The notes under the pieces: model-generated
Database searches by the model: none
What the model was told of the DNA's origin: nothing
Seen by the model: the letters and a program-made list of their open reading frames with translations, nothing else
Shown: one piece after another, positions 1 to 64,000 of the stretch
How the letters are laid out: every line of letters begins with the position of its first letter
Numbering within the stretch: the stretch's first letter is position 1
Position numbers and translations under genes: made by a program
Source of the DNA: an uncultured delta proteobacterium
GTDB taxonomy: Bacteria; Desulfobacterota; Desulfobacteria; Desulfobacterales; B30-G6
DNA length: 64,000 bases
Assembly (NCBI GenBank): GCA_963823335.1
Contig: CAWGLD010000004.1
Coordinates: forward strand, 4,382-68,381
Direction of reading: 5' to 3'

Positions 1-732
1 CCCCATGGTGCCGGCCAGGGCCGTTATCGATATAATGGCAGGCGCCACGTCAATCGCCATCGGGGCAAAGGCATTCACAAAACACCAGGTGGACATACCG
101 GCGCAGATGCACTGTCCCAGTACAACACCAATGCCGCCCATGGCCTGTTTAACGCTAAAACCTGTTTCGATGGGTGTATATCCCATCTTGTTCAACAAAT
201 AATTGCCCGGTTTGATAAATAGATGGGGTCGAACCGCCATGGCACTTGTCAGGATAAAGAAGACGACCATAACTTTGGCAAAAACGGCCATCTCATCGGC
301 CAACGATGAAAACAAAAGCGGCATTGAAAGCAAAAGCGCTACCGCAATCGTCATGATGGTGGCCATGACAGGCACAACAGCGGTGATACTGCGCTGCACA
401 TTGTAACGGGACAGCAGATAAACGGCACTGCCCAAGACAGCGACCTTACCCGGAACGTATTTACCCAAAAAAGATATCCAGCTGATTGCTATCGCCACAA
501 TCATATCAAGCGGTTCATTAAAATATCTTAACAGCAGGCCATAAAGCAGCCCGACAAACAATCTGGTCGCGATCTCAAAAAGCGCGCTCAACCCCAGAAA
601 GCGCACGTCAACATCAAGCTCGTTAAAGCTTACATTTACAATGGCGCCTAAAATCGCCTTGCCGACGAAATAAAGCACGACGGCCAGTAAAAGTACTTTT
701 AAAAGCCGGACCCACAATAGCCTTTTGCCCAT
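1..732 (-). CDS. Polytopic membrane protein, C-terminus cut by window edge (flippase-like / lysyl-PG-synthase TM-region-like family is a guess)
   Basis: Absent from the ORF track because there is no stop in the window. The reverse strand is open from ATG 732..730 to position 1 (244 codons, MGKRLLWVRLLKVLLLAVVLYFVGK...). Very hydrophobic. Co-directional with the two glycosyltransferases. Confidence 0.55.
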   Translation of the reverse strand, partial: MGKRLLWVRLLKVLLLAVVLYFVGKAILGAIVNVSFNELDVDVRFLGLSALFEIATRLFVGLLYGLLLRYFNEPLDMIVAIAISWISFLGKYVPGKVAVLGSAVYLLSRYNVQRSITAVVPVMATIMTIAVALLLSMPLLFSSLADEMAVFAKVMVVFFILTSAMAVRPHLFIKPGNYLLNKMGYTPIETGFSVKQAMGGIGVVLGQCICAGMSTWCFVNAFAPMAIDVAPAIISITALAGTMG

Positions 733-781
733 TTGTATAAGAATTTTTTTACCTTTATTTTTTTAAAACGCCTAAACCTTT

Positions 782-1915
782 TCAAACGGCTATCGCTTTA
801 AAAATAATTTTTTCAATTTGAGCTTTGATAATTTGATTGGACAATCGGCGATGATACAATTTATTTCCTTTTTTCCCGATATCAGCGGCCATCTCCGGGT
901 TCTGCGCCAGTTTTAAAACGGCTTTTGACAAATCGAGCGGGTCGTCTAAATTGACCAGCAGTGCATCGTCGCCATCGGTAAACACTTTTTCACATGCGCG
1001 CGTGCGAGCCGTGATCAGAGGCTTGGCAGAGGCCAAGGACTGATAAGCCTTGTATGGAATAACCCGTTGGGCCTTTTCGGTATTGCCGAACACGCCTAAA
1101 CAACAGCCTGCAGTTTCAACATGTTTGCTGATCTCCGGCAATGGAATAAATCTGTTAATCCACGTTAGGTTTTTCAATTTCAGCTTTTCCAATAACATAG
1201 CGAAGTCTTGTCCGAGTTGTCCGTTGCCGATGACCAGAAACTTTATGTCCGTATGTTTTTCTTCAAGCAGCTTGGCCGCATGTGCCACAACTTCGGCACC
1301 ATGTAATGGGATAAACGTGCTCCAGAAAACCACCTGAAACAGTTTGCCCGAAGGGAAGCTAACAGGTGTCCAGAGTGATTCATCGACACCCACCGGGACC
1401 ACAGTTATCCGTTCGGAATCAATGTTGAAATCGTTTATGAACATTGCCGCGTTATCATCGGTATCCACCAAAACAGAATCAGCCGCCCGCAGCAAGCATT
1501 TTTCATAGTGCCAGATCAATCTGGCCGGCAGACTCGTTTTTTTAATTGTCTTGCGGTCTCGCACAGCCGTATCATAGATGCCGTAAAAAGCATCCAGCAC
1601 CACCGGTTTTTTTCTTAAACCGGCTAACATCAGCACCAGCCAGGCATCGGTGTGGGAGGGGTACGGTACAAAAACCAGATCGTGGGGGGGAAGGGTCAGG
1701 TATTTCAAGCCAAGCCACAGCCATCGCAAAGGTGCATGGACCAAGGCATGGACAATTTTGTTAAGCGGCTTGGCATCGGGGCGGGCAAATCCAAAATTGA
1801 TCGTGCAATAGGAGGTGCGCGAACAAATTTGCGAAAAAGCCCGGCATAAAACCGAATTACGCGCCGCCTCCGGTCCATTGTTGGACAGTCCGAATATCAC
1901 AACATGTTTCATCAC
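782..1915 (-). CDS. Glycosyltransferase, GT1/GT4 (GT-B) family
   Basis: 377-aa ORF. The C-terminal half has the GT-B donor-binding pattern (GVFGNTEKAQRVIPYKAYQSLASAKPLI...DGDDALLV). Confidence 0.8.
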   Translation of the reverse strand: MMKHVVIFGLSNNGPEAARNSVLCRAFSQICSRTSYCTINFGFARPDAKPLNKIVHALVHAPLRWLWLGLKYLTLPPHDLVFVPYPSHTDAWLVLMLAGLRKKPVVLDAFYGIYDTAVRDRKTIKKTSLPARLIWHYEKCLLRAADSVLVDTDDNAAMFINDFNIDSERITVVPVGVDESLWTPVSFPSGKLFQVVFWSTFIPLHGAEVVAHAAKLLEEKHTDIKFLVIGNGQLGQDFAMLLEKLKLKNLTWINRFIPLPEISKHVETAGCCLGVFGNTEKAQRVIPYKAYQSLASAKPLITARTRACEKVFTDGDDALLVNLDDPLDLSKAVLKLAQNPEMAADIGKKGNKLYHRRLSNQIIKAQIEKIIFKAIAV

Positions 1916-2042
1916 AAATCGCTTTCACTACCAGACCCCAAATAGCTGAGGTACGGAATTTTTATTGCTGGCATCACCACATGCTAACGTTCATGCTTAT
2001 TGAGATGTTGCATTGTCATGACATATTTCCCTGTGTTTATTA

Positions 2043-2891
2043 CTATTTATCAAATCGCATCTGGCAGATCTGCTCCGAAATAAGCCCCAGCATAAAAATT
2101 AGAATAGAGGTGGTAAATAAAAGCATGCTCATGTTGGTAAAACGGCCCTGTGTAAAAAAAGTATAGCCATAATAGCATAACCCCATCAAAAACATGACAA
2201 AACTGGCCGGAAGAAAAATCCGAAGGGGGGAGTAGAGTGTGCAGATTTTGACAATCACCATAATGAAATTGACACCATCCTTCAAGATATTGATATTGCT
2301 CCTTCCTTTATTTCGTTGGTGAACGGGTACAGGTAGGTATTTCACGCTTCTTCCCGTTCTGAGAACACCCAATGTCAAGGTGGTGGGATAGGAATAAGTG
2401 TTTGGCAGCAAATATAAAAATTCTCTCGCGACATCTGCCTTTAGGGCCCTGAACCCAGATGTCAGATCTTTAATTTTAAATTTTGCAACATAAGAGGCCA
2501 GTTTGTTGTACAGTGAGTTACCAAAAGCCCGCAGCCATGAGGCATGGCTCTTCAGTGTCCTTTCACCGACGACCATGTCAAATTCCGAAAGAAATTTCAC
2601 CATTGGTTCAATATCCCGGGGGTCGTGCTGGCCATCCCCATCCATAAAGACAAGATATTGAGCTCGGGATATCCGGATACCGGTTTTTACTGCTGCGCCA
2701 TTCCCTATATTGTACGGATGGGAATGCACCTGGGCACCGGCGTTTTTTGCAAGGTCAGCAGTCTTATCCGTGGAACCATCATCCACCACAATTATGTGGT
2801 AGTCGGGGTAGATGTCACGTATTTTTCTTACGATATTGCCAATAGAGTGTTCTTCATTGTACGCTGGAATAATAATAGAAACTGGGTGCAT
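2043..2891 (-). CDS. Glycosyltransferase family 2 (polyprenol-phosphate sugar transferase-like) with C-terminal TM helices
   Basis: IIIPAYNEE, VVDDGSTDKT and DGDGQHDP (DXD) motifs. Two C-terminal hydrophobic helices. Confidence 0.85.
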   Translation of the reverse strand: MHPVSIIIPAYNEEHSIGNIVRKIRDIYPDYHIIVVDDGSTDKTADLAKNAGAQVHSHPYNIGNGAAVKTGIRISRAQYLVFMDGDGQHDPRDIEPMVKFLSEFDMVVGERTLKSHASWLRAFGNSLYNKLASYVAKFKIKDLTSGFRALKADVAREFLYLLPNTYSYPTTLTLGVLRTGRSVKYLPVPVHQRNKGRSNINILKDGVNFIMVIVKICTLYSPLRIFLPASFVMFLMGLCYYGYTFFTQGRFTNMSMLLFTTSILIFMLGLISEQICQMRFDK

Positions 2892-3269
2892 AGTGTTATT
2901 TTAACCTGTTGGGGAAGATGATTTATGTTGATTTGTGACAGCTTCTTGCGTCACGGCTTTTGATTCGATGAATAGTAGCATTAATAGGCAATACATGCAA
3001 GCTGCACAAAGCTACGGGAACGACCATCCTCGAAGCGGGTTGCGAGGTTCTTCAATTCTCCGATGGTAATGAGTTAAAAAAACTATTTGTGCATTCAGCA
3101 GGTCTCTGCCTTAAAAAATGAATCCTGGTATTGATAATGGGTATCAGGTTATGATAGCATAGTGAATTCAGCGTGATCGACTCAGATAATAAGCTGGGAA
3201 ATGTAAATTCTTCAATAATTTCCGGGAAGGACAAGGCGGTACTTTCAAGGGGTTGAACAATGTCGAAGG

Positions 3270-3346
<77 letters not shown>

Positions 3347-3453
3347 ACAAGGGGTGGATTGAAAGCTCGACCGGTGCATAACATATGTTGAAATTCATGT
3401 CCATATAAATCCGTGCCAAAAGGAACCGGGCCGGAGTTACAAACAAATCACAG

Positions 3454-4461
3454 GTGATTGCCGACGTGACAAAAAAAAATAAATCTTCGAAAAAACCGCC
3501 AAAAAGGGCTACCCCTGATAAAAGGACTGCCAAAGAGTCTAAATCAACAATGAATACAAACGCAAAAAAGGATGCATCCGCTGAAAAATCGGTGGTCAAG
3601 TATGATCCGCTCCAGCGCTATCTGAATGAAATCAGTCAATATAATTTATTGACACGGGATGAAGAAAGAGAACTCGGCGCCCTGGTTCAGGAACACGGTG
3701 ACTCAAAAGCTGCTTACAGACTGGTAACTTCGAACCTCCGTCTGGTGGTTAAAATTGCATTGGAATTCCAAAGGGTCTGGATGCAGAATCTTCTGGACCT
3801 GATTCAGGAAGGCAACATCGGGCTCATGCAGGCAGTTAAAAAATTCGACCCTTATAAAAATGTAAAGTTTTCCTATTATGCGTCGTTCTGGATCAAAGCC
3901 TATATTTTAAAGTTCATCATGGACAACTGGCGCCTTGTTAAAATCGGAACGACCCAGGGACAACGAAAACTTTTTTTCAAACTGAAAAAAGAGAAGCAGC
4001 GGCTGATAGATGAAGGTTTCGATCCCAAACCGAAACTGCTTTCAGAGAAACTGGGTGTGTCTGAACGTGAAATCGTCGACATGGATCAACGTCTGAACGG
4101 TTGGGATGTGTCGCTGGATGCACCCCTGAAAGACGATTCCGATACCGAACGGATCGAGTTTCTGAGTACGGAAACAGCTTCCATCGAAGACAACGTAGCC
4201 AAAAAGGAGATGGAATTTCTGTTGCATGCCAAAATCGCGGAATTCAGGAAAAAAATGACCAAGCGTGAACTCGAAATATTCGATCAGCGCATTTTTTCTG
4301 ATAGCCCGGTAACGTTACAGGAAATCGGGGATCGATACGGCATATCCAGAGAAAGGGTTCGCCAGGTCGAAAAAAGTGTTGTCAAAAAAATGAGAGAGTT
4401 TTTCAAAAAAGAAATACCTGATTTCGACGTATACGCATATACGAACAGTCCTGAGACATGA
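3454..4461 (+). CDS. rpoH: RNA polymerase sigma-32-type factor (RpoH-like) with lysine-rich N-terminal extension
   Basis: RpoH-box-like QRKLFFKLKKEKQRL. Region 2 is LIQEGNIGLMQAVKKFDP...FWIKAYI; region 4.2 is LQEIGDRYGISRERVRQVE. The annotated start is GTG, and an internal ATG at 3550 is also possible. Confidence 0.85.
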   Translation: MIADVTKKNKSSKKPPKRATPDKRTAKESKSTMNTNAKKDASAEKSVVKYDPLQRYLNEISQYNLLTRDEERELGALVQEHGDSKAAYRLVTSNLRLVVKIALEFQRVWMQNLLDLIQEGNIGLMQAVKKFDPYKNVKFSYYASFWIKAYILKFIMDNWRLVKIGTTQGQRKLFFKLKKEKQRLIDEGFDPKPKLLSEKLGVSEREIVDMDQRLNGWDVSLDAPLKDDSDTERIEFLSTETASIEDNVAKKEMEFLLHAKIAEFRKKMTKRELEIFDQRIFSDSPVTLQEIGDRYGISRERVRQVEKSVVKKMREFFKKEIPDFDVYAYTNSPET

Positions 4462-6173
4462 TGAAGCTATATTTCCCCCGCCAATTGACGGCCGCAATAC
4501 TGACAATGTCCATTCTTGCCTGCGTACCAGCTGTTTCCAATGCACCACATGGAGGACTTGCGCCCGAAGACGTCTCCTTACGGATGGATAACAGTTATTA
4601 TTATTTTACCGAGGCACAACTGGCACTCAAGAAGGGCCAGGTGGATCACGCCATTCAGCTTCTTCAGAAAGCCACCGAGATCGACCCCGGATCGGTTTTT
4701 CTTTATCAGGAGCTCGCTTCTCTCTATCTGAGTCAAAAAAAGACCACGGAAGCCTTGCTCGCCCTTGAAAAAGGGCTTGCCATGAACCCGGATCATGTGG
4801 AAGCGCTTATACTTTACGGCAATATCAACCACACCCTCAAGCAGTTGGACAAAGCAAAGCAGGCCTATAAGAGGGCCATCGAATTAGCCCCGCAAAAGGA
4901 AGAACGGGTATATTTACTCCTGGGAGGTATCCTGATGGAGGAGGGTGAGCTCGACGACGCCTTTGATCTCTACCAGCAGTTAGTGGAATTATTTCCAGCA
5001 TCGTTTGCCGGCCATTTCTTTTTAGGAAAAATCCATGCTGAACAGGGTCGTTCCGATGAAGCGGAGGCCGCCTTCACCAGAGCGCTTGAACTGGAACCGG
5101 ATCTTGAAGAAGGCCGTTTCGAACTGCTCAAAATCTACCAGGCCGAAGGCGACAACGAAAAGGTACGTACCCTTTATCTGGAACTGCTCGATAATAATCC
5201 GAACAATACACACGCTGCCATGGAACTGGGTCTTTTCTATCAGAACAACGGGTTCATGGAAGAGGGTGAAATTCTGTTGAAAGATCTTGGTCTAAGAAGT
5301 GAACAGGATCCGGAGATCATCAGAAAGATTGTTCAGCTCTATATCGACCCCAAACAATACGACGATGCCATTGTCATACTCGAAGGCATGCTGAAGGGCA
5401 TGCCGGGCAACTCGGATTTACAATACCTGGCAGGGGTTTCCTACGATGGAAAAGGGGATGACGACAAAGCCATGGCGTATTTTAAGATGGTCACACCCGG
5501 CAACCGGTTCTATGAGAATGCCGTTGTGCACATCTCGATCCTTTATCAGGAGCAAGAAAAAATAACGGAGGCTATCGCCTACCTCAAGACAGCCATCGAG
5601 CATTACCCCGACAGCCCTGAATTCCTGCTTTATTTAGGATCTTTTTATGAAGAGATCGAGGCTTACGGTGACGCGGAAACGGCATTGAAAAAAGGTCTGG
5701 AGATCGACCCTGGTCATGCCCGGATTCAATTCCGACTGGGTGTCGTATATGACAAGTGGGGCAAGAAATCAGATTCCATCACTCATATGCGAAAGGTTAT
5801 CGCCCTGGAGCCTGAAAACGCCAATGCCTTGAATTACCTGGGATACACCTATGCCGATATGGGTGAAAATCTGGATGAAGCAGAATCCCTGATCCGCGAA
5901 GCATTGAAATTTAAACCCGATGACGGTTATATCACCGACAGTCTGGGCTGGGTTCTCTACAAAAAAGGTCTTTTTCAGGAAGCATTGATATATCTCGAAA
6001 AAGCTGTGAAACTGACCTCGGATGACCCCATTATCCTGGAGCATCTGGGTGACGTCTATTTACAAATCCATGACAAGGAAAATGCTTTAAAATATTACCA
6101 AGAGTCACTGCAAAAGAAAACCGAGGACACTGAAATTCTCGAGAATAAAATCAGTGATCTCCTGGAGCCGTGA
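4458..6173 (+). CDS. TPR-repeat protein with N-terminal signal/anchor
   Basis: 571 aa with many 34-aa TPR-like repeats (A..Y..AL...P....A...LG). ATGA overlap with the rpoH stop. Confidence 0.8.
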   Translation: MMKLYFPRQLTAAILTMSILACVPAVSNAPHGGLAPEDVSLRMDNSYYYFTEAQLALKKGQVDHAIQLLQKATEIDPGSVFLYQELASLYLSQKKTTEALLALEKGLAMNPDHVEALILYGNINHTLKQLDKAKQAYKRAIELAPQKEERVYLLLGGILMEEGELDDAFDLYQQLVELFPASFAGHFFLGKIHAEQGRSDEAEAAFTRALELEPDLEEGRFELLKIYQAEGDNEKVRTLYLELLDNNPNNTHAAMELGLFYQNNGFMEEGEILLKDLGLRSEQDPEIIRKIVQLYIDPKQYDDAIVILEGMLKGMPGNSDLQYLAGVSYDGKGDDDKAMAYFKMVTPGNRFYENAVVHISILYQEQEKITEAIAYLKTAIEHYPDSPEFLLYLGSFYEEIEAYGDAETALKKGLEIDPGHARIQFRLGVVYDKWGKKSDSITHMRKVIALEPENANALNYLGYTYADMGENLDEAESLIREALKFKPDDGYITDSLGWVLYKKGLFQEALIYLEKAVKLTSDDPIILEHLGDVYLQIHDKENALKYYQESLQKKTEDTEILENKISDLLEP

Positions 6174-6234
6174 TCTGCGCCGTGCAGAAAAGGTGCCTTC
6201 GGAAATTCGATTGTCTTTCGAATGAAATCCCCTC

Positions 6235-7026
6235 ATGATGAAACAATTCTTAGCCACATGCAGTGCCGTTCTTTTTATTCTCTCAGGATGTGCAGGACTA
6301 AAGGACCCGGGTGCGATAAAACCGATACAACCGGAATCGATACCGGGTCAAGAAATTGATCCGGCATCCGTTTTTGCCGATCTTGAGCAGACCAATTCCC
6401 GACTCGTCTCTTTTAAAGGTATTGGAAGGATCAAACTATGGAAACCTGATGGCCTGCAGAGCACACGGGTCGTATGGGCCGGATATCAATCGGAAAAGCT
6501 GCGACTGGAAATACTGGGTGTCGGCGGAAGGCCTTTTTCGAGTATTGTCTATGACGGCAGCCGACTTTATCTATCTCTCCATTCAGAACGCCGTTTCTAT
6601 CAAAAAATGACACGTCAGGCAGACCTCAGCCGTCTCATATCACTGCCGGTAACGGTCCATGATGTTCTTTGCATACTTGCCGGTCGTGTGCCACTCCTGA
6701 AGAATGCCACCCTGACCCTTGAAAGTGAATCCATCGGAAACCGCTATGTCCTTATTTTAAGAAAAGGATGGTTAAAAAAACGAACAGGAAAAATTTACCT
6801 GCTCGAAGACATGAAAACAGTCTGGAAATACGAGCTGTTTCAGGGAACGGATACACTTCTGTATCGGGTTGAATTTTTACGTCGCAAGCCATACGGTGAA
6901 TATCAACTCCCGGATATCCTGTTGTTTTCCAATGACCTGCAGACCAAAATCCGCATCGACGTCGACAACATATGGCCTGATGCAAATTTGCCATCCTCTG
7001 TTTTTGTACTCAAACCGCCGGAATAA
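6235..7026 (+). CDS. Lipoprotein, LolB-like/DUF4292-like
   Basis: Lipobox LSGCAG. Size and beta-rich composition fit. The family assignment is from memory of neighbours of TPR genes, not verified. Confidence 0.5.
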   Translation: MMKQFLATCSAVLFILSGCAGLKDPGAIKPIQPESIPGQEIDPASVFADLEQTNSRLVSFKGIGRIKLWKPDGLQSTRVVWAGYQSEKLRLEILGVGGRPFSSIVYDGSRLYLSLHSERRFYQKMTRQADLSRLISLPVTVHDVLCILAGRVPLLKNATLTLESESIGNRYVLILRKGWLKKRTGKIYLLEDMKTVWKYELFQGTDTLLYRVEFLRRKPYGEYQLPDILLFSNDLQTKIRIDVDNIWPDANLPSSVFVLKPPE

Positions 7027-7029
7027 TCG

Positions 7030-7812
7030 ATGAATGAAGCCAGGCACATAGCTTTAGAATCACGTCTCTCTCACTGTGAAAATGTTATCACCCTCGGTGT
7101 TAAACCTAACCTGGAGGATTATTCCAGCGAGGCTATGGCGCTGATTCGAAATGCAAATAAAATATATTATCCGTCCTCCTTTCATGCGGAACTGTTCCAC
7201 GCCATGGGTAAGGAAACATTTCCCAGTCCTCATAACTATTCGTTTGCACAAGATAAAATAAAACAGACCGCGCTGTTCAAACTACTGAATATTCCCCACC
7301 CCCGTACCAGGGTTTTTTATGGAAAACATCAAAAAACCTCGATTTTAAAACACTTTCAATTTCCTTTCATCGCAAAAATCCCGCGGGGATCTGCCATGGG
7401 GCGCGGTGTTTTTCTGATACAGAACCAGACTGACTGCCATCGCTATCTGTCCCTGGACACCCCCGCCTATATCCAGGAATATCTGTCCCTGGACCGCGAT
7501 ATACGGGTTGTGGTAATCGGCAAGGAAGTTGCACACGCTTACTGGCGGATCGCTGCCAAAGGTGAGTTTAGAAGCAACGTTGCCGCAGGCGCCAGCATCA
7601 GCCTTGAGCCCGTTCCCAGAGAAGCACACGCCCTGGCACTGCAGACTGCTCAAGCATGTCGCTGGAATGACGTGGGTATCGATATCTGCTCCCACAACGG
7701 GAAATTATTTGTCCTGGAAGCCAATATGAAGTATGGAAAAGAAGGATTTAGAGCCGCAGGCATGGATTATGTGAACATGATGGCACACAAGATCGCTAAC
7801 GGCGCCATATAG
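7030..7812 (+). CDS. ATP-grasp ligase (RimK-like)
   Basis: 260 aa. Pattern FPFIAKIPRGSAMGRGVFL...IQEYL...DIRVVVIG...WRI...FRSNVA.G is typical of the ATP-grasp fold. Confidence 0.75.
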   Translation: MNEARHIALESRLSHCENVITLGVKPNLEDYSSEAMALIRNANKIYYPSSFHAELFHAMGKETFPSPHNYSFAQDKIKQTALFKLLNIPHPRTRVFYGKHQKTSILKHFQFPFIAKIPRGSAMGRGVFLIQNQTDCHRYLSLDTPAYIQEYLSLDRDIRVVVIGKEVAHAYWRIAAKGEFRSNVAAGASISLEPVPREAHALALQTAQACRWNDVGIDICSHNGKLFVLEANMKYGKEGFRAAGMDYVNMMAHKIANGAI

Positions 7813-7816
7813 AGAA

Positions 7817-7860
7817 GGGTTCAAGGGTCCCGGGGGAGGGTGATACAAGGGTTCGAGGGT
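7817..7860 (+). repeat. G-tract module, family A copy 1 (GGGTTCAAGGGTCC..AGGGTGATACAAGGGTTCGAGGGT)
   Basis: Starts 5 nt after the stop at 7812. Near-identical copies at 20002-20040 and 37097-37135. Confidence 0.85.
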
Positions 7861-7905
7861 AGCTGACAGCTATCAGCGGCTTATCCGAACTGGGAGGAAA
7901 AATAT

Positions 7906-9087
7906 TTGAAGAAAATCAGAAATATGATGCGTGCCTTGAATGAAACCGAAACCGAAAGGTTTTCATCCACGGCAACAAAAAGCGGTCAGGGAATCAGACG
8001 CCGCCATGAGGCGCGGCTTGATTCTGACTACCGGCAACCCTTTTCTCTGGACGTGGATAGAATCCTGCACTCCCGGGCGTATGCCCGCTATATTGACAAA
8101 ACCCAGGTTTTCTACCTGATACAGAATGACCACATCACCCACCGTGTTCTGCACGTTCAGCTGGTATCCAAAATTGCCCGTACTGTTGGCCGGTTTTTAA
8201 GATTAAACGAAGACCTTATTGAAGCCATCGCCCTGGGTCACGATATTGGCCATACACCCTTTGGTCATGATGGCGAACGGTTCCTTTCGGATATCTGTCA
8301 TGCCAACGGCATTGGCCATTTTTTGCACAACATTCAGAGCGTCCAGTTTCTTGACCGGGTGGAACGATCTGGAAAAGGGTGGAATCTGTGTCTGCAAACC
8401 TTGGATGGGATCCTCTGCCACGATGGCGAAATACATAATATGTTACTTGAACCTATAGTAGATAAGACATTTGAATTACATGATATAGAAATATCAAACA
8501 AAAAGAAAGATCCCGACTATTCCCTAACGCCCATGACCATGGAGGGATGTGTGGTCAGGATGGCTGACACCATCAGCTATATCGGCCGGGATATTGAAGA
8601 TGCAATTCGTCTGGGGGTTATCCGACGGACTGATCTGCCGCATAATTGTGTTCAGCGCTTAGGAGACACCAACGGAACGATTGTTTACAGCCTCGTCACC
8701 GATGTCATTGAAAACAGCTTCCATCAACCGCACATAAGCTTCAGCAGACCCGTTTCCGAGGCCTTGAAAGAACTCAAACAATTCAACCTCGAAAGAATCT
8801 ATCTCAGCCCTCTGGTTAAAAAACATTATGAAGATATCAAATCCTTGTTCCATCTTCTGTTTGAACGGTTTTTATATGATGTAAAGAATGACAACAAGAA
8901 TTCAATCATTTTTTCAGCGTTCCTGGAAAATAAATCAGATGTCTACGTGGCTTCCCATCGATCCGAAGAGGTCGTAAGAGATTTCATTTCCGGCATGACG
9001 GATCGTTTTTTTCTCCGTCTGTGCCCTGACAAGATAAAACCCCTCATGAAAACCAATATCTTGGAATCTTATTGGGAAAACGGTTAG
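7906..9087 (+). CDS. HD-domain dGTP triphosphohydrolase-like protein
   Basis: HD motif region THRVLHVQLV...LGHDIGHTPFGHDGE. TTG start with GGGAGG 8 nt upstream. Confidence 0.8.
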   Translation: MKKIRNMMRALNETETERFSSTATKSGQGIRRRHEARLDSDYRQPFSLDVDRILHSRAYARYIDKTQVFYLIQNDHITHRVLHVQLVSKIARTVGRFLRLNEDLIEAIALGHDIGHTPFGHDGERFLSDICHANGIGHFLHNIQSVQFLDRVERSGKGWNLCLQTLDGILCHDGEIHNMLLEPIVDKTFELHDIEISNKKKDPDYSLTPMTMEGCVVRMADTISYIGRDIEDAIRLGVIRRTDLPHNCVQRLGDTNGTIVYSLVTDVIENSFHQPHISFSRPVSEALKELKQFNLERIYLSPLVKKHYEDIKSLFHLLFERFLYDVKNDNKNSIIFSAFLENKSDVYVASHRSEEVVRDFISGMTDRFFLRLCPDKIKPLMKTNILESYWENG

Positions 9088-9098
9088 CTATCTATTCC

Positions 9099-9836
9099 AT
9101 GCACCAGGAACGCACATATCGTAATCAACTATACCATGAGCGCTTGTGTTCTTTTCGAACCATCGTGAAAGAAACAGACCTGTTTATTCAGACCTGCATG
9201 AACCTGGATTCCGAGGCAAAAGAATCCATACTGTCGCACAGGGGCTGTATTGAATCTTTTGTCCAACAGCGTCCTGATTTCCTGACATCCCTGGTGCCCC
9301 TGCAAATCTCCAGTCCGGTTCCGGACATCATCGCGGACATGATGAACGCCGCCAACCGGTCCGGGGTCGGCCCCATGGCAGCCGTTGCCGGTGCTATCGC
9401 GGAACGTGTCGGTCATGACCTGCTGAAATTTTCAGGGGAAGTGATCATAGAAAACGGTGGAGATATCTTCATTCGAACCAACAAGCCTGTGACCATCGGG
9501 ATCTTTGCCAACCGCTCGCCATTGAGTATGCGCATCGGTCTTAAAATCGATAGCCATGATCGCCCCATGGCCGTTTGCACCTCTTCTGGAACCGTAGGTC
9601 ACTCCCTCAGCTTTGGTACAGCCGATGCCGTGACCGTGGTTTCGCGATCATGCTCGCTGGCCGACGCAGCCGCTACCGCTATCGCAAACCGGGTGAAACA
9701 AAAAGCAGATCTGAAGGATGCTATATCTTTTGCTAAAAATATCAAAGGGGTAAAAGGATTGATTGTCATTAAAAATGATAACGCAGGCATGTGGGGCGAT
9801 CTGGATGTTGTACAGCTTAAACAAAATAATGGTTGA
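9099..9836 (+). CDS. UPF0280/ApbE-like family protein
   Basis: The track ORF starts at TTG 9072 inside the upstream gene. ATG 9099 lies just after that gene's stop. Family assigned by overall resemblance only. Confidence 0.55.
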   Translation: MHQERTYRNQLYHERLCSFRTIVKETDLFIQTCMNLDSEAKESILSHRGCIESFVQQRPDFLTSLVPLQISSPVPDIIADMMNAANRSGVGPMAAVAGAIAERVGHDLLKFSGEVIIENGGDIFIRTNKPVTIGIFANRSPLSMRIGLKIDSHDRPMAVCTSSGTVGHSLSFGTADAVTVVSRSCSLADAAATAIANRVKQKADLKDAISFAKNIKGVKGLIVIKNDNAGMWGDLDVVQLKQNNG

Positions 9837-9886
9837 GTTTTAACCGTTTAAAAGGTAATAAACACACATGATAACATCCAATATAA

Positions 9887-10396
9887 ATGGCAACGGACGA
9901 TAAATTGAAGACGATGTGGGCACCTTGGCGCATGGAATACATCCTTGGAGACAAGGAGAAATCCTGTATCTTCTGCGATGCTCTGGATAAAAAAGATGAC
10001 TTGACGCTCTATAAAGGATCGACAACCCTGGTTGTTATGAACAAATTTCCATACATCAATGGTCATCTTCTGGTTGCGCCCGTAAGACATCTCGCATCCC
10101 TGGATCAGCTGAATCACATGGAGATGAGGGATCTGCTGCTCACCGTGGAGCGAGCCATTGATAATCTCAAGCAGCAGATGGCACCGGATGGATTCAATGT
10201 GGGCCTGAATCTGGGGCGGGTGGCAGGTGCCGGCGTGGAAGAGCATCTTCACTTTCATATTGTACCAAGGTGGTTCGGCGACGTGAACGCCCTGGCCGTT
10301 TTTGCTGATGTGCGTGTGATACCCGAACATTTGCAGGCCACCTACCAGAGCTTGAAGCCGCTCTTTAAAAGGCTTCCCGAAAACATCTGTCAATGA
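9887..10396 (+). CDS. HIT-family nucleotide hydrolase/transferase
   Basis: Histidine-triad motif EHLHFHIVPR. Also NKFPYINGHLLV. Confidence 0.85.
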   Translation: MATDDKLKTMWAPWRMEYILGDKEKSCIFCDALDKKDDLTLYKGSTTLVVMNKFPYINGHLLVAPVRHLASLDQLNHMEMRDLLLTVERAIDNLKQQMAPDGFNVGLNLGRVAGAGVEEHLHFHIVPRWFGDVNALAVFADVRVIPEHLQATYQSLKPLFKRLPENICQ

Positions 10397-10422
10397 ATTA
10401 TCTTCAAACAGGGAGATTAGAA

Positions 10423-10812
10423 ATGAAAAAAGCAAAGATCGCTTTCTGGTTGATCCTTTTAGGTTTTATTGCTTTGCTGTCCTATCAAAACTGGGATTTT
10501 TTCATGTCCGAGCATCGCCTTAGATTAGACCTGTTTGTGACGGACGAGTTCAGCACTCCGAACTTGCAAAACGCCATTCTCTTTCTAATTTTTTTCTTCC
10601 TTGGTCTTCTTGTCTCTTATTTCATCACCCTGGTTGAGCGCTTCAAATCAAGAAAAACCATCAAAATGTTAAATACCGCCCTGGAAATGAATCAGAAACA
10701 AATGGATGAATTAAAGAAAGAAATCCTGCTGTTTAAGGGTGAAACACCTCCCATTGCCAACCCCGATGTCACCACAGACCAAACTGAAGTCAAGGATTCT
10801 GATGTTTCATGA
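10423..10812 (+). CDS. Small two-TM membrane protein (LapA/DUF1049-like)
   Basis: ATG 10423 is preceded by GGGAGA. Two hydrophobic helices followed by a coiled, charged tail. Confidence 0.5.
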   Translation: MKKAKIAFWLILLGFIALLSYQNWDFFMSEHRLRLDLFVTDEFSTPNLQNAILFLIFFFLGLLVSYFITLVERFKSRKTIKMLNTALEMNQKQMDELKKEILLFKGETPPIANPDVTTDQTEVKDSDVS

Positions 10813-13469
10813 ACCCTTCTAGCGCTACCCCGATGATACAACAGTATCTGGCGGTCAAAGAAGAATACCCGGATGCCATCCTTTTATATCGAATGGGTGA
10901 TTTTTTCGAAATGTTCTTCGAGGATGCTGAAAAAGCATCCAGACTTCTGGATATCACTCTGACTTCGCGAAACAAGAAAGCAGACACCCCCATACCCATG
11001 TGTGGCGTACCACACCGCGCGGTTCAAGGCTACATCGCACGATTAATTGAAAAGGGCTACAAAGTCGCCATATGTGACCAGGTGGAGGATCCAAGTACGG
11101 CCAAAGGACTCGTGAAACGTGAAGTTGTTCGTGTCGTCACACCGGGGATGATTCTTGAAAATGAATTGTTAGACGAAAAATCAAACAATTATGTTCTTTC
11201 CGCAATATTCGAAAACAATCGGATCGGTTTATCTTATCTCGACATTTCCACGGGTACTTTTCGCATGATGGAAACCGGTGACATAGGGGCTGTCATCGAA
11301 GAAACCTTTCGTGTTTCACCCAGTGAAGTCATTCTTCCACCGCAGGAAGCTGTCGATCCTGATCTTGCTCGCTACCTCGAGGCCGTAAAAGAATTCCACC
11401 CCACCATTCTTGAAGCAAAAGCTTTTGAATACAGACCAGCCAGGGACCGTCTGCTCAAATCATTCGGAACTGTTTCTCTCGAAGGCTTTGGCTGTGAGAA
11501 GCTGCGGCAGGGCGTTCGTGCCGCCGGTGCACTGGTATTTTATGTTCAGCAGACCCAGAAACAGAAACTTGAACACATACGTCACATCGAGGTCTACAGT
11601 CTTGACAGTTACCTGTTCATGGATGACCAGTCTTATCAGAATCTAGAGGTTGAAAAGAACCTGCATTCCAGGACCCGTAAGGGCTCTTTGCTCAATACCA
11701 TGGACATGACCATGACCGCCATGGGCAGCCGTATGCTGAAACAGTGGCTGCGTTACCCCCTGACGGATCCAACACAGATCATATCTCGGTTTGACGCGCT
11801 TGACGAGTCCAGAAACCAGTATCAATCCACACGTGAGATACGTGATCACCTGCACAGGATTTACGATATTGAACGCCTGAGGAGTAAAATTTCCATGGGG
11901 CACGCCAATGCCCGGGATCTCCTGTCTTTGAAACAGTCGTTGCAAAATCTGCCGACCATCAGCGGCCTTCTCGCTACATTCCAGTCACCGCTGTTTGAGC
12001 TGTCTTTCGACCTGCAATCTTTAGAATCGATTGCCCGGCATATTGAACAGGCCATCCGGGAAGATGCGCCGCCCACACTCCATGAGGGTGGTATTGTCAG
12101 GGAAGGTTTCGACCCGGCTTTGGACGAACTCATACAGATCACCCGCGAAGGAAAAAGCTGGTTGGTAAACCTGGAAAAACAGGAAAGGGAGCGCACAGGC
12201 ATCACGGCCTTGAAAGTGCGTTACAACAAGGTCTTTGGCTATTATCTTGAAATTCCAAAAACACGTTTGAATGCCGTTCCAGCCCACTACATTCGAAAAC
12301 AGACTCTTGTAAACGCCGAGCGTTTCATTACCGAAGAGCTGAAAACATTTGAAGATAAAGTGATTGGTGCCGAAGACAAACGTGCTGAAATGGAGTTCGA
12401 AATATTGAACACCATCAAAGCACTGGTCATCGGAAAAAATGACGACCTGGAGACAGCGGGAGCTTTTCTGGCGCGTCTTGACTGTCTTCTTACCCTAGCT
12501 GTTCTTTCCCTGGAAAACAATTACACAAGACCCGATATCAACACAGAAGGTCTCTTGCATATCCAAGATGGCCGGCATCCTGTCATAGAAAAAATGATCG
12601 CAGGGGAAAGATTCGTTCCCAATACCCTGTCCATGGATAATCACCAAAACCAGGTTCTCATTATCACGGGACCCAATATGGCAGGCAAATCGACAATTCT
12701 ACGCCAAGTGGCTCTGACGGTCCTGATGGCACAGATGGGTTCTTTTGTCCCGGCAAAAAAAGCTTCCATCAGTGTGACGGATCGCATTTTTACGCGGGTT
12801 GGTGCGCTGGACAACCTGGCACAGGGTCAGAGTACCTTTTTGGTTGAAATGCAGGAAACAGCCAACATTCTCAACAATGCGTCGAGTGCGAGTCTGGTGA
12901 TCATGGACGAAATAGGACGCGGCACAAGTACATTCGATGGGTTAAGTATTGCATGGGCGGTAGCGGAGTTTCTGCACGACATCCACGGAACCGGAGTTAA
13001 AACACTTTTTGCCACTCACTACCACGAACTGACAGAGTTGGCCAAGGATAAGGAACGGGTAAAAAATTTCAATATCACCGTTAAAGAGTGGAATGATGAG
13101 ATTATTTTTCTGCGGAAGCTGGTGGAAGGTGGAACCAACCGCAGTTATGGCATTCAAGTTGCGAGACTCGCCGGAATACCCAGGACAGTGATTCAGCGCG
13201 CAACACGAATCCTTGCCGATATTGAAAGCAATAGCCCCACACTTCCACGTATGCGGGACCGGCGCAGGCCGACTGGAGGAGAACAGCCATCTCAGGTTCA
13301 ACTGGAGCTATTTAAAGGATATGACGATATTGTCATCAAGGAGATTCAAGCGTTGGATACGGCCCGTATGACACCGCTGGATGCACTCAATTTTCTCCAT
13401 TCGATACAGGATAAAATAAAGCCGAGACCGTTCGGGCATGACAGCGAAGCTCTACCTAAAAGGAATTGA
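10809..13469 (+). CDS. mutS: DNA mismatch repair protein MutS
   Basis: N-terminal TPMIQQYL..K......LLYRMGDFFEMF. Walker A GPNMAGKST. DEIGRGTSTFDG. 886 aa. Confidence 0.97.
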   Translation: MNPSSATPMIQQYLAVKEEYPDAILLYRMGDFFEMFFEDAEKASRLLDITLTSRNKKADTPIPMCGVPHRAVQGYIARLIEKGYKVAICDQVEDPSTAKGLVKREVVRVVTPGMILENELLDEKSNNYVLSAIFENNRIGLSYLDISTGTFRMMETGDIGAVIEETFRVSPSEVILPPQEAVDPDLARYLEAVKEFHPTILEAKAFEYRPARDRLLKSFGTVSLEGFGCEKLRQGVRAAGALVFYVQQTQKQKLEHIRHIEVYSLDSYLFMDDQSYQNLEVEKNLHSRTRKGSLLNTMDMTMTAMGSRMLKQWLRYPLTDPTQIISRFDALDESRNQYQSTREIRDHLHRIYDIERLRSKISMGHANARDLLSLKQSLQNLPTISGLLATFQSPLFELSFDLQSLESIARHIEQAIREDAPPTLHEGGIVREGFDPALDELIQITREGKSWLVNLEKQERERTGITALKVRYNKVFGYYLEIPKTRLNAVPAHYIRKQTLVNAERFITEELKTFEDKVIGAEDKRAEMEFEILNTIKALVIGKNDDLETAGAFLARLDCLLTLAVLSLENNYTRPDINTEGLLHIQDGRHPVIEKMIAGERFVPNTLSMDNHQNQVLIITGPNMAGKSTILRQVALTVLMAQMGSFVPAKKASISVTDRIFTRVGALDNLAQGQSTFLVEMQETANILNNASSASLVIMDEIGRGTSTFDGLSIAWAVAEFLHDIHGTGVKTLFATHYHELTELAKDKERVKNFNITVKEWNDEIIFLRKLVEGGTNRSYGIQVARLAGIPRTVIQRATRILADIESNSPTLPRMRDRRRPTGGEQPSQVQLELFKGYDDIVIKEIQALDTARMTPLDALNFLHSIQDKIKPRPFGHDSEALPKRN

Positions 13470-13472
13470 ACC

Positions 13473-15512
13473 TTGCAGTATTTTTTGCAGAAACATCTGA
13501 GTCCTAAAACAAGCCACCTGTATCTGATCGTGGTCCTGTTGCTCATCAGCCTTGCAATCGGACTCTGCTCATCCGATATCGCCTTGGCCAAAACAGCCAA
13601 ACACACATATATTGAAGCAAACAAGAAATATGCTTACCTGAAAAAAAACCCGAGGCTTCAGAAGTATCGGGATAAATGGTTTGCATGCATTGATCTGTTC
13701 AAGGACGTCTACCGAAAAGATCCTGATGGCCCCTGGGCAGCCGCCGGTATGTACAAGACCGGAGAACTCTATTACGAACTATACAAAATATCTTACAAGC
13801 CCTCCGATAAAACAGAGGCACTCGACACATTTCAACGCATCGTGAAACGATACCCGAACAGCCGATACAACCCAAAAGCCAAGGCCTTCATTGCCGCCGT
13901 CAATGGCAAGGTCGAACCGCCTCCGCAAAACAACTCCACTAACCAGGCCCAGCTCTTGAAGGATGCGGAAAATTGCTATCAGCATCTTCTCCGCAACACC
14001 TCATTGCAAAAATACCGAGACCGATGGCTCTCTTGTATCGACAAATACAAGGCAGCTCACTCCGCCGATCCCAATGGCCCCCATGCAGCGGAAGCCATGT
14101 ATCATTCCGGTGTATTGACTCACGAGCTCTACAAGCGATCTTTTGCATCTTTTGACAAGGCCAACACCCTGACACTGTTCAACAAAACGCTCCAGTCCTA
14201 TCCTGACAGTTCGTATGCTCGTGAAGCTGAAAAATATATTGCAGCCATTACAGGAAAGCCCGCAGAAACCGACCCCGCCGATGCCATCCAGCAGGTCATC
14301 GCTGAATCAGAGGCATCACCACCAGAGGACTTGCAAACCGTCACATTGGATAGCGGGTCTCACACCCTGATTCAGGGGCTGCGTCATTGGTCCAATCCGA
14401 GTTACACACGAATCGTCATCGATGCAAACAGGGAGACATCCTACCAGCATAGGCTTTTGAATCAAGACCCTTCCATCAACAAACCCAAACGACTCTATGT
14501 GGATCTCGATCAAAGCCGCCTCGGTGAAGACTTTGAAAAAGTTGTGCCCATCAACGACGACCTGCTCAGCAATGTGCGCGCAGGTCAATACACCAGCGAG
14601 TCCGTCAGGGTTGTCGTCGATATCAAGTCATTCAAGACATATAAGATTTTTTCATTACGCAACCCGTTCAGAATCGTCATCGATGTTTGGGGAATTGCCA
14701 CCGCTTCCAGCCCGCCGGCGGCAACCACCAAGGATATTTATCAGGATACGGCTAAAATTTCACCAAGCGCTCTGGCCAAGCAACTGGCGCTCGGTGTCAG
14801 CAATATTGTCATCGATCCTGGACATGGTGGACGGGATTATGGTGCCCCTGGATATTACAAGGGCGTCCACGAAAAAAAGATAGCCCTTGAACTCGCAAAA
14901 AAATTAGCCCAAAAAATTCGAACTGAACTTGCCTGTAACGTCTTCCTGACAAGGGAAACAGACAAGTACCTCACCCTGGAAGAAAGAACCGCAATCGCCA
15001 ACACGAAGAATGCGGACCTATTTATCTCCATTCATACAAATTCGGCTAAAGATCGAAGAGCCTTTGGCCTCGAAACGTATTTCCTGAATCTGGCAACGGA
15101 TAATGAGGCCATTCGTGTGGCAGCATTTGAGAATGCGACTTCGGAAAAAAACATCAGTGACCTTCAGACCATTCTGACAGACCTCATGCAGAATGCAAAG
15201 ATTAACGAGTCGAGTCGTCTGGCCGCACATGTGCAAAGCGAGTTGTCCCAACACCTGAAAAAATCATATAGCAAGATAAAAAGCAAAGGTATCAAGCAGG
15301 CACCCTTTTATGTATTACTCGGTGCCCAGATGCCGGCCATATTGATTGAAACGTCCTTTATCAGCAATCCACGCGAATGCAAGCGTTTATCGGACAGCCA
15401 CTACCAGACCAAGTTATGCGAGGGCATCGTCAACGGCATACGGGAGTATATCAAAGAAACCAACCCAACTGCATTGTTGAAAATCTCCCCCAAAACAAAA
15501 GTGAAAGGTTGA
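13473..15512 (+). CDS. N-acetylmuramoyl-L-alanine amidase (AmiC-like) with YbgF/TPR-like repeats and AMIN domain
   Basis: Amidase_3 motifs VIDPGHGGRDYGA and ISIHTNS. An AMIN-like segment (TRIVIDA...VVVDI) and a duplicated N-terminal repeat (LQKYRD.W..CID). Confidence 0.85.
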   Translation: MQYFLQKHLSPKTSHLYLIVVLLLISLAIGLCSSDIALAKTAKHTYIEANKKYAYLKKNPRLQKYRDKWFACIDLFKDVYRKDPDGPWAAAGMYKTGELYYELYKISYKPSDKTEALDTFQRIVKRYPNSRYNPKAKAFIAAVNGKVEPPPQNNSTNQAQLLKDAENCYQHLLRNTSLQKYRDRWLSCIDKYKAAHSADPNGPHAAEAMYHSGVLTHELYKRSFASFDKANTLTLFNKTLQSYPDSSYAREAEKYIAAITGKPAETDPADAIQQVIAESEASPPEDLQTVTLDSGSHTLIQGLRHWSNPSYTRIVIDANRETSYQHRLLNQDPSINKPKRLYVDLDQSRLGEDFEKVVPINDDLLSNVRAGQYTSESVRVVVDIKSFKTYKIFSLRNPFRIVIDVWGIATASSPPAATTKDIYQDTAKISPSALAKQLALGVSNIVIDPGHGGRDYGAPGYYKGVHEKKIALELAKKLAQKIRTELACNVFLTRETDKYLTLEERTAIANTKNADLFISIHTNSAKDRRAFGLETYFLNLATDNEAIRVAAFENATSEKNISDLQTILTDLMQNAKINESSRLAAHVQSELSQHLKKSYSKIKSKGIKQAPFYVLLGAQMPAILIETSFISNPRECKRLSDSHYQTKLCEGIVNGIREYIKETNPTALLKISPKTKVKG

Positions 15513-15522
15513 TGGGTTCCCC

Positions 15523-16422
15523 ATGATCTCCCTCATCCATAACGATGCAGCCAGGATACATCCTTATTTCATATTGATCAGTGGCATACTGGCGATTTCC
15601 ACAGGGGCCGTCTTTGTGCGCATGGCCGATGCACCCTCCCTGGTAATTGCCGCCTATCGCGTCGGGCTTGCTTCACTGCTGCTTGTGCCAATAGCATGCT
15701 GGAAAACCCGCAACGAGTTACGCGGTCTTTCTTCGAAAGACCTTAAAACGGCTTTCCTGGCCGGTGCTTTTCTGGCCCTGCATTTTGCTACATGGATTTC
15801 CTCTCTAGAGTTTACAGCCATCTCCAACAGCGTTGTTCTCGTCAGCACAAGCCCTCTATGGGTGGGGATCCTTGCGCCGCTCTTCATCAAGGAAAAAATA
15901 AAGCCCATGACCCTGTTAGGCATCCTTTTGAGCATTATCGGTTGTGTTATCATCGGGTCCGGGGATTTTGCCACTGGAGGAAGGGCACTCTGGGGAGACT
16001 TTTTGGCACTGATGGGCGGTCTTTGCGCTGCCGGGTATCTCATCCTGGGTAAAGCACTCCGCCAAAAACTTTCCCTGCTCGTTTATGTCTCTCTATGCTA
16101 CGGCAGTGCCGCCATTATTCTCTGGGCCGTGGTTCTGGTGATGGGCTTTCGGGTTTCAGGATTCAGCAACCAGACGATTGGGGCCATCTGGGCCATGGCA
16201 TTGATTTCACAAATTATCGGGCACAGCTGTTATAACTGGGCCTTACGATATTGCCGCACCACCTTGGTTGCCTTGAGCTTTCTGGGTGAACCGGTTGGCA
16301 GCACAATCCTGGCATATTTTATTTTCCGTGAAGAACTGACACTCACAAAAGCCGTCGGTGGACTCATTATTTTAGGTGCCATCTACCTGGCAGCCAGAAG
16401 TGAATCTGTTGCGGGAGAATAG
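15523..16422 (+). CDS. EamA/DMT-family transporter
   Basis: 299 aa with about 10 hydrophobic helices arranged as two EamA-like halves. Confidence 0.85.
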   Translation: MISLIHNDAARIHPYFILISGILAISTGAVFVRMADAPSLVIAAYRVGLASLLLVPIACWKTRNELRGLSSKDLKTAFLAGAFLALHFATWISSLEFTAISNSVVLVSTSPLWVGILAPLFIKEKIKPMTLLGILLSIIGCVIIGSGDFATGGRALWGDFLALMGGLCAAGYLILGKALRQKLSLLVYVSLCYGSAAIILWAVVLVMGFRVSGFSNQTIGAIWAMALISQIIGHSCYNWALRYCRTTLVALSFLGEPVGSTILAYFIFREELTLTKAVGGLIILGAIYLAARSESVAGE

Positions 16423-16458
16423 AAATTGACAAAAACTATATGTACGGAGGAACAAACT

Positions 16459-17250
16459 ATGGCATATGAGCACATTATTTTTGAAATCGAATCAGTATTG
16501 GCCACCATAACCTTTAACAGACCCAGGGCAATGAATGCGTTAAACAATGCCCTCATCGAAGAATTTTCCATGGCCCTCGACACGATCGCTTCCAATGAGG
16601 ATATCCGGGTGCTGATACTCACTGGGGCAGGTGATAAATCCTTCGTAGCCGGAGCTGACATCAATGAACTGGCCACATTTAACCCGCTTGAAGCAAAATT
16701 GTTCAGCAAGAATGGCCACCAGGCCATTCACAAACTCCAGACCCTGCCAATCCCGGTCATTGCCGCAGTTAATGGCTTTGCACTGGGGGGCGGAAGCGAG
16801 ATCGCGCTGGCTTGTGACTTTATTTATGCGTCCAAGAATGCAAAATTCGGTCTACCCGAAATTACGCTCGGTATCATACCTGGTTTCGGCGGGACCCAGC
16901 GACTTCCGAGGCTTATCGGTAAAAACTTGGCCAAAGAGCTTATTTTCAGCGGAAAGATGATCAATGCCGAGGAAGCCAAGCAGATGGGTATCGTTAACCA
17001 GGTCCACGAAGCAGAATCCCTGATGGAAGCAGTTCATACAACAGCCAACATGATTGCAACCAAAGGAAAGACGTCTCTTCGTGCAGCAAAGGAAGCCATA
17101 AACAGAGGCATGGACGTCGATCTTCATACAGGTTGCCAAATGGAAATCGATGCGTTTGCTCTGTGTATGGCAAGTGCGGATGCAAAAGAGGGTACCCATG
17201 CGTTTCTTGAAAAGCGTAAAGCACTTTTCAAGGGGTCCTTGACCGGATAA
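16459..17250 (+). CDS. Enoyl-CoA hydratase (crotonase family)
   Basis: AAVNGFALGGGSEIALACDFIYAS and LPEITLGIIPGFGGTQRL. ATG 16459 is preceded by GGAGG. Confidence 0.9.
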   Translation: MAYEHIIFEIESVLATITFNRPRAMNALNNALIEEFSMALDTIASNEDIRVLILTGAGDKSFVAGADINELATFNPLEAKLFSKNGHQAIHKLQTLPIPVIAAVNGFALGGGSEIALACDFIYASKNAKFGLPEITLGIIPGFGGTQRLPRLIGKNLAKELIFSGKMINAEEAKQMGIVNQVHEAESLMEAVHTTANMIATKGKTSLRAAKEAINRGMDVDLHTGCQMEIDAFALCMASADAKEGTHAFLEKRKALFKGSLTG

Positions 17251-17326
17251 TTATTTGACACAACACGCAATTTTGCGCTACAGTGGCCCTGTTTCCAACA
17301 ATGTCACGCACCATTGAAAGTTTTTT

Positions 17327-17398
17327 TCGCAACAATTTGCGAGGAATGTTCTGCCGTCCGGCAGTGCTTCGCAGCGACCGCAAGGAATTCTGTCTAAC
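17327..17398 (+). repeat. Palindromic module family E, copy E1 (partial)
   Basis: GAGGAATGTTCTGCCGTCCGGCAGTGCTTCGCAGCGACCGCAAGGAATTCTGTCTAA matches 27935-27990 and 41381-41436, with a compensatory hairpin change. Confidence 0.85.
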
Positions 17399-17402
17399 TC
17401 AG

Positions 17403-17654
17403 ATGCCAAAAAGAAACTCGCCACTACAGTTGAGGTGGGGAATATTGCTGCTTCTTGCAGGTCTGGGTGTTTTTTTTATGACACCCCAGAAAATGCAAGA
17501 GATTGAAAAGATAGAGCACTTTTCTTCATATATTCCTTTTATCTGGTTCTGTTTTTACTTTATGAGCATTCTGCTCATCGGCGGCGGGGTCAAAAAAATC
17601 TATCATAATTGTCGGCGCTCTGAGAATTCGAATGAAGCCGAAAACCAAAAATGA
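17403..17654 (+). CDS. Small membrane protein (hypothetical)
   Basis: The track ORF (17283) begins inside repeat E1. ATG 17403 yields an 83-aa protein with two TM helices. Confidence 0.35.
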   Translation: MPKRNSPLQLRWGILLLLAGLGVFFMTPQKMQEIEKIEHFSSYIPFIWFCFYFMSILLIGGGVKKIYHNCRRSENSNEAENQK

Positions 17655-17699
17655 AATCGTAACATGATTTTATGAAACAAAAGGGTAACGGGTAACCCC

Positions 17700-19997
17700 A
17701 TGGCAAATAGTGTAGATGCATCAACACAGGATGTCCAGAATCTCAAGACCGAAGTGGAATATCGCACCAAACTTCAGGAGATCGGGAACAAGCTGAACTC
17801 AGCCATAAATCTGGATGAAATCTTCATTGATCTTCAGGACGATGTAACATCACTTTTTGAGGCAAAGCGAATGACGGTGTATGTCGTCGATGGTGTCAAA
17901 AGGGAACTTGTATCACGCTTTAAAACTGGCGATGAGATTTCAGAAATACGTATCCCTGTCTCGAAAAGCAGTATCGCCGGTTACGCTGCTTTTAAACAAA
18001 AGGCCGTCAATATTACAAACGTCTACGACAACGAGGAAATTGCATCCATTGATCCCGATCTGCAGTTCGACAGCAGCTGGGATCAAAAAACCGGCTTTGT
18101 CACCAAGCAGGTCATCGCCCACCCGATCATTTTTCAAAAATACCTTCTGGGAGCGCTCCAGCTCGTAAACAACAAACAAGACCGCCCCTTTACCACCATC
18201 GATGATAAATATCTCGATGAACTGGCCAAGATTTTTGGTATCGCCCTGTACAACCAGAAACGTATCGCCAAAGGCAAAAACACAAAGTTTGACTATCTGT
18301 TGGAAAATCATCTGATCACCCAGAAAGAACTCAACAACGCCATTGCGGATTCTCGTAAAGGAAAACGATCCGTCTCCGATGTCCTGATGAAAGACCTCAA
18401 GATCAAAAAGGGGGAAATCGGAAAATCCCTGAGTCGCTATTACAAGACCCCGTTCATCGAGTACAACGCCAGGATTCCTATCCCGGGCGAACTGCTTTCG
18501 GGGATCAAAATTCCTTTTATGAGAAACAATCATTTCGTTCCAATCCGAATTGAAGAAGGAAAGCTGCTGATAGCCGTCGACAATCCCAATGACCTGCAGA
18601 AAATGGATCAAATAAAGGTCCTGTTTCCCGGGAAACAGATAAAATTCTGCGTTTCCCTCGAGGAAGACATCCTCAGTTTCATCAAGCTCTTTACACAAGA
18701 TGATAAACAGATGGCCGAGATCGATGATATTCTCAGCCAGCTACAGAATGAAGCCGAGGAAATCGAAGAAGCGGAATCCGCCGTTGGAGATGAAGACAGT
18801 GCTGTGGTTCAGGTTGTCAACAAGATTATTATTGACGCCTACAATCGCGGGGCTTCTGATATTCACATTGAACCGTATCCGGGAAAACAGAATACAGAAG
18901 TCCGGATTCGAATCGATGGCGCCTGCACGCTGTATCAAACGATTCCTTTCAGTTACAAGGCCGCAGTGGTTTCACGTATCAAAATCATGTCCGACCTCGA
19001 TATTGCTGAACGAAGAAAACCCCAGGACGGCAAGATAAAATTCAAGAAATATGGCGGCAAGGATATCGAGCTCCGGGTGGCGACCGTTCCCACCCAGGGT
19101 GGTCTCGAAGATATCGTCATGCGTATTCTCGCAGCGGGGGAACCGCTCCCATTGAACAAAATGGGGTTTTCAGAAAGCAACTACGATAACTTTATCAGCA
19201 TCGTGACACAACCGTATGGCATTATCTTTGTCTGCGGGCCAACTGGTTCCGGAAAGACCACCACGCTGCATTCCGCCCTGGGCTACATCAATAAAACTGA
19301 AACCAAAATATGGACAGCCGAAGACCCGGTGGAAATCACACAGCGCGGTCTTCGACAGGTTCAGGTCAAACCCAAGATCGGTTTCGATTTTGCGGCTGCC
19401 ATGCGCGCTTTTTTGAGGGCGGATCCCGATGTCATCATGGTGGGTGAAATGCGGGACAAGGAAACAACCTCCATCGGTATCGAAGCTTCCCTGACAGGCC
19501 ATCTGGTTTTTTCGACCCTGCATACCAACAGCGCGCCGGAAAGCATTACAAGATTACTGGATATGGGCATGGATCCCTTTAATTTTGCCGACGCCATTCT
19601 CGGCATCATGGCCCAGCGTCTGGTTCGAACTCTTTGTAAAGAATGCAAAAAGGCTTACAATCCCTCCAAAGAGGAATATGACGAACTGCTTAGGGAATAC
19701 GGCGAAGAAGAGTTCAACAAAAACGTCAAGATTCCCTTCTCGGACGATCTTACCCTGTACAAAGTAGAAGGGTGCGAAGCCTGTCACAGTACCGGGTATC
19801 GCGGTCGGATGGCACTCCATGAGCTGCTCATGGGTACGGATGAAATGAAGAAATTGATTCAATCAAAAGCACAAATGGAAACTATCCGCAAACAAGCGCT
19901 TTTAGATGGCATGACCACATTGAAACAGGACGGTATTCAAAAAGTGTTTGGCGGGAATGTTGACTTGATGCAAGTAAGAAAGGTTTGTATCAATTAA
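17700..19997 (+). CDS. GspE/PilB-family secretion ATPase with N-terminal GAF and T2SSE_N (MshEN-like) domains
   Basis: Walker A VCGPTGSGKTTTL. MVGEMRD. GHLVFSTLHTN. Tetracysteine CKECKK...CEACHSTGYRGR. The N-terminal roughly 180 aa is GAF-like. Confidence 0.9.
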   Translation: MANSVDASTQDVQNLKTEVEYRTKLQEIGNKLNSAINLDEIFIDLQDDVTSLFEAKRMTVYVVDGVKRELVSRFKTGDEISEIRIPVSKSSIAGYAAFKQKAVNITNVYDNEEIASIDPDLQFDSSWDQKTGFVTKQVIAHPIIFQKYLLGALQLVNNKQDRPFTTIDDKYLDELAKIFGIALYNQKRIAKGKNTKFDYLLENHLITQKELNNAIADSRKGKRSVSDVLMKDLKIKKGEIGKSLSRYYKTPFIEYNARIPIPGELLSGIKIPFMRNNHFVPIRIEEGKLLIAVDNPNDLQKMDQIKVLFPGKQIKFCVSLEEDILSFIKLFTQDDKQMAEIDDILSQLQNEAEEIEEAESAVGDEDSAVVQVVNKIIIDAYNRGASDIHIEPYPGKQNTEVRIRIDGACTLYQTIPFSYKAAVVSRIKIMSDLDIAERRKPQDGKIKFKKYGGKDIELRVATVPTQGGLEDIVMRILAAGEPLPLNKMGFSESNYDNFISIVTQPYGIIFVCGPTGSGKTTTLHSALGYINKTETKIWTAEDPVEITQRGLRQVQVKPKIGFDFAAAMRAFLRADPDVIMVGEMRDKETTSIGIEASLTGHLVFSTLHTNSAPESITRLLDMGMDPFNFADAILGIMAQRLVRTLCKECKKAYNPSKEEYDELLREYGEEEFNKNVKIPFSDDLTLYKVEGCEACHSTGYRGRMALHELLMGTDEMKKLIQSKAQMETIRKQALLDGMTTLKQDGIQKVFGGNVDLMQVRKVCIN

Positions 19998-20001
19998 TAC
20001 A

Positions 20002-20040
20002 GGGTTCAAGGGTCCGAGGGTGATACAAGGGTTCGAGGGT
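20002..20040 (+). repeat. G-tract module, family A copy 2
   Basis: Begins 5 nt after the stop at 19997. Five GGG runs. Confidence 0.85.
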
Positions 20041-20060
20041 GTGTTCTGGGGGAGGGTGAT

Positions 20061-20084
20061 GTAGCGCGGCGCTTTAGCGCTGCA
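20061..20084. repeat. GTAGCGC...GCGCTGCA hairpin module (family F)
   Basis: GTAGCGCGGCGCTTTAGCGCTGCA. A related module, GTAGCGCAGGTCTTCAGACCTGC...CTGCGCTAG, lies at 49340-49380. Confidence 0.6.
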
Positions 20085-20095
20085 TTACTCGTTTT

Positions 20096-20140
20096 CATTC
20101 GATGTTGGATGTTCAGCGTTCGATGTTGGACGTTCATCTT
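20096..20140 (+). repeat. Solo arm of palindrome family D (TCGATGTTGGACGT words)
   Basis: CATTCGATGTTGGATGTTCAGCGTTCGATGTTGGACGTTCATCTT matches the right arm of the complete palindrome at 63474-63513. Confidence 0.8.
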
Positions 20141-20197
20141 CATGATATCATGACAGAAGGCCCTGTCTTCTTTCTCGGACTGATTCCGCCAGAAAAA

Positions 20198-22039
20198 TTA
20201 TCTCTGCCCATCCCCAACCGCCAGCGCCTCCTCGAATCTCGCTATCTGCTCCTGGTAATAGACCCGGTCCTTTTTTGCAATCGCCAGGGCTTCCTTCTCT
20301 ATTGCCAGGGCGGCCTCAGTCTCACCATTGATAAAATAGCTTTCGGCAAGTGTGTCCAGAACATGGGCTTCCCTTTCAAGGCCAACGGCTCTTTTGGCCA
20401 GGGTAAGTGCTCTTTCCGGATTGCGAAAGTTTTTATCTTCACATGTGGCGTAAAGCCATGCCAGATTATTGAGTGCTCTTGAATGCTGCCCGGCCAGTTC
20501 AATGGCTTTTTCGTATTGGAATGCCGCATCACCATAGTTGTTTCTGCTGAAATAAAGATCTCCCATCAGGGTATACAGATCCGCATTGTCAGGCGTTTTT
20601 GCAAGCTCCTTTCCAATAACCTTTTCAAAATAATGGGTATTGAGTACCGCTCCGGCTTCACCGTAATTGAGTTGATACCCAACACCGCCTATCAGAACGA
20701 GCCCCACCAGATATACCCCGATGAACTTGCGCACTTTGCTGTCATGCCTGCCGACATGGGTTCGATTTTTCTCACATTTTTGTAAAAACTCGATCCGTTC
20801 GGCAATGCTGAAATGATGCCAATTGGGTTTGTCGGGTGATTGCCTGCCGGCTATGGATATCTTTTTCAGGGTACTGATAAGGGGTACGGCGGTGTCGAAT
20901 ATCGTGTACACATACGCATCGGCCTGGCGTTCAAAATTGCGCATGAAAAAACCAAAAATAAAACGAAAATAAGTTAGAAAGGTCGCAATAATGACCAGAC
21001 TGAAGAGAATAGATGTGACCGTGACCGGGTTGAAACCCATGCGGTTAAAAGCCCTGACAAGAGGGTCGACGTAAATCATGGCATAGACAATCAAATCCAG
21101 AAACGAGAATGAAATGATCATGTAGCCCACGAAAAAGAAGAGGTAAAACAACAGATGGCGCTTTTTTACGTGTCCTATTTCATGGGCGATAACGGCGTCC
21201 ACTTCCTGTGGATCCAGGAAATTCAGCAGAGCACGCGTCACCAGAATATAGCGGAACCTCTTTAACAGTCCCATGACACCGGCCGTGATGATCCTGCCTT
21301 CAAAAATCGGCCAGTTGAGTATATCCCGGTATCCCAGATTAACAGATTGGCAGAGTTTTTCGATGCGGGTGCGGTGCTCCCCCTGTGCCAGGGGCCCGCA
21401 ACCCCAGAACTTTTGGATCAACAGGGGACCCATCATGGCAACGATGACCAGAAAGACCATAAAATATAAGATTTCACCCTCCGGGGTGGAGAGAAAACGT
21501 GTGAAAACTCCCATGGGCAGGATATGAATAATATCGGAGAAGCCTGAAATAAAGACCCAGGGGAGTAGTACCGGCATGGAAAAAGAAATATTGGATGTCA
21601 CATAAGCCCGCCTGCCGATCCTGGCATGATACAGCATTTGATAGGATCGGTGAGCACATGCCCAGAGAACGGACAGGTAGGCAATAAACAGCAGTATGAA
21701 CAGGATTGCCTGCAATGTTGGAAAAAGAACAAAAAGACGGAAGTTCGATACAAAGGATGAGATATTCAGCCCGTATATATCCACGGCAAAGATGAGAATG
21801 GCCAAAATTGAGTGCCGGGTGAGCAGCGATGTGAACCGGGAGTCAATCTCCGCATCACCACGGGGTGTTATCCTTCGGTTCAAACGCTGGAATTGTCGCC
21901 ATGTATATACCGTGTAGACAAACAGCAAAAATAGAAATAAAAAAAGACTCTGGAGTGCCGTAAAGTTGGTTGTGTCGGATGGCTGATAGGTGGAGTAGAC
22001 CAGCAGGGCGATAATAAAATAGAAAAAATTAGCAAACAT
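20198..22039 (-). CDS. M48-family zinc metalloprotease, polytopic, with C-terminal TPR domain
   Basis: HEIGHVKKRH (HExxH). Multiple N-terminal TM helices. C-terminal TPR repeats. Confidence 0.85.
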   Translation of the reverse strand: MFANFFYFIIALLVYSTYQPSDTTNFTALQSLFLFLFLLFVYTVYTWRQFQRLNRRITPRGDAEIDSRFTSLLTRHSILAILIFAVDIYGLNISSFVSNFRLFVLFPTLQAILFILLFIAYLSVLWACAHRSYQMLYHARIGRRAYVTSNISFSMPVLLPWVFISGFSDIIHILPMGVFTRFLSTPEGEILYFMVFLVIVAMMGPLLIQKFWGCGPLAQGEHRTRIEKLCQSVNLGYRDILNWPIFEGRIITAGVMGLLKRFRYILVTRALLNFLDPQEVDAVIAHEIGHVKKRHLLFYLFFFVGYMIISFSFLDLIVYAMIYVDPLVRAFNRMGFNPVTVTSILFSLVIIATFLTYFRFIFGFFMRNFERQADAYVYTIFDTAVPLISTLKKISIAGRQSPDKPNWHHFSIAERIEFLQKCEKNRTHVGRHDSKVRKFIGVYLVGLVLIGGVGYQLNYGEAGAVLNTHYFEKVIGKELAKTPDNADLYTLMGDLYFSRNNYGDAAFQYEKAIELAGQHSRALNNLAWLYATCEDKNFRNPERALTLAKRAVGLEREAHVLDTLAESYFINGETEAALAIEKEALAIAKKDRVYYQEQIARFEEALAVGDGQR

Positions 22040-22267
22040 GGGAGCCTTTGGTTTAACCCGAACATTTCATGAAACTTGACGATGAATTCTAAATTTGAAT
22101 TTGCATCATTAGGTTTCATTATGCAAGAAGCCATTTCAAAAATAGGATTTTGGTTTTAGATCAAGGCGAGATTGAGTTTCAACCCGGAGGAATACTATAG
22201 TATTTCGAGGAGTTGGAAGTTAATCTCAACGCAGAGATTGGGCCAAAAGACAGTTTTGAAAAGGCTT

Positions 22268-22795
22268 CTATTTGTAGTATCTCTCTTTCTCACTATATAT
22301 ACACCCGCAGTAAGACTGTCGATACATCTTGAGCGCTTTTGAAGTTTCAATACCTTCTTTCCAGCCGGTCCGGAAGTCCTGATAGTAAAACGGTATGCCC
22401 ATGGCTTTGCCCACGGATTCACCGATGGATTTGATCTCCTCGTGTTTCTGGTATTTACTGTACAACAGGCTGCTGGTAAAATAGTCGAATTTGCCGTGTA
22501 TTGCCATACGGGCCGTGGAACTGAGGCGATCATGGTAGCAGTAGGTACAGCGGTCTTTCTCCCTAAAGGCAACATTTCGAAGAAATTTTTCCATCTCGTA
22601 TCCTTCCGAATAGATAACACGCAGCCCAATGGAATCCGCGTATGTCTCAAGGGTCTTTCTTCGTTTCAAACACTCCGTATAGGGATGGATATTGTGGCCG
22701 TAAAAATATCCCATCACGTCAAAATCTGCCTGTTGTAACAGCCCGATGGGGACAATGGCACAGGGTGCGCAGCAGGTGTGCAATAATATTTTCAT
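22268..22795 (-). CDS. queH: Epoxyqueuosine reductase QueH (DUF208)
   Basis: LLHTCCAPC at the N-terminus and YCGCIYS near the C-terminus. Confidence 0.85.
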   Translation of the reverse strand: MKILLHTCCAPCAIVPIGLLQQADFDVMGYFYGHNIHPYTECLKRRKTLETYADSIGLRVIYSEGYEMEKFLRNVAFREKDRCTYCYHDRLSSTARMAIHGKFDYFTSSLLYSKYQKHEEIKSIGESVGKAMGIPFYYQDFRTGWKEGIETSKALKMYRQSYCGCIYSEKERYYK

Positions 22796-23475
22796 GCGCG
22801 TTCTCCAAAAATGGCTGTCCCGATACGAACAAAGGTGGCACCTTCCTGAATGGCCACCTCAAAATCGCCGGTCATTCCCATGGAAAGCTCGTCCATTGCA
22901 ACACCTGGGATCTTCATGGCACGAAGTTGATCCCCTAGTTGTCTCAAGGTCTTGAAATAGGGTCGCGCCTTTTCCGGAGCGTTAAAATAGGGCGGCATGG
23001 TCATGAGGCCCTTGACTTGAAGATGGGGTAGTTGACTCATCTCGGTCACGAGCCGGGCCGTGTCCTCCAAGAGAACACCGGACTTGCTGGTTTCTTCTGC
23101 GATGTTGACCTGAACCAGCACGTTCTGTATTTTGCCGATCTTCCCGGCCTGTTTGTCTATTTCTATTGAAAGTTTCAGGGAATCGACGGAATGGATCAGA
23201 TCGAATATTTTTACCACGTATCTGGCTTTGTTTGACTGAAGGTGCCCGATAAAATGCCAGGAAAGAGGATGCGCATAGAGGGCATTGAATTTATCCCGGG
23301 CTTCTTGAACATAGCTTTCACCCAACACAGTTAGGCCCAGTTCGATGGCTGTCAGAAGCCTTTCAACGGGTACGGTTTTAGTCACGGCAACCAGTTGGAC
23401 ATCCTCGGGCCGTCGCCCGGAATCTGCAGCTGCTGTCGCGATTCTACGCCTTACCATTGATAATCGGTCTTTCAA
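22792..23475 (-). CDS. yggS: YggS-family PLP-binding protein
   Basis: LVAVTKT (PLP Lys), HFIGHLQSNK, LSMGMTGDFEVAI. ATGA overlap with queH. Confidence 0.9.
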   Translation of the reverse strand: MKDRLSMVRRRIATAAADSGRRPEDVQLVAVTKTVPVERLLTAIELGLTVLGESYVQEARDKFNALYAHPLSWHFIGHLQSNKARYVVKIFDLIHSVDSLKLSIEIDKQAGKIGKIQNVLVQVNIAEETSKSGVLLEDTARLVTEMSQLPHLQVKGLMTMPPYFNAPEKARPYFKTLRQLGDQLRAMKIPGVAMDELSMGMTGDFEVAIQEGATFVRIGTAIFGERA

Positions 23476-24068
23476 TATATCTCCCTTTCTATGATGCCGT
23501 TTTTCAAAAGATGCTCAAGCACCTCACAGACCGGCAGCCCAACGACATTGGTATACGACCCGCAAATCCGCTTGACCAGAAACGAACCCAGCCCCTGAAT
23601 GGCATATGCGCCGGCTTTGTCATAGGGCTCTTGGGTCTGAATGTACCATTCGATGTCCGCTTGACTGAGATTCCTGAAATGAACATCTGTTTTTTCAACA
23701 CCGGAGATACAGGTTTGCGTGGCTTCACAAAAAATGGCATACCCGCTAAAAACTTCATGGATCTGTCCATTCAATTGCTGAATCATCCGCCGGGCTGTTT
23801 CAATGGAATCCGGTTTACCTAGAATCTCGCCCTGAATGAGAACAATGGTGTCGGCACCGATGACCCAGCTTTCAGGGTAAGCAGCGGCAACGTCCCTGGC
23901 CTTGGCCTCCGCCAGAGTCTTAACAAGCTTTTCAGGTGTCCTGATATCGATACCGTTCTCATCCACGCAACTTGGAATGACCGCAAAAGTGAGACCCGCC
24001 TGCTCCAGAAGATCTTTGCGCCTGGGAGATTTGGATGCCAGAATGAGAGGAGGGGATTTCGTTTTCAT
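23472..24068 (-). CDS. maf: Maf-like nucleoside-triphosphate pyrophosphatase
   Basis: LILASKSPRRKDLL, GADTIV, AGAYAIQG. An internal ATG at 24068 is preferred over the track start at 24101. Confidence 0.9.
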   Translation of the reverse strand: MKTKSPPLILASKSPRRKDLLEQAGLTFAVIPSCVDENGIDIRTPEKLVKTLAEAKARDVAAAYPESWVIGADTIVLIQGEILGKPDSIETARRMIQQLNGQIHEVFSGYAIFCEATQTCISGVEKTDVHFRNLSQADIEWYIQTQEPYDKAGAYAIQGLGSFLVKRICGSYTNVVGLPVCEVLEHLLKNGIIEREIY

Positions 24069-24298
24069 ATGGGTTGATGCCCTTGATCCCAAAAACGACA
24101 ACGTCGCGTCATATAAATTTATAAAACAAATTTATTATCAGATGCTCTTCCGCTTAGCAAGCATCGATACATGGTTCTGGCCGGCAATACAAACCGGTAT
24201 AAAAATCTGATTGACTTTGTGCTGACCTTCAGAAAACCCAAACATCTTGGCTTGACAATGGTTTCGTTAATCGATACATCTCAATCCATCCAAAATAC

Positions 24299-24387
24299 GC
24301 CTGGGTGGCGGAATAGGTAGACGCAAGGGACTTAAAATCCCTCGGCCCTTAGTGGCTGTACGAGTTCAATTCTCGTCCCGGGCACCA
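24299..24387 (+). tRNA. tRNA-Leu (anticodon UAA), long variable arm, CCA encoded
   Basis: GCCTGGGTGGCGGAATAGGTAGACGCAAGGGACTTAAAATCCCTCGGCCCTTAGTGGCTGTACGAGTTCAATTCTCGTCCCGGGCACCA. Cloverleaf drawn by hand. TTGACA lies about 45 nt upstream. Confidence 0.9.
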
Positions 24388-24636
24388 TGATATCAAGGGG
24401 TTAGCCGACATGCTGGCCCTTTTTTCTTTAGGTGTTGACTTGAATTTACACAATCGTATTTGTCCAGATTGTCCCACCGATGAACAGTTGTATCACCCAA
24501 AAGTGTTTGCACTGACATAATTCAAACCGTAGGTTTAATGATAAAAACTGACCTTGCGCGGCAAGCTTCAAATCTTTAGTTTGCCACAATTCTTTAGCGA
24601 TAACGTAATATTACTCTGGCCTGATTATGCTTTCCA

Positions 24637-24735
24637 TAAATATTCCGGTAGCCGGTGTGCGAAAATAATCACAACTGGTCAAAGCTTGTATTCATAGGCC
24701 CCTCCGTGGTACGCTGGGCATGACCAGATGGTATC
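24637..24735 (+). repeat. Direct repeat R1 (partner R2 at 27610-27701)
   Basis: Two identical 20-mers (CCGGTGTGCGAAAATAATCA and GGGCATGACCAGATGGTATC) bracket a 49-nt core. The core has the same length as in R2 but is diverged. Confidence 0.8.
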
Positions 24736-24840
24736 AGCTTGATAAATGGGCATCTCCATTTATCACCACTTGGCATAATCTTGTAATACTGGCAAGTAAT
24801 CTCAGGTTTGATAATCTATTTTGTATCGTAGGATCTGTTT

Positions 24841-25278
24841 ATGAAAATTACCTATATATTTTTTGGATCTGTTTATGGGATTTTTATCTTATTTGTCAGT
24901 ATTGGCAGTGCAGCCAATTACACATTTACCTGTGACAAACCCCATCGAAATGACAATGTAATTGGATACAAGGTCTATTACAGGTTGAATTCCGGTACAT
25001 ACGATGGAGAATTTGAGCGGTGTCAAACTACCGATCCGAAATTTGATCGTGTTAAACATACTGGAAAATCGATTTGCCGGATGTTGCTGAAGAATACTGT
25101 TTTGCCGCTACAGCTTGGGAGCTGATGATTTCGAAAGCAATCCTTCCTAATGAAATTGGCTACGGTACGACCTGCGGTCAAATAAATTACGTAACAATCG
25201 GTGGAGCATGGTGGTGGCGATGGAGGCGGCGGCGGTGGTGGTGGTGGATGTTTTATTGGGGCGATGGAAGTGGAATGA
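24841..25278 (+). pseudogene. FN3-like secreted protein, multiply frameshifted paralogue of 25291-25731
   Basis: The signal peptide and Y.F.CD..H.ND.V.GY.VYYR align to the downstream copy. The LPDV.EEYCF..TA, NEIG.GTTCGQI and Gly-run+CFI segments are found in three different frames. Confidence 0.7.
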
Positions 25279-25290
25279 TAAAGGACGATT

Positions 25291-25731
25291 ATGAAAATTG
25301 CCTTTATGTTTATTGTATCCGTTCTGGGATTATGTATCTTTTCCGTCAATGTAGGTCGTACAGGCGAATACCACTTTGTCTGGGATCCACACCCCAATGA
25401 CCAGGTTGTTGAATTTAGGATCTATTACAGGATTAATTCCAGTCTTTACAATAAGACAGATTTTGAACCGGTGCAAATTAGCAATCCGAAATATAATCCA
25501 ACCAAGCCAGACTGGATATTAGTATTGCCGGATGTTACTGAAGAATACTGTTTTACCGTTACAGCGGTCGACGATAATGGTTATGAAAGTCATCATTCCA
25601 ATGAAATAGGCATGGGCACGACATGCGGTCAAATAGTTAATGATGGCAGTGTAAATGATGGTAGGAGCGGAGGTGGCAGATGTTTTATTTTACAGGGCAT
25701 TCTACATGACAAACGATGGGATTCTTATTAA
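25291..25731 (+). CDS. FN3-like secreted protein, C-terminally truncated right after a GGG(R)CFI motif
   Basis: Signal peptide. An FN3-like EYCFTVTAVDDNGYESHHSNE strand pattern. A Gly-rich linker followed by CFI, then unrelated sequence. Confidence 0.6.
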   Translation: MKIAFMFIVSVLGLCIFSVNVGRTGEYHFVWDPHPNDQVVEFRIYYRINSSLYNKTDFEPVQISNPKYNPTKPDWILVLPDVTEEYCFTVTAVDDNGYESHHSNEIGMGTTCGQIVNDGSVNDGRSGGGRCFILQGILHDKRWDSY

Positions 25732-26197
25732 ATCTTTTGTTTTCGGTCCTGCCTTGGAATCCGATTACGGGTCAAGTTTAGAAATACTCTACAAAATACT
25801 TAAGGGAAAATACCCGATGGTGCCAAAACTTGGTTTCGAGATTGTAGACGTCAGGGATGTTGCCGCTCTACACCGCTTGGCATACGAATCTCCCGATGCT
25901 ATAGGAAGACGCTTTCTCTGTTCAAGTGGGTTTCGGTGGTTGAAGGACATGTCTATATTTATTCGTGAAAAATTTCCTGAACATCGGGAAAAGATATCTG
26001 TCAGGGAAATGCCGAATTTACTTTTCAAAATCATTTCATTTTTCGATGGTAGTGCTGCCAGGTTTGTACCCTATTTGGAAATTAAAAGAGAGATGGATAT
26101 CAGCCCTGCACGGGAGGTGCTTGGATGGAATCCCAGGTCGCCAGAAGAATCTATTAAATCAGGTGCTCGTAGCCTTATTGATTTTGGGATTGTATAG
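25720..26197 (+). pseudogene. 5'-truncated NAD-dependent epimerase/dehydratase (extended SDR, aldehyde/flavonol-reductase-like) fragment
   Basis: Only the C-terminal roughly 160 aa is present (FVFGPALE...VDVRDVAALH...LGWNPRSPEESI). No Rossmann GxxGxxG N-terminus. Confidence 0.7.
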
Positions 26198-26273
26198 GCA
26201 AAATATAATTTAGATTTCCAAAATGGGAAGGATCCAAAACAATACTATCTATAGCTTTAACCGGGAGGAAAGT

Positions 26274-26810
26274 ATGACATCACTCACAGACCGAATGATT
26301 CGGGCAGCAAAACTGGATACAAGCCTTTATGAAGAGGTCGAAGCGGATAAAGAGGCCATGGGACAAGCCATGACAGTTGTTATTCTTTCCAGTGCTGCAG
26401 CAGGAATCGGAACTATCGGTGCAGCAGGGCTGAAGGGTCTTATTTTCGGAACCATAGCTGCTCTTGCAGGCTGGTTTATCTGGGCGTATTTGACATATGC
26501 TATTGGGACAAAGTTATTAGCTGAGCCACAAACAAAAGCAGACTATGGGGAATTACTGCGTACTATCGGTTTCTCCAGCTCTCCTGGAGTGCTTCGTATT
26601 TTTAGTATCATTCCCATGCTTGGGAACATCCTAAATTTGATTTGCGGTATCTGGATGCTGGTAGCGATGGTCATTGCCGTAAGACAAGCACTTGACTATA
26701 AAAGTACTTGGCGGTCAGTTGCTGTTTGCCTTATTGGTTTTATTGTTCAACTAATTGTTTTTGGTTTGTTTTTTCGGTTGGTAGGGGGATTCGGACCTTC
26801 ACAACCATAG
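26274..26810 (+). CDS. Yip1-domain membrane protein
   Basis: ATG 26274 follows GGGAGGA. The N-terminal MIRAAKLD..LYEEVE is followed by 4-5 TM helices, typical of bacterial Yip1-like proteins. Confidence 0.7.
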   Translation: MTSLTDRMIRAAKLDTSLYEEVEADKEAMGQAMTVVILSSAAAGIGTIGAAGLKGLIFGTIAALAGWFIWAYLTYAIGTKLLAEPQTKADYGELLRTIGFSSSPGVLRIFSIIPMLGNILNLICGIWMLVAMVIAVRQALDYKSTWRSVAVCLIGFIVQLIVFGLFFRLVGGFGPSQP

Positions 26811-26903
26811 TTTATATTTTAGGCTTTTCTCCCGATTTGTTGTAGAAATGCTGTTGGTGGAAGCCTTGTCGAAATCGGGATCGCTATCGGGATCGGGATC
26901 GAG

Positions 26904-27299
26904 ATGGTATTAGGTCATGAAAAATTAGACGTTTACCGCCTTTCAATCGGCTATGTCGCATGGGTTTATGAAAAGTGTGCCAGGCTGAGAGGCGTCCATC
27001 GTTCAGCAAGAGACCAGTGGCTTCGAGCCAGCCAGTCGATTGCGCTTAATATTGCAGAAGGCAACGGTAAGACAGCGAAGGCTGATCGGCGGCGATATTT
27101 CGAAATAGCGCGTGGGTCGGCATTGGAGTGTGCCGCAATCCAAGATGTCTTGGTAGTCGGAAAAGGTTTGGATAAAGTAGAAAGCCGGCAGCGCAAAGGT
27201 GAATTGGACCGCATTGCTGCAATGCTTAGTCGATTGGGCGGCAGGGGTTATAGCGTAAAGGAAGGGTTCGGGGAATACGGCTATACTGAACGGCAATAG
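26904..27299 (+). CDS. Four-helix-bundle protein (23S rRNA intervening-sequence protein / Avd-like family)
   Basis: KLDVYRLS...QWLRASQSIALNIAEGNGK...RRYFEIARGSALECAA, the family signature recalled for PF05635/TIGR02436-type proteins. Confidence 0.9.
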   Translation: MVLGHEKLDVYRLSIGYVAWVYEKCARLRGVHRSARDQWLRASQSIALNIAEGNGKTAKADRRRYFEIARGSALECAAIQDVLVVGKGLDKVESRQRKGELDRIAAMLSRLGGRGYSVKEGFGEYGYTERQ

Positions 27300-27403
27300 C
27301 GAGCGCATTCCCCGTAGCTTGCTGCGGGGTTAGCGAGCGAATCAAATAGATAAAATCCTTACCGCGAAGATTCCCTGCAGCTTGCTGCAGGGTACTCTTC
27401 AAT
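27298..27403 (-). repeat. Palindromic module family E, copy E2 (inverted relative to E3/E4)
   Basis: The reverse complement reads ATTGAAGAGTACCCTGCAGCAAGCTGCAGGGAAT...TTCGCTCGCTAACCCCGCAGCAAGCTACGGGGAATGCGCTCGCT. Confidence 0.8.
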
Positions 27404-27609
27404 TCGATCCCGATCCCGATCCCGATAGCGATTTCGATAAGATATAGCCCGAGCTGTATTTCTCTTGACCCGAATTTTGGAGCCCTTTCCTCCAACTAAA
27501 TTGGGAGAAGATCCATATTTTATTCCCGCATTATAATAGATATCTCCTAATTTCCGAGATCTCAATAGAATGCGATACAGCTCCAACAAAACAAGGTTAA
27601 CAGACCCCT

Positions 27610-27701
27610 AAATATTTCCGGTGTGCGAAAATAATCATCACCGACCACTTTTTGTATTGATGGGGATCTTCGCTATACGTTGGGCATGACCAGATGGTAT
27701 C
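27610..27701 (+). repeat. Direct repeat R2 (partner of R1)
   Basis: See R1. It has the same two 20-mers in the same orientation, 2.97 kb downstream. Confidence 0.8.
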
Positions 27702-27910
27702 GGTAATAATTTTCTTGACATTGCCCGGAGCCCATAATATTTAAATTTTAATGTCGTGCTCATCTGAAGCTCAATCTCACCTCCAATGCGACCTACATCT
27801 TCTAGCTCTAATTTCGCTAATTTAATTCTGCATCGTACCGCACTTTCTGAACCTCTCCGCTAAAGTAGATAACGGTTTCTCGCATTTTTTTACCTAATAA
27901 TCAGGTGAGG

Positions 27911-28055
27911 ATTGAAGAACCTCGCAGCAAGCTACGAGGAATGTTCTGCTGTGCGACAGTGCTTCGCAGCGACCGTAAGGAATTCTGTCTAATTTAGATT
28001 CGCTCGCTAACCCCGCAGTAGGCTACGGGGAATGCGCTCGCTGTTGCGGTTCAAT
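27911..28055 (+). repeat. Palindromic module family E, copy E3 (full length)
   Basis: Three hairpins: CCTCG-CAGCAAGCTA-CGAGG, CTGCTG-TG-CGACAG and CCCCG-CAGTAGGCTA-CGGGG. Nearly identical to 41357-41525. Confidence 0.85.
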
Positions 28056-28084
28056 AAACCGTAAACGAGAGGTGAATAGACAAT

Positions 28085-28342
28085 ATGAAGACATTAGACG
28101 AACGCAAAAAAGAGTTTGCTATCACTTCTGATAATCTGACAGCGTATTGGAGAGAAGGTAAAAGAGATCTAAAACGATTCAATAAACTTGTGAAGCTGTA
28201 TAAGATTGCCGGTGATAATTTAACCAACCACCCAGACTATGAAGAGCCTATGCTCCGGCTGGCAAGCGAGCATTATTATAGGCGATACTACTGGCTGGCG
28301 GGTATTTACCGGCACAATCATACCGAGAAGCATGTCAGATGA
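28085..28342 (+). CDS. Hypothetical 85-aa protein
   Basis: GAGAGG RBS 8 nt upstream. No recognisable motif. Confidence 0.35.
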   Translation: MKTLDERKKEFAITSDNLTAYWREGKRDLKRFNKLVKLYKIAGDNLTNHPDYEEPMLRLASEHYYRRYYWLAGIYRHNHTEKHVR

Positions 28343-28430
28343 TTCTTTAGGTACTACGACCGCCGTGTATCTATAAAGACCATACACGCATCACACCACG
28401 CTTTAGCCTGCGTATGAATTTAATTATAAT

Positions 28431-28762
28431 GGATCATCTCCCAAAGAGTTGATCCAAATTAAGGATTCAAGGATTCCAGGGGCCCAGGGGTCGAGTGAGA
28501 TGAAGTGAGGTGCCAGCTAAATGCTTAAGAATTATAAAGAGTTAAATGTCTGGAAAAAAGCGTATAAACTTTGTTTGGATAAACGATGATATCCGGTGAT
28601 TTGGATTATATGAACAAGGAAAAGCTTCAGGGTTTAAGAGAGGCGCTTGGGAATGTAGAGAGAATGCTAAAAGCCATGATCACATCCCTGGAAAACAAAC
28701 ACTTGAATCCTTGAATCCTGGATTCCTTGAACCCTTTCTCCCAACTTATTGGGAGAAGATCC
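28431..28762 (+). mobile_element. Cassette copy C1: 4HB pseudogene with internal deletion, full termini
   Basis: GGATCATCTCCCAAAGAGTTGATCC...TCTCCCAACTTATTGGGAGAAGATCC. Remnants MLKNYKELNVWKKAYKLCLDKR* and, out of frame, GDLDYMNKEKLQGLREALGNVERMLKAMITSLENKHLNP*. Confidence 0.75.
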
Positions 28763-28785
28763 ATATATTTTAACGAGGTGAGTTA

Positions 28786-29019
28786 ATGGATGCCTTGGCA
28801 ATTGCAATTGTCTTATCATTAGTGGGTCTGCTGCTTCTTCTGTTTTTAGATATGCGAAATGTACTCTTCCGTAGAATAAATATAAAGCGTTCAAGAAGAG
28901 AACGACGTAAAAGTTTTATTGCTTCAAAAAACCGCATGAGGAGATCTGGTAATGATCGCAGACAGTCAGCGCAAAGCCTAAGTTATAGTAACGAAAAATT
29001 GAAATTCAGAGGTCTATAG
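28786..29019 (+). CDS. Hypothetical membrane-anchored, arginine-rich protein
   Basis: GAGGTGA RBS. One N-terminal TM helix, then RSRRERRK...RRSGNDRRQ. Confidence 0.35.
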   Translation: MDALAIAIVLSLVGLLLLLFLDMRNVLFRRINIKRSRRERRKSFIASKNRMRRSGNDRRQSAQSLSYSNEKLKFRGL

Positions 29020-29448
29020 TGGTTGAAATGCGGAACGGCAAAGAGCGCAGGCTCATAAAGAAAAGAGATGTGGCCGTACTTCTTCATACAGTGGCCCAGA
29101 AAGAAGGGCTATCAAGTACCGCAGAAGTGACAAAGACAGGAGGTTAAAAGATTAGGATTTCACATCATCATAGGGGTGCTTATTGTTGGGACATAAGAGG
29201 TACCCGTGATAGGATGATCTCTCTAAATATTTTAGTTTTGCCCATGGGCTGTGCTTGTCGCAGCCCTATTTATTTTGTTCATAAATTGACATGCCCAGCA
29301 GAATATGATCATTTAAAATAAATACCCCACAAGTATTAACCTGATTCTATTCAGAAATATTATTACATAAAATTCTTGTTTCAGCCGACACTACTATATC
29401 TGATTATCAAGTGCCATGGATAAAACACCTCAAAAGGAAGGCGATGAT

Positions 29449-30409
29449 ATGAGTAGGACAACGAAAAAACTTCTTGTAATAGTTCCTGTAATCATTCTTT
29501 TGGTCTTAATTTCCTGTTATTTTTTATTCCCAGGAGCTATCTTTAAAACTCTGGTAAAAATGGAAAGAAATGCGGCTGGTCTTGAACAAAGAAGCATAGA
29601 AGTGGGCAATCTGCACATCGAATATTTAGAAGGTGGCAAAGGGGAAGTGTTGGTATTACTGCACGGATTTGGTGGAAATAAAGACAATTGGACACGAGTG
29701 GCAAAGTATCTCACACCTCATTTTAGGGTAATTGCCCCTGATCTTCCAGGTTTTGGAGAAAGTTCAAGTGATATGGGGGCTTCATACACCTATGCCGCAC
29801 AAGTTGACCGACTGCATGAATTTATTAGGGCGTTAGAGTTGGGTGTATTCCATCTTGCAGGCAATTCGATGGGAGGTAATATTGCTGGCAATTATACAGC
29901 AAAATTTAATGATGAAATTAGTAGCTTGTGGCTTATTGCTACAGGTGGGATTATTTCATCACAACCAAGTGAACTGAGCCAAAGATTAAAATCAGGCGCC
30001 CGGAATCCTTTTGGTCGTGGAAAATACGGAAGAATACGATCAGCTATTAGATTTCATTTTTGTTAATATACCTCCTATTCCTGGCGCAATAAAACGGTAC
30101 CTCACTCAGGAAGCCATAGATCATCGTCCGCTTAATGAAATAATCTTTAAGCAAATTACATCTACTGATACTGATAATTTTGTTCCTCTCGAAGTGCTGC
30201 TTAAGAATGCGCAAACCAAAACCTTAATTTTATGGGGGGATAATGATAGAGTACTACATATGTCTGGAGCTAAAATTCTCGAATCAGTCATGCCAAATGC
30301 AAAAAGTGTTATCATGAAAAATATTGGTCATGTTCCTATGGTGGAAAAACCTCAAGAATCTGCGAATATTTTTTTGAACTTTATCGGGAAAAAGGACTCG
30401 CAAGTCTAA
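29449..30409 (+). pseudogene. Alpha/beta-fold hydrolase, frameshifted near 30005-30013 (or a sequencing error)
   Basis: HGFGGNKDNW and nucleophile elbow GNSMGG lie in ORF 29416-30066. The C-terminal WGDNDRV...GHVPMVEKP (catalytic His) lies in ORF 30011-30409, in another frame. Confidence 0.75.
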
Positions 30410-30921
30410 GTTGTCTTGAATTGAACTTGTGATGTGGATAGTTGGTACGATCCTACAGATGTATCAGTACTTTTGCTATACCCACCAAGATAGGGCGTTT
30501 GTCATAATAACCTTCCGATAGCGGCGGTTTTTTGAGCCCGCAAGGGAGTATATATGACATCTAATATGGCATATGGTTCCGTAAACGTCTAGTTTTTTTG
30601 TTGATGAAATCAACACCTAGCGGTTGTCACCATCTGAATAATTTCACCTGCACGTGCCCAAAACCTGCCTGATCGTAAATTAGACCAAACGGAATATATT
30701 TTAATGACAACCGCTATAAACTCATCCATATTTCCATACAATGTGACCTTTTATACATAAACCATTAACAATGGAAATGAATATCATTCCATGAAACTTA
30801 CTATTATAACTATAAATAATTGTATTTAAAAATGTCATTTATGATGGCATTATTATTGCTTATTAATAGGATAACTCACAATTGATGTGCTTAACATATT
30901 TAGGATAGGAGAGTGCATAAA

Positions 30922-31200
30922 ATGGAAGCAGCATATGACTTTGATGGATATAGAAGAATAAATGAAAGGAAAAACTACCATAAGGAAGTATCATTTTCCA
31001 CAGAATCGATGATTTTTCCTGCAACGATAAAAAATCTTAGCATGGGGGGCGCGCTTGTTGGCACCACAAGTATACCTAAAATAAAAACAGGGATAAAAAT
31101 AATTATTACTATTCCTTTTGCAAACAAACCAGGCTGTATGAAAAGAAAAGCAATAGTCTTGTGGGCCGAAAATGATCAATTTGGCATTCAGTTTATTTGA
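30922..31200 (+). CDS. PilZ-domain protein
   Basis: RRINERK (RxxxR-like) and NLSMGGAL (D/NxSxxG). GGAG lies 9-10 nt before ATG 30922. Confidence 0.75.
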   Translation: MEAAYDFDGYRRINERKNYHKEVSFSTESMIFPATIKNLSMGGALVGTTSIPKIKTGIKIIITIPFANKPGCMKRKAIVLWAENDQFGIQFI

Positions 31201-31367
31201 AAAATGCAAGAAAATATTCTGATTCTATTGTTACCAATGTATAACCAACCGGGGTGTCACTCATGAGATTGGCAGGCATAGATTGGCTGATTTTATCCAA
31301 GAAATAACCCGGCATGTGCGATTTAATGGTTAGATGGAACTTATCAGACCAATAGGAGAATAATTAA

Positions 31368-31518
31368 ATGTATTTTTACGATTTTCAATGTCAAGGATGT
31401 GGTTGGGACATGGAGAGATTGGTATCTCGCTATGTGATCGAGATTAAATGCCCGATGTGCGGCTACATGTCACAGAAACAGATGGCAGCACCCAAAAAGG
31501 AAAATTAAAAGGCCAATA
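31368..31518 (+). pseudogene. FmdB-type zinc-ribbon small protein, apparent 1-nt frameshift
   Basis: MYFYDFQCQGCG... stops after 25 codons. The second knuckle, IKCPMCGY...KGQ*, continues in the +1 frame from 31441. GGAG RBS upstream. Below the track's length cutoff. Confidence 0.4.
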
Positions 31519-31910
31519 ACGTAAGATTGTATTTACAATTCTCAAATCTGCGATACCTCCAAAACCTGTGATATTTATTATTCACATATCATGAAACGCC
31601 ATTTTCCGGTTAGGCTTCCTACGCCCCGTGAGGCGATGTCTCCCCGGCATCATGGCCGGGTGCCCACACTTATGAACGCTTCGGGCCGTTCATTATTCAC
31701 CACGGATTTCAATTTCAAAGAGCACAATGTTAATGAATCGCTTATCCCAAAAACAAAAATCATCAAAAAAATCGGAGCCAGATTATATATGTTACCAATG
31801 GGGGGTAGGCATTTGGCCCCCGGTAGTGGGCTATCAAAATATTTTTTTTATTGTTCTCTTGTCTTAACAGCATTGGTGATATCGGACGATATAAATAACG
31901 ATTGGAGAAA

Positions 31911-32834
31911 CTAAAAACGTGAGATGTGAGACGTAAGACGTGAGACGGGGAGCAGAGGGTATGTCGTCAAAACATCAATTTGATGAATCAGGTAATCAGA
32001 AAAAAAAGCGTCAGACCAAAGACTCAACTTATCTTGATGCGCTACATTCCTCAAGAATGGCTCAACGTCTTTTTTGGCCAGATCGAAATCAATCTCCTTG
32101 ATCTTGGCAGACAGCAGTTCAAGCAGTTTTTCTCTGGTCAACGCCTCGGAGGTATCAATATGACCTGTTTGCACCATCTTGTTTTTAAGAAATCCCAGAT
32201 CACATGGGGTATTGTTTTTCACAAACCAAACTAAATCATACCAATCCCGGCCCTTGATGTTGGTTCTCACGGTTCGGCACAATAGTGCATGCATTTTGCC
32301 GGCAAGCAGACAGGGCAGTGTCATGGTTTTAATGGTAAACGGAATCGGATTCAGATGATATTTGGTGTCACTGGCAAACCCTGTGACCGGATCTTGATCA
32401 ATTTCCAATTTGATCTTCATCACGGCATTTTTATGGGTTTTCAGATTTGAATCAATTTTTAATAAATGGATCAGTGTATTGGCTTTTATAAAAGCCGAGT
32501 CTACCGTGCTTTTATTCTTTTTGTTGATTTCTTCTGTGGAAACCTCAAAACCCCACAACGCCAGCTCTGATTTTACCGCTTCAAGATACTTTTTAAGGTT
32601 GAAGTCCTTTTCCGGCTGAATTAGAGAAAAATCTACATCCTCGGAGAAACGATCCAACTTGTGAAGAATTCGTAATGCGCTTCCCCCGTAAAAAACAGCT
32701 TTTTCATAAAATTTTGAACGCCATAAACCAAGCAGAATGATCTCCTGTATGATCTCTTTCAACGCATTTTCATGATCATGAATTGTGTGCAATTCATACC
32801 TGCGGAGCATTTGATCAACCTTATCATCAAACAT
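31911..32834 (-). CDS. AbiEii/AbiGii-family nucleotidyltransferase toxin (type IV TA / abortive infection)
   Basis: FYGGSALRILHKLDRFSEDVDFSL (the NTase motif of DUF1814). 8-nt overlap with the upstream antitoxin. The last roughly 12 codons run into a CGTGAGA word repeat. Confidence 0.85.
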   Translation of the reverse strand: MFDDKVDQMLRRYELHTIHDHENALKEIIQEIILLGLWRSKFYEKAVFYGGSALRILHKLDRFSEDVDFSLIQPEKDFNLKKYLEAVKSELALWGFEVSTEEINKKNKSTVDSAFIKANTLIHLLKIDSNLKTHKNAVMKIKLEIDQDPVTGFASDTKYHLNPIPFTIKTMTLPCLLAGKMHALLCRTVRTNIKGRDWYDLVWFVKNNTPCDLGFLKNKMVQTGHIDTSEALTREKLLELLSAKIKEIDFDLAKKDVEPFLRNVAHQDKLSLWSDAFFSDYLIHQIDVLTTYPLLPVSRLTSHISRF

Positions 32835-33444
32835 GGCCTTCCTTTACGCAGTTGACCAGCAGCTTTATGCCCTGCCTGCCATATACGGCTGAGATTTCTT
32901 CCAACAATGATATTTCAAGATTCCTGCCGCCACTGTAATCCAATCGCATCAATTCCAGGTATTCCTTCATTTCATTTTTTGTTGAAATATGAGGCTGTGC
33001 CGCTGTGATATCGCATAACGCTTTTTCAGGGGAAGCAATCAGGATATTTTTATGATCCCCTGCATCCTCAAGCCGAATACCAATATTGAACGCTGCCTTT
33101 GGACAATACAAATAAGAAAATCGGCCCACCTGAGTCTCAAACTGCTTTTTTCTTTTTGCCGTCATGCTGATGATGAGCTCAACACGCTCTGGTATCATGT
33201 CCCAGAATGCCAATGCAGTTTGACCCGTGATGTAAGACGGTCCATAAATCAGATTTGCCAAGACAAACTTGTTGTATGGCTTGTTATACACCTTGCCCAG
33301 TACGTAAAGCCCTTTTTTAACCCTTAAAATATCTTTATTCTGGATGAGACTTCGGATCTTGTCTCTGGGTTTTTTGTAATCCCTTAACGCGTGCAGCAGC
33401 AAATTGTAATCAAATTCCGCAGGTAGTTGTATTAAGTTATTCAT
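32827..33444 (-). CDS. AbiEi-family antitoxin (transcriptional regulator-like)
   Basis: 205 aa. N-terminal wHTH-like segment (IRSLIQNKDILRVKKGLYVL). GPSYITGQTALAFW is typical of AbiEi. Position is immediately 5' of AbiEii. Confidence 0.8.
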   Translation of the reverse strand: MNNLIQLPAEFDYNLLLHALRDYKKPRDKIRSLIQNKDILRVKKGLYVLGKVYNKPYNKFVLANLIYGPSYITGQTALAFWDMIPERVELIISMTAKRKKQFETQVGRFSYLYCPKAAFNIGIRLEDAGDHKNILIASPEKALCDITAAQPHISTKNEMKEYLELMRLDYSGGRNLEISLLEEISAVYGRQGIKLLVNCVKEGHV

Positions 33445-33700
33445 AGTTTTGCAACCAGTATGTCTAATTTTTTGGACATATTGGTTGACTATAAGGTAAT
33501 ATGAGTGAATTTGTCAATGAAAAAGTTCAGGTCGTCTATGCCCGGTGGTGTGAGAGAGGGGGGTCGTGAGGCCTCCCCTACTCGATACTGGATTGTGCAG
33601 CTTGATATATGGATGGTAACCTGTTTTTTTCATCTTGATCATCTCCAACAACCATGGCAGTATCTCAACAGCACCAATCCTCTTCCAAGGAGGTCCCACC

Positions 33701-33934
33701 ATGTCCAGCCACGCATCCAATGCTAAGCTACTCTTCACCAATTGTATCAATCTCAACTCAAGAAGCTGCCGGTATACAAAGAAACCTGAAACTATCCTGT
33801 CCCTGTTCAGCGATCCAGAAAATTTCGCGGTCAGTGATCAGAAGATTCACGAACTGAACGACATATGTTCCCAATGTGATTCATACCATATGCCTGACAA
33901 ATTAAAAGATTTGGATCATCTCCCAAAGAGTTGA
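33701..33934 (+). CDS. Small Cys-rich protein (CX8C...CX2C), 3' end replaced by insertion of cassette C2
   Basis: Strong AAGGAGG lies 8 nt before ATG 33701. The reading frame enters the element at 33913, and removing the element restores ...PDKLKDLQ*. Confidence 0.45.
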   Translation: MSSHASNAKLLFTNCINLNSRSCRYTKKPETILSLFSDPENFAVSDQKIHELNDICSQCDSYHMPDKLKDLDHLPKS

Positions 33935-34174
33935 TCCAAATTAAGGATTCTAGGATTCCAGGAGTCCAGGGTTCGAGTGAGATGAAGTGAGGCATCAGCT
34001 AAATGCTTAAGAAGTATAAAGAGCTAAAAGTCTGGAAAACAAACACTTGAATCCTTGAATCCTGGACTCCTTGTACCCTTTCTCCCAACTAACCCTCATG
34101 TCCGGGGCGGTCACAACGAAGGATGAAAATATTGATGAGAATGATGGCTATTTTCATATAAATTGGGAGAAGAT
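33913..34174 (+). mobile_element. Miniature cassette copy C2 (ORF deleted) with a nested 72-nt insert in the terminal hairpin loop
   Basis: Flanked by ATTAAAAGATTT on both sides (33901-33912 and 34173-34184, with the rightmost AT shared with the element end). Confidence 0.8.
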
Positions 34175-34259
34175 TAAAAGATTTGCAGTGACCGTTGCGA
34201 TTCGTGCTATTTATACTTGCCTTATCTGCTTCCTGTAACTATATTGGATGATTAATTTT

Positions 34260-34454
34260 GGATCATCTCCCAAGGAGTTGATCCAAATTAAGGATTCAAG
34301 GATTCCAGGGGTCCAGGGCTCGAGTGAGATGAAGTGAGGCATCAGCTAAATGCTTAAGAATTATAAAGAGTTAAAAGTCTGGAAAACAAACACTTGAATC
34401 CTTGAATCCTTGACTCCTTGAACCCTTTCTCCCAATCTAATTGGGAGAAGATCC
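34260..34454 (+). mobile_element. Miniature cassette copy C3 (same deletion junction as C2)
   Basis: GGATCATCTCCCAAGGAG...ATGCTTAAGAATTATAAAGAGTTAAAAGTCTGG|AAAACAAACACTTGAATCC...TTGGGAGAAGATCC. Flanks are TTAATTTT / ATAACTTTTT. Confidence 0.8.
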
Positions 34455-34481
34455 ATAACTTTTTACAGAGGAGGATAGACA

Positions 34482-34838
34482 ATGAAGGAGTTTGATGTAG
34501 CGCTGAAAGCAGTAGCAGAAGGTCTGAAAACCATAGCGCAGGGCATGGAGAAGATAGCTGAGAAATTGGAGGAAAGTGTTCCCGATAAACAGGCCAAGGC
34601 TCAGCCTGCGCGTAAACCTGCCAAAAAACCAAAGAAAGTACCGGCAAAGAAAGCTGTGAAAAAAACTGCGGCAGATGCAGTGTTGGCGATAGTCAACAGA
34701 TCAAAAAAGGGTGTCAATGGTGCGACTCTTGCGGAAAAGACAGGCTACGACAGCAAAAAAGTTGCCAATATTGTTTTCAAATTGAGGAAGCAGGGCAAGA
34801 TTAAGAGCGTTGGTCGGGGTGTTTACGCGAAGGCGTAA
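34482..34838 (+). CDS. Histone-H1-like lysine/alanine-rich DNA-binding protein with C-terminal winged-helix-like segment
   Basis: GGAGGA RBS. The central segment is KQAKAQPARKPAKKPKKVPAKKAVKK. Confidence 0.6.
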   Translation: MKEFDVALKAVAEGLKTIAQGMEKIAEKLEESVPDKQAKAQPARKPAKKPKKVPAKKAVKKTAADAVLAIVNRSKKGVNGATLAEKTGYDSKKVANIVFKLRKQGKIKSVGRGVYAKA

Positions 34839-35055
34839 ATAGTGGAAAATTCCGACGCTTTCTCTAACCATTCGCACGGATGGCAGTTGCTTGACAAAAA
34901 GGTCATTTTTATGTAGCATAAATGTTCCACTGTCTGGAATAATGCTTTTTAGGACACAAGGTAACTTGTTGCGGTTTTCATTAGAAGTTATCTCAAAAGA
35001 GTTTTTTGGCCCAGTTGATGACTTCTAATAAGATGCCTTATAGCCCGGTGAAACG

Positions 35056-35442
35056 ATGATTATCCATTTTTTAAAAAGACTTCTCACCCTTAGATTCCGT
35101 AAACGGCCGCGATTCAACGCACGGGACGGTGTGTATGTCATCATGGAAAACTCGGCCAGATCAAACCAGATCCACAACATCAGTATGGGAGGGCTGGCTT
35201 TTGATTATGAAGATACCGGTTATCTCATCGGACAAAGAGCCTATGAATTAAAAGTTATGAGTGACCAGAATCTAAAACTCGATCGCATACCCTTCAAGAG
35301 GGTTTCTGATTTTTCGGTGGGCGAAGTGTTGTATCCCTACCGGAAAATAAAGCGACAGTCTGTACAGTTTGGAGGATTGACGAGCTCCCAGAAAGTGCAA
35401 CTCAAGCATTTCATCAAAAACAACACCATCGGCAGGGCCTGA
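35056..35442 (+). CDS. PilZ-domain protein
   Basis: RFRKRPRF (RxxxR) and NISMGGLAF (NxSxxG). Confidence 0.75.
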   Translation: MIIHFLKRLLTLRFRKRPRFNARDGVYVIMENSARSNQIHNISMGGLAFDYEDTGYLIGQRAYELKVMSDQNLKLDRIPFKRVSDFSVGEVLYPYRKIKRQSVQFGGLTSSQKVQLKHFIKNNTIGRA

Positions 35443-35529
35443 ACACGACAGGGTGCCCTTAAATAATTGTATTTGTTAAGCAGGGCTGTTTGCGCTGCTT
35501 TTTTTTTGTAACGTTCCTCATGGTCCTAC

Positions 35530-35730
35530 ATGGAAAATATCGTTAATATTATCAAAACTATCCCCATCCTGATAGCCGCCATCCTGCTCGGCAACTGGTT
35601 TCTGTCTGAACTCAAACGTGCCAATGCAACCGGCAAACCCTGGTACACGGCCTATATTTCGATACCGGGATTGTTGATACTGCTGGCCATACTCGTAACC
35701 CCCCTAGTCCTATGGCTGATGTCACATTGA
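35530..35730 (+). CDS. Small two-TM membrane protein
   Basis: 66 aa with two hydrophobic helices. Overlaps the helicase start by 19 nt. Confidence 0.4.
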   Translation: MENIVNIIKTIPILIAAILLGNWFLSELKRANATGKPWYTAYISIPGLLILLAILVTPLVLWLMSH

Positions 35731-37085
35731 AAATCGTGCTGTCCAAAGACCTGAAGCTTTCCGATCTTCCCAAAGCACTCAAGACAGAACTCATCGGCAA
35801 ACTGACCATTCCCAATCCCAAATGGCTCGAAAACGCCAGAATGGGAAGATGGAACCGGAATGTTCCCAAACTGCTTCGCTTTTTCCACCGTTACAAAGAA
35901 ACTCTTTGGATTCCCAGGGGATACCTGCGACAGTTAATTATGATGTGCCGGCATTACAATATTTCATACCAGATGGAGGATCTCAGACGAAACCTGCCAT
36001 CAGCAAATTTTTCGTTTCAGGGTGAATTAAAACCTTTTCAGAAAAAGGCTGTCGACAAAATGCTCAGCAGAGATTTTGGGACGCTGAATTCACCTACAGG
36101 CAGCGGCAAGACCGTCATGGGTCTCTTTATGATCGCCCACAGACAGCAACCTGCACTGGTGGTCGTTCACACAAAAGATCTGGCCTATCAGTGGATTGAA
36201 CAAATTATACGCTTTTTGGGAATCCCGGAATCGCAAATCGGAATGATTGGATCCGGAAAAAAACAGATTGGGGATGCGATTACCGTCGCACTCGTCCAGT
36301 CCCTTTATCGTTGTGCAGATGTCGTATCAAAGAGGGTGGGGCACATCATCGTTGACGAGTGCCATCGGACTCCGAGCCGGACCTTCACGGACGCTGTGAC
36401 CGAATTTGATGCGAGATACATGCTTGGCCTGTCAGCCACCCCTTTTCGCAGGGACAACCTTTCAAATTTGATATTCTGGCATCTGGGTGATGTGCACCAT
36501 TCTGTGGACAAAGCCCATCTGATCGAGGAAGGGCATATTCTCGAAGCTGAAATTATCCTTCGTGAAACTGATTTCGAACCATACCACGACCCTGTGAACA
36601 GCTACAGCAAAATGCTGTTGGAATTGACCATGAACGATGAGCGAAACCATCTCATTGCATCGGACGTGGTCAAAGAGATTCAAAAGGGTGATGGCATCTG
36701 CCTCGTGCTTTCAGACAGAAAGAGACATTGTGAAACACTGCTGTCGCTTCTGCGGTATAAACATCGTGTGGAGGCCGATCTCTTGACGGGTGATCTGTCC
36801 AACGAGCAGCGGCAACACGTGCTTCAGCGGATCAAGGCCGGCCTGGTCCCGGTTGTAATTGCCACCGGCCAGTTGGTGGGGGAGGGGTTTGACTGCCCCA
36901 ATCTGACAACTCTTTTCCTGGCCACACCGATCCGTTTCAGCGGGAGGGTCCTTCAATATCTTGGAAGGGTTCTCAGGCCAGCGACCGACAAAAGAAGCGC
37001 CAGGGTCTACGATTATGTCGACGTCAAAGTCGGTGTACTCCAGTCCGCCGCAAAGCATCGGCAAAAAGTCTATGCAGGCATGTGA
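35712..37085 (+). CDS. SF2 DEAD/DEAH-box helicase (XPB/ERCC3- or type III res-subunit-like)
   Basis: Motif I SPTGSGKT, motif II VDECH, motif III LSATP, motif VI QYLGRVLR. Confidence 0.85.
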   Translation: MADVTLKIVLSKDLKLSDLPKALKTELIGKLTIPNPKWLENARMGRWNRNVPKLLRFFHRYKETLWIPRGYLRQLIMMCRHYNISYQMEDLRRNLPSANFSFQGELKPFQKKAVDKMLSRDFGTLNSPTGSGKTVMGLFMIAHRQQPALVVVHTKDLAYQWIEQIIRFLGIPESQIGMIGSGKKQIGDAITVALVQSLYRCADVVSKRVGHIIVDECHRTPSRTFTDAVTEFDARYMLGLSATPFRRDNLSNLIFWHLGDVHHSVDKAHLIEEGHILEAEIILRETDFEPYHDPVNSYSKMLLELTMNDERNHLIASDVVKEIQKGDGICLVLSDRKRHCETLLSLLRYKHRVEADLLTGDLSNEQRQHVLQRIKAGLVPVVIATGQLVGEGFDCPNLTTLFLATPIRFSGRVLQYLGRVLRPATDKRSARVYDYVDVKVGVLQSAAKHRQKVYAGM

Positions 37086-37096
37086 GTGGCAAATAA

Positions 37097-37135
37097 GGGT
37101 TAAAGGGTCCGAGGGTGATACAAGGGTTAGAGGGT
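37097..37135 (+). repeat. G-tract module, family A copy 3
   Basis: Begins 12 nt after the stop at 37085: GGGTTAAAGGGTCCGAGGGTGATACAAGGGTTAGAGGGT. Confidence 0.85.
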
Positions 37136-37140
37136 GGCTG

Positions 37141-37405
37141 ACGGCGATGAACCTCCACCCGAGGATCGGGTGGGCTCAAGAAGCCCCCTCGAAGGGGGCT
37201 GGAATATCCAATATCGAATATCGAATACATGAATTTCGAAGTGATGCTTCCCGGTTTTTAGAATAAAGGAAGATAGAGCGCAGCGATACAACACTTCAAT
37301 ATTGAACATTCCTTGTTCGACATTCGATATTTTCCTTTTTAATTTTCACCGTATCGGTAGAACCTTTCCGGGTTCTCCACCATGGTTGGAAGTTTTTAGA
37401 TCAGA
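37141..37405 (+). repeat. Mosaic element family B, copy B1 (complete: hairpins, ATATCGAA-word arms, short ORF remnant, tail hairpins)
   Basis: Arms at 37203-37227 and 37315-37333 are inverted. GCCCCCTCGAAGGGGGC hairpin. The tail GAACCTTTCCGGGTTCTCCACC...TTTTAGATCAGAA is shared with B2 and B4. Confidence 0.8.
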
Positions 37406-37463
37406 ACAAGCGGACAGCAGCATCCCAGCTTCCCAGCAGTCTAGCTTCCCAGCATAAAAAGGC

Positions 37464-38435
37464 TTAGTCGAGTCGGGTGATACCCTCGGTTTTTGCAGCA
37501 GTCAGGGCATCCATAAACTCGTTTCTGGACACGGCTCTTTGAAGCGCTTTGGCACCCATGGCACTTCCACAAGGCCGGTACTGTGACATGATGTTGACAT
37601 AGGTGTTGGTGGATATTTCCCGGGCGATAAATCGCATGATTTCACGTGTACCAGCCTTTCCTTCGGGCAATACAAGATGGCGAACCAGCAAGCCCCTCCG
37701 AGCGTTACCCTGTTTGTCGAGAACCAGATCCCCAACCTGGCGGTACATCTCCCGTATAGCTTTCCTGGCGACTTCTGCATAGTCCGGCGCCTGACAGGTC
37801 ATTTCAGCGATATCTGAATCCCAGAACTTGAAATCCGGCATGTAGATGTCAAAGACACCGTCCAGCAGCCTCAGTGTTTCGACCCGGTCATACCCCCCTG
37901 AATTGTAAACCAGTGGTATGGTCAGCCCCTGGTTACATGCCATTTCCACCGCGGACAATATCGACGGCACGACATGAGACGGTGTCACGAAGTTGATATT
38001 CCGGCAGCCTTCATTCTGCAGTGAGAGCATCATGGATGCCAGTTGCGCGTCGGTTACCTCATGGCCGAAGCCCTGGTGACTGATATCAAAATTCTGGCAG
38101 AAGTCGCACAGCAAGTTGCAATGAGTAAAGAATACGGTTCCGGAACCATGCAATCCAACAAGAGGTGTTTCTTCTCCAAAATGAGGGTGAAAACTGGAAA
38201 CCCACGCCTTTTCGAATGTTTTGCAGACACCTGTTTTCCGGCGGTCTGTACGGTCCACATTACACTGGCGGGGACACAAACAGCAGGAGCGCAACCGGCG
38301 TCTGGCCTCCTTTACCCGCTGTCTGAGCTGGCCCGAGCGATGACTTCTCATATAGGCAGGTTCAAAATCGGTCACAAACAAACCCCTTTGGATATACTGT
38401 CCGTACCGGCTTTCGTTCTTCTGACCTAAAACCAC
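37464..38435 (-). CDS. Radical SAM protein (PflX-like activating-enzyme family)
   Basis: CNLLCDFCQN (CxxxCxxC). Upstream Cys cluster CCLCPRQCNVDR. The track start is a GTG inside repeat B4, so the true start is probably ATG 38351. Confidence 0.8.
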   Translation of the reverse strand: MVLGQKNESRYGQYIQRGLFVTDFEPAYMRSHRSGQLRQRVKEARRRLRSCCLCPRQCNVDRTDRRKTGVCKTFEKAWVSSFHPHFGEETPLVGLHGSGTVFFTHCNLLCDFCQNFDISHQGFGHEVTDAQLASMMLSLQNEGCRNINFVTPSHVVPSILSAVEMACNQGLTIPLVYNSGGYDRVETLRLLDGVFDIYMPDFKFWDSDIAEMTCQAPDYAEVARKAIREMYRQVGDLVLDKQGNARRGLLVRHLVLPEGKAGTREIMRFIAREISTNTYVNIMSQYRPCGSAMGAKALQRAVSRNEFMDALTAAKTEGITRLD

Positions 38436-38525
38436 AACCTATGGTGGAGGATCGAAAAGGTTCAAGCGATCCGGTGTAAATTGAAAGATAACTATCGAAT
38501 GTCGAACAAGAAATGTTCAATTATG
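38427..38525 (-). repeat. Family B copy B4 (right half only, inverted)
   Basis: Aligns by eye, with many matches, to the reverse complement of 37295-37400. Confidence 0.8.
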
Positions 38526-38590
38526 ATTTTTCTTAAATATTCCATAGGCCACCCTACGGCGGACACGCTTTTGGATATTTTTTAAGGCTT

Positions 38591-39001
38591 CTACCTGGAG
38601 AACAGCGTCTTAAGATAAGAACTGTCTGACGCTTTTTCATAGACCATATCCTGCAGAATGCCCTGGGGGCTGAACCAAAAGATCAGCGTATCGTAGCGTG
38701 CCAACGCACCTGTTGCTGAAAATTCAACAGTTCCGCCTGTGGCCACATCGAGCACCGGAAGCCCCAGGGAAAGACCGCTCTCCTGAAACAGGGAGCGCCG
38801 GTAGACGAGCAGATCCGTGTTGTCGAGAGAATGGATCTCATCGGGTGCCCCCAGACTGATCAATACATCGCCGATGGTTGTCTTGTCTAAAGGGTAAGCA
38901 TCACCCGGATCTTCGATCTCCAGGCCCTCAACCCTGCGTTCGTAACGGTAGGAAAGGCATCCCGTGAGACCCAGCAGAAGACTGCCGATCAAGACCGTCA
39001 T
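38591..39001 (-). CDS. Lipoprotein (hypothetical), paralogue of the upstream gene
   Basis: Lipobox LLGLTGC. Shares the LG.P......SN....Y.YRRS pattern with 39015-39395. Confidence 0.6.
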   Translation of the reverse strand: MTVLIGSLLLGLTGCLSYRYERRVEGLEIEDPGDAYPLDKTTIGDVLISLGAPDEIHSLDNTDLLVYRRSLFQESGLSLGLPVLDVATGGTVEFSATGALARYDTLIFWFSPQGILQDMVYEKASDSSYLKTLFSR

Positions 39002-39014
39002 TATGAAAGAATGA

Positions 39015-39395
39015 TTAAAACGGCAAGCCATATCCAGCCTTATCTGCATTCAAACTCGCACCATAGTGCGTCAAGAGATCGTTCTGGTCAAAGAAAAAAA
39101 CAATCTGATCGACCTGGGTGTCGTAATTTGCAAAACTGAGGAGCACCAGCCATATCAGTGTCGCTTTGGCAACTGAGCGACGATAAATATATGCGTTCCC
39201 ATTGGACAACTCCACCACACGCGTGGGCGCGCCGAACAGTCCAGAGATATCTGCAGCCGTTGTTGTACCCGGCTCAATCGACTCGATAACATCGGGATCG
39301 AATGAATGGTAATCCTTATTGGTGCCAAAGACAAAACACCCTGTACAAAGAAGTATGAATCCTATGGCCAATGGAAATAAGAATCTGTGGATCAT
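39015..39395 (-). CDS. Lipoprotein (hypothetical)
   Basis: Lipobox ILLCTGC. The track N-terminus (to 39458) lies in repeat B2, so ATG 39395 is preferred. Confidence 0.6.
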   Translation of the reverse strand: MIHRFLFPLAIGFILLCTGCFVFGTNKDYHSFDPDVIESIEPGTTTAADISGLFGAPTRVVELSNGNAYIYRRSVAKATLIWLVLLSFANYDTQVDQIVFFFDQNDLLTHYGASLNADKAGYGLPF

Positions 39396-39402
39396 GTGCT
39401 TA

Positions 39403-39565
39403 GTTCTCCTCAGCTTATGGAACAAAAGAAGATAGAGCGCAGCGATACAACACGTCAATATTCTACATTCCTTGTTCGATATTCATTATTCTCTTTTGTT
39501 TTCACCGGATCGGTAGAACCTTTCCGGGTCCTCCACCGGAGGTGGAGCTTTTAGATCAGAAATAA
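39403..39565 (+). repeat. Family B copy B2 (right half)
   Basis: CAGCTTATGGAACAAAAGAAGATAGAGCGCAGCGATACAACACGTCAATATTCTACATTCCTTGTTCGATATTC...CTCCACCGGAGGTGGAGCTTTTAGATCAGAA. Confidence 0.85.
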
Positions 39566-39832
39566 AGTACCAGCCCCACCGATAAATGCAACCGAAATAT
39601 GTTTACAATATATGGCAAAATTGCCAAATCTGTGTTAATGCAGGACGAGACTATCAACTAAATCGTTACACAACTTTACCAAAGGCGACGTTCTCGCTTC
39701 TATGGGAGTCAAAGGAGACGGCATGTCTCCGTAAGTTCAGGTTCGGAACCGCGTGCCAAGCACGCGGTTTGTAGAACAATAAATTCTTGATTAATTTATA
39801 ACCAACGCAACATACTGTTCAAGGAGAAAAAA

Positions 39833-40225
39833 ATGAAAATTATGGTTTGCTTTGATGGTTCCAATTCATCCAAAGAGGCAGTTCGTCTGGCCACTGAGCA
39901 TGCGCGGGCCTTTGGTGCATCAATCGATATTGTCACATCGATGGTGAAAGGGACCGAGTCTGAAAGAGAAGATATCGGTAAGGCGGAGCTCGATCTTGAA
40001 TATGAAAAAAACATCATCGTCAATGAAGGTGTTCCATGTGAATACCACCTGTTGATCCGGGGTCTTTCCGCTGGAGAAGATCTCCTTCGCTATGCTGAAG
40101 AACAGAAAATCGACGAGATCATCATCGGCATCAAACGCCGCTCCAAGGTTGAAAAAATTGTATTTGGCTCGACGGCTCAATATATCATTCTAAAGGCGCT
40201 TTGCCCGGTAGTCACGGTTAAATAA
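39833..40225 (+). CDS. Universal stress protein (UspA family)
   Basis: MKIMVCFDGS...IIIGIKRRSKVEKIVFGSTAQYIILKALCPVVTV. Confidence 0.85.
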   Translation: MKIMVCFDGSNSSKEAVRLATEHARAFGASIDIVTSMVKGTESEREDIGKAELDLEYEKNIIVNEGVPCEYHLLIRGLSAGEDLLRYAEEQKIDEIIIGIKRRSKVEKIVFGSTAQYIILKALCPVVTVK

Positions 40226-40350
40226 CACCTAAGAGAAGCGACTGCCGATCTTACCGTATCTACGGCGTCAGATGCCATACCGCATAGTTCACTATAGCGG
40301 AACAACATCTTCCTTGTAACTACGGCAACCTCGACAATCGCTCAATCTTG
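40226..40350 (-). repeat. Diverged repeat Y (partner X at 59478-59600)
   Basis: A perfect 22-mer, ACGGCAACCTCGACAATCGCTC (40322-40343), is the reverse complement of 59485-59506. The flanks align with substitutions. Confidence 0.7.
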
Positions 40351-40391
40351 GTGACAGTAAAATTGTTACACGATTTTATAGGGGATCACGA

Positions 40392-41273
40392 ATGAATGGA
40401 AATTTGTTTCTGAAACTGGTGAATGACAGAATCGTTTTCTTTGACGGTGCCATGGGAACCATGCTGATGGAAGCCGGCCTTCAACCCGGCGGTGTCCCGG
40501 AAATGTGGAATCTCGAGAAACCCGAGCTTGTCATGGGTGTTTACCAGCAATATTACACTGCCGGTGCCGACGTTGTTCACACCAACACTTTTGGTGGGTC
40601 AGCACTCAAGCTCAGCATCAAGGGTCACGCCGATCAAATGGAAGCGATCAACCTGGCAGCGGTCCGACTTGCCAGACGCGTATGCCCGGAAAACGCCTTT
40701 GTGGCAGGTGACATCGGGCCAAGCGGAAAGATGCTAAAACCCATGGGGGAGGCGACATTCGAATCATTGGAAGATGCTTTCTTTTTCCAGGCCTCGGCAC
40801 TCATCAAAGGTGGCGTTGACATCATCAGCATCGAAACCATGTTTTCCCTTGATGAAGCGACCGCTGCACTCAAAGGCGCCAAACGCGCAGGTGATATCCC
40901 TGTCATTGCCGGTATTACCTACAACAGGACACCCAATGGTTTCTTCACCATGATGGGCGAAACCATTGAGCAATGTGCCACAAGACTGGCGGAGAATGGC
41001 GCGGATGCCGTGGCCTGCAATTGTACACTCGGCAGCAGCGAGATCATTGAACTCACACGGGAACTGCGCAAAGCCACCACCAAGCCCATTTTGATTCAAC
41101 CCAACGCCGGGAAACCAGTCCCAAAAGACGACATCATCATTTATGAACAGACACCATCGGAGTTTGCCGCTGATATAAAACGGATCATCGATGAAGGCGC
41201 TGACATGGTGGGAGGCTGTTGTGGTACCAATGCCGCATTTGTCAAAGAAATGGTCAGGACCCTCGGCAAATAA
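40392..41273 (+). CDS. Homocysteine S-methyltransferase-domain protein (MetH N-terminal-module-like)
   Basis: FFDGAMGTML, TNTFG, C-terminal GGCCGT zinc-ligand motif. Confidence 0.85.
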   Translation: MNGNLFLKLVNDRIVFFDGAMGTMLMEAGLQPGGVPEMWNLEKPELVMGVYQQYYTAGADVVHTNTFGGSALKLSIKGHADQMEAINLAAVRLARRVCPENAFVAGDIGPSGKMLKPMGEATFESLEDAFFFQASALIKGGVDIISIETMFSLDEATAALKGAKRAGDIPVIAGITYNRTPNGFFTMMGETIEQCATRLAENGADAVACNCTLGSSEIIELTRELRKATTKPILIQPNAGKPVPKDDIIIYEQTPSEFAADIKRIIDEGADMVGGCCGTNAAFVKEMVRTLGK

Positions 41274-41356
41274 ATTCGCTTTGCAAATTTATTAAATGCG
41301 ACTTCGTCGCTTCTATCGACGAAAGGTAGATAACGGATCCAAAAGGCCCGGCACTG

Positions 41357-41525
41357 ATTGAAGAACCTCGCAGCAAGCTACGAGGAATGTTCTGTCGTGC
41401 GACAGTGCTTCGCAGCGACCGTAAGGAATTCTGTCTAATTTAGATTCGCTCGCTAACCCCGCAGCATGCGAAGCACTGCCGGACGGCAGAACCTACGGGG
41501 AATGCGCTCGCTGTTGCGGTTCAAC
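41357..41525 (+). repeat. Family E copy E4, with a 28-nt nested insert in the third hairpin loop
   Basis: Identical to E3 except for a CT/TC swap and the insert CATGCGAAGCACTGCCGGACGGCAGAAC (41465-41492). Confidence 0.85.
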
Positions 41526-41676
41526 ACTACATTCGAATTTGGATCATTAGGTATTGTTCAGGACTTCGAATTTTGTGCTTCGGATTTAAGTATATAGCGA
41601 TATCGGCACAGCCAAACATCTCTGGCATGACCCAAAGAGCCAGGTTTTAAATGATAGAACAAAGGGAGGTAGAAAA

Positions 41677-42669
41677 ATGAAAAGAATGACATTTTTATGG
41701 ACTGCCATCACAATCCTCGGTCTGGTCTTGCCGATGACTGTGTCCGCCGAAATGATTCGCATCGGGGAAGCACAGATTGTTTCGCACCCGGCCCTGGATA
41801 ACGATTCCAAGGGTTTCAAAATCGCCCTGGAAGAAGAAGGCTTCATCGAGGGTCAGAACATCATTATCGATCGTCAGAATGCCCAGGGCGAACAACCGAA
41901 TTGTGCCATCATTGCAAGGAAATTCGAAGATGACAGGGTTCACTTGATTCACGCCATCAGCACACCCAATGCCCAGGCTTCGGTGAAAGTATCAAAAACC
42001 ATCCCGATCGTTTTTTCATCTGTGACGGATCCTGTCGCCACCGGCATCGTACCAAAACTCGGTCCCACTGGGACCCATGTTACGGGCGTAAGCGACCGCT
42101 GGCCCATCGAGCTGCAGTGCAGAATGTACCAGGATCTGGTCCCTTACGCTAAACGGTGGGGAACCATCTACAACCCTGGTGACGTCAACGTGACGTTTCA
42201 TATCCAGGAAATGAAATCCGCCGTCGAGAAAATGGGTGCAAAACTGGTGGAGGCCCATATATCCAACAGTTCAGAGGTATTGCAGGCCGCACAAAGTCTG
42301 GTGGGTCGTGTAGATGCCATCCATATAACATCGGACAACACAGCAGTTTCGGCCTTCGAGTCCATTACCAAGGTTTGCAATGACAACAATATTCCTCTCT
42401 TTGCCGGTGACCGTGACAGCACAGCCAGAGGTGCCGTGGCAGCCTATGGGCTCGACTATTTCATGATCGGCTACACGGCCGGGAAAAAAGCTGCCCAAAT
42501 ACTCAAAGGTGAAGATCCCGCCCAGATACCTGCGGGTCTGGCCTCGGGGTACAGTTTGTGGGTCAGTCTGAAACACGCCCAGGAACAAGACCTGAAACTA
42601 CCGCGCACATTGATCGAAAAAGCATCCGACAAACTCTGGGACGAGCAGGGACAGGTTATTAAACAATAG
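41677..42669 (+). CDS. ABC transporter substrate-binding protein (PF04392-like, COG2984 group)
   Basis: Signal peptide. Periplasmic-binding fold pattern. Followed by a cognate permease and ATPase. Confidence 0.8.
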   Translation: MKRMTFLWTAITILGLVLPMTVSAEMIRIGEAQIVSHPALDNDSKGFKIALEEEGFIEGQNIIIDRQNAQGEQPNCAIIARKFEDDRVHLIHAISTPNAQASVKVSKTIPIVFSSVTDPVATGIVPKLGPTGTHVTGVSDRWPIELQCRMYQDLVPYAKRWGTIYNPGDVNVTFHIQEMKSAVEKMGAKLVEAHISNSSEVLQAAQSLVGRVDAIHITSDNTAVSAFESITKVCNDNNIPLFAGDRDSTARGAVAAYGLDYFMIGYTAGKKAAQILKGEDPAQIPAGLASGYSLWVSLKHAQEQDLKLPRTLIEKASDKLWDEQGQVIKQ

Positions 42670-42687
42670 GATGAGTGTTTCAAATTT

Positions 42688-42930
42688 TGGATCATCTCCA
42701 GAAGAGTTAATCCAAACTGAGTCTCCACCCGCGGAGCGGGCGGGCTCAGGATGCCCCCTCGAAGGGGGCTATAATATCCAATATCGACTATCGATTACAT
42801 GAATTTCGAAGTGATGGTTCTCAGCTTATGGTACAAAAGAAGATAGAGCGCAGCGATACCACACGTCAATATTCTACATTCCTTGTTCGATATTCATTAT
42901 TCTCTTTTATTTTCACCCGATCGGTATTCG
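42688..42930 (+). repeat. Family B copy B3, with a cassette-type left terminus GGATCATCTCCAGAAGAGTTAATCC
   Basis: It combines the C-family terminus with B-family internal modules. The right tail is truncated before the ABC permease start. Confidence 0.8.
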
Positions 42931-42948
42931 TAATTATTTGGTGGCAGG

Positions 42949-43851
42949 ATGTTTTTCGAAGGTATATTGAGAGTTGTGCCGGTTTCTCTTGAGTTGGGTC
43001 TCGCCTATGCGCTGGTTGCGTTGGGCATCGTCATCAGCTTTCGAATTCTTGCATTTCCGGACCTGACGGTAGACGGAAGTTTTGCATTGGGGGGCGCCGT
43101 TACCGCCCGTCTGATCATAGAGGGCGTCTCCCCCCTTTACAGTATTCTTGTTGCCGTTGTCTGTGGATTTGTTGCCGGCTGTTGTACGGGTTTTCTCAAT
43201 ACCCGTTTAAAAATCAACAGCCTCCTGGCCGGTATTCTGATGATGACCATGCTCTATTCCATCAATCTGCGCATCATGGGCCGGTCCAACATTCAATTAT
43301 TGACAGTCGATACCATCCTGACCCCCCTTGAAAATCTGGATATCAATCGCTTTATCCCCATCATTCTCTTTTTTCTCTTTGTTACCATCGTGATGAAGAT
43401 ACTCCTGGATCTCTTTCTGCACACCCAGATTGGTTTCGCCATGCGGGCCACAGGTGACAACGAACAGATGATACGCACACTAGGCGTAAATACGGACCAC
43501 ATGACCATTCTCGGGTTGGGTATTTCCAACGCTTTCGTGGCATTGTCCGGCGCCCTGGTATCGCAGGATCAAGGCTTTGCAGATATCGGTATGGGGATCG
43601 GCATGATCGTATCCGTGCTGGCGGCCATCATTATCGGGGAGACCCTCATCAAGGCAAAATCCGTACAGCGCATGACACTGGCGGCCATTATCGGATCGAT
43701 TATTTACAAGCTGATTATTTCCATCGGCTTACGGCTTGGCCTGGCCCCCACCGATTTGAAAATGGCCACTGGCATCATGGTCATTTTGGCTCTCGGTATA
43801 CCTGCCCTGAAAAAAGGGAAGGAAGAAAAGATACATCTGAGAGGCATATGA
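42949..43851 (+). CDS. ABC transporter permease (COG4120-like)
   Basis: 300 aa with about 8 TM helices, between the SBP and ATPase genes. Confidence 0.8.
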   Translation: MFFEGILRVVPVSLELGLAYALVALGIVISFRILAFPDLTVDGSFALGGAVTARLIIEGVSPLYSILVAVVCGFVAGCCTGFLNTRLKINSLLAGILMMTMLYSINLRIMGRSNIQLLTVDTILTPLENLDINRFIPIILFFLFVTIVMKILLDLFLHTQIGFAMRATGDNEQMIRTLGVNTDHMTILGLGISNAFVALSGALVSQDQGFADIGMGIGMIVSVLAAIIIGETLIKAKSVQRMTLAAIIGSIIYKLIISIGLRLGLAPTDLKMATGIMVILALGIPALKKGKEEKIHLRGI

Positions 43852-44633
43852 TGCTGCAACTGAAAGCTATCAGGAAAGTGTTCAATGCCGGGACCCCGGA
43901 TGAGAAAGTTGCCATTGACGATATCCATCTTTCATTGAAGAATGGTGATTTTGTCACCATTATCGGCAGCAACGGGGCCGGAAAAACCACCTTGTTGAAC
44001 CTAATCACCGGAACCTGCCTGGCGGACGATGGCAGTGTTTTCATCGATGGACTGAATGTCACCCACCTCCCGGAACACAAACGCGCAGCCTACATGGGGC
44101 GTATTTTTCAAAATCCTCTCATGGGAACGGCTTCCTCCATGACCATCGAGGAAAACCTCGGCATGGCTGATCTGAGGGGCAGAACCCGAACCTTGCGATG
44201 GGGTGTTTCCCGGGCCCGGCGTGCGCACTACATCCAGTTGTTGAAAAAAATGAAATTAGGCCTGGAAGACCGCTTGAAACAGTCGGTAAACCTCCTTTCC
44301 GGTGGTCAGCGCCAGTCTTTGACACTCCTGATGGCAACCTTGTCGCTTCCCAAGCTGTTGCTCATGGATGAACATACCGCTGCGCTCGATCCCAAGACCG
44401 CCGTGCGGGTGATGAAACTGACGGCGGAAATCGTTCACCAGCATCAACTCACCGCCATCATGGTGACGCACAACATGGAACAGGCCATCAAATACGGTAA
44501 TCGCCTGATCATGCTGCATGAAGGCAGGGTGAAGATGGACATCCATGGCAAAGAAAAGGAATCCTTTACGGTGGAAGAGGCGGTCAAACGATTTGGTTCA
44601 ACCCTCAAAGACGAGACCCTGCTGTCCTGCTGA
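43848..44633 (+). CDS. ABC transporter ATP-binding protein
   Basis: Walker A GSNGAGKTT, signature LSGGQRQ, Walker B LLLMDEHTAALD. Confidence 0.92.
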   Translation: MMLQLKAIRKVFNAGTPDEKVAIDDIHLSLKNGDFVTIIGSNGAGKTTLLNLITGTCLADDGSVFIDGLNVTHLPEHKRAAYMGRIFQNPLMGTASSMTIEENLGMADLRGRTRTLRWGVSRARRAHYIQLLKKMKLGLEDRLKQSVNLLSGGQRQSLTLLMATLSLPKLLLMDEHTAALDPKTAVRVMKLTAEIVHQHQLTAIMVTHNMEQAIKYGNRLIMLHEGRVKMDIHGKEKESFTVEEAVKRFGSTLKDETLLSC

Positions 44634-44719
44634 CATGGCCAGAGGACCAGGTTTTTTCAATGATAAAGTAAAAGAATTGATCCGGATCTCAAAAACCAGG
44701 CAAAAAAAGAATTGCAACC

Positions 44720-46003
44720 ATGAGAATCATCACCACCCATCGAAATTCAGATTTTGACGCGCTGGCGTCTGTAATGGCTGTCAGAATTCTCTTTCCCGAC
44801 GCAATTCCCGTTCTTCCTAAACAGATCAATCCCAATGTAAAGGCATTTTTGTCGATCCACAAGGATGTTTTCGATACCCATACCGTCAATGAGGTGGATC
44901 TGGCCCTGGTGGGGCACCTGATGGTCGTTGATACCAACAAATGGGAGCGCCTGGAGGGGATGGAGAGCCTCAAGACAAGAAACGATCTCGATATCCAGCT
45001 CTGGGATCATCACCCCATACGTGGCAATATCGACACCCCCTGGATGGTCAGTGAGCTTACCGGAGCCACCATTACCCTGCTGCTCCGCAGAATCAAACAG
45101 GAGCGAAAGATTCTAAGCCCCATTCAGGCAACCCTTTTTCTCCTGGGGATCTACGAAGACACGGGCAATCTGACCTTCCCATCAACCACGGCGGAAGATG
45201 CATATGCTGCGGCCTATTTGTTGGAGCGAAAAGCCGATTTGATGGTGGCCACATCCTTTTTACGGCCGGCTTATGGTGAAAAACAGAAAGAGATTCTTTT
45301 CAACATGCTTCAGGATGCCGAACGTATTCATGTAAAGGGCCACACCATCAGTGTCTGTCACATAGATATCGACGGTCATGTAGAAAGCCTGGCGGTGGTC
45401 ATGCGCATGTATCGCGAGATATTGAATGTCGATGCCGCCGTCGGAATCTTCGCCAACAAGCAGCGAAATACCTGCATGGTCATCGGCCGGAGCCATGCTG
45501 ATGAAATCGACATCGGTCTTGTCATGCGGGGTCTTGGCGGTGGTGGGCACCCTGGGGCCGGCTCTGCCATGTTGAAAGACAGTCATCCGGACACTGTTCG
45601 TGAAAAGATCATGGCCCTGATTCAGGGAAATCAGCCGGCATCGGTTCAAATAAGCGACATCATGTCTTTTCCGGTGGTAACGGCGCGCTCCAGCGACAGT
45701 ATGGAAGAAGTGGCTTTTCTGTTGCGTAATAAAGGATGTACGGGCGTACCGATACTGGAAAACGATGAACTTGTGGGGATTATCTCCAGACGGGATTTTA
45801 GAAAAATAAAAAAAGCGACCCAGCTGAAATCGCCGGTAAAGGCGTATATGAGCAGAAATATCGTCACCATTTCTCCGGGCACGAGCCCGACCCAGGCAGC
45901 AAACCTGATGGTGAAATACGATGTTGGGCGGCTTCCTGTGGTGCAAAACAACCGGGTTATCGGAATTGTGACCCGCTCTGATACGATGCTTTACTTTTAC
46001 TGA
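44720..46003 (+). CDS. DHH/DHHA1 phosphoesterase with C-terminal CBS pair
   Basis: HRNSDFDALAS, LWDHH, GGGGHPGAGSA (DHHA1). Two CBS repeats follow (MSFPVVTA...; MSRNIVTI...). Confidence 0.8.
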   Translation: MRIITTHRNSDFDALASVMAVRILFPDAIPVLPKQINPNVKAFLSIHKDVFDTHTVNEVDLALVGHLMVVDTNKWERLEGMESLKTRNDLDIQLWDHHPIRGNIDTPWMVSELTGATITLLLRRIKQERKILSPIQATLFLLGIYEDTGNLTFPSTTAEDAYAAAYLLERKADLMVATSFLRPAYGEKQKEILFNMLQDAERIHVKGHTISVCHIDIDGHVESLAVVMRMYREILNVDAAVGIFANKQRNTCMVIGRSHADEIDIGLVMRGLGGGGHPGAGSAMLKDSHPDTVREKIMALIQGNQPASVQISDIMSFPVVTARSSDSMEEVAFLLRNKGCTGVPILENDELVGIISRRDFRKIKKATQLKSPVKAYMSRNIVTISPGTSPTQAANLMVKYDVGRLPVVQNNRVIGIVTRSDTMLYFY

Positions 46004-46081
46004 TCAATTACCAGGGGTTTTCGTCAGCCCACGCCTTGTTCTTGGGTGCGATCTGGCATTTAAACCACTTAGGCTAATCAT

Positions 46082-46594
46082 TCAGCGTTTGGTCTCATGT
46101 TGCTGAATTATATGCTGTATTTTTTCTTCAACATAGGCGCTAAGATCCGCAATGGTTTCAGAGGATATGTACCCTATATCCCGGGCCAGGCTTTCCACTT
46201 TTTCTTCATCGATGCCTGTGACCTTGTTGACCAGAAAAGCGTCAACTTCTCCTTCTTCCAGGCATTTTCCACAGGCCCCTACAGCACCGATAAAATTATC
46301 CTCCACAAAAACCGGCACCACAATCTTGACAATACCGGCATCGCACTCCTCAACAACCGTCTGCCGGCTGTTGCGAGCCATGACAGCCAGGTTCATGTGC
46401 GCCACTGCACAAATAAAGCTTTGGCCCTTGTCAGTCGCTTTGATCTCCGGACACAAGCGGTTCACCCAGGATTTATAAGGTGTAATCCGAATGCCTTCCG
46501 TGTTGAAGACATTGGTATCCAGCCCATATCGTTCATGAATCTCTTTCTCCAAATTCATCCATTCTTCCACCGACAAAAGATCATTCAATTCCAT
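46082..46594 (-). CDS. Stand-alone PocR-type sensory domain protein
   Basis: 170 aa. The pattern ...LCPEIKATDKGQSFICAVAH...ECDAGIVKIVVPVFVEDNFIGAVGACG matches the recalled PocR ligand-binding domain layout. 14-nt overlap with oleD. Confidence 0.65.
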   Translation of the reverse strand: MELNDLLSVEEWMNLEKEIHERYGLDTNVFNTEGIRITPYKSWVNRLCPEIKATDKGQSFICAVAHMNLAVMARNSRQTVVEECDAGIVKIVVPVFVEDNFIGAVGACGKCLEEGEVDAFLVNKVTGIDEEKVESLARDIGYISSETIADLSAYVEEKIQHIIQQHETKR

Positions 46595-47645
46595 GTTCCA
46601 TCCAATCCTTTAGTTTCTTCAATCCCTCCGTTAGCGAGACTTCCGGTACATAACCCAGATCCCTTTTAGCGGCCCCGATGTCGAACCAGTGACTTTTGGA
46701 GAGCTCGTTGGCAAGAAAGCGGGTCATTCGGGGTTCAGAAGCGATTCCAAGACTTTTATAAACACATTCCAGAACCCAGCCGATGGCGTACGCCAGACCT
46801 TTGGGAATCGATTTCCTTACCGGAGGCTGACCGGCTGCAGCCAACAGGTGGTTCACCATGTCCCACAGATAAACAGGCTCTCCCTGGCTGATAAAATAGA
46901 TACGGCCTGAAAGCTGCGGGTTTGTCATCAGCTTTTCGGCAGCCAGGATATGGGCCTGGGCCGCATTATCGATATAGGTTGTGTCGATACGGTTTTTTCC
47001 GTCACCAACCCGCCTGAGAGTCTTGGCCTGTTTGATAATTCTAGGCACAAACTGGGTGTCTCCCGGTCCCCATATCAAATGGGGTCGCAGTATGATTGCC
47101 CGCACGACATCTTTCTCACATGCCTGGACAACAAGCTGTTCAGCCTTGGCTTTTGTTTTCTGGTAGGAGGTCTGATAGCGACCGGGGTAGGGGGCCGACT
47201 CATCCACACCCATCACGTCGGCATCCCCGTCATAAACCACACTGGGCGAACTGGTATGAATCAGATAGCCAATCTCTTGCCGTTCGCAGGCTTCTACAAT
47301 GTGGTGGGTACCAACGACATTGGTCTCATGATATCCTTGATAGGGACCCCACATCCCGCCGGTTTTGGCCGCCACATGAAACACAAGATCCCTTTCCTGA
47401 CAAGCCCGTTCCACGGCGACCGGATCACTGATATCTCCCTGAATCTGTTCTATTCTGAGTAGATCGAGTTCCGGATATAGCTTGCGGCTCATGGATCTGA
47501 CATTTGGCGTATATCCCAAAAGGCGTTTGACAATCGCTTTTCCAAGAAACCCACCGCCGCCCGTCACAAGTACCCGTGCGTCTTTAAGAGGGGTGATCCC
47601 TGCACTTGTTCCATCGGTTTTCACCGCACTCTGGCCTCCGCCCAA
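46581..47645 (-). CDS. oleD: OleD, NAD(P)-dependent 3-beta-HSD/extended-SDR reductase of the olefin pathway
   Basis: VLVTGGGGFLG, YQKTK (YxxxK). Last gene of a FabH-like / hydrolase / AMP-ligase / SDR series. Confidence 0.85.
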   Translation of the reverse strand: MGGGQSAVKTDGTSAGITPLKDARVLVTGGGGFLGKAIVKRLLGYTPNVRSMSRKLYPELDLLRIEQIQGDISDPVAVERACQERDLVFHVAAKTGGMWGPYQGYHETNVVGTHHIVEACERQEIGYLIHTSSPSVVYDGDADVMGVDESAPYPGRYQTSYQKTKAKAEQLVVQACEKDVVRAIILRPHLIWGPGDTQFVPRIIKQAKTLRRVGDGKNRIDTTYIDNAAQAHILAAEKLMTNPQLSGRIYFISQGEPVYLWDMVNHLLAAAGQPPVRKSIPKGLAYAIGWVLECVYKSLGIASEPRMTRFLANELSKSHWFDIGAAKRDLGYVPEVSLTEGLKKLKDWMEHGIE

Positions 47646-49285
47646 ACTGTCAGCTTCTCACGAAATATCTTTGAATTGTGCCGTATATCCACTGGAAATG
47701 CCTTGTGAAACAAGAAGGTGTCGATTTCCTGGGTAAGGACAGACTCTTTGGCGAGTTCCAACAGCTCTTCGATTATCTTGCGCTTGTTTTTCTTCTGACG
47801 GTTTTTTTCCAGTTCAATGCATATAACCGGTTTTTGGTTAGGGCGCGGCCTCACCCCCACCAGGGCACTTCTGAAAACCTGGGGATGACGATTGAATATC
47901 GCCTCACAGGGAATGGTAAACAGGGTCTGGGTCTTTGTTATGATACGGTGGCTTTTTCTTCCGCAAAACCAGAGTCGTTTTTCCCTATCGATCCACCCAA
48001 GATCTCCCATGCGGTGCCACAGACTGGTGCTCTCTTCTATTTTGGAAAGCAAGTCATCCCGTTTTCTTTCAAAATACTGGTGGGTTACCAGATCACCTTT
48101 GACCGTAATCTCGCCGATTTCACCGTCCGGAACAACCAGATCATTGGACCATTGGGGAATCATGTCGTCACTTATGCGGATGATACGTACCTTCAATCCC
48201 GGCAAAACCCGACCGACGCAGATTCCATAACCCTGTTCGCTCAACTGGCGTGTCTTTTCCAGGATCTCATGGCTCCCCATGACCGATACCGGCATGGCTT
48301 CGGTGGCCCCGTATCCGGGAAAAATTTCGGTTTCCGGTTCCAGAAGGTGACTGAAACGCTCAAGGTTGTCGGGTAATGCCGGCGCACCAGCCGAAATCAC
48401 CCTTTTCAGTGATGGAAGCTTGATGTTCAGAGCCTGACCGTATCGTCCCACCCGGTTGAGCAGTGCCGGAGACGCAAACATATTTGTCACACCATGATTC
48501 AGAATCAGCTCGATAATACGTTCAGGGTTCACCTGTGCCGGTTTGGTGGGATCCATGTCCGGTATCACGGCAGTCATACCGAGCGCTGGATCGAACAGTG
48601 CAAACAGCGGAAATGTCGGCAAATCGATTTCACCGGGCGCAATCTCAAATCGCTCCCTGATATGTCGTACCTGGGCATCGAAGATGCCGTGGGTATAGAC
48701 AACACCCTTTGCCGGTCCTGTACTGCCGGTGGTAAAGAGAATTGCCGCTGTTTCGTCCTTGTGGGTTTTTGCCATTGGAAATGGTTTCCAGGGTGTTCTG
48801 CGAATATCTGAAAGCCTGGGGCCGCCCCAAAACCATCGCTTACCGACCGTTATGGACATATTCAATGATTTAAAATAACTGGGCGTGCACATACGCAATG
48901 CATGGGCCAGGGGTATACCGATAAAAGCGGTTGCTTTGCTCTCTGACAGACAGTTGAGCATTCTCTTGATTCCCATTCCCGGATCCACCACCACGGGTAC
49001 CGCGCCGGTCTTAAAAAGAGCAAACGTCAGGGCAAAGAATTCAAGACCCGGTTTTAGCATCAGAATAGTCCGGGTACCCTGTTTGATACCATGTCGAATG
49101 AGGCCGTGTGCCAGGCAATCGGACTCCCTGTCCAACTGTCGGAAGGTGAGATGAGCGTAGGCGATTCCCCTGTCCCGGTTCTGCGGCAACGGGCAAACCA
49201 CAGCCCGGGTGTAGGGTTGCTTGCGTGCCATTTCCCGAAGCAGGGAGGCCACATTCACCATTCTATCTTCTGGTATTTCATTCAT
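47621..49285 (-). CDS. oleC: OleC, AMP-dependent synthetase family (beta-lactone synthetase)
   Basis: AMP-binding motifs FTTGSTGPAKGV and GYGATE. 25-nt overlap with oleD. Confidence 0.85.
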   Translation of the reverse strand: MNEIPEDRMVNVASLLREMARKQPYTRAVVCPLPQNRDRGIAYAHLTFRQLDRESDCLAHGLIRHGIKQGTRTILMLKPGLEFFALTFALFKTGAVPVVVDPGMGIKRMLNCLSESKATAFIGIPLAHALRMCTPSYFKSLNMSITVGKRWFWGGPRLSDIRRTPWKPFPMAKTHKDETAAILFTTGSTGPAKGVVYTHGIFDAQVRHIRERFEIAPGEIDLPTFPLFALFDPALGMTAVIPDMDPTKPAQVNPERIIELILNHGVTNMFASPALLNRVGRYGQALNIKLPSLKRVISAGAPALPDNLERFSHLLEPETEIFPGYGATEAMPVSVMGSHEILEKTRQLSEQGYGICVGRVLPGLKVRIIRISDDMIPQWSNDLVVPDGEIGEITVKGDLVTHQYFERKRDDLLSKIEESTSLWHRMGDLGWIDREKRLWFCGRKSHRIITKTQTLFTIPCEAIFNRHPQVFRSALVGVRPRPNQKPVICIELEKNRQKKNKRKIIEELLELAKESVLTQEIDTFLFHKAFPVDIRHNSKIFREKLTVWAEARVR

Positions 49286-49531
49286 AGGCAGTAAGCAGTC
49301 AATGTCATTGATGTAAGGTGATTCCCGGTACCGTGTAATGTAGCGCAGGTCTTCAGACCTGCAAAAAAGCTCTGCGCTAGATCATTAAGTTAACGGCATT
49401 GAGCAAGCAGCAAGTTGCAAGCAGCGTATCGCTTGAGGCTTAGAGCTTCAAGCCTCAACTTTCGGTTTTATCATCGATAGCTTAACGCTTATTGTTAACT
49501 GCTAACAGTTTTAATTACAACAAGTTATAGA
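49286..49531. repeat. Mosaic of palindromic modules filling the oleB-oleC spacer
   Basis: F-type hairpin 49340-49380. GCAAGCA words 49401-49425. Hairpin TTGAGGCTT-N8-AAGCCTCAA 49433-49458. TAAC/TAAG words at both ends. Confidence 0.7.
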
Positions 49532-50452
49532 TCAATCTCTTAAACTGTCTTCTAACATGAAGTTACGGATGCGGTCAATGACTGTCTCTGCGGCATCCTC
49601 CAGGATATAATGACCGGCATCCGCAAAGGTATGCACACGGGCGTCGGGAAACCGATGACGCCACTCATGGAGATATGCCTTCGTAAAAACAAAATCCTTC
49701 ATGCCCCAGCAGATAAGCATGGGCAAATTTCTCAGACGGTGCAATTCGTTCTGTACCGCTTTCACCGTTTTAAAACTTGGATCGCCTGGTTTGATAGGGA
49801 TGTCTTCCACAAACTTGAGGGTTGCAATCCGGTTCTGCCAGCAGTTGTATGGCGCCAGTAGCCCCGATCTCACATCACCGGGCAGACCCTTGGTCGTTGC
49901 CATGAAAAGGGCGCTGCGTGCAAAAGCGTTGAATCCTAAAACCGCCAGTTTTGCAAAGGGCTTGACATGGCGGATCAATCGCAGCCTGAAGGGCAGGGAA
50001 CGGCCCTGGGGGGGGAAGAACGCTGCGGTGTTGAGCAGGATAATTTTATCTATGCGCTCCAAATGCCTGAGAGCATAAGCGATACCGATCATACCGCCCC
50101 AATCGTGGAGTACTAAGGTTATTTTCTCTTTTATTTCCAAGTGATGGATGAAGCTTTCCAGATCGTCGACCCGGCAGTCAAGCGTATAACCATAGTGCTC
50201 CAGGCCTGGTTTCTCTGATAACCCACAGCCGATATGATCCACTGCGATCGCCCTGAAGTCCGGAGAGAGATCCTGAATGAGTCTGCGGTAATAAAACGAC
50301 CAGGTCGGGTTGCCATGCACCATGATGACCGGCGGTCCTGCCCCTTGGTCCACATAGTGATACTTGAACCCATTCACGTCCATAAAACGGGATTCGAATG
50401 GATACAGGTGCCGGCATTTCGATAAATCAATGGGCTTTGGTTTTATTTTCAT
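49532..50452 (-). CDS. oleB: OleB, alpha/beta hydrolase (haloalkane-dehalogenase-like; beta-lactone decarboxylase)
   Basis: HGNPTWSFYYR, LHDWGG. C-terminal catalytic His context GHYILED. Confidence 0.85.
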   Translation of the reverse strand: MKIKPKPIDLSKCRHLYPFESRFMDVNGFKYHYVDQGAGPPVIMVHGNPTWSFYYRRLIQDLSPDFRAIAVDHIGCGLSEKPGLEHYGYTLDCRVDDLESFIHHLEIKEKITLVLHDWGGMIGIAYALRHLERIDKIILLNTAAFFPPQGRSLPFRLRLIRHVKPFAKLAVLGFNAFARSALFMATTKGLPGDVRSGLLAPYNCWQNRIATLKFVEDIPIKPGDPSFKTVKAVQNELHRLRNLPMLICWGMKDFVFTKAYLHEWRHRFPDARVHTFADAGHYILEDAAETVIDRIRNFMLEDSLRD

Positions 50453-50495
50453 CAGCTACCCTCCAAACCTCAGACCCTCCAACCCTCTGTTTCTA

Positions 50496-51536
50496 TCACC
50501 ACTTTATTCCCAGCATCAAACAATTCAACCCGCTACCGATACCCAGCATCCCCACCAGATCACCTGCCTTGAAAAAATCACGCTCGGCGGCGATGGCGGC
50601 TGTAATGGGCAGGGATACGGTCCCGATATTGCCCAGGTACTGAAAGGTTGCAAAATCGCGTTGTCTGGGAATACCGATGGCTCTCAGGATCGTGTCCTGG
50701 TGGGTCGAACCGACCTGGTGGCAGACAGTTCTGTCTGGTTGTTCTGCGGTAAGTGAGAGCGTCTGGCGAAATTCCCGGTATGTCTCTATACCCAGTGCGA
50801 CGCCATGCTTCAAAACCCCCACAGAGTCCGTGTTCATGACCTGTTTTCCCACAGCAGATATCCCGCTGTCAGGTCCCCAGGTGCAGAGATTGTGGTGTTC
50901 GGTGGCGCATCGACAGGCCCCCCCCAGGAGTCGGTGATCTTGATCAGACAGGGACGCATCCGTCAGGAGTACGGCAACAGCCCCTGACCCGCCCGTCAGG
51001 GTGGCGACTGTCTGCTTGAACACATCCATGTTTCCGGCGCTCAGCATTCTTTGGATGGTGCTGTCGACAATCTCACGGGCGGATTCACAGGACACCACAA
51101 GCCCGGCAGATACCTGGCCGAGTTCGATGGCATTGGCCACCTGAACCAAACCATTCAGGATTCCGAGACATGCATTGGAAACATCGTAAACCACTGTGTC
51201 CGGTCCGAGACCCAGACCGTTGGATACAGCACACGCTGTAGCCGGTTCCAGGTTATCGCGACACACACCGCCGTACACCAGCATCTGGATTGATCGGGGG
51301 TCTATGCCAGCCGCGGCAATGGATTTTTCCCCCGCAAGAATCGCTCCCTGTGCCATCCGGAACCCCGGATCCCAGAATCTTCTTTCGCGAATACCCGTGA
51401 GGGACTCCAACTGCCCTTTCTGAAAGTGAAGCACATCGTACAGCGGCGCCAGACGCTTTTCCAGATCCGCTGACGTCACGACATTCGGCGGAAGTTCATA
51501 TCCAAAGGAGGCAATACTGACTTTTGAGTATTTCAT
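50496..51536 (-). CDS. oleA: OleA, FabH-like thiolase performing head-to-head Claisen condensation
   Basis: DVSNACLG (Cys), EPATA, HQVG (His), GNIGTVSLP (Asn). Start moved to ATG 51536 because the track N-terminus (KHQTPNTKHQT...) is a translated GGTGTTT repeat. Confidence 0.85.
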   Translation of the reverse strand: MKYSKVSIASFGYELPPNVVTSADLEKRLAPLYDVLHFQKGQLESLTGIRERRFWDPGFRMAQGAILAGEKSIAAAGIDPRSIQMLVYGGVCRDNLEPATACAVSNGLGLGPDTVVYDVSNACLGILNGLVQVANAIELGQVSAGLVVSCESAREIVDSTIQRMLSAGNMDVFKQTVATLTGGSGAVAVLLTDASLSDQDHRLLGGACRCATEHHNLCTWGPDSGISAVGKQVMNTDSVGVLKHGVALGIETYREFRQTLSLTAEQPDRTVCHQVGSTHQDTILRAIGIPRQRDFATFQYLGNIGTVSLPITAAIAAERDFFKAGDLVGMLGIGSGLNCLMLGIKW

Positions 51537-51596
51537 GTTTTTTGGTGTTTGGTGTTTGGTGTTTTGTGTCTGGTGTTTTGTGTTTGGTGTTTGTTT
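51537..51596. repeat. GGTGTTT/GTGTTTT word array in the spacer between the megasynthase and oleA
   Basis: TTTGGTGTTTGGTGTTTGGTGTTTTGTGTCTGGTGTTTTGTGTTTGGTGTTTG. Followed at 51635-51655 by CAGCATCCCGGCTTCCCGGCC, a near copy of 37418-37438. Confidence 0.8.
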
Positions 51597-51677
51597 TAGG
51601 GCTAAACGCATCAATGATGACATCGAGCTGTAATCAGCATCCCGGCTTCCCGGCCTTATAGCCTCATGGCCTCCCAG

Positions 51678-54600
51678 CTATCTGTCAAGCGGGACCAGCC
51701 CGATGGAAAATTGTTCCATATGATAGATGGGCAGCCCGTCGACTGTCAACAGGCCATCGGCGGTGAGCACGGGAAATGGCTCTTCCACCACGTTTGTCAC
51801 CAGGGCAAGAAGCTCGATATGCCTGTTTTCTGGTGTGATTTGTCCACGATAGGTCCATCGATGACGGATATCCGATTTCAAGGTAAAGCAGTGATCGTCC
51901 CCCAGATGCGGCCATCGATCCAGGGCCATGAATTTCAGCACTTGTATCAGAGACTCCAGACCCAGCGACCCCGGGCAGACCGGATCACCCAGAAAATGAG
52001 CCTTGAAAAACCATTCCTTGGGCAGAACTTTTTTGGAGGCCCGGATGATACCGTATCCATGGGGTCCGCCTTCCGGGAAATAGGCCTCGATGTTATCGAT
52101 CATGCGTATGGCCCGTCCCGGCAACACCGCATTTTCATGGACATGACCGGATAAATCGTCCGGTGCCGTGGGTGTATGATCCACCATCGCTGTCTGCCTG
52201 TTGGTCACCGAATCCTCAGGCAGGGTATAGCGAGACATATCGATCTGATGCAATCCTACCTGCGCTGCGAGAGCTTCCTGGGTAAAAAAACCGAAATGTG
52301 TCTGCCCCTGATAAATCTTCTGCCCGGATTGTAATATCTGGAAATCAAAGTGCTCGATAATCATGTCACCGGCTTCAGACACCTGGGTCAGACGCGCTCG
52401 CGTGGTCAGGGGTCCTTTTTTTGCAGGCACATCCCTGCATAGTTCAGCAATACCACCCAGATTTCTGAATCTGAGATCTTTTTCACTTTGTAAGGCCGAA
52501 CCCAGGTATGCCGCCAGCCAGCCGCAGGGCTGAAGCGCAATTTCATTCAAAACGCAAAATGGCATAACAGGTGTACGGTTGGCCCTGAAAAACCAGTCAC
52601 CCGGGTCGATATCCACCTCGGACTCGATCCAATCACCGGGTTTTAATACCCAGGGCTCCGGTGCAACGTCAACCACCCGGTCCATGAAAAGATAGGGCGG
52701 TCTGGGCAACCTGGCAATGAAGCGCTGTTTGTCAAATACCTGATAGGGTTTTCCAAATGCTATAGAGGGTCTGCCGAACGAGAATTCCTCCAGCAGTTTC
52801 CGACTGAATGTTCTTGTACCGTTCTCTTTTTTTTCGGAAGGGTAGCGTTTTTCTGTGGTGATCTGCTGTGGGCCGATTTTCCAAATGCGTTCGATCTCTT
52901 CACGCGTGCCCTGGGTCAGTTTCATGGAAATACTGTCAAAATAAACAATGTACGACCCATCGGCGGTCATGTGGGCATCGGCAATCGCATATGGCTCCGG
53001 GTCATAGCCCATCTCTTTGATGTCGATTTCATATACAACATGTCGGGTGTTCGGTGTTACCGGTCCACGGCATTTCAGCACACTTTCAACCCCCACAACC
53101 GGTTCATAGCAGGCGCTTTCATTTTCACTGATCCATCCGATACGTTGCAGAAATATCCGCAATGTGTGTGCACAGCATTCGTACATGAGCGTGCCCGGCA
53201 TGACCATGTCATCGACGAAATGACAGGTCAGGTACCAATCGTCCGGATGAATATCCGCTTCGGCACGTATCAAGCCCTTACCAAAGGTCCCTCCATAGGG
53301 GTCGAATGTGAGAACACGATCGATGAGGTGCATGCGCCCGCCCGGCAGCCACAGAGAAGAAGCGATGCTTTTACCCTGAAACGCAGTACCAAATGCGTCC
53401 CCGAGTCGGCCTGACCTCAGGGCATCCAGGGCGGCCTCGGAAAATGTTTCAATTGTTACCGGGGCCGGATGCCGCCACTCAGCACCAAAATCTTCTTGCC
53501 TGCGAGTTCCATCCATCTTTTTAGCGACAATACCCCCGGAATTCCGCACCTCCTCCTCGGTAAAGAAGCCTGCACAGCCGTTTTTCATCTGAATGAACAG
53601 GTTGTCTTCGATAAACCCTTTGAATTTAAAGAAGAAAAGGTGCGTGTCTCCCTGACGGATAAATTTTTCGATCTCGATGTCGTAGCGAATCGTCTCGCCC
53701 GGCTGTGGCAGTCCCCTGAAAAACGTCACACAGGCATCCAGCAACCGATAGGTTCTGCGGCCCTTGACCACATGATCGATCCCCAGATACGAACTGAGGA
53801 ACAAATCTGCCTGACCAGCCTCCACCGAGATACAGGCAGGCGCGCGGTTACCATCCAGATACCAGGCCTCTGGAAGAACATCGTGTTCGGTCACAATCCG
53901 GCCAGTGCCCAGAGAACACTTTTCACCCACAAGGGAAACAACCCGATCCACGAGCATGAGGGGTTCGTCCGGAAGCCGCACCCGGGCCTGGTAGGTGTCG
54001 ACCACCTGGAATTCAGGACCGAATACCTCGGCCACAGATCCTGTAGCAAAAGTCAGACAGTCTTTCCTGGAATAAAGCGGGGTAACCCCTGATGAGGTCT
54101 GGTGCGTCCCGGGGCCTTTGGCAATGACCCCGGTTTTACGGATCTGCTTCATATGACCGGACAGGAGCTGGGCCTGCAGTGCCATGGCCTCCTGGTAGCC
54201 CTTTGTCATCTGGCTGGAAAATTCCAGGAACTGCTTGTGTGTTTCGGTGGTTGTCTGGGCATTTTCCTGAACAGACCGCATGAGGTCCCGGACTATCTGG
54301 CTGGAGACACTTTCGTGCAGCGGCCCTGAAATGGAATCCCTCCCCAACGGACGCTCGTTGGGTTCATGGATTTTCGATTTTTCCCCAGCTGAAATGCGTG
54401 AATCAATATGGCCCGGCAGTAAAGGTGGCGGCCCGGGGAAGGGCAGGGGAGCACCGACACGCAGATGGATTTGACGCGATGATTCTTTTTTGGATCCGGT
54501 TGCCGGTCCTGACAATGTATCATCATATACCTGATTCATTTCAGGAGGATACGAAAGACCTCCATATAATTTGTCGAGATGGACACCCACTTTTGCTGCG

Positions 54601-57600
54601 CTGAGCGCGCCCAACAGCTTCAATATTGAAAGGTATTCGTTGTCTTGGCTTGAACTGACAGCCAAAGCAAGATGGGGGCGACCTTCGAGCGTCTGCCCTA
54701 TCATTCGTGTGCAGGATGCCCGGGGTCCCATTTCGACAAAAACACGGATACCATCGTCATAGGCCTGTTCAATGGTGCGGGTAAAGTCGAACCCGTTGCG
54801 TGCCTGATCCAGTATGGATGCAGCAGCGTTTTCACTGGTCAGGTCATATGTATGGCCCCATGCACAACTGTAAAAACGCATAGTTGCGGATATGTCAGTG
54901 GGGTACAGATGAAGTTGGCGGTAAGCCTCCTCCACAGGTCTGAGCGCATCACAGTGAACCGTCACGACACCGTCAAGGGGAACGGCGTTACACCCCAGCA
55001 TTTTGACGACCTTCCAGATTGATTCTTTCTCGCCGCCTAACACCGATTCCCTGGGTGAATTAATGATCAGCAGACGGGTCATGGGAAATTGTTTAACAAC
55101 AGACATGACCTCGTCTGCCGCCCGATCAACCGCAACCACCTGCCATTCAAATCGTTTTTCAGGTTCGATGTTCCACGCCTTCCGGAGGGATAGACAGGGC
55201 CCGGTCAAGTCTGTCTTGAACAATGGTGATTCGAGCATCCGTTTCAAAAGCCGGTCTTGACCTTTCCAGACACCCATGGCAACCAAGCCAGCGGTTTCCC
55301 CGAGGCTGTACCCGATGACCGCCCTGGGTGGCGCCATGAACTGCTGCATCAGTCTGGCCGTGACAACCCCGTGCATTACCTGCCCGAAAATCGCCAACAG
55401 CGGATCGGCATGGATCCGATGCAAGGCCTGTATTTCCCATTGGTTTTCCCAGGACATCCGATAAGGCACAAAGCATTCGGGAATCATTTGCCTTTTCAAT
55501 TGCCCGGTTTCTGCATCCACCTGACCTATAAGCAATGGCCATTGGACCCCCATGTCCCGTCCCATACCAAGATAATGGTTTCCGGAGCCAGGAAAAACAA
55601 AGGCAATGCCGGCCGACTCCCCCAGGGGCTCGGGTGTGTAAAAGATGTTTGCATGCCCCGGAGAAGCGTCTGTCTTCCCTGAAGAAACGAGCTGTTTGGC
55701 TCTAAGAATCATGTTTTCGGCATCGTGAATATCTTTGACCACCAGGCTGAGCGCTCTTTTCTTACCCGGGGGTCTAGGTCTCTTATTTTCGTACCAGACC
55801 CGCGCGAGCCACTCCAGGGGTACGTCCATGGAATCCCATTTCCGGATCTGTTTCCAAAGGGTTTCCAGACCATCTAAAATCTCCTGGTCATGATCGCCTT
55901 CCACGACAAAAAGACCGCTGGACTGGTATCCCAGAGGGCGAAGTTTTTCCTGAACGAATCCAGGGGGCGATACCATCCCGGGGTCTTCATACCCTTCCAG
56001 AAGGACATGCATGCAGTTTCCATCGGACGTCATGGCACCCACACAGGCCCGGCGAGGATTGGTTTCCCGATCCCGATACCAGTACTGAGGTTTGATGGGA
56101 ACATGAAAACGTTCTTCCCATGCGATATCTCCGGGCCGTCGATAATCCGGCATGGGTGGTAAAAGGGCATGGTAAAGACACAGGCTTGTTTTCACAAGGG
56201 AAGACAAGCCTGATGCGGCACCCATGTGTCCCACAATCGCTTTGGTGCTGCTGACGGCGCAATGCAAGCCCTTTTCGGTCAAAACGGTATTCAATACCTT
56301 TGATTCCACGACATCTTCGGTAGGAATACCGCTTCCGTGTGCCTCATAGAGGCTGATATCCGACGACCCCACACGAGCATCCTGAATGGCACGCTCCAGG
56401 GAAACTTGGTATGCTTCCTGTGTTACGCCCCCACCTTCCGTCGCCATCCCACTGGCAGCGCCGAAGCCATTGACAATCGCATAAATACGATCTTTTTCCG
56501 CAATGGCGTCTTCCAGGCGTTTGAGCACCAGTGCCAGGCCGCCTTCTCCGGGAAGCGTCCCCTTAGCAGATGAATCAAAGGGCAATACAGGCGCTGTCTC
56601 GGAACAGGGTCGGGTCTGATGGTGTGTGGCCAGATATCTGATATCTCCGGTAAAATCCACAGCACCCACCAGCATCATGTCTGTGTCATTGTCCTGCAAG
56701 GCCCGGACACCTATTTCGAGGGCTTTGATACCGGAAGCTTCTTCGCAGGAGACAACAAAACTGGGCCCACCCAACAGAAATTCCTTGGCAATCCGGCTTG
56801 CAATGACACTGGTCAATGCACCCAGAGTCCGGTTGGATGTCAACGGTCGGCTTATAGAAGCTTTCAGGGAACGGACCCACTGGGCGGCATGGGGGTCCTG
56901 AAGGTTCAAGCCATATTTTTTTTCCCATCGGCGGATGCTTTCATTCACGATCCATCTTAAATGAAAATTGGTGGCCTCAAAGTCAAAATCCGCTCCCACC
57001 ATCACGCCCATGCGTGTCCGTTTCTCCCTGAGGGCAACACCGGCATCGATGAGAGCGTTTCGACAGAGCTTCATCATGAGCAGATGCTGCGGCAGAATAT
57101 CCGGTATTTCATTGGGGGGAACGTGAAACAGACCCATATCCAGGGCAACATCTTCCATGAACGCACCGTGTTCCGGAACCACCTGCCGGAAATAGGTATC
57201 CGGTCCGATTTGTGTGCCCCGAAGACGAGAGTGATGTTCGATGATGGATTGCCCCTTGAAAACAGCCTCCTGAAAAGCCCTCAGGGTCGACAGTTTCCCC
57301 ATGGCAGCGCTCATTCCGATAATCGCCACCAGGGGTTTTTCACTTGTCGATGTTTTAGAATAACCGTCTTCATCACCGTTCCCGGGGACAGCGTGATGTT
57401 GCAGATTTATGGTACCTCCAGCTCGCCTATTGGGACGGGTCCATTCTTCCAGAAGCATGTGGGCATTGATACCGCCGAATCCAAATGCGCTCACAGCGGC
57501 ACGACGGGGGGTGTCGGCATCTCGTAGACCCCAGTCGGTCACTTCGGTCTGGACCCTAAAAGGACTGTCGATCAAAGGACTGTTATCTGTCGGCTCCGAA

Positions 57601-58817
57601 TAGTTGTTTGATGGCGGTATGTTTTTATGTTTTAATGCAAGTAATACTTTAAGTGTTCCGGCTGCCCCGGCACCTGTTAGCAGATGCCCGATAGTAGCTT
57701 TGACCGAGCCGATGGGACAGACACCGGCATGGGTTGCAATGCCCTGCCACAGGGTTGCGAGACTGCTCAGTTCGGTATGATCCCCAAGGGGTGTGCCTGC
57801 CCCGTGGCATTCAATCAGGTCGACCTGATCCGGTGTCCACCCGGTGGTGTCATAGGCCATGCGCATGGCCCTTACCTGGCCTTCGCTCTTGGGCGCCAGG
57901 AGACTACCCCCCATATCGTTGGAAAGCCCGATGCTTTTGATGACCGCCAGTATATTGTCCTGGTCCCTTACAGCATCCTTCACCCGTTTCAGCACAAACA
58001 TGCCGGCACCTTCCCCGACAACCAAACCATCCGCAGATTTGTCAAAAGGTGCGCAACGACCCGACGGTGACAACGCGCGAAGCTGGGAGAACCCAACCTG
58101 CGTGTAAAGGCAGTCAGGCCGGGAGACCCCCCCCACCAACATGGCATCTGCCCTGTGTTGTGCCAGGGCATCGCAGGCAAGTTTGAATGCCACCAGCGAT
58201 GATGCACAGGCCGCATCCAGGGTATATGTACCGTTTCCGAGACCAAGGCCTTTGGCCAGCAACGCTGCTGGAAAACCGGTCATTTTGCCGGCCAGGCACT
58301 GGTTTCTGGTCAAAACCGACGCAATATCCCGGATCATGGGATCAAATAATCGTTTTTCGAGATAAGCCCCCAGAATTTTCTCCGCAACCAAAGAGGAAGC
58401 CTGCGTAGGAAGGGCGATGGCGGCCAGAATCACACCGGTTCGTTTCCGGTCGATGAATTCATGCCTGGCAGTGTAAAAAGCCTCTCTACCTGCGTGCAGC
58501 ACGATTCGGTGAAGTGGGTCAAGATCACGAACCAGGTCCTGGTCAAGATCCATATTGTCAAAACAGTAGTCGATATCCCGGTTCAGAAGGCAGGCTATCC
58601 TGGATATGGCTTTGTCGGGCCGCAGTTTATCTGCGGTCATCACAGCAGGGCCAACCCGCCAACGATCTTTTCCAACCACCTGGCAGGCATCTCTTTTATG
58701 AAGCAGATTATCCCAGAAGACATCCAGGGTGGTCGCGCCGGGTAAGAGTCCGGCCATACTGACAATGGCGATATTGTATGGCCGGGATGTTTGCATATAT
58801 TTGGTATCTTTCTGCAT
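51678..58817 (-). CDS. PUFA-synthase-type megasynthase, PfaC/Pfa3-like: KS - CLF(KS-like, Cys replaced) - AT - 2x FabA-like DH; no ACP, KR or ER recognised
   Basis: KS motifs DAACASS, ECHGAGT, KATIGHLLTGAG. Second KS-like domain has VSCEEASG at the active-site position. AT has GYSLGE. DH motifs are HFVDDMVMPGTLMYE and HFLGDPVCPGSLGLE. 2379 aa. Confidence 0.85.
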   Translation of the reverse strand: MQKDTKYMQTSRPYNIAIVSMAGLLPGATTLDVFWDNLLHKRDACQVVGKDRWRVGPAVMTADKLRPDKAISRIACLLNRDIDYCFDNMDLDQDLVRDLDPLHRIVLHAGREAFYTARHEFIDRKRTGVILAAIALPTQASSLVAEKILGAYLEKRLFDPMIRDIASVLTRNQCLAGKMTGFPAALLAKGLGLGNGTYTLDAACASSLVAFKLACDALAQHRADAMLVGGVSRPDCLYTQVGFSQLRALSPSGRCAPFDKSADGLVVGEGAGMFVLKRVKDAVRDQDNILAVIKSIGLSNDMGGSLLAPKSEGQVRAMRMAYDTTGWTPDQVDLIECHGAGTPLGDHTELSSLATLWQGIATHAGVCPIGSVKATIGHLLTGAGAAGTLKVLLALKHKNIPPSNNYSEPTDNSPLIDSPFRVQTEVTDWGLRDADTPRRAAVSAFGFGGINAHMLLEEWTRPNRRAGGTINLQHHAVPGNGDEDGYSKTSTSEKPLVAIIGMSAAMGKLSTLRAFQEAVFKGQSIIEHHSRLRGTQIGPDTYFRQVVPEHGAFMEDVALDMGLFHVPPNEIPDILPQHLLMMKLCRNALIDAGVALREKRTRMGVMVGADFDFEATNFHLRWIVNESIRRWEKKYGLNLQDPHAAQWVRSLKASISRPLTSNRTLGALTSVIASRIAKEFLLGGPSFVVSCEEASGIKALEIGVRALQDNDTDMMLVGAVDFTGDIRYLATHHQTRPCSETAPVLPFDSSAKGTLPGEGGLALVLKRLEDAIAEKDRIYAIVNGFGAASGMATEGGGVTQEAYQVSLERAIQDARVGSSDISLYEAHGSGIPTEDVVESKVLNTVLTEKGLHCAVSSTKAIVGHMGAASGLSSLVKTSLCLYHALLPPMPDYRRPGDIAWEERFHVPIKPQYWYRDRETNPRRACVGAMTSDGNCMHVLLEGYEDPGMVSPPGFVQEKLRPLGYQSSGLFVVEGDHDQEILDGLETLWKQIRKWDSMDVPLEWLARVWYENKRPRPPGKKRALSLVVKDIHDAENMILRAKQLVSSGKTDASPGHANIFYTPEPLGESAGIAFVFPGSGNHYLGMGRDMGVQWPLLIGQVDAETGQLKRQMIPECFVPYRMSWENQWEIQALHRIHADPLLAIFGQVMHGVVTARLMQQFMAPPRAVIGYSLGETAGLVAMGVWKGQDRLLKRMLESPLFKTDLTGPCLSLRKAWNIEPEKRFEWQVVAVDRAADEVMSVVKQFPMTRLLIINSPRESVLGGEKESIWKVVKMLGCNAVPLDGVVTVHCDALRPVEEAYRQLHLYPTDISATMRFYSCAWGHTYDLTSENAAASILDQARNGFDFTRTIEQAYDDGIRVFVEMGPRASCTRMIGQTLEGRPHLALAVSSSQDNEYLSILKLLGALSAAKVGVHLDKLYGGLSYPPEMNQVYDDTLSGPATGSKKESSRQIHLRVGAPLPFPGPPPLLPGHIDSRISAGEKSKIHEPNERPLGRDSISGPLHESVSSQIVRDLMRSVQENAQTTTETHKQFLEFSSQMTKGYQEAMALQAQLLSGHMKQIRKTGVIAKGPGTHQTSSGVTPLYSRKDCLTFATGSVAEVFGPEFQVVDTYQARVRLPDEPLMLVDRVVSLVGEKCSLGTGRIVTEHDVLPEAWYLDGNRAPACISVEAGQADLFLSSYLGIDHVVKGRRTYRLLDACVTFFRGLPQPGETIRYDIEIEKFIRQGDTHLFFFKFKGFIEDNLFIQMKNGCAGFFTEEEVRNSGGIVAKKMDGTRRQEDFGAEWRHPAPVTIETFSEAALDALRSGRLGDAFGTAFQGKSIASSLWLPGGRMHLIDRVLTFDPYGGTFGKGLIRAEADIHPDDWYLTCHFVDDMVMPGTLMYECCAHTLRIFLQRIGWISENESACYEPVVGVESVLKCRGPVTPNTRHVVYEIDIKEMGYDPEPYAIADAHMTADGSYIVYFDSISMKLTQGTREEIERIWKIGPQQITTEKRYPSEKKENGTRTFSRKLLEEFSFGRPSIAFGKPYQVFDKQRFIARLPRPPYLFMDRVVDVAPEPWVLKPGDWIESEVDIDPGDWFFRANRTPVMPFCVLNEIALQPCGWLAAYLGSALQSEKDLRFRNLGGIAELCRDVPAKKGPLTTRARLTQVSEAGDMIIEHFDFQILQSGQKIYQGQTHFGFFTQEALAAQVGLHQIDMSRYTLPEDSVTNRQTAMVDHTPTAPDDLSGHVHENAVLPGRAIRMIDNIEAYFPEGGPHGYGIIRASKKVLPKEWFFKAHFLGDPVCPGSLGLESLIQVLKFMALDRWPHLGDDHCFTLKSDIRHRWTYRGQITPENRHIELLALVTNVVEEPFPVLTADGLLTVDGLPIYHMEQFSIGLVPLDR

Positions 58818-59047
58818 TATTGGGCTCTACATACCCGAGTCATACCCATATTTCAACTACGAATAAATTCGCTTCACGAATTTATAATACTGGTTTTAAA
58901 TACGTACTATATGCGAATTTTTGCAGGATTGCATTTTGATTTGGTTATGGGAAACTGACCATACTACGCCTGCCGGCAGAACAGATGGGCCTGACATGCT
59001 GATGCCTTGTCAGGCAAAATACGAATCTCTAATAGGAGGAAAACGCC

Positions 59048-59329
59048 ATGATGAGAACACAGAAATGGATCACGATTTTTATGCTGATAACCCTGGTCAT
59101 GCTTACGGGCAGTTATGCACTGGCCGAGGAACAGGGAAAAATCAACATCAATACAGCCACGGTGGAAGAACTGGTACAACTGGAGCGTGTCGGTCCCAGA
59201 TACGCAGAAAAAATAGTTGCCTTTCGTCAGGAGAACGGTCCCTTTAAGGCGCCTGAGGAGATCATGCTGGTAGCGGGCATCGGTGAGAAGACCTTCGAAA
59301 TCAATAAAGACCGGATCGTCATTAAATAA
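59048..59329 (+). CDS. ComEA-like helix-hairpin-helix DNA-binding protein with signal peptide
   Basis: ININTATVEELVQLERVGPRYAEKIVAFRQENGPF...LVAGIGEKTFE. AGGAGGA RBS. Confidence 0.85.
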   Translation: MMRTQKWITIFMLITLVMLTGSYALAEEQGKININTATVEELVQLERVGPRYAEKIVAFRQENGPFKAPEEIMLVAGIGEKTFEINKDRIVIK

Positions 59330-59477
59330 TAATGCCTGGACTGTAGACAACTGATAGTGTGCGACCCCGCGGGCTCCCGTCCTATCATCTCAAAGGAGTC
59401 ATTTCATTCGATCAAGGCAATGCGTTAGCCTTTCCCGCTATTTCATCCCGCGGGGTCAGCCGTTCAGGTCAGGAACA

Positions 59478-59600
59478 CCGAATCGAGCGATTGTCGAGGT
59501 TGCCGTTCGGCAAGGCAGCTGCGGGTTCCGCGAATGTAAACTAGCGGGATCGTACGGACGCTGCAGACTGCGGTACGTCAGCAGTCCCAGCGGGTTGCAG
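59478..59600 (+). repeat. Diverged repeat X (partner Y at 40226-40350) within the long leader of the 4HB-ERCC4 operon
   Basis: Contains the perfect 22-mer GAGCGATTGTCGAGGTTGCCGT (59485-59506), followed by hairpins with substitutions relative to Y. Confidence 0.7.
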
Positions 59601-59695
59601 ATTTTGAATTAAATGAATCAAATCCTTTGAAAGATGGGTTGCCGAACCCCAAGGAAGATCTGAACCGCCATTTAGGTAAAAGAAAGGAGAGAGCC

Positions 59696-60106
59696 ATGGA
59701 CTACGCCTACCAACGACTGGACATCTGGAAAAAGGCGGTCGATCTTTCCATCAAGGTCATTCAATGTATCGCCGAAGTGGCCAATGAGGTTGAAACACAG
59801 CGCCTTACCGAGGAAATCGAAATGAGTGCCGTCAATATTGCCACAAACATCGCCAAGGGAAAAGCCTGTTTGTCGGAGGAGGATTTCATTTATTATCTGT
59901 TTTTGTCAAAAAGATCACTGTATGAAACCATGACACTGCTGGAAATTCTCAAAGCCAAACAGTTGATTACCGACGAGTGCTACATGGAAATCGAAACAAA
60001 AGGAAAAAACATCACTGGAATGCTGATTGAATTTATCCGCTCAGTCAAAGAAACCGGCAGCCCCTATCAGGCAGAAAACTACCAGGCTGCTTACAGAAAC
60101 CGATAG
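59696..60106 (+). CDS. Four-helix-bundle protein (divergent 23S-IVS-protein/Avd-like), copy a
   Basis: RLDIWKKAVDLSIKV...SAVNIATNIAKGK...FLSKRSLYETMTLLEIL. AAGGAGAG RBS before ATG 59696 (the track start at 59627 is less likely). Confidence 0.8.
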   Translation: MDYAYQRLDIWKKAVDLSIKVIQCIAEVANEVETQRLTEEIEMSAVNIATNIAKGKACLSEEDFIYYLFLSKRSLYETMTLLEILKAKQLITDECYMEIETKGKNITGMLIEFIRSVKETGSPYQAENYQAAYRNR

Positions 60107-60121
60107 AACAAAAGGAGATAA

Positions 60122-60514
60122 ATGATGACCTATATCTATGAAAAGCTCGACGTCTGGCAAAAAGCCATGCAGTTTGCCGGGGATGTCATTGATTCCATGT
60201 CGATGATGAACAGCAAAGACTACCATCAAGAGATTTTAGAGAAAACAGAAGGGAGTGCAGCCGGTATCGCCGGCGCCATTGCCATGGGAAAATCCTACAG
60301 TTCAAAACACGATTTCGCCAGACATCTGTATCATTCCAGGGGCGCCTTGTACGAAACCATGACTCTGTTGGAGTTGTTGAAACGTAAACGCCTCGTTGCC
60401 GAAGATAAATTTGCTGATTTCGACACCAGGGCAAACCAACTGACCGCCATGCTGACCGCCCTGATTAAATCGATTTACACACCCAAATCGGACAATGGCA
60501 AACAATCATCATAA
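60122..60514 (+). CDS. Four-helix-bundle protein, copy b (paralogue of copy a)
   Basis: KLDVWQKAMQFAGDV...GAIAMGKSYSSKHDFARHLYHSRGALYETMTLLELL. AAGGAGA RBS. Confidence 0.8.
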   Translation: MMTYIYEKLDVWQKAMQFAGDVIDSMSMMNSKDYHQEILEKTEGSAAGIAGAIAMGKSYSSKHDFARHLYHSRGALYETMTLLELLKRKRLVAEDKFADFDTRANQLTAMLTALIKSIYTPKSDNGKQSS

Positions 60515-61157
60515 GCGTCAACCTCCTGAGATGAGGCTGATAATTTCAGTCGATTACAGAGAAAGGCCTTCCGGACTTCCCGATCTTCTGGTTGATGCAG
60601 GATTTGAGGTGGCTATAGTCAAGCTCCCTTATTGTGACTACATAATTAACCATGGAATATCCATCGAAAGAAAAACCGGCAGGGATTTCGCTATCTCAAT
60701 CATCGACGGCAGACTATTTAAACAGGCCAGTTGGATGCGAAAGCGAACCAATCGGCCTGTTTTTCTCCTGGAAGGAAGTCCGTTTCATGTCGATGTGGAC
60801 ATACATAAGAAGGCGATTAAGGGCGCAATGCTTTCTATACAAGTCGCATGGAGCATCCCCATCATTTATTCTCGATCTATGGAGGAAACATGCAATATTT
60901 TCAGAACACTGGCAACCCAGCAGGAAAACCAGACCGAACGCCTGGAACTCAGGCACGGTTTTCGATCCAAACGGATGATCTCAAAACGGTTGTATCTTCT
61001 ACAAGGGCTTCCAAATATTGGTCCGGTTATGGCTCTGAGATTGATCAGACATTTTAAAACAGTCCACCGTGTTATGAACGCCAGTATCGATGAATTAACG
61101 GAAGTGGATGGCATTGGGGAAGATACTGCTGATAAGATCCAGGAAATTCTCCGGTAA
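60495..61157 (+). CDS. ERCC4-domain (XPF/Mus81/Hef-type) nuclease with C-terminal (HhH)2
   Basis: VDYRE...CDYII...ISIERKTGRDFAISIIDGRLFKQ...PVFLLEG. The HhH segment is LQGLPNIGPVMALRL...EVDGIGEDTADKI. Overlaps 4HB-b by 20 nt (alternative ATG at 60531). Confidence 0.9.
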   Translation: MANNHHKRQPPEMRLIISVDYRERPSGLPDLLVDAGFEVAIVKLPYCDYIINHGISIERKTGRDFAISIIDGRLFKQASWMRKRTNRPVFLLEGSPFHVDVDIHKKAIKGAMLSIQVAWSIPIIYSRSMEETCNIFRTLATQQENQTERLELRHGFRSKRMISKRLYLLQGLPNIGPVMALRLIRHFKTVHRVMNASIDELTEVDGIGEDTADKIQEILR

Positions 61158-61213
61158 ATTCGTTTAAGCAACATGGTATAGAATATAGATAAGCCACGCA
61201 AGTGGCGTCAAAT

Positions 61214-61248
61214 AAAATCGGATAGTTTAACTATCCGATTTTATTTTT
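61214..61248 (+). terminator. Rho-independent terminator of the 4HB-4HB-ERCC4 operon
   Basis: AAAATCGGATAG-TTTAA-CTATCCGATTTT followed by ATTTTT. A perfect 12-bp stem. Confidence 0.8.
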
Positions 61249-61477
61249 GGATTGACAATCCCCGTCAAAGATGTTCATATCCTGAACGCATATTTTTACT
61301 CTATCCAGACAATCCAATCAGCAGCATCAAAAAGGTTATTTTTGTTGCCCGTGTAACCCACCCGGCGGAGCTATGAGAAAGCCCAGTATCACGCGTCCTA
61401 TTTTCCGAACATTATTATGACAAGCGGTATAAAGCGGCCAAGCCGCGCAGAATAAATTTGCGGAGCATAATTTATCG

Positions 61478-62059
61478 ATGAATCACCAAGATATCCGAAC
61501 CCTGAAAATTCTTGAAGAAATCGAGAAGGGCTCCCGATTGAGCCAGCGCTCCCTGGCAAAGCATCTCAATGTTTCTCTGGGCTTGGTAAACTCACAATTA
61601 AAACGCCTGGCTGACAGAAGCTTTTACACGGTTGGCAGCATACCGAAAAACCGGATCACGTATATTCTAACGCCGAAAGGTATTGAAGAAAAAAACCGGC
61701 TCACCTATGAGTATATTCAGTTCTCTTTGCAATATTATATAGATATACGTCATAAAATAAAGCGTACCCTCAACAAATTGGTAGATGACGGCACGCACAG
61801 TATCATATTTTACGGCACCAGCGACCTGGCAGAAATTACCTATGTCTCACTCCAGCAAACACCGCTGAAATTCAAAGCACTGGTGGATCATGATCATAAA
61901 GGCAACCTGTTTTTTGGTCATCGCATCCAATCATTTGATGCGCTCGACATTATAAACTTCGATAAAATCCTGATCACCGCCTTTTCCACCACGGAAAATC
62001 CCGTGGATGTATTGATGAAAAAGAATGTTCACAAGGATAAGATCATTTTGATCACATAA
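61478..62059 (+). CDS. Winged-helix (MarR/Rrf2-like) regulator with C-terminal alpha/beta domain
   Basis: N-terminal LKILEEIEKGSRLSQRSLAKHLNVSLGLVNSQLKRL. The C-terminal half is unassigned. Confidence 0.55.
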   Translation: MNHQDIRTLKILEEIEKGSRLSQRSLAKHLNVSLGLVNSQLKRLADRSFYTVGSIPKNRITYILTPKGIEEKNRLTYEYIQFSLQYYIDIRHKIKRTLNKLVDDGTHSIIFYGTSDLAEITYVSLQQTPLKFKALVDHDHKGNLFFGHRIQSFDALDIINFDKILITAFSTTENPVDVLMKKNVHKDKIILIT

Positions 62060-62068
62060 TGAGGGCCT

Positions 62069-63316
62069 ATGAATTCAGATAGAGAGAAACTCAATCAGCT
62101 GATACAAAAAGGCGTTGCTATTCCCAACCCTGATAGCGTCGAAATCGGTGAGGATGTCAAGGTCGAAAACATATCCGGTGACGGCGTCACGATTCATTCA
62201 GGGTGTCGCCTGTTTGGAAAATCGACCCTTATCATGGGTCAGACCCAGATCGGATATGAAGCCCCTGTTACCATCCAGGACTGCCAGCTCGGTCCTCGCG
62301 TCACCCTCAAAGGGGGGTTTTTCAAAGAATCTGTTTTCCTGGAAAAGACCAGTGCCGGAAGTGGCTCGCATGTCAGGGAAGGGTGTGTTTTTGAAGAAGA
62401 GGCCAGTATTGCCCATACCGTAGGTCTCAAACAAACCATTCTGTTTCCTTTCGTTACCCTTGGCAGCCTGATAAATTTCTGTGACTGCCTCATGGCAGGG
62501 GGCACCAGTAGAATAGATCACAGTGAGGTTGGCAGTGCCTACATTCATTTCAATTTTACCCCCAACCAGGACAAGGCAACAGCCTCTCTTGTGGGTGATG
62601 TGCCGAGAGGGGTCATGCTTGATCAACCGCCGATTTTTCTGGGAGGGCAGGGGGGTCTGGTAGGACCCAGCCGCCTGTCCTTCGGGACAGTCATTGTAGC
62701 CGGCACCATATTTCGCAAAGATGTAACCAGGCCCGGGAGAATGATCTTCGAAGGTGCCGGAAAAGGAGGCGATGTCCCTTTTGTTCCCGGACTCTACCGA
62801 GGCATCAAGCGCATCGTGGTGAACAACATCCTTTATATCGGAAACCTCATCTCTCTCCTGCATTGGTATCAACACGTGCGATCTCTTTTTATTTCAGATA
62901 ATTTCCCGCATACACTCCAGGCAGCCGCCATGGAAAAATTGAAGTTTATCATCCAGGAACGCATCCAGCGATTACGTCAGCTGATAGAAAAAATGCCCTT
63001 ATCCATTCAAAAATACAAGGATATGTATCGCATGGATGCCGGTGCAAAAATCGTGATTCAGCAAAAAGAACTGCTTGCAAAACGGAGCGCCATCATCGAC
63101 TGCCTGCTTTCCATGGAGGCGTATCCGGGAGACACCGCCCTGCGCGATCAATTTTTGGGCCGCGCGGTAAACACTTCGCAGGACAATGGCAAAAATTACA
63201 TCAAGACGGTCCAGGCCCTTGATCCCAAAGTAAAACAGACGGGAAGCGACTGGCTCCAGGGAATTGTGGATAAGACCCTTTCCGAGGTGTTGGAGATTCT
63301 GCCGTGTTTTCGTTAG
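62069..63316 (+). CDS. Left-handed beta-helix (hexapeptide-repeat) protein, GlmU-C-terminal-like, with helical C-terminal extension
   Basis: Repeating [LIV]-G-x4 pattern between about aa 20 and 240. Located just upstream of glmM. Confidence 0.55.
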   Translation: MNSDREKLNQLIQKGVAIPNPDSVEIGEDVKVENISGDGVTIHSGCRLFGKSTLIMGQTQIGYEAPVTIQDCQLGPRVTLKGGFFKESVFLEKTSAGSGSHVREGCVFEEEASIAHTVGLKQTILFPFVTLGSLINFCDCLMAGGTSRIDHSEVGSAYIHFNFTPNQDKATASLVGDVPRGVMLDQPPIFLGGQGGLVGPSRLSFGTVIVAGTIFRKDVTRPGRMIFEGAGKGGDVPFVPGLYRGIKRIVVNNILYIGNLISLLHWYQHVRSLFISDNFPHTLQAAAMEKLKFIIQERIQRLRQLIEKMPLSIQKYKDMYRMDAGAKIVIQQKELLAKRSAIIDCLLSMEAYPGDTALRDQFLGRAVNTSQDNGKNYIKTVQALDPKVKQTGSDWLQGIVDKTLSEVLEILPCFR

Positions 63317-63381
63317 ACGATGTTTTGAAACCACATGCAGAATTTCTTACAGCGCTAAATTGTTTTAATGCTGGGAACCAA

Positions 63382-63513
63382 ATGAACATCGAACATCGAA
63401 CGTCCAACATTGAATTTTGAATTTAAAAAGATGAAGAAACAGAAATATTTCGATATTGGTTTTTTTGTTTCCATTCGACATTGGACGTTCGATGTTCGAT
63501 GTTGGACGTTCAT
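63382..63513. repeat. Complete palindrome of family D (arms of TCGATGT/TGGACGT words, about 59-nt loop)
   Basis: The left arm ATGAACATCGAACATCGAACGTCCAACATTGAA and the right arm TTCGACATTGGACGTTCGATGTTCGATGTTGGACGTTCAT share a 23-nt perfect complementary core. Confidence 0.85.
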
Positions 63514-63549
63514 CTTTATAAAATCATCGTTGTCCGGAGGATTTTATTT

Positions 63550-64000
63550 ATGACAAAACTTTTCGGCACCGACGGTATCCGGGGAAGGGTCAACCAGTCT
63601 CCCATGACCCCTGAGATGGCATTGAGGGTGGGGAAAGCCGCTGCTGTCTTCTTCCACAGCGATACCTCCCACAAACGTCCCAAAATAGTCATTGGAAGAG
63701 ATACCCGTCTTTCGGGCGCTATGATCGAATCCGCACTGGTATCCGGGTTGTGCGCCCTGGGAGCGGATACATATCTGGCTGGCGTTCTGCCCACTCCGGG
63801 TGTGGCCTGTCTCACCACTCATTTGGGGGCGGATGCCGGTATCGTTGTCTCGGCTTCTCACAACCCCTTTTATGACAACGGGATCAAATTTTTCAACCAC
63901 AGAGGATTCAAACTCAGCGATGCCATGGAAAACGACATGGAACAGTGGATCCTCGATACGCATAGAGAACAACCCTTTATCGCAGATAACGCCATCGGAA
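63550..64000 (+). CDS. glmM: Phosphoglucosamine mutase GlmM, N-terminal 150 codons (runs off window)
   Basis: Absent from the ORF track because there is no stop. MTKLFGTDGIRGRVN...VVSASHNPFYDNGIKFF (active-site Ser). GGAGG lies 9 nt upstream. Confidence 0.93.
   Translation, partial: MTKLFGTDGIRGRVNQSPMTPEMALRVGKAAAVFFHSDTSHKRPKIVIGRDTRLSGAMIESALVSGLCALGADTYLAGVLPTPGVACLTTHLGADAGIVVSASHNPFYDNGIKFFNHRGFKLSDAMENDMEQWILDTHREQPFIADNAIG

Follow-up and report, generated by a model that had tools for sequence, protein, structure and literature searches.

Separately inserted miniature copies of a non-autonomous four-helix-bundle cassette and the probable single origin of their common deletion

Two miniature repeats, C2 and C3, lie 83 nt apart and in direct orientation in the window (the whole 64,000-nt stretch of DNA analysed here), and both carry the same internal deletion of a longer element with a four-helix-bundle (4HB) open reading frame. 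Did this deletion arise once, in a form that was afterwards propagated, or did it arise in each copy where it now stands? C3 (34260..34454, + strand) is 195 nt long, with one hairpin at its left end (34260-34284), another at its right end (about 34426-34448) and an imperfect stem between them (about 34288-34421); its RNA fold (-70.8 kcal/mol, z = -5.4) contains precisely these three hairpins, two terminal ones and the central stem. C2 (33913..34176, + strand) spans 264 nt, of which 72 nt are a foreign insert and the rest a mini element of the same deletion class (class G). Relative to L021, a 510-nt full-length copy, positions 124-439 are missing from C2 and C3 alike, and both join AAAGTCTGG to AAAACAAACAC (in wider context, ...TAAAAGTCTGG to AAAACAAACACTTGAATCC...), which confirms the common junction reported in the initial annotation. 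The octamer CTGGAAAA marks the junction at 34379..34386 (+ strand) in C3 and at 34032-34039 in C2, and the 22-mer on the right side of the junction is present three times in the window compared with 0 expected. The earlier description of the junction as codon ~11 of the 4HB ORF fused to its last five codons is right as to the join itself; the fusion is out of frame, however, and the mini ORF reads MLKNYKELKVWKTNT followed by a stop. Taken as a whole, the best explanation, to which we assign a probability of roughly 0.6, is that C2 and C3 are independently inserted ~195-nt derivatives of a ~510-bp non-autonomous cassette and that their common deletion arose once, before the mini form was transposed.

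The family to which the two copies belong is defined by its ends, 14-nt terminal inverted repeats (GGATCATCTCCCAA / TTGGGAGAAGATCC) that each lie within a small hairpin; GGATCATCTCCCAA and the reverse complement of the right end, GGATCTTCTCCCAA, agree at 13 of 14 positions. These repeats are found in C3 and in two further window copies, C1 and C0, while the last two bases are mutated in C2, where the right terminus has changed from GATCC to GATTA. Matches to the 14-nt end motif number eight in the window (0.86 expected). When one genome per species (185,579 representative genomes, the window's own genome not being among them) was scanned for the 25-nt hairpin of the left end, 76 loci with 78 left ends were returned, distributed over ~10 Desulfobacterales/Desulfatiglandales metagenome-assembled genomes (MAGs) whose syntenic blocks are 69-88% identical to the window (78-88% for the three closest). 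When target-site duplications were scored on the flanks of the 28 delimited complete copies, an 8-bp direct repeat was perfect in 13 and matched at 7/8 positions in 6 more, as compared with ~2% perfect 8-bp matches between randomly paired flanks; no perfect 9- or 10-bp flank repeat was present among the 28. The duplicated target sites are 87% A+T. Within the window, the duplication scores are 8/8 for C2, 8/8 for C0, 6/8 for C3 and 3/8 for C1.

The full-length copy L021, flanked by the perfect duplication TTATCTCA, has a single ORF of ~120 aa that matches PF05635 ("23S rRNA intervening sequence protein", E = 4.9e-40) and, weakly, bAvd. The cargo of the family is thus a PF05635 four-helix-bundle gene in the loop of an imperfect ~40-bp stem, with the L021 ORF starting just past the left arm and ending within the right arm. 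Main-group stem arms are built of 8-nt AGGRTTCN units, and arm duplexes have energies of -49 and -59 kcal/mol; in a comparison of cognate with non-cognate arms, all main-group arms share one 8-nt repeat unit and only C0 is distinct. Elements range from 144 to 510 nt (C0 measures 693 nt), and the sole ORF present is PF05635, whole or fragmentary. There is no transposase gene in any copy of the family, full-length copies included, and the whole family is therefore non-autonomous, made up of mobile insertion cassettes (its long forms) and MITEs, or miniature inverted-repeat transposable elements (its short forms). The MITE-like reading put forward earlier was accordingly right in substance, given the inverted repeats, the 8-bp duplications, the small size, the dispersal and the lack of a transposase, whereas the role of mobility gene that it had assigned to the 4HB ORF falls away, since the product is PF05635 and not a transposase and the full-length copies are non-autonomous too. 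No clean empty site was recovered by three syntenic comparisons and a joined-flank BLAST search, the left-end pattern had no match in viral contigs, and no Rfam family passed the gathering or E-value thresholds. Among plasmids, nothing resembled the full-length element beyond a distant similarity, at the coding level, to 4HB genes of Nostoc. At the small extreme stands an ultra-miniature derivative of ~55 nt (L050 2925-2980), in which hardly more is left than the right-end hairpin and, attached to it, the left terminal repeat; other copies lie less than 500 nt away from it, indicating that the elements cluster in AT-rich intergenic regions.

Are C2 and C3 separate insertions, or one insertion duplicated in place? 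Aligned over 181 positions, C2 and C3 share 95.0% identity (~9 mismatches and one indel, in line with the ~ten differences counted by eye before), and their similarity ends at the element boundaries (C2 1-180 aligns to 34260-34440), the flanks being unrelated. C2 ends at 34176 (...GGGAGAAGATTA) and not at 34174 as originally annotated, and with this end it is bracketed by the perfect 8-bp duplication AAAGATTT (left 33905..33912, right 34177-34184), which had been overlooked. C3 has flanks that had been described as an imperfect duplication, and they are indeed so: TTAATTTT (34252..34259) and its partner ATAACTTT (34455-34462) agree at 6/8 positions, as in a decayed 8-bp target-site duplication. 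Because the flanks are unrelated and the 8-bp duplications differ, separate insertion of C2 and C3 is well supported by the sequence comparison. Two adjacent copies in the same orientation could also result from a local, tandem segmental duplication in which one mini copy and its flanks were doubled together, and this had been named as an outcome that would overturn the earlier reading; with similarity limited to the element, unrelated flanks, and AAAGATTT around one copy versus TTAATTTT/ATAACTTT around the other, its probability is close to negligible.

Separate insertion can also be combined with gene conversion, in which the two elements inserted independently 83 nt apart and a deletion in one of them was copied to the other by short-patch recombination. 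Such exchange would be helped by the closeness, direct orientation and ~95% identity of the copies, and family elements often cluster (C0/C1 and C2/C3 in the window; L036, L042 and L050 elsewhere). The nine differences between C2 and C3 are, however, evenly distributed on either side of the junction; the identical tract around the junction measures ~37 nt, and there is no block of raised identity. Conversion is, in addition, superfluous for the dispersed deletion classes in other genomes (see below), and we consider it very unlikely here.

C2 lies two codons ahead of the stop of a small putative ORF (window 33701-33934) that has no Pfam match, altering its C-terminus from ...KDLQ to ...KDLDHLPKS (a stop codon following in each case). 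Just upstream of C2 (31911-33444), the gene for a 307-aa protein, whose precomputed Pfam match is PF08843 (AbiEii), overlaps that of a 205-aa partner for which no Pfam hit is recorded; the pair looks like an AbiEi/AbiEii-type toxin-antitoxin arrangement.

Whether the class G deletion has a single origin is a separate matter, on which a third copy in the window bears. C1 (28431..28762, + strand) is a 332-nt copy that had been described as the longer one; it is not full-length, having an internal deletion of its own (class F, L021 positions 151-328) and a broken ORF, and its flanks match at only 3/8 positions for an 8-bp duplication. The octamer CTGGAAAA is present in C1 at both class G breakpoints, as had been noted, with the first coordinate off by one base: the two octamers occupy 28550-28557 and 28688-28695, 138 nt apart. 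C1, C2 and C3 are about equidistant from each other (93.5-95% identity), each is 2-3% away from the family consensus, and, relative to this consensus, all of their substitutions are private to one copy. The comparison of copies that had been proposed as a check thus gives a star, with no substitution common to C2 and C3 alone, and the deletion is left as the sole derived character that unites them.

A census for the junction, proposed as another check, produced two copies only, C2 and C3: no third class G copy was found in the 185,579 representative genomes (the source genome not being among them) or in the JGI metagenomes. The class G junction is absent from ~80 related copies, and a metagenome scan with a 20-mer across the junction hit three loci, all of them unrelated chance matches. 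Nothing is on record for a 31-aa ORF that spans the junction, and a search with a 43-aa junction-spanning peptide gave no candidates. Short-read contigs of the same organism, located by exact-protein look-ups of neighbouring genes, break at the repeat; one of them (L080) begins at the junction octamer and confirms the right half of C3 only.

In principle, two longer copies (C1-like or full-length) could have inserted independently and each could then have lost the same segment by replication slippage, the mini form itself never having moved. Unlike the junctions of the other classes, the class G junction lies in an 8-nt direct repeat, and slippage could therefore yield it twice; between perfect 8-nt repeats it always gives the identical product. 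C1 proves that both octamers exist in this lineage at a distance of 138 nt, the 2-3% divergence of each copy from the consensus leaves ample time for such events, C2 and C3 have no derived substitution in common, and a third copy with the junction was not found. Against this, C1 has retained both octamers over a similar or longer time, no other pair with convergent junctions is seen among the ~80 related copies (the classes with multiple copies having only 0-3 nt of microhomology), and two identical rare events in two of the three window copies of the subfamily are less parsimonious than one. Recurrent deletion in place is, in our judgement, unlikely, if clearly less so than conversion, and a single origin of the class G deletion, followed by transposition, is favoured. 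Of the original proposal that one deletion occurred and its product was then copied to a site 90 nt away, the separate insertion stands and the single origin is favoured, no more firmly than that; nothing in the sequences marks either C2 or C3 as the donor of the other, and both may descend from an unseen master copy. The order of events that we infer under a single origin begins with slippage from one CTGGAAAA octamer to the other, which would have created the deletion in what was probably a full-length copy or one like C1; the resulting mini form, with both ends and both stem arms kept, would then have transposed to at least two sites.

The mobility of deleted forms can be read at the level of the whole family. 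Mapping every copy onto L021 defines several further junction classes. Class A (L021 114-317 deleted) has 15 copies on eight contigs of MAG CAVOZW and one in CAWJIL; nine complete copies were aligned, with a mean pairwise identity of 97.1%, and in the 13 copies examined, flanks and duplications are specific to the site. The other classes, B to F, number 2-4 copies apiece, and these too lie at different sites: four copies in CAVUUM for class B (207-379 deleted), two each for class C (157-418), class D (181-396) and class E (98-269), and, for class F (151-328), the window copy C1 together with a copy at a non-orthologous site in MAG JAOZSO (L047), where the C1 junction recurs. Microhomology at the class A-F junctions amounts to only 0-3 nt; recurrence cannot explain these classes, which must have spread by transposition. 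At the family level, therefore, the sequences clearly indicate that internally deleted forms with broken ORFs have multiplied, and an intact 4HB ORF is not needed in cis. The same conclusion, drawn originally from C2 and C3, is borne out family-wide by six junction classes at 2-15 dispersed sites, and it is firmly supported that copies without the ORF but with both ends and both stem arms are still mobilised.

The window holds a more distant member as well. C0 (26822..27514, + strand) is a sister element of 693 nt, bracketed by the perfect duplication ATATTTTA of 8 bp (26814-21 / 27515-22) and carrying an intact but divergent PF05635 ORF (26904-27299, Pfam E = 1.3e-18). Its stem consists of GGGATC repeats whose sequence is wholly unlike that of the main group (cognate arm duplex, -59 kcal/mol), while the right terminal repeat is the same as in the other copies; two divergent PF05635 ORF lineages in the window thus use the same ends. 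A C0-type copy, 99.8% identical, is found in another sample at a different locus, beside a different gene (L083 603-1107), from which we conclude that the family is currently active and that the C0-type element has moved recently. Another repeat family, unrelated to the first and made of palindromic GC-rich units (CCCGCAGCAAGCTACGAGG...), occurs at 27300-27400, 27918-28063 and 41364-41523, and one of its copies falls within C0, in the interval from the ORF to the right stem arm.

A solo left-end hairpin (42689..42716, + strand) is a remnant with unrelated sequence inside; unrelated GC-rich palindromes come next. A left end is present at the syntenic position in L005 (7412-7436), from a Desulfatiglandales genome that is only ~73% identical, and many of the 78 left ends in the MAGs are likewise without a recognisable right end. 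Two tandem four-helix-bundle genes (window 59697-60107 and from 60123 onward) encode proteins ~25% identical to the MITE-borne one; having no terminal repeats and no enclosing stem, and being syntenic in a related MAG (L050 3955-4293), they appear to be resident chromosomal paralogues.

What, then, is the extra sequence in C2? The 72 nt at 34090..34161 (+ strand), included before in the element, turn out to be a foreign IS110-family relic in the loop of the C2 right-end hairpin. At its boundaries, TCTCCCAAC is followed by TAACCC and CATATAA by ATTGGGAG, and between them ~46 nt of the 5' end of an insertion sequence (IS) are joined to ~15 nt of its 3' end. Both ends match those of a complete 1.6-kb IS at the same loop position in the full-length family copy L071 (2054-4161), itself flanked by the duplication TAAGATAA; this IS encodes a 419-aa DEDD transposase with PF01548 (5.8e-22) and PF02371 (5.3e-15) domains and hence belongs to the IS110 family. 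A 5'-truncated copy of this IS is found in a class A element (L003 2242-3365) and a 3' stub in L056 (3596-3759). L071 and C2 have the identical insertion point, from which the 3' junction of L003 deviates by no more than one base; three different backbones struck at the same loop position point to site-specific targeting of the hairpin. In the history of C2, the IS110-family element would have entered the right-end hairpin loop after the mini form had inserted and would then have decayed to 72 nt. As the mobiliser of the family, the nested IS110 element was rejected, being present in few copies only and sitting inside the ends.

We infer that a DDE-type transposase would act in trans on all forms, recognising their ends and making cuts staggered by 8 bp. 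Neither a cognate transposase, of the ISL3 family or any other, nor an autonomous partner turned up in the window or across ~600 kb of related loci; no ORF in the window looks like a transposase, and a search for inverted end pairs 650-3500 bp apart that enclose a long ORF recovered only composites of the MITE and the IS110 element. Right ends of the family read GG(A/C/G/T)TCTTCTCCCAA, several copies having exactly GGCTCTTC. ISL3-family elements have GGCTCTT ends and 8-bp duplications, and the combination of GG(N)TCTTC with an 8-bp duplication may, as a lead only, point to an ISL3-type enzyme; the likeness, in ends beginning GGCTCTT and in the 8-bp duplication, rests on one published example, ISArsp7. 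Two other mechanisms were considered and set aside. Transposition of a single strand by an IS200/IS605- or RAYT-type enzyme might be suggested by the hairpins at both ends, yet the elements have 8-bp duplications and terminal inverted repeats; retrotransposition aided by the Avd-like protein is at odds with the fixed length of the duplication and with ends that are inverted repeats.

The cargo is itself of interest. Intact ORFs of different lineages are ~75% identical, with dN ~0.18 and saturated dS, implying that the protein is functional somewhere, though many copies are pseudogenes; at least 7,948 close relatives (E <= 1e-10) are known, mostly on short contigs. Copies are co-oriented with the downstream gene in 16 cases compared with 4, and with the upstream gene in 15 compared with 7, and two unrelated stem designs (AGGRTTCN in the main group, GGGATC in C0) are both maintained; the co-orientation and the maintenance of both designs suggest that the hairpin matters at the RNA level. 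A Nitrospirae MAG (GCA_016195585.1, L094 479-930) contains the same stem-ORF-stem module between two genes, with 74% protein identity and GGNTTC-repeat arms as in the family, and without terminal hairpin repeats. Cassette and transposon ends may thus be modules that can come apart, and the cassette seems to have passed from one phylum to another.

A PF05635 ORF in a stem loop is also known from ribosomal RNA genes: the ORF-containing 23S rRNA intervening sequences of Leptospira and Coxiella have an S23p (PF05635) ORF in a stem loop, and their origin is still called unclear, a mobile element being one of the hypotheses (PMC4990558). The likeness to the present family extends to the same protein family in the loop of a long inverted-repeat stem, to a length of ~430-700 nt and to ORFs that are often degenerate. 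The family copies differ in that they are intergenic or at gene ends, multi-copy, and provided with terminal hairpin repeats and 8-bp duplications. Intervening sequences sit within helix 25 or 45 of the 23S rRNA, from which RNase III excises them; no rRNA is present in the window, where the copies lie between protein genes or at gene ends, and, location within rRNA being the defining feature, the elements are not intervening sequences. We tentatively propose, as a possibility that we hold to be distinctly less than even, that the hairpin-enclosed PF05635 cassette is a widespread mobile element and the mobile progenitor of the ORF-containing 23S intervening sequences, with a stem that is excised by RNase III and a protein that aids maintenance or spread. 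In this scheme, the cassette would move as DNA via its terminal repeats, generating 8-bp duplications; the long stem would let host RNase III cut the cassette from transcripts, with insertions into operons or rRNA being tolerated as a result; and the 4HB protein, Avd-like and under purifying selection, would serve the maintenance or spread of the element and not be a random passenger. Support for a progenitor role comes from the at least 7,948 relatives, from the Nitrospirae module that has no transposon ends, and from the two ORF lineages with the same ends.

That a deletion derivative which keeps both ends is still mobilised is textbook MITE biology, and what C2 and C3 display is ordinary MITE behaviour; the transposon family itself is without a description in the literature searched, where a search that was not exhaustive found no paper on PF05635 genes in elements with terminal repeats and target duplications. 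The family matters more for its cargo. Genes for 4HB / 23S intervening-sequence proteins, which are among the commonest unexplained small genes in some bacteria, can ride on a genuine transposon whose ends and target duplications are defined, which explains why 4HB genes are multi-copy and disrupt short-read assemblies, and the family opens a way, concrete enough to be tested, of tracing how ORF-containing rRNA intervening sequences originated.

Among known systems, the closest in general design are the bacterial MITEs such as Correia, Chunjie, QMITE1/2, RUP and others (reviewed in PMC10969869). Like these, the present elements are small, have terminal inverted repeats, duplications of fixed length and no transposase gene, and occur in many dispersed intergenic copies, with size variants that arise by internal deletion and with a fold into long hairpins; they differ in that their ends are small hairpins and their longest form is a 510-bp PF05635 cassette and not a transposase-bearing insertion sequence. 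The long forms can be compared with mobile insertion cassettes, of which MIC231 of Bacillus cereus, mobilised in trans by IS231A, is an example. In both cases, inverted repeats enclose a passenger gene, there is no transposase, movement depends on a function in trans, and shorter derivatives exist; the passenger here is always PF05635 and is enclosed in a long stem, and trans-mobilisation is predicted from sequence. The relic in C2, finally, adds to the cases in which an IS110-family element homes to the hairpin of a MITE. Insertions of IS1111 into the palindrome of QMITE2 in Coxiella burnetii (PMC5896051) are alike in that an IS110-family element occupies one fixed position in a MITE hairpin loop, whereas the host, the MITE and the target sequence are different and C2 retains only a 72-nt relic.

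Follow-up and report, generated by a model that had tools for sequence, protein, structure and literature searches.

A five-G-tract repeat module on the sense strand beside stop codons in an uncultured Desulfobacterales clade

Introduction

The closest precedent for the element described here is the class of GGGNATC and GGGGA(C/T)T repeats of Xanthomonas and Nostoc, which are abundant, G-rich and over-represented in non-coding DNA (Rehm et al. 2015, PMC4692102). Those on the sense strand lie within 50 bp of a stop codon or overlap it, and the repeats are far nearer to the preceding (5') ORF than to the one that follows and are under-represented between divergent genes (PMC4692102). They adjoin genes of all functional classes, and their length and sequence vary among related species (PMC4692102). 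The repeats are perfect tandem heptamers with a variable number of units (mode four) and 4-nt loops; their formation of a G-quadruplex (G4) was shown in vitro, and they have no assigned function (PMC4692102). In Xanthomonas, the G-rich strand is antisense about as often as it is sense (30% vs 35%; PMC4692102).

We analyzed a 64,000-nucleotide stretch of DNA from an uncultured delta proteobacterium (the window) that contains a 40-base, G-rich module, called the G-module below. Like the Xanthomonas and Nostoc repeats, it consists of abundant, G-rich, intergenic short words near stop codons on the sense strand. Unlike those repeats, it is a fixed five-word unit with a spacing of 8/8/11/8 nt, a GATACA insert and a place in mosaic composites, and it is not a simple tandem heptamer (77 of 119 arrays have five tracts). 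Its loops are longer (5-8 nt) and its sense bias is much stronger, 29:5 to 55:5. The G4 of the Xanthomonas and Nostoc repeats was formed in vitro, whereas that of the G-module is predicted.

Three other kinds of bacterial repeat invite comparison. REPs are imperfect palindromes with stable hairpins that are mobilized by RAYT/TnpAREP and that serve as barriers to 3' exonucleases. The G-module is similar to REP and BIME elements in that it is a high-copy, extragenic repeat of 3' flanks that is combined into mosaics, and similar to REPs in that a large share of copies is within 15-20 nt of the upstream stop codon. As summarized in PMC12306157, Liang et al. (2015) found that ribosomes stall and expression drops where a REP is less than 16 nt away from a stop codon. 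Unlike REPs, the G-module lacks a palindrome and its predicted folding is no more stable than that of shuffled sequence, and it also does not have the terminal inverted repeats of a MITE.

Cyanobacterial STRR heptamers and small dispersed repeats reportedly form intergenic arrays of 7-8-nt words (Mazel et al. 1990; Elhai et al. 2008). The G-module shares with them the presence of several word families per genome, nesting, mosaicism and restriction to a lineage, but it belongs to another phylum and is built of other words; we know of no report of a strict sense rule beside stop codons for the cyanobacterial repeats. Mycobacterial MIRUs are said to be tandem intergenic units of 40-100 bp that are oriented as the flanking genes and that overlap or abut the upstream stop codon (Supply et al. 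1997). Inside operons, small ORFs in the MIRUs connect a stop codon with a start codon. The G-module likewise forms intergenic tandem units with gene-like orientation at the upstream stop codon. Unlike MIRUs, it often occurs between convergent genes, and its spacer of 0-15 nt puts it in no particular frame with respect to the stop codon.

Results

The window contains three copies of the G-module, all on the plus strand (Table 1), each of which reads AGGGTT(C/A)AAGGGTCC..GAGGGTGATACAAGGGTT(C/A)GAGGGT. The module has 40 bases and five GGG tracts separated by 5, 5, 8 and 5 nt, and the extra G run of copy 1 comes from a 5-nt insertion. Its 25-nt right half, GAGGGTGATACAAGGGTTMGAGGGT, occurs three times in the window, with no mismatches beyond one degenerate (C/A) position, and 0 copies are expected from 100 dinucleotide-preserving shuffles. 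The earlier note on this DNA had claimed that a five-G-tract module with this spacing lies just past the stop codons of three unrelated genes, always in the sense orientation of the upstream gene. All of this is borne out (stops ending at 7812, 19997 and 37085; Table 1). When the search was relaxed to any array with three or more AGGG words, no fourth copy came up in the window.

The window is also rich in other intergenic word repeats. One of these, of family D4/D3, adjoins copy 3 and its truncated S module; it is separate from the G-module and is an example of the mosaic composition of 3' flanks. Repeats of the D4/D3 type occupy two other sites in the window (Table 1).

Table 1. Repeat modules and associated features in the window, and consensus modules of the composites
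Feature	Position	Strand	Sequence or composition	Context
G-module copy 1	7816/7817-7860	+	AGGGTTCAAGGGTCC[CGGGG]GAGGGTGATACAAGGGTTCGAGGGT; 5-nt insertion giving a G5 run	starts 3 nt past TAG stop (7810-7812) of RimK-like ATP-grasp gene
S module after copy 1	7861-7879	+	AGCTGACAGCTATCAGCGG, CAGC-word array	
G-module copy 2	20001/20002-20040	+	same as family consensus	starts 3 nt past TAA stop (19995-19997) of GAF/MshEN/T2SSE ATPase gene
Extra partial G-word behind copy 2	20048-20060	+	GGGGGAGGGTGAT	followed by hairpin and TTCGATGTTGGA-word repeats
G-module copy 3	37096/37097-37135	+	two C-to-A loop variants	starts 10 nt past TGA stop (37083-37085) of ResIII/DEAD helicase gene
Truncated S module after copy 3	37136-37146	+	GGCTGACGGCG	remaining intergenic region is a different repeat family
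Adjoining D4/D3 repeat	37148-37338	+	GC hairpins and inverted ATATCGAAT-word arms	one D4/D3-type copy, immediately 3' of G-module copy 3
D4/D3 repeat elsewhere	42718-42908; 39409-39515			
D4/D3-type family, three sites	37148-37338; 39409-39552; 42718-42926		two GC-rich hairpins (CCACCCGAGGATCGGGTGG; GCCCCCTCGAAGGGGGC), then inverted ATATCGAAT-type word arms round a ~50-nt center	
S module			RGCTGACAGCTATCAGCGGACAGCAGC	run of NNNCAGC heptamers
P module			ATCCCAGC TTCCAAGC ATCCTAGC GTCCCAGC ATACAAG	C-rich words
Q module			CACCTAACAGCCTACAGTCTAAACCGCTAAAAGGCTAA	alternative to P behind S
Hairpin cassette	28425-28772		terminal inverted repeats TGGATCATCTCCCAA... / ...TTGGGAGAAGATCCA; inverted AAGGATTC/AGGGTTC-word arms	core is a frameshifted 23S_rRNA_IVP (four-helix-bundle) gene remnant (MLKNYKELNVWKKAYKL... 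...SLENKHLNP)
Cassette derivatives	33907-34097; 34254-34464		internally deleted, MITE-like	
Intact 23S_rRNA_IVP genes	59627-60106; 60122-60514		Pfam E=1e-19; 4e-18	adjacent to each other, directly upstream of ERCC4/HhH nuclease gene (60495-61157)
Hairpin-forming word arrays	20091-20151; 63385-63527		TTCGATGTTGGA / AACATCGAACG words	one in the convergent flank of copy 2
Inverted/dispersed repeats	26865-26911 and 27401-27441; 27284-27346 and 27994-28056; 41356-41524; 17315-17428; 3027-3082		ATCGGGATCG hexamer words; 63-nt arms with GCTTGCTGCGGGGTT / AACCTCGCAGCAAGC	
TAAGC/AAGC-word cluster	49285-49500		TAAGC/AAGC words and 'CAACTTTCGG' motif	3' flank of minus-strand gene 49532-50452

We scanned one genome per GTDB species with the query AGGGTGATACAAGGGTTNNAGGGT, and the loci studied were thus chosen by an exact match to the core. 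Among the matches listed there are at least 98 core-matching blocks of eight kb, and all of the blocks listed are from nine uncultured Desulfobacterales ("delta proteobacterium") MAG species. The genome of the window is not among these blocks. The nine MAG species hold at least 120 non-redundant copies of the G-module. Genes in the loci were called by a crude rule, the greedy choice of the longest ORFs of at least 90 aa. One block (L002) is syntenic with the helicase locus of the window at ~82% DNA identity and has, in the same place as copy 3, a partial module followed by two full copies. The G-module had no match in a collection of viral contigs, and we rejected a phage origin on that ground. 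A search of the window against Rfam at the gathering threshold found two tRNAs only and no family for the G-module; in 14 repeat-rich loci it found PYLIS_3 only, so the companions of the G-module are also without a family. A full-text search of the literature found no description of the family. We conclude that the G-module is a real, high-copy, lineage-restricted intergenic repeat of an uncultured Desulfobacterales clade.

The placement of the copies follows the genes. One hundred of the at least 120 listed copies are intergenic. The other 20 are "inside" called ORFs, and those that we looked at (e.g., in L014 and its orthologue L077) are in spurious ORFs that run through repeat arrays. Between co-directional genes, 55 of the listed copies are sense and 5 are antisense (p=1e-11); convergent gene pairs account for 20 listed copies and divergent pairs for 8. 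After arrays and orthologous sites were collapsed into 77 independent sites among the listed loci, there were 29 sense and 5 antisense sites between co-directional genes (p=4e-5). At 38 of the 49 independent listed sites with a same-strand upstream gene, the module starts within 15 nt past the stop codon of that gene, a placement that 3.3% of random intergenic 40-mers share. The next start codon is at a median distance of ~225 nt and a minimum of 45 nt from the listed copies. A chance origin was rejected on two grounds, the 0 core copies expected in shuffles and the 3.3% of random 40-mers with stop-proximal placement. The earlier note, which had only the three window copies to go by, judged their position and orientation too strict for chance and proposed tabulating distance and orientation to the nearest stop codon more widely. 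Across the sampled copies of the nine MAGs, the bias toward 3' ends and sense orientation is present, and it is not due to chance.

The position is not set by a fixed target sequence, since there is neither a preference for one stop codon nor a consensus in the spacer. Among the listed loci, the stop codons before modules are TAA in 23 cases, TAG in 18 and TGA in 15 (background 276, 144 and 228), and this usage is unbiased. The spacers of the listed copies are 0-15 nt in length, and in several listed copies TAG or TAA overlaps the first AGGG. An insertion target of fixed sequence was rejected for these reasons, and a translated extension or small ORF was rejected because the distance from stop to module has no fixed frame. 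In one 300-kb contig, the orientation of four modules is +, -, -, + within 40 kb (L028 +, L042 -, L003 -, L064 +), following the local genes, which indicates that orientation tracks transcription and not the replichore. In convergent regions, both genes can bear a sense copy of their own, and the result is an inverted pair of G-modules (L017, L045 and L088). Diverged or truncated copies have a weaker bias, 23 sense to 13 antisense. An unrelated, palindromic family, the TAAGC-word hairpins, is as close to stop codons as the G-module is. Closeness to the stop is therefore weak evidence of function by itself, and a deletion bias combined with the sparing of downstream promoters could also result in placement right after the stop.

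The G-module is the first part of a composite, followed in most copies by the S module and then by P, Q or other word sets (Table 1). The words are 7-8 nt long, with the order (AGGGTYYR)2, AGGGTGATACA, (AGGGTYYR)2, followed by CAGC heptamers and finally by C-rich octamers or other sets, and composites are often in tandem. The G-module itself has a word spacing of 8/8/11/8 nt with a single GATACA insert, and exactly five tracts of G3 or longer, with loops of 5 or 8 nt, are found in 77 of the 119 listed arrays. In one of its two alternatives, the earlier note took the element to be a module of a repeat family that is kept at 3' ends; to this extent it was right, as the G-module leads the composites of a mosaic family of dispersed repeats built from words.

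Conventional RNA structure is nearly absent. By itself, the G-module has a predicted fold of -1.2 to -5.9 kcal/mol, with almost no Watson-Crick structure, and the consensus G-S-P composite folds like its shuffles (z=-0.03). Long-range pairing between the G-module and the downstream C-rich words was rejected, since only GGG:CCC triplets could pair and the z score is close to zero. The S module starts with an 11-bp near-palindrome, AGCTGACAGCT; a small hairpin or palindromic signal at this place was rejected because there is no covariation and the palindrome is not strictly conserved. The GGTTCGA within the module resembles a tRNA T-arm, and the complementary stem is absent.

The earlier note raised the possibility of a G4 in the RNA. 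A three-layer G4 with loops of 5, 5 and 8 nt is predicted with the G4 model of ViennaRNA, but its gain of only -2.7 kcal/mol is marginal, and in sequence context it competes with weak hairpins. G4Hunter scores of the G-modules are borderline (1.02-1.22). The canonical G4 motif calls for four consecutive tracts of at least three G with loops of 1-7 nt. In the G-module, whose loops are 5/5/8/5 nt, no choice of four consecutive tracts avoids the 8-nt loop, and the motif passes only an extended definition.

We rejected the possibility that the G-module is an intrinsic terminator. Copies 1 and 3 have no GC-rich hairpin with a U tract, and copy 2 has only weak terminator-like sites 60-110 nt downstream. 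Across the loci, terminator-like sites follow ~11% of genes, the same with or without a G-module. An integron attC site was also rejected, as direct reading of the sequence gave no RYYYAAC/GTTRRRY cores and no palindrome. Terminal inverted repeats of the MITE type were not found: only 8 of the 171 G-word arrays listed have an inverted partner within 1.5 kb. No target-site duplication was found at the junctions or by comparison of filled with different orthologous sites, and none of the orthologous flanks compared provided a clean empty site that would define ends or a target duplication.

Orthologues of the helicase upstream of copy 3 were retrieved by protein, independently of the G-module motif, and they differ in whether the module is present. 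In the orthologue L099 (93% aa identity), a module begins 11 nt past the TGA codon. In three others (L100, L101 and L102; 89-90% aa), there is no module after the gene and none anywhere in their ~5-7 kb, and all relatives with 60-65% identity also have no module after the gene. The module is found after the gene in two relatives and is missing from three others at 89-90% protein identity. Where blocks from different MAG species are syntenic, 3' flanks have been replaced wholesale: behind the same stop codon, L010 has a G composite where L042 has a TAAGC-word hairpin, and extra units have been inserted between the stop and an older copy in L063 relative to L006. Sometimes the final codons of the upstream gene are rewritten (L048 vs L069).

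Comparison of copies indicates both rapid turnover and retention of the tracts. In the two words that the search left free, identity is 78% between orthologous copies and 69% between non-orthologous ones, compared to 86% for the upstream coding DNA. Orthologous copies that are barely more alike than others, together with the swaps of flanks, imply rapid turnover or concerted evolution; the low similarity is as compatible with recent spread or gene conversion as with selection. In the same two words, the AGGG(T) columns have 1.1-1.8 bits and the loop columns 0.6-1.2 bits. In 23 orthologous pairs, the A+GGG columns, which are half of the total, have only 15 of the 79 differences (p=2e-8). For the T after GGG, there are 23 changes to G and 4 to C, and the excess of T-to-G means that tracts are lengthened and not broken. 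Between copy 3 of the window and the copy in L099, 7 of 40 positions differ, two by T-to-G, and 0 of the differences are in the 20 A+GGG positions. The AGGG tracts are preferentially retained. Across loci, the loop variants of the G-module are mostly TTCG/TCCG against TTCA, TTTG, TCCA and TCTG, a pattern of CpG-type transitions that hints at cytosine methylation and deamination at CG.

Discussion

We favor the view that the G-module belongs to a BIME/STRR-like mosaic repeat, that the G-tracts of this repeat are subject to a constraint specific to the coding strand, and that it probably acts at the 3' boundary of the mRNA. Judging from sequence comparisons, we give this view a probability of about 0.45. 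The G-module would be the stop-proximal leading module of lineage-specific, mosaic intergenic repeats that spread and are reshuffled among the 3' flanks of genes, probably by recombination between shared modules, by a putative transposition activity, or both. Its maintenance on the mRNA-sense (non-template) strand and the sparing of its G-tracts suggest that the array of tracts is under strand-specific selection.

If so, action would most likely be at the 3' boundary of the cistron, in the form of a weak intramolecular G4 or of a multi-site platform for a protein that binds AGGG. Since the G-module is within or just beyond the footprint of a terminating ribosome, it could form or be bound only when translation does not occupy the site. 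It might slow 3' exonucleases, cause RNA polymerase to pause or terminate, or affect events coupled to termination, much as E. coli REP hairpins do when fewer than 16 nt separate them from a stop codon. A functional 3'-UTR element or RNA G4 (rG4) is consistent with the bias for the coding strand, the sparing of AGGG and the T-to-G changes that lengthen tracts; the marginal predicted G4, the lack of terminator features and the gain and loss among close relatives speak against it. The favored view also has to accommodate the fact that the module is dispensable at a given gene (L100-L102; L010 vs L042), the weaker bias of diverged and truncated copies, the equal stop-closeness of the TAAGC hairpins, and the small difference between 78% and 69% identity of copies. 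Strand bias and substitution pattern are harder to explain neutrally than is closeness to the stop.

The main rival to this view is that the repeat is selfish or neutral DNA, filtered by strand-specific tolerance, that has no positive function and has spread by transposition or gene conversion. It would persist where it is harmless, in 3' flanks, and be pushed against the stop codon by deletion bias; its G-rich strand would be non-template because G-tracts in the template strand, or C-rich RNA 3' ends, are counter-selected. Much of what we found about turnover is as expected for such an element, including its presence in one lineage only, its gain and loss among helicase orthologues that are 89-93% identical, the exchange of whole intergenic contents between species, the common tandem arrays and mosaics, and orthologous copies that are scarcely more similar than non-orthologous ones. 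The functionally unrelated flanking genes and the TAAGC hairpins, a word family with no relationship to the G-module and just as near to stops, point the same way. However, neutral decay would not be expected to spare AGGG or to favor T-to-G over T-to-C. In addition, a sense bias of 29:5 to 55:5 exceeds any replication-linked insertion bias, and orientation follows the local genes. We think that a purely selfish origin is unlikely, and the three remaining rivals, taken up below, are less likely still.

The favored view has a broader form that we regard as distinctly doubtful. The grammar of short-word modules after stop codons could be the general 3'-end signal of the clade, with the five-tract AGGG module as its strand-specific first element, either a G4 in RNA or non-template DNA or a platform for an AGGG-binding protein. 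Such a structure would form only once the terminating ribosome clears it and would couple termination of translation to formation or stability of the transcript 3' end. Hairpin-plus-U terminators follow only ~1 gene in ten in the loci of this clade that we analyzed. If this broader form is true, a bacterial transcriptome would have hundreds of rG4-capable sites on the sense strand. That would be contrary to the depletion of rG4s that has reportedly been seen in bacteria (Guo and Bartel 2016).

In one of its two alternatives, the earlier note took the G-module to be a left-arm module of a cassette family, and the corresponding explanation is that it is a decayed, solitary arm of a hairpin cassette from which the center and the right arm have been deleted. 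The cassettes in question have terminal hairpins (GGATCaTCTCCCAA... / TTCTCCCAA..TTGGGAGAA), arms made of words, and a gene of the 23S_rRNA_IVP type. A minority of copies adjoins terminal hairpins of cassettes with a remnant of the 23S_rRNA_IVP gene; the G-S-P composite or G-words come right after such hairpins in L031, L059, L060, L089, L093 and L098. The cassette at 28425-28772 in the window and its derivatives at 33907-34097 and 34254-34464 have AGGATTC/AGGGTTC arms around the IVP remnant, and AGGG and AGGA words are intermixed in L089. Nonetheless, the description as a left arm is mostly wrong. Inverted partners are present in only 8 of 171 G-word arrays, more than 50 copies adjoin a stop codon with no terminal hairpin, and neither a partner nor a cassette terminal hairpin was found at the three window copies. 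Random decay predicts right (antisense) and left arms in equal numbers, whereas 29:5 was seen. AGGA-type word arrays, which occur only as cassette arms, have no strand bias (4 sense, 5 antisense), and the stop-proximal sense rule is therefore specific to the GGG-type composite. Decay from a cassette arm is improbable as the origin of the G-module.

The cassettes are of interest in their own right. The sequence at 42683-42721 of the window also belongs with the cassette and its derivatives. Related copies of the window cassette are found in L002, L059, L081 and L098, and the window also has two intact genes of the 23S_rRNA_IVP type next to each other (Table 1).

A very improbable explanation is that the G-module is a ribosome tether similar to a Shine-Dalgarno (SD) sequence, in which the central word GAGGGUGAU pairs with the 3' tail of 16S rRNA and keeps 30S subunits, or ribosomes that have terminated, at the 3' UTR to allow stabilization or re-initiation. 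For a duplex with a generic anti-SD tail, the calculated energy of the central word is -9.9 kcal/mol and that of entire modules is -11.9 to -14.5 kcal/mol, compared to a median of -5.2 kcal/mol for the regions upstream of the window genes. But the 16S tail used is generic and not that of this genome, and 17% of random 40-mers reach -9 kcal/mol. The pairing word GGGTGAT is lost in diverged copies (GGGGGAT in L099; GGTGGTA and GGTGTAC in L025) in which the G-tracts are kept, and many copies are between convergent genes, where there is nothing to re-initiate.

A polar signal or protein-binding array that acts in DNA independently of transcripts (a Chi- or KOPS-like sequence, a nucleoid-protein site or an uptake sequence) is likewise very improbable: the G-module is indeed a G-rich, oriented, over-represented oligomer family and the S module opens with a near-palindrome, but orientation flips within 40 kb with the direction of local genes, copies are confined to intergenic 3' flanks instead of being found throughout genes, the 8/8/11/8-nt spacing is out of step with the helical repeat, and the palindrome has neither covariation nor strict conservation.

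If the strand-specific constraint on the tracts reflects function, the G-module would be a compact 3'-UTR element of bacteria that does not depend on Watson-Crick structure. G-tract repeats at stop codons would then be known from a second, independent case, after those of Xanthomonas and Nostoc, which would suggest a general principle. Even if the family is selfish, it documents fast, modular turnover of 3' flanks, is a source of spurious ORFs and of problems in MAG assembly, and provides lineage markers for an uncultured clade of sediment and soil.

Several other repeats in these genomes are also located at the 3' ends of genes. The TAAGC family consists of abundant palindromic hairpins of (NN)TAAGC heptamers that start 0-10 nt past stop codons (e.g., L007 2076-2146, L005 6123, L014 2202, L042 1061, L054 651 and L062 2879-2931). 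The stop codon TAA or TGA is often part of the array as its first word, and the hairpins can fill a whole convergent intergenic region or replace the G composite at orthologous sites. In helicase 3' flanks from more distant Desulfobacterales contigs (L100/L101 4420-4470, L118-L124 and L140), there are other word arrays (ATCACGAAAACACGAAAGTACGAAATCACGAAA; AAATCCGAAATACGAAGCACGAAATCCGAGAC) and no G-module, which indicates that word-built repeats of 3' flanks may be widespread in the order.

One of the loci (L076, 6225-6324) has a match to Rfam PYLIS_3, the pyrrolysine insertion element of mttB, at 73.5 bits. At least one member of the clade thus probably decodes UAG as pyrrolysine, and such decoding could make backup stop codons and sequences after stops relevant.

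Within the window, the region at 24-35 kb has a low GC content (37-45%) and is especially rich in repeats. Farther along, the cluster of TAAGC/AAGC words at the 3' flank of a minus-strand gene (Table 1) resembles a post-stop repeat in L023, L030 and L082.

Follow-up and report, generated by a model that had tools for sequence, protein, structure and literature searches.

The window, by which we mean the whole 64-kb stretch of DNA that was analysed, belongs to a sulfate-reducer-type bacterium, and according to its annotation half of a PUFA synthase abuts four olefin genes from upstream. Positions 46082-58817 of the minus strand carry six genes in the following order:

51678..58817, minus strand: pfaBC, a PfaB/PfaC fusion of 2379 aa with the domains KS-CLF-AT-DH-DH (Pfam, NCBIfam, PDB match)
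50496..51623, minus strand: oleA, thiolase-fold head-to-head Claisen condensing enzyme (ORF of 375 aa)
49532..50452, minus strand: oleB, haloalkane-dehalogenase-like alpha/beta hydrolase (beta-lactone decarboxylase)
47621..49285, minus strand: oleC, probable AMP-dependent olefin beta-lactone synthetase
46581..47645, minus strand: oleD, 3beta-HSD-type SDR, probable 2-alkyl-3-oxoalkanoate reductase
46082..46594, minus strand: gene of a stand-alone PocR sensory domain (170 aa; Pfam PF10114, E 1e-16, full length)

The four ole genes are co-oriented and contiguous, with gaps of 43 and 246 nt, the latter before oleC, and a 25-nt overlap of oleC with oleD. The first-pass annotation had counted four genes behind the megasynthase and had ascribed overlaps of 25 and 14 nt to the last of them; the first overlap stands, while the second lies between oleD and the 170-aa PocR-domain gene, which had been overlooked and brings the number of genes behind pfaBC to five. 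No catalytic motif is damaged, and purifying selection acts on each of the six genes, with dN/dS of 0.06-0.19 overall, 0.17-0.19 for pfaBC, 0.06-0.19 for the four ole genes and pocR taken together, and 0.08-0.13 for pocR alone. The view that pfaBC-oleABCD forms one co-oriented, tightly spaced and conserved block is supported, and pfaBC and the ole genes are presumably co-transcribed.

Translation of oleA probably starts at the ATG at 51536, as called in relatives, giving a protein of 346 aa and leaving a gap of 141 nt to pfaBC. Two noncoding stretches border pfaBC:

51537..51677, minus strand: pfaBC-oleA spacer, with an A/C-rich repeat (ACACCAAA units) immediately before the likely oleA start
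58818..59045, no strand assigned: intergenic region separating pfaBC from a divergently oriented ComEA-like HHH_3 gene (gene map carried over from the 99%-identical locus L087)

Direct reading of the spacer revealed no visible Shine-Dalgarno-like sequence before the likely oleA start. The divergent region is presumed to hold the operon promoter, and a scan for consensus promoters did not, overall, rise above background.

PfaBC is built of the following domains:

57429..58772, minus strand: KS domain (aa 16-463), with Cys204 (DAACASS), His338 and His378 as active triad
55980..57326, minus strand: chain-length-factor domain (about aa 498-946), the second Pfam ketoacyl-synt stretch
54588..55643, minus strand: probable PfaB-type acyltransferase domain (aa 1059-1410; Acyl_transf_1), with the motif GYSLGE and Ser1171
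51681..54068, minus strand: two FabA-type dehydratase/isomerase units (aa 1584-1969 and 2006-2379), each a pseudo-DH plus a DH

The order KS-CLF-AT-DH-DH read at first from the letters is borne out by domain annotation, which gives a PfaC-type KS-CLF, a probable PfaB-type AT and two FabA-type DH units. Pfam recognises two ketoacyl-synthase units, Acyl_transf_1 and four FabA stretches (FabA E 3e-80), and the matching NCBIfam models are PfaA-KS, pfaB_fam and FabA (the FabA equivalog), with the AT reaching 89 bits against TIGR02816 pfaB_fam, under its cutoff of 144. The second KS-like unit, which is 32% identical to the KS in a self-alignment (E 2e-35), is a CLF, since Glu stands in place of the active-site Cys (VVSCEEASG). 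The top PDB match, 6RIW (E 3e-110, residues 15-881), was deposited as 'ORF10' and is presumably the KS-CLF didomain of Moritella marina PfaC. As the best solved-structure match it shares the pair of KS and Cys-less CLF, but Moritella PfaC lacks the embedded AT, and its gene is part of a full pfaA-E cluster that produces DHA. More than 6000 homologues of PfaBC were found by sequence search. The serine motif GYSLGE is invariant in the homologue alignment, and the catalytic-His motifs of the FabA units are HFVDDMVMPG (residue 1866) and HFLGDPVCPG (residue 2274). Since Pfam detects no PP-binding (ACP), KR or ER domain in it, PfaBC cannot work alone, and its earlier description as the elongating module goes too far, as a protein that lacks a carrier, a KR and an ER domain cannot elongate by itself.

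Profile, PDB and motif matches support the assignment of the four small genes to OleA, OleB, OleC and OleD, which for the last two is probable. OleA scores 474 bits against PRK09258 (cutoff 285), and its top PDB matches (E 1e-55 to 1e-56) are 3fk5 and the 3ROW/4KTI series, deposited as '3-oxoacyl-[ACP] synthase III', which we take to be Xanthomonas (campestris) OleA. The motifs SNACLG, HQVG and GNIGT are present, as claimed, at residues 149, 302 and 331, and in the alignment with 3fk5 DVSNACLG, HQVG, GNIGT and the LEP-Glu line up, so that the catalytic Cys, His and Asn and the partner-subunit Glu agree with those of the X. campestris OleABCD system. OleB matches haloalkane dehalogenase models at E 1e-47, under their cutoffs, in libraries that hold no OleB-specific model; its alignment displays HGNPTWS, found at residue 46 as noted before, LHDWGG with the Asp nucleophile, and GHY. 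For OleC and OleD the best specific matches are models built on Xanthomonas, yet the scores stay below the equivalog cutoffs: OleC reaches 636 bits against the olefin beta-lactone synthetase model NF045786 (cutoff 900) and 624 against NF045785 (cutoff 850), and OleD, for which the cutoff is 580, 383 bits (E 1e-114) against NF042422, its top match by far, and 367 against NF042423. OleC exceeds the cutoff of PRK09274 (741 against 478 bits), and the Pfam family of OleD is 3Beta_HSD (E 5e-52). Xanthomonas differs from the window in that its OleA is fed by type II FAS and no pfa gene lies nearby.

To assess conservation of the junction, pfaBC loci were collected from metagenome contigs and genome assemblies, and those with 1.5 kb or more of downstream sequence were counted. 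Ole genes directly follow pfaBC in 55 of 67 such loci (82%), a set that covers several phyla and includes loci whose pfaA has moved away, and therefore the adjacency is not due to chance. The junction with oleA is kept in 49 loci, and the order oleA-B-C-D is repeated in at least 40 of those fetched. The same pfaBC-oleABCD-pocR block with its flanking genes is present in relatives (58-83% identity) and in a 99%-identical contig. The proposed search for KS-CLF-AT-DH2 beside oleA in public genomes has thus revealed a real, conserved and common pairing.

The possibility raised earlier that the arrangement is undescribed does not hold as regards its kind, as pfa and ole genes in tandem have been published for Geobacter bemidjiensis, a strict anaerobe that makes C31:9 (PMC4882568). 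Its cluster, pfaD-A-B-C-oleABCD-pfaE, yields a C31:9 polyene (PMC4882568; PMC3098273), the hentriacontanonaene described by Sukovich et al. 2010. The same cluster type is found in Geotalea (L048), with contiguous and colinear pfaD, pfaA (4 ACP), pfaBC, oleABCD and pfaE. The window resembles it in having a fused pfaBC (KS-CLF-AT-DH2) followed by oleA-B-C-D on one strand, in a strictly anaerobic host, and PfaBC is 40-43% identical to the Geobacter and Geotalea homologues with equal domain order. Unlike that type, it lacks pfaD-pfaA upstream and pfaE downstream and has the PocR-domain gene after oleD; moreover, C31:9 has been measured there, whereas the product of the window is a prediction. The same two pathways occur in gamma-proteobacteria, unlinked in Shewanella oneidensis and S. 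pealeana (pfaA-E and oleABCD) and as adjacent operons in Photobacterium profundum SS9, and in these OleA takes its substrate, 16:4n-3, from the Pfa synthase and OleBCD finish C31:9 (PMC6463001). In contrast to the window, their PfaB and PfaC are separate proteins, the pfa operon is complete, and it is often linked with pfaT, which encodes a thioesterase, while no pfaT-like gene was noticed among the annotated genes beside the window operon. Because the pairing is described in Geobacter and common in public genomes, the locus represents a known system in rearranged form.

The rearrangement concerns the partner genes. Even with the threshold relaxed to E<0.01, neither pfaA nor pfaD was detected in the 64-kb window; the window ORFs scanned include no ACPS-domain ORF that could be PfaE, and none of the three genes lies within 10 kb of pfaBC in seven relatives. 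Searches with PfaA gave no match attributable to a contig of the window lineage among the best 120 of more than 7500 matches, which is weak negative evidence. Outside Desulfobacterales pfaD and pfaA lie directly upstream of pfaBC, except in an Elusimicrobia locus (L054) with pfaA about 3 kb upstream, whereas 22 of the 49 Desulfobacterales loci have, like the window, pfaBC and ole without pfaA within 8-10 kb. An NJ tree built from 68 PfaBC proteins places the window lineage inside a Desulfobacterales clade in which pfaA mostly stands apart. In the other clade every locus with sufficient upstream sequence has pfaA next to pfaBC, again except L054. Intermediates have pfaA 2-5 kb upstream (L005, L025, L033, L078, L088), and sister lineages provide the mirror image, pfaD-pfaA without pfaBC (L086 and L089). 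In L086 this pair lies between a DHH-CBS gene and a gene for a DEAD helicase; the helicase recurs in L089, which upstream shows only a short CBS fragment. The window retains both bordering genes of L086, DHH-CBS at 44720 and the helicase at 35712, but the place of pfaD-pfaA between them is occupied by an ABC transporter and other genes, so loss instead of relocation is possible. Most likely, pfaD-pfaA became detached, whereas the junction of pfaBC with ole forms the conserved core. The first-pass annotation had called the megasynthase an orphan, which is correct locally, in the window and over 10 kb in relatives, and only there, because pfaA and pfaD of the lineage could not be located. Its counter-case, a full pfa set elsewhere with this gene as a displaced pfaC, is right insofar as a set split over two loci is most likely, although it is pfaD-pfaA and not pfaC that moved.

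The current model, to which we assign a probability of roughly two in three, proposes that a Pfa/Ole pathway for a polyunsaturated long-chain olefin has been split and that the locus is its ole-proximal half; such a product is a sensible prediction from the gene content. PfaBC would provide the second condensing pair (KS-CLF), the PfaB-type acyltransferase and the two FabA-type dehydratase/isomerases, which would introduce cis double bonds without oxygen into acyl chains borne by the ACPs that PfaA has in tandem (KS-MAT-ACPn-KR-DH). The PfaD enoyl reductase and the PfaE phosphopantetheinyl transferase would also be required, and pfaA, pfaD and pfaE are presumably encoded elsewhere in the genome and not beside pfaBC. 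OleA would then join two polyunsaturated acyl chains by head-to-head condensation, OleD would reduce the beta-keto acid, OleC would close the ring to a beta-lactone and OleB would decarboxylate it to a long-chain, C31:9-like polyene.

It could be argued instead, though this appears unlikely, that pfaA and pfaD have been lost and that PfaBC, independently of PfaA, uses acyl-ACP of type II FAS (AcpP, FabG, FabI/K), OleA condensing the resulting unsaturated chains. The local absence of both genes and the presence of others at the site that pfaD-pfaA has in L086 would agree with this, as would the purifying selection that still acts on pfaBC and the intact lone pfaBC of Desulfonema magnum, for which no PfaA appeared among the top matches of a Desulfonema query. 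In addition, a Pfa-type secondary lipid synthase is reported to be capable of suppressing, genetically, lethal mutations of type II fatty-acid synthesis (PMC8174602). Nevertheless, the pfaD-pfaA loci without pfaBC in sister lineages fit a split system better than loss. We know of no PfaC-type protein that works without PfaA, and the polyene of Shewanella requires the entire pfa operon (PMC6463001).

Still less probable is that pfaBC and ole are neighbours with separate promoters, the one serving a secondary lipid and the other an olefin. A strong sigma-70-like site (11/12, TTGACA-18-TATCAT) at 51749-51720, within the pfaBC 3' end and upstream of oleA, points in this direction, together with the gaps before oleA and oleC and a Desulfosarcina junction that lacks oleA. 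Against it, the promoter scan as a whole stayed at background, the adjacency persists across several phyla, also at loci from which pfaA has moved away, and the functional link of Pfa with OleA is experimentally established in Shewanella (PMC6463001). Least credible of all is that pfaBC is a functionless remnant and OleABCD makes a conventional C27-C31 olefin from ordinary acyl chains, as in Xanthomonas or Micrococcus, for even if the partner genes are absent locally and feeding by type II FAS is the common case for Ole pathways (PMC6463001), the 2379-codon frame is unbroken in all relatives checked, dN/dS is low, all catalytic residues are invariant in 8 homologues down to 52% identity, and the oleA junction is kept.

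The PocR-domain gene recurs behind oleD in L001, L002, L004, L008, L015, L021, L028, L030, L050, L069, L075 and L078. Its product is a conserved, putative accessory protein, and the gene sits in the slot that pfaE occupies in the Geobacter-type cluster.

The interval 46082-58817 is filled by six ORFs, all of them co-oriented on the minus strand of the window's ORF map, with pfaBC at the head of the operon, followed by oleA, oleB, oleC and oleD, and pocR at its end:

Upstream of pfaBC: divergent ComEA-like gene, two 23S-rRNA-intervening-sequence-protein genes, ERCC4 nuclease gene, MarR-like gene
51678-58817, minus strand: pfaBC, 2379 aa; by Pfam, two ketoacyl-synthase (KS) units, an acyltransferase (AT) and four FabA-type stretches
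46082-46594, minus strand: pocR, the sixth gene, 170 aa, consisting of one PocR sensory domain; its overlap with oleD is 14 nt
Downstream of the operon: convergent DHH-CBS gene, ABC transporter, other genes

PfaBC harbors no PP-binding, KR or ER domain by Pfam, and NCBIfam assigns its N-terminus to PfaA/PKS KS, its middle part to pfaB_fam and its C-terminus to FabA. The closest solved structure is 6RIW, deposited as 'ORF10' (E 3e-110), which we take to be the KS-CLF didomain of Moritella PfaC. The Cys-His-His triad of the first KS is intact (DAACASS Cys204, His338, His378), and the second KS-like unit is regarded as a chain-length factor because glutamate stands in place of the cysteine. The AT carries the GYSLGE motif, and both FabA units retain the histidine motif HF..D.V.PG. 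The protein corresponds to what Shulse & Allen (PMC3098273) term the 'pfaBC fusion [KS-CLF-AT-DH2]'.

The four small genes are assigned to OleA, OleB, OleC and OleD, as the first-pass annotation had proposed. OleA scores above the cutoff of PRK09258, and all its catalytic positions align with its best PDB matches, 3fk5 and the 3ROW series, which are deposited as '3-oxoacyl-[ACP] synthase III' and presumably represent Xanthomonas OleA. OleB is haloalkane-dehalogenase-like and carries HGNPTWS and HDWGG. For OleC (olefin beta-lactone synthetase models, 636 and 624 bits) and OleD (OleD models, 383 and 367 bits), these are by far the best specific matches, the scores lying under NCBI equivalog cutoffs that derive from Xanthomonas and Shewanella. 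The linkage of pfaBC to ole is confirmed by Pfam, NCBIfam, PDB and motif evidence, and the motifs and the 25-nt overlap first read from the DNA are correct. The 14-nt overlap also exists, but it joins oleD to pocR, a gene absent from the original set.

A KS-CLF-AT-DH2 protein on its own can neither carry a chain nor reduce it nor process it completely, and a split Pfa/Ole pathway is therefore best supported, with a probability of roughly 0.7. According to this proposal, PfaA, PfaD and PfaE would be made from genes elsewhere in the genome, PfaBC and OleABCD would be encoded together as one unit, and the end product would be a polyene resembling hentriacontanonaene (C31:9). That pfaBC is a PfaA-independent module drawing on type II FAS components is unlikely.

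Even with the threshold relaxed to E<0.01, the 64-kb window shows no similarity to the ACP/KR part of PfaA, to PfaD or to a further ole set, and no decayed copies of these genes either, the alpha/beta-hydrolase fragment at 29416 included. Therefore, pfaBC is locally an 'orphan', as the megasynthase had been called. The interpretation given with the first-pass annotation is, taken as a whole, supported in part. PfaA queries from the Desulfobacterales locus L005 and from Desulfonema ishimotonii gave no match on contigs of the window lineage among the best 120 of more than 7500. A further, unlikely proposal is that the window lineage, and perhaps likewise other Desulfobacterales with a lone pfaBC, is without any PfaA/PfaD; the KS-CLF-AT-DH2 protein would then be a self-standing, trans-acting unsaturation/elongation module on type II FAS acyl-ACP, passing polyunsaturated chains straight to OleA with the PocR protein as lipid-binding partner. 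If true, this would be a minimal, previously unknown anaerobic route to polyene hydrocarbons.

In the split pathway pfaD-pfaA would lie elsewhere, and related loci include both intermediate and mirror-image layouts. The intermediate ones are L005, L025, L033, L078 and L088, in which pfaA lies 2-5 kb upstream of pfaBC. Two mirror-image loci, L086 and L089, contain pfaD-pfaA and lack pfaBC within 10 kb. In the former (L086 1307-17916), genes for a DHH-CBS protein and a DEAD/ResIII helicase stand on either side; their products share 61-63% identity with those of the window genes at 44720-46003 and 35712-37085, and order and orientation agree. The latter (6761-18019) also has the helicase gene on that side, and upstream just a CBS fragment of 97 aa. 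The slot between the two genes is occupied in the window by ABC transporter, S-methyltransferase, Usp and radical-SAM genes, so that pfaD-pfaA was either lost from the DHH-CBS/helicase position or never inserted there. Moreover, pfaBC-oleA of L005 lies directly upstream of Maf-YggS-QueH-M48, four genes that the window has at 20.2-24.1 kb, and the region has therefore been rearranged.

DHH-CBS and DEAD/ResIII helicase genes are recurrent neighbors of pfa/ole genes in Desulfobacterales: L033 has the helicase gene between pfaA and pfaBC, L063 has it immediately ahead of pfaBC, and the DHH-CBS gene comes after the ole operon in L028, L040, L069, L073 and the window lineage. This suggests an ancestral neighborhood that was broken up later. 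The PfaA locus L086 comes from the same sample as L087, the contig 99% identical to the window, and was considered as the missing half of the window genome, a reading rejected on the 61-63% identity of its DHH-CBS and helicase proteins to those of the window. These are equally distant from the window and from all other lineages, and the deposition of the L086 contig in both ENA and NCBI, and of the L087 contig in ENA only, also counts against one genome; tetranucleotide correlation was uninformative on this point. A conserved opposite-strand ORF of ~190-200 aa separates pfaD from pfaA in three loci of Desulfobacterales (L086 8851-9438, L088 9290-9850, L089 8787-9389). The L086 copy has no Pfam match in the scan, none is recorded for the other two, and no homologue occurs in the window.

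PfaBC has more than 6000 homologues, the closest named ones belonging to Desulfobacterales or 'Deltaproteobacteria' metagenome-assembled genomes, and the window has a 99%-identical counterpart in a contig of ENA sample ERZ25039603. The pfaBC-oleABCD block is the same in relatives at 83, 79, 77, 72, 70 and 58% PfaBC identity. Among these, pocR follows oleD in every one whose contig reaches far enough, no pfaA lies within 10 kb upstream in any with the full 10-kb upstream flank, and the window's flanking genes are common to those having gene maps. In the 83% relative, the gene calls split oleA into two ORFs (173 and 113 aa; L001 17546-18405), either through an assembly frameshift error or because it is a pseudogene.

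In a survey of 80 pfaBC loci from species-representative genomes, scored by tblastn, 67 loci offer 1.5 kb or more of downstream sequence, and oleA lies directly behind pfaBC in 49 of these; in six others, all Desulfosarcina-like, oleB takes this place and the slot lacks oleA. Long flanks both upstream and downstream are available for 49 loci, of which 18 combine pfaA with ole, 22 carry ole but no pfaA within 8-10 kb, five have pfaA only and four have neither. The order pfaD-pfaA-pfaBC-oleABCD, with pfaA directly upstream, is found in Geobacter, Geotalea, Pelovirga, Planctomycetota and one Burkholderiales MAG, and of two Elusimicrobia loci pfaA is adjacent in L038 and ~3 kb upstream in L054. 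The Geotalea locus L048 contains pfaD, a four-ACP pfaA, pfaBC, oleA and, behind oleD, a PPTase gene (pfaE), all by Pfam, its oleB, oleC and oleD being identified by tblastn. A neighbor-joining tree of 68 PfaBC proteins separates a 'contiguous' clade from a Desulfobacterales clade with pfaA mostly detached, inside which the window lineage is nested.

It is improbable that pfaBC and ole, although adjacent, are separate in regulation and function. A sigma-70-like site with an 11/12 match (TTGACA-18-TATCAT) lies within the end of pfaBC at 51749-51720, and the promoter and terminator consensus scan gave no excess over shuffled background. The oleA start is most likely the ATG at 51536; an A/C-rich repeat of ACACCAAA-like units (51537-51600, minus strand) abuts it, and no Shine-Dalgarno-like sequence precedes it there. 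The operon's sole long gap is the 246-nt oleB-oleC spacer, with a perfect 9-bp-stem palindromic hairpin, TTGAGGCTT...AAGCCTCAA, at 49433-49458. Rfam detected no riboswitch in the operon leader, two tRNAs being its sole matches.

All six genes are under purifying selection, as dN/dS against relatives shows (pfaBC 0.17-0.19, ole genes 0.06-0.19, pocR 0.08-0.13), and the catalytic residues of pfaBC are all invariant in the alignment down to 52% identity. Because of this selection and invariance pfaBC is taken to be in use, and that it is a relic is improbable.

The arrangement, for which the first-pass annotation left open whether it had been described, is a rearranged form of a system known from publications, and public Desulfobacterales genomes commonly have it. 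It is already known in kind (Yoshida et al.; Allemann et al. 2019, PMC6463001): the pfa and ole operons of P. profundum SS9 are adjacent (PMC6463001), and Allemann et al. 2019 (PMC6463001) linked the Pfa synthase and the olefin pathway via OleA, suggesting that OleA acyl substrates come from Pfa synthase ACP domains. Hentriacontanonaene (C31:9) as the product was shown by Sukovich et al. 2010, as cited in PMC3098273 and PMC4882568. The window brings no new principle, and documents two features of Desulfobacterales pfa-ole: selection keeps the pfaBC-ole junction together while pfaD-pfaA drifts off, which points to a specific PfaBC-OleA hand-over, and a PocR-domain protein is a recruit to the operon. 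No route other than Pfa-Ole coupling is known to lead to very long polyunsaturated hydrocarbons such as C31:9. In strict anaerobes it is discussed as protection against oxidative stress. Sulfate reducers, the cultured Desulfosarcina variabilis included, are likely polyene producers, so far unreported; nothing specific on sulfate reducers with hentriacontanonaene was found in the literature.

The window lineage and several other Desulfobacterales (L015, L028, L030, L050, L069, L078) keep pocR as the gene after oleD, a position that belongs to the PPTase gene pfaE in Geobacter-type clusters. The searchable literature yielded no report linking PocR domains to ole operons, and no description of the detached Desulfobacterales layout.

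In Desulfosarcina (L028, L030, L031, L058, L069 and L076, including D. variabilis Montpellier, NZ_CP159846.1), oleB begins 21-45 nt behind pfaBC and is followed by oleC and oleD; the committed condensing enzyme is therefore encoded elsewhere or absent. Desulfonema magnum (L003, CP061800.1) has an intact 2491-aa pfaBC alone, lacking pfaA and ole within 10 kb; next to it is a type III CRISPR-Cas locus that includes an RT-Cas1 fusion. The best 120 matches of the D. ishimotonii PfaA query include D. limicola and Desulfococcus, but no PfaA of D. magnum.

Throughout the window lineage (L001, L002, L004, L087), the region upstream of pfaBC retains the two tandem 23S-rRNA-intervening-sequence-protein genes and the following ERCC4-HhH nuclease gene (59627-61157 in the window, plus strand). 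A tRNA-Leu(TAA) gene at 24299-24387 edges an ~11-kb low-GC patch (window 24299-35700; GC 37-45% vs 47-53% elsewhere) in which an AbiEii toxin gene and a truncated alpha/beta-hydrolase ORF are accompanied by many ORFs that match nothing in Pfam. Situated between Maf and the helicase gene, the patch resembles an island that inserted at the tRNA.

Follow-up and report, generated by a model that had tools for sequence, protein, structure and literature searches.

The 7.1 kb open reading frame at positions 51678..58817 (minus strand) of the 64 kb stretch of Desulfobacterales DNA analysed here (the window) encodes a 2379-aa protein that is very likely the PfaBC subunit of a Pfa-like PUFA/polyketide-type synthase of 'Type I' and the source of polyunsaturated acyl chains for the OleABCD proteins, which are co-transcribed with it. 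The translation and its Pfam and NCBIfam domains identify a fused PfaB/PfaC-type subunit with the organization KS-CLF-AT-linker-DH-DH, encoded in an uninterrupted frame. The Type I class is defined by the pfaBC fusion and is often linked to ole genes (PMC3098273). PfaBC is not an anomaly, as its domain layout is the one that characterizes PfaC/PfaBC subunits and is that of the known Geobacter "Type I" cluster. In this lineage, the genes for PfaA and PfaD very probably lie at another site of the genome. Homologues of pfaBC number more than 6700, some of which are named 'PfaB family protein' or type I PKS at their source.

Domain organization of PfaBC

The ketosynthase domain (residues 16-467; 57417..58772, minus strand) has the conserved domains PF00109 and PF02801. 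The first-pass annotation described this domain as active, and the three motifs on which it relied are all present in the translation: DAACASS (Cys204), ECHGAGT (His338) and GHLLTGAG (His378). These three residues are invariant among 12 homologues (alignment A1). A second PF00109 and PF02801 stretch (residues 498-945; 55983..57326, minus strand) was read in the same annotation as a CLF-like ketosynthase. Pairwise alignment to the first KS bears this out, placing Glu693 (VSCEEASG) at the position of Cys204; the domain retains both histidines (His827 and His864). Among solved structures, the closest is 6RIW (deposited as 'ORF10'; E-value: 3e-110), which aligns with residues 15-881, that is, with the KS and CLF. 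We take this structure to be the PfaC KS-CLF didomain of Santin et al. 2020. Work on the PfaC KS-CLF didomain is attributed to that study in PMC12895367. The PfaA model TIGR02813 matches the KS part only (profile positions 8-466 of 2582), with 459 bits against a cut-off of 1010, and the full-length PfaA architecture KS-MAT-ACPn-KR-DH is not that of the pfaBC product.

The acyltransferase domain (residues 1066-1415; 54573..55622, minus strand) contains the GYSLGE motif noted earlier, with Ser1171 and His1288, and is 350 residues long in 12 of 12 homologues. It is similar to the PfaB family (TIGR02816, pfaB_fam; E-value: 2.5e-25, profile positions 162-524 of 534), with a score of 89 bits that lies under a cut-off (144 bits) set for entire PfaB proteins. 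The match to PF00698 (Acyl_transf_1; 24 bits) is also under its cut-off. Alignment to E. coli FabD shows that the domain has no counterpart of Arg117, the malonyl-binding arginine.

The interdomain linker (residues 1416-1582; 54072..54572, minus strand) is rich in proline and glycine as first described, and also in serine (15 Pro, 16 Gly and 19 Ser in 167 residues). It is weakly conserved, with variable lengths of 58-127 and 10-48 residues across homologues. The AlphaFold2 model of the linker (pTM 0.25) has a disordered stretch at approximately residues 1436-1505 (pLDDT<50), followed by one long, conserved helix at approximately residues 1506-1561 (DNA 54135-54302; pLDDT 85-91).

The remainder of the protein consists of two FabA-type dehydratase/isomerase domains, as had been proposed, each of which is a pair of hotdog folds (four PF07977 stretches in total). 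Pair 1 (52923..54071, minus strand) comprises a pseudo-hotdog lacking the histidine (residues 1582-1722) and a catalytic hotdog (residues 1798-1969) in which alignment to E. coli FabA identifies His1866, within HFVDDMVMPGT, and Glu1880. Pair 2 (51681..52802, minus strand) comprises a pseudo-hotdog with asparagine at the histidine position (residues 2036-2169) and a catalytic hotdog (residues 2232-2374) with His2274, within HFLGDPVCPGS, and Glu2288, assigned from the same type of alignment. The two pairs are 28% identical across 369 residues. Pair 1 is the best-conserved region of the protein (dN/dS 0.08-0.10), and the C-terminus is located five residues past the last hotdog fold.

Carrier protein and reductase domains

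No ACP, KR, ER or AGPAT domain was recognized in the first-pass annotation, and Pfam, NCBIfam, PROSITE, custom HMMs and the AlphaFold linker model concur. Pfam searches of the whole protein (E<=1) returned only KS, KAsynt_C_assoc, Acyl_transf_1 and FabA, together with a sub-threshold Thiolase_N match over the KS region, and no NCBIfam model for an ACP, KR, ER or acyltransferase tail matched the protein. The profile searches for PP-binding, KR and ER domains suggested with the annotation, and the suggested modelling of the linker, were run and the linkers contain no cryptic ACP or KR; each linker was also searched individually against Pfam at E<=10, with no relevant match. The PROSITE pattern PS00012 has zero matches in all six frames of the window, and a phmmer search with AcpP gave no match. 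Custom HMMs of the PfaA ACP domains, the PfaA KR region and PfaD found nothing in the six-frame window translation (best E-value at least 1.2); the controls for the ACP and KR models scored 278, 26 and 700 bits, and the PfaD model had no control. Nothing like pfaA, pfaD or pfaE is encoded anywhere in the 64 kb.

As the protein has no ACP, KR or ER, the conclusion that it is incapable of a complete elongation cycle alone is correct. A carrier protein acting in trans is indeed necessary, but this arrangement is no peculiarity: it is the standard PfaC/PfaBC design, and pfaA lies directly upstream of pfaBC in 38 of 83 non-redundant orthologous loci. PfaBC has no carrier or reductases because the Pfa family places them on the partner proteins PfaA and PfaD. 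PfaA carries the tandem ACPs and the KR of PUFA synthases, and PfaD serves as the ER (PMC12895367, PMC3098273). PfaB is the terminal acyltransferase, and gammaproteobacterial PfaC and PfaB work in trans with the ACPs of PfaA (PMC12895367).

The remaining loci have pfaA 2-8 kb upstream (7 of 83, or 45 together with those in which it is adjacent), have no pfaA within at least 9 kb (18 of 83) or are on contigs too short to judge (20 of 83). The ORF upstream of the orthologues encodes KS-AT-ACP(x2 or more)-KR-DH, and pfaD (NMO and FabD_helical_ins domains) adjoins pfaA in 35 loci. Where pfaA is directly upstream, most loci also have pfaD before it and oleABCD after pfaBC, and some have pfaE, giving pfaD-pfaA-pfaBC-oleABCD(-pfaE) clusters. 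A PPTase gene follows oleD in 16 loci. Of the 64 loci sequenced for 5 kb or more downstream, 56 have ole genes. In Geobacter bemidjiensis, which makes C31:9, the genes pfaD, pfaA, pfaB, pfaC, oleA-D and pfaE are in tandem (PMC4882568).

The pfaBC-ole operon and the divided pfa cluster

The gene pfaBC is the first of an operon, pfaBC-oleA-oleB-oleC-oleD-pocR, on the minus strand. The oleA gene (50496..51623), located 54 bp downstream of pfaBC, encodes a thiolase-fold condensing enzyme with ACP_syn_III domains (NF006720; 474.5 bits, passing the cut-off of 285), and it is the next gene after pfaBC in most related loci. It is followed by oleB (49532..50452), whose product is an alpha/beta hydrolase of the haloalkane-dehalogenase-like group; OleB has an Abhydrolase_1 domain, a conserved gene position and NCBIfam matches that are all under their cut-offs. 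The oleC product (47621..49285) belongs to the AMP-dependent olefin beta-lactone synthetase family (NF006754; 741 bits, passing the cut-off of 478), with scores of 636 and 624 bits to the olefin beta-lactone synthetase models that are beneath the equivalog cut-offs. The oleD gene (46581..47645), which overlaps oleC by 25 bp, encodes a 3Beta_HSD-domain protein of the NAD(P)H-dependent 2-alkyl-3-oxoalkanoate reductase family (NF042422; E-value: 1e-114, 383 bits, under the cut-off of 580). The OleABCD set is thus complete (thiolase-fold, alpha/beta-hydrolase, AMP-ligase-fold and SDR proteins) and in order directly behind pfaBC, and related loci conserve this gene order. The last gene of the operon (46082..46594) overlaps the end of oleD and encodes a PocR sensory-domain protein (PF10114); a PocR gene is also downstream of oleD in 10 related loci, leaving out L016, a duplicate on the same contig. 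A terminator-like hairpin is located 3' of the PocR gene at 45836-45814. Consensus promoter matches around the operon showed no excess over shuffled sequence.

The window extends 5 kb upstream and 51 kb downstream of the pfaBC ORF. The upstream boundary is marked by a divergent ComEA-like helix-hairpin-helix gene (59048..59329, plus strand), with no pfaA before pfaBC, and the 5.2 kb upstream of pfaBC contains this gene, two 23S-IVS-protein genes and an ERCC4 gene. Since the source is a metagenome-assembled contig, pfaA could in principle adjoin pfaBC in the organism and have been lost through misassembly or a contig break, a possibility raised with the first-pass annotation. However, the window runs through all of these upstream genes and their order recurs in three separately sampled relatives (83%, 70% and 58% identity), in each of which the whole block is sequenced. 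A shorter fourth contig, which belongs to a separate Logan assembly of the 58% relative, has the proximal part in the same order. The HHH_3 gene occupies the same place upstream of pfaBC in loci L001, L003, L004 and L005. No adjacent pfaA is hidden by misassembly in this comparison, and an assembly artefact is exceedingly improbable.

The pfa-ole cluster is broken up in Desulfobacterales, with pfaD-pfaA at a separate locus. In one relative (contig_13782; 1,347,425 bp), pfaBC-oleBCD-PocR is found within 805,792-832,811 and pfaD-pfaA within 493,532-519,933, approximately 300 kb away on the same contig. The same pepP(M24)-xerD-pfaD-pfaA locus is present in another two lineages, with no pfaBC in its 10 kb flanks, making three in total. 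Some relatives, among them Desulfonema magnum and HSG9, have a pfaBC without pfaA or ole genes in the 10 kb on either side. PfaA homologues are encoded in Desulfococcus and Desulfonema species. The clade of the window is nested, in the tree, among Desulfobacterales lineages in which pfaA is near or unlinked, and its branch is not unusually long. The order pfaBC-oleABCD-pocR is retained within this clade down to 58% identity, and no pfaA, pfaD or pfaE was found within 10 kb of pfaBC in four clade relatives. The relatives in the clade include ERZ25039514 (contig_4926), JGI 3300082323 (Ga0675941_000091), GCA_964452555.1, JAHEIB01 and JASJGV01.

The PfaA of this clade was sought directly. When the PfaA of locus L018 was used as the query, no clade PfaA was recognized among the best 120 matches. 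This is as expected, since calibration places its predicted identity to the query at 46-52%, beneath those matches. A PfaA ACP-KR-DH fragment, searched against a 50%-identity representative library, identified more than 20 mutually equidistant Desulfobacterales-like lineages, among which neither mirror-tree correlation nor amino-acid composition filters singled out that of the clade. A metagenome scan with candidates P0275 and P0278 returned nothing useful, and a profile built from 14 orphan PfaA lineages produced a generic ranking that did not pick out the clade's PfaA.

Two other candidates, P0400 and P0273, were rejected as the clade PfaA (pfaA GC 0.60-0.61 versus 0.51-0.53 for the clade). 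It was these candidates that exposed the conserved pepP-xerD-pfaD-pfaA locus.

Two related explanations dispense with PfaA. In one, the clade has lost pfaD-pfaA and PfaBC relies on AcpP of the housekeeping fatty acid synthase (FAS), with FabG and FabI/K as reductases, inserting or isomerizing double bonds and extending FAS intermediates for OleA. Consistent with this are the lack of pfaA, pfaD and pfaE from both the window and the 10 kb flanks in the four relatives, the failure of the searches to identify a clade PfaA, the purifying selection that nonetheless acts on pfaBC, and the homology of the FabA-type dehydratases to an enzyme that works on AcpP-bound substrates. However, all characterized PUFA synthases use the PfaA ACPs (PMC12895367), and wherever relatives with an unlinked pfaBC could be checked, pfaD-pfaA is present elsewhere. 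The conservation of the separate pepP-xerD-pfaD-pfaA locus in three lineages, the expectation that a clade PfaA would fall beneath the best 120 matches and the unremarkable branch length also argue against this explanation, which is improbable. It is quite improbable that pfaD-pfaA-pfaE were lost and that pfaBC-oleABCD became self-standing, with half of a PUFA synthase (its KS-CLF, AT and FabA-type DH domains) tapping the type II FAS (AcpP and the FAS reductases) for unsaturated olefin precursors. The borrowing of FAS ACP, KR and ER, as first envisaged, is unsupported, and is unlikely given the relative with pfaD-pfaA approximately 300 kb from pfaBC-ole.

Alternatively, pfaBC could be an evolutionary remnant of a broken pfa cluster that contributes to no product, with OleABCD taking ordinary fatty acyl-CoAs. 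The cluster is visibly fragmented in Desulfobacterales, some pfa genes of anaerobes are possibly remnants (PMC4882568), and oleA is split into two ORFs in the 83%-identity relative. Against this, the frame is intact across its whole length, the catalytic residues are all invariant and the gene order is retained to 58% identity. Purifying selection acts on every catalytic domain: dN/dS against clade relatives is 0.17-0.19 for the protein as a whole, with values of 0.08-0.20 for the individual catalytic domains and 0.38-0.54 for the linker. A remnant is very improbable.

Proposed pathway and relationship to known systems

The pathway proposed for PfaBC as a PUFA-type synthase subunit would proceed in the following manner. 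The growing chain would be attached to the tandem ACPs of PfaA, whose gene would be located beyond the window; a PfaE-type PPTase would probably prime these ACPs. PfaA would provide malonyl loading, a KS, a KR and a PKS-type DH, and PfaD would provide enoyl reduction. PfaBC would work in trans on the PfaA ACPs, its KS-CLF carrying out part of the condensations and its two FabA-type DH pairs dehydrating and isomerizing to form cis double bonds. The PfaB-type AT would then off-load the finished chain, a role that has been demonstrated for gammaproteobacterial PfaB. OleA would join two acyl chains, OleD would reduce the product, OleC would form the beta-lactone and OleB would decarboxylate it. 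The predicted product is a long polyunsaturated hydrocarbon, for example the C31:9 of G. bemidjiensis, by analogy with which a long-chain olefin would be expected (PMC4882568, PMC3098273).

The Geobacter Type I cluster, described in 2016 (PMC4882568), has the same fused KS-CLF-AT-DH-DH protein (39-43% identity to the Geobacter/Desulfuromonadales orthologues) and the same oleABCD order immediately after pfaBC. In the window, by contrast, pfaD, pfaA and pfaE do not adjoin pfaBC, the operon closes with a PocR-domain gene, and the genes upstream have unrelated housekeeping roles. The PfaC (KS-CLF-DH-DH) and PfaB (KS'-AT) proteins of the gammaproteobacteria Shewanella, Moritella and Photobacterium share with PfaBC a Cys-His-His KS, a CLF lacking the cysteine, two FabA-type DH pairs, a PfaB-family AT and the lack of ACP, KR and ER. 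PfaBC, however, has its AT within a single chain, after the CLF and ahead of the DH domains, whereas in those bacteria it is on a separate PfaB with a pseudo-KS. The linkage to ole is a further difference, as the pfa and ole genes of Shewanella are presumably unlinked. More generally, a genome can have its pfa and ole genes at separate sites (PMC3098273).

The order of domains through the second DH is also that of myxobacterial Pfa3. Pfa3 is reportedly KS-CLF-AT-DH-DH-AGPAT (Gemperlein et al. 2014), while PfaBC lacks the AGPAT (1-acylglycerol-3-phosphate acyltransferase) tail, with no Pfam or NCBIfam match and a chain that ends after the second DH. In thraustochytrids, subunits B (KS-CLF-AT-ER) and C (DH-DH-ER) contain the KS-CLF-AT block and the FabA-type DH-DH block, respectively. 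PfaBC differs from these in being bacterial and ole-linked, in having both blocks in one chain and in lacking a fused ER. The layout of the thraustochytrid PUFA synthase subunits is given in PMC13311796.

The apparently incomplete synthase is a single subunit of a PUFA-type synthase made up of several proteins, and the original concern is mostly a false alarm that has been cleared. If the partner genes were truly absent, the operon would represent a new coupling of the type II FAS to hydrocarbon synthesis and a compact module for engineering polyunsaturated hydrocarbons. The lineage documents the break-up of the known pfaD-pfaA-pfaBC-oleABCD-pfaE cluster in Desulfobacterales. As pfaBC stays with the ole genes while pfaD-pfaA are located at pepP-xerD, the subunit with a functional tie to olefin synthesis appears to be PfaBC and not PfaA, and the off-loading AT of PfaB type is a plausible means of this coupling.

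Domain composition of PfaBC

The 2379-residue PfaBC protein is encoded on the minus strand (51678-58817). Pfam (E≤1) finds two ketosynthase (KS) units, a KS C-terminal extension, a weak acyltransferase (AT) match and four FabA-like stretches in the whole protein; a Thiolase_N match in the KS region is below threshold, and there are no further families. Of the NCBIfam models, that for PfaA matches the KS part only (459 bits; cut-off: 1010), the PfaB-family model covers the AT (E-value: 2.5e-25) and FabA/FabZ models match the C-terminal third. All of the motifs quoted in the first-pass annotation are found in the translation. When the two KS-like domains are aligned with each other, Glu693 of the second occupies the position of catalytic Cys204 of the first and both histidines are retained, a signature by which the second can be classified as a putative chain-length factor (CLF). 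Ser1171 and His1288 are present in the aligned AT, which has no equivalent of the malonyl-binding Arg117 of FabD. The four hotdog folds are arranged as two pairs, with a catalytic histidine only in the second copy of each (1866 and 2274). The closest solved structure is 6RIW (deposited as 'ORF10'; E-value: 3e-110, query residues 15-881), which we take to be the PfaC KS-CLF didomain structure of Santin et al. 2020.

PfaBC had been described as lacking an acyl carrier protein (ACP), ketoreductase (KR) and enoyl reductase (ER), and this is confirmed in full. The PROSITE phosphopantetheine pattern has zero matches in a six-frame translation of the whole window, ACP queries from E. coli and B. subtilis give no match, and the PfaBC interdomain stretches, scanned singly against Pfam (E≤10), show no relevant match. 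Custom HMMs built from 150 PfaA ACP domains, 80 PfaA KR regions and up to 40 PfaD proteins likewise detect no cryptic domain in the linkers or the six-frame window (best E-value: 1.2; positive controls of the ACP and KR models score 278, 26 and 700 bits, and the PfaD model was run without a control). The 167-residue linker (residues 1416-1582) is variable in length and poorly conserved. In an AlphaFold2 model based on 22 homologues, approximately residues 1436-1505 are disordered and approximately 1506-1561 form a single long helix (pLDDT 85-91), unlike the four-helix bundle of an ACP.

Compared with clade relatives at 83, 79 and 70% identity, pfaBC has a dN/dS of 0.17-0.19 overall; the linker has 0.38-0.54, and every one of the catalytic domains falls at 0.08-0.20. 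The catalytic residues are all invariant in a 12-sequence alignment. Because of these low ratios and invariant residues, PfaBC is judged to be maintained and functional in this clade, where pfaA is not nearby, and it is very improbable that pfaBC is a remnant gene.

Organization of the operon and its surroundings

Directly downstream of pfaBC, also on the minus strand, is oleA (50496-51623), followed by oleB (49532-50452), oleC (47621-49285), oleD (46581-47645) and a PocR-domain gene (46082-46594; 170 residues) that overlaps the end of oleD and is the last of the five downstream genes. The genes overlap or are tightly spaced, the sole exception being oleB and oleC, which are 246 bp apart, and a terminator-like hairpin lies 3' of the PocR-domain gene. 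This gene is kept at the oleD end in 10 related loci (one same-contig duplicate dropped), and its product is possibly a small-molecule sensor or regulator of the operon. Upstream of pfaBC are a 230-bp divergent region and, on the plus strand (59048-61157), a ComEA-like HhH gene, two tandem genes for 23S-rRNA-intervening-sequence (four-helix-bundle) proteins and an ERCC4/HhH nuclease gene. The same block is kept in L001, L003 and L004, the relatives whose contigs reach far enough upstream.

No pfaA, pfaD, phosphopantetheinyl transferase (PPTase) or free-standing ACP gene is found in the window, where the remaining 31 scanned ORFs (at least 100 aa) belong to housekeeping, transport or defence families or have no match. 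Immediately after pfaBC-oleA, the complete genome CP070771 has Maf, YggS-like, QueH, M48 peptidase, enoyl-CoA hydratase, EamA and AmiC-like genes. This set corresponds to 13473-24101 of the window (about 13.4-24.1 kb), so that approximately 22 kb (24100-46000) separates it from the ole operon here. The part of this interval at 24-34 kb has a low GC content (0.37-0.45), carries an AbiEii toxin gene and looks like an inserted island; a ResIII helicase gene lies just beyond it (35.7-37.1 kb).

Linkage of pfaA to pfaBC in related loci

More than 6700 PfaBC homologues are found, mainly in Desulfobacterales MAGs, some labelled in the source as 'PfaB family protein'. One genome per species was selected to give 80 loci, to which L001-L004 were added by look-up, and these were surveyed by ORF calling, BLAST and Pfam. 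Among the 83 non-redundant loci used for upstream counts, a PfaA of 2000-2400 residues (KS-AT-ACP(x2 or more)-KR-DH) is encoded directly upstream of the pfaBC orthologue in 38 and 2-8 kb upstream in 7; 18 have no PfaA within at least 9 kb, and the contig is too short to judge in 20. PfaD enoyl reductase (NMO and FabD_helical_ins) precedes PfaA in 35 loci, and an Sfp-type PPTase follows oleD in 16. Downstream sequence extends for at least 5 kb in 64 loci, and 56 of these have ole genes 3' of pfaBC. This pfaD-pfaA-pfaBC-oleABCD-PPTase order is that of the cluster reported for Geobacter bemidjiensis, which has tandem pfaD, A, B, C, oleA-D and pfaE and makes a C31:9 polyene hydrocarbon (PMC4882568). 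Several loci vary in content. In one Desulfobacterales subclade (L023, L024, L025 and L072), pfaBC is followed by oleB, oleC and oleD with no adjoining oleA; in Desulfonema magnum (CP061800.1) and Desulfococcaceae HSG9, pfaBC is isolated, pfaA and ole genes being absent within 10 kb, and in D. magnum it adjoins a type III CRISPR-Cas locus with an RT-Cas1 fusion. The oleA of the 83%-identical relative L001 (17405-18402) consists of two overlapping ORFs, caused either by a frameshift or by an error in the long-read assembly.

The distant relatives, those below 45% identity (Geobacter, Desulfuromonadales, Planctomycetota, Gemmatimonadota and gammaproteobacterial MAGs), as a rule have pfaA next to pfaBC, and both states occur in the Desulfobacterales crown. 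In a neighbour-joining tree (computed without support values), the clade to which the window belongs (58-83% identity) is nested inside this crown. Its loci L001, L003, L004 and L006 have no pfaA within 10 kb; the upstream part of a fifth contig, L022, is too short to judge. The order ComEA-like/pfaBC-oleABCD-pocR-DHH/CBS is kept in the clade contigs that are long enough (L001, L003 and L004). That an adjacent pfaA is missing through misassembly, which the first-pass annotation had allowed for, is contradicted by the upstream synteny kept in relatives from three separate samples; a further assembly shows the proximal part of the same synteny, and an assembly artefact is thus extremely improbable.

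Contig_13782 (1,347,425 bp, Desulfobacterales MAG) is a direct case of pfaD-pfaA separated from pfaBC-ole: pfaBC-oleBCD-PocR lies within 805,792-832,811, and a full-length pfaA preceded by pfaD within 493,532-519,933. A housekeeping site of the order pepP (Xaa-Pro peptidase, M24)-xerD (XerD-type recombinase)-pfaD-pfaA is common to three Desulfobacterales lineages, represented by contig_13782 and two further long contigs (L088, L089 and L090; approximately 5000-16700 in each), with no pfaBC or ole genes in the 10-kb flanks. An opposite-strand ORF of approximately 200 residues lies between pfaD and pfaA at this site, except in L090. The PfaA of the window's clade was not traced among the best 120 matches listed (50%-representative search, mirror-tree and composition filters, metagenome scan and profile search), as expected, because the clade is approximately 50% from all other lineages and roughly equidistant from them.

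Other arrangements occur. In CP070771 (7.2 Mb), pfaA and pfaBC are 4 kb apart, and the sole PfaD-like piece upstream of pfaA is a 182-residue fragment that contains the helical insert of PfaD (L086, 8642-9190), possibly a decayed pfaD. Three Desulfobacterales loci (L086/L087 of CP070771; L018, 7794-9002; L081, 6186-7472) encode an FAD-dependent oxidoreductase of approximately 400 residues between pfaA and pfaBC. Four PfaA homologues of approximately 2800 residues (P0243, P0409, P0426 and P0428) have an extra FabA-type domain (PF07977), a different split of domains among subunits; that of Desulfatiferula olefinivorans (P0252) is of comparable length (2807 aa).

Model for PfaBC function

In the established Pfa model, chain elongation takes place on tandem PfaA ACPs, which the malonyltransferase of PfaA loads; PfaA also provides a KS, a KR and a PKS-type DH, and PfaD reduces selected enoyl intermediates. 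Further condensations are carried out by the PfaC KS-CLF (work on this didomain is credited to Santin et al. 2020), pairs of FabA-type DHs dehydrate and isomerise to give cis double bonds, and PfaB is the terminal acyltransferase (PMC12895367). The earlier suggestion that PfaBC works with a carrier in trans is therefore right, yet this is the normal state of a PfaC or PfaBC subunit. Its extension, that PfaBC borrows the ACP, KR and ER of fatty acid synthase, is unsupported and quite unlikely.

The fused PfaBC would combine KS-CLF condensation, FabA-type dehydration and a terminal AT in one chain, acting in trans on the PfaA ACPs. Because pfaBC is tightly coupled to oleABCD, the PfaB-type AT may off-load polyunsaturated acyl chains to the Ole enzymes. 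OleA would condense them, OleD would then reduce the keto group, OleC would form a beta-lactone and OleB would decarboxylate it. Shulse and Allen define the Type I cluster by the pfaBC fusion, which is often ole-linked (PMC3098273). The locus is of this known type, a Type I pfaBC fused to an ole operon, with the minor twist that pfaD-pfaA-pfaE are dispersed in Desulfobacterales.
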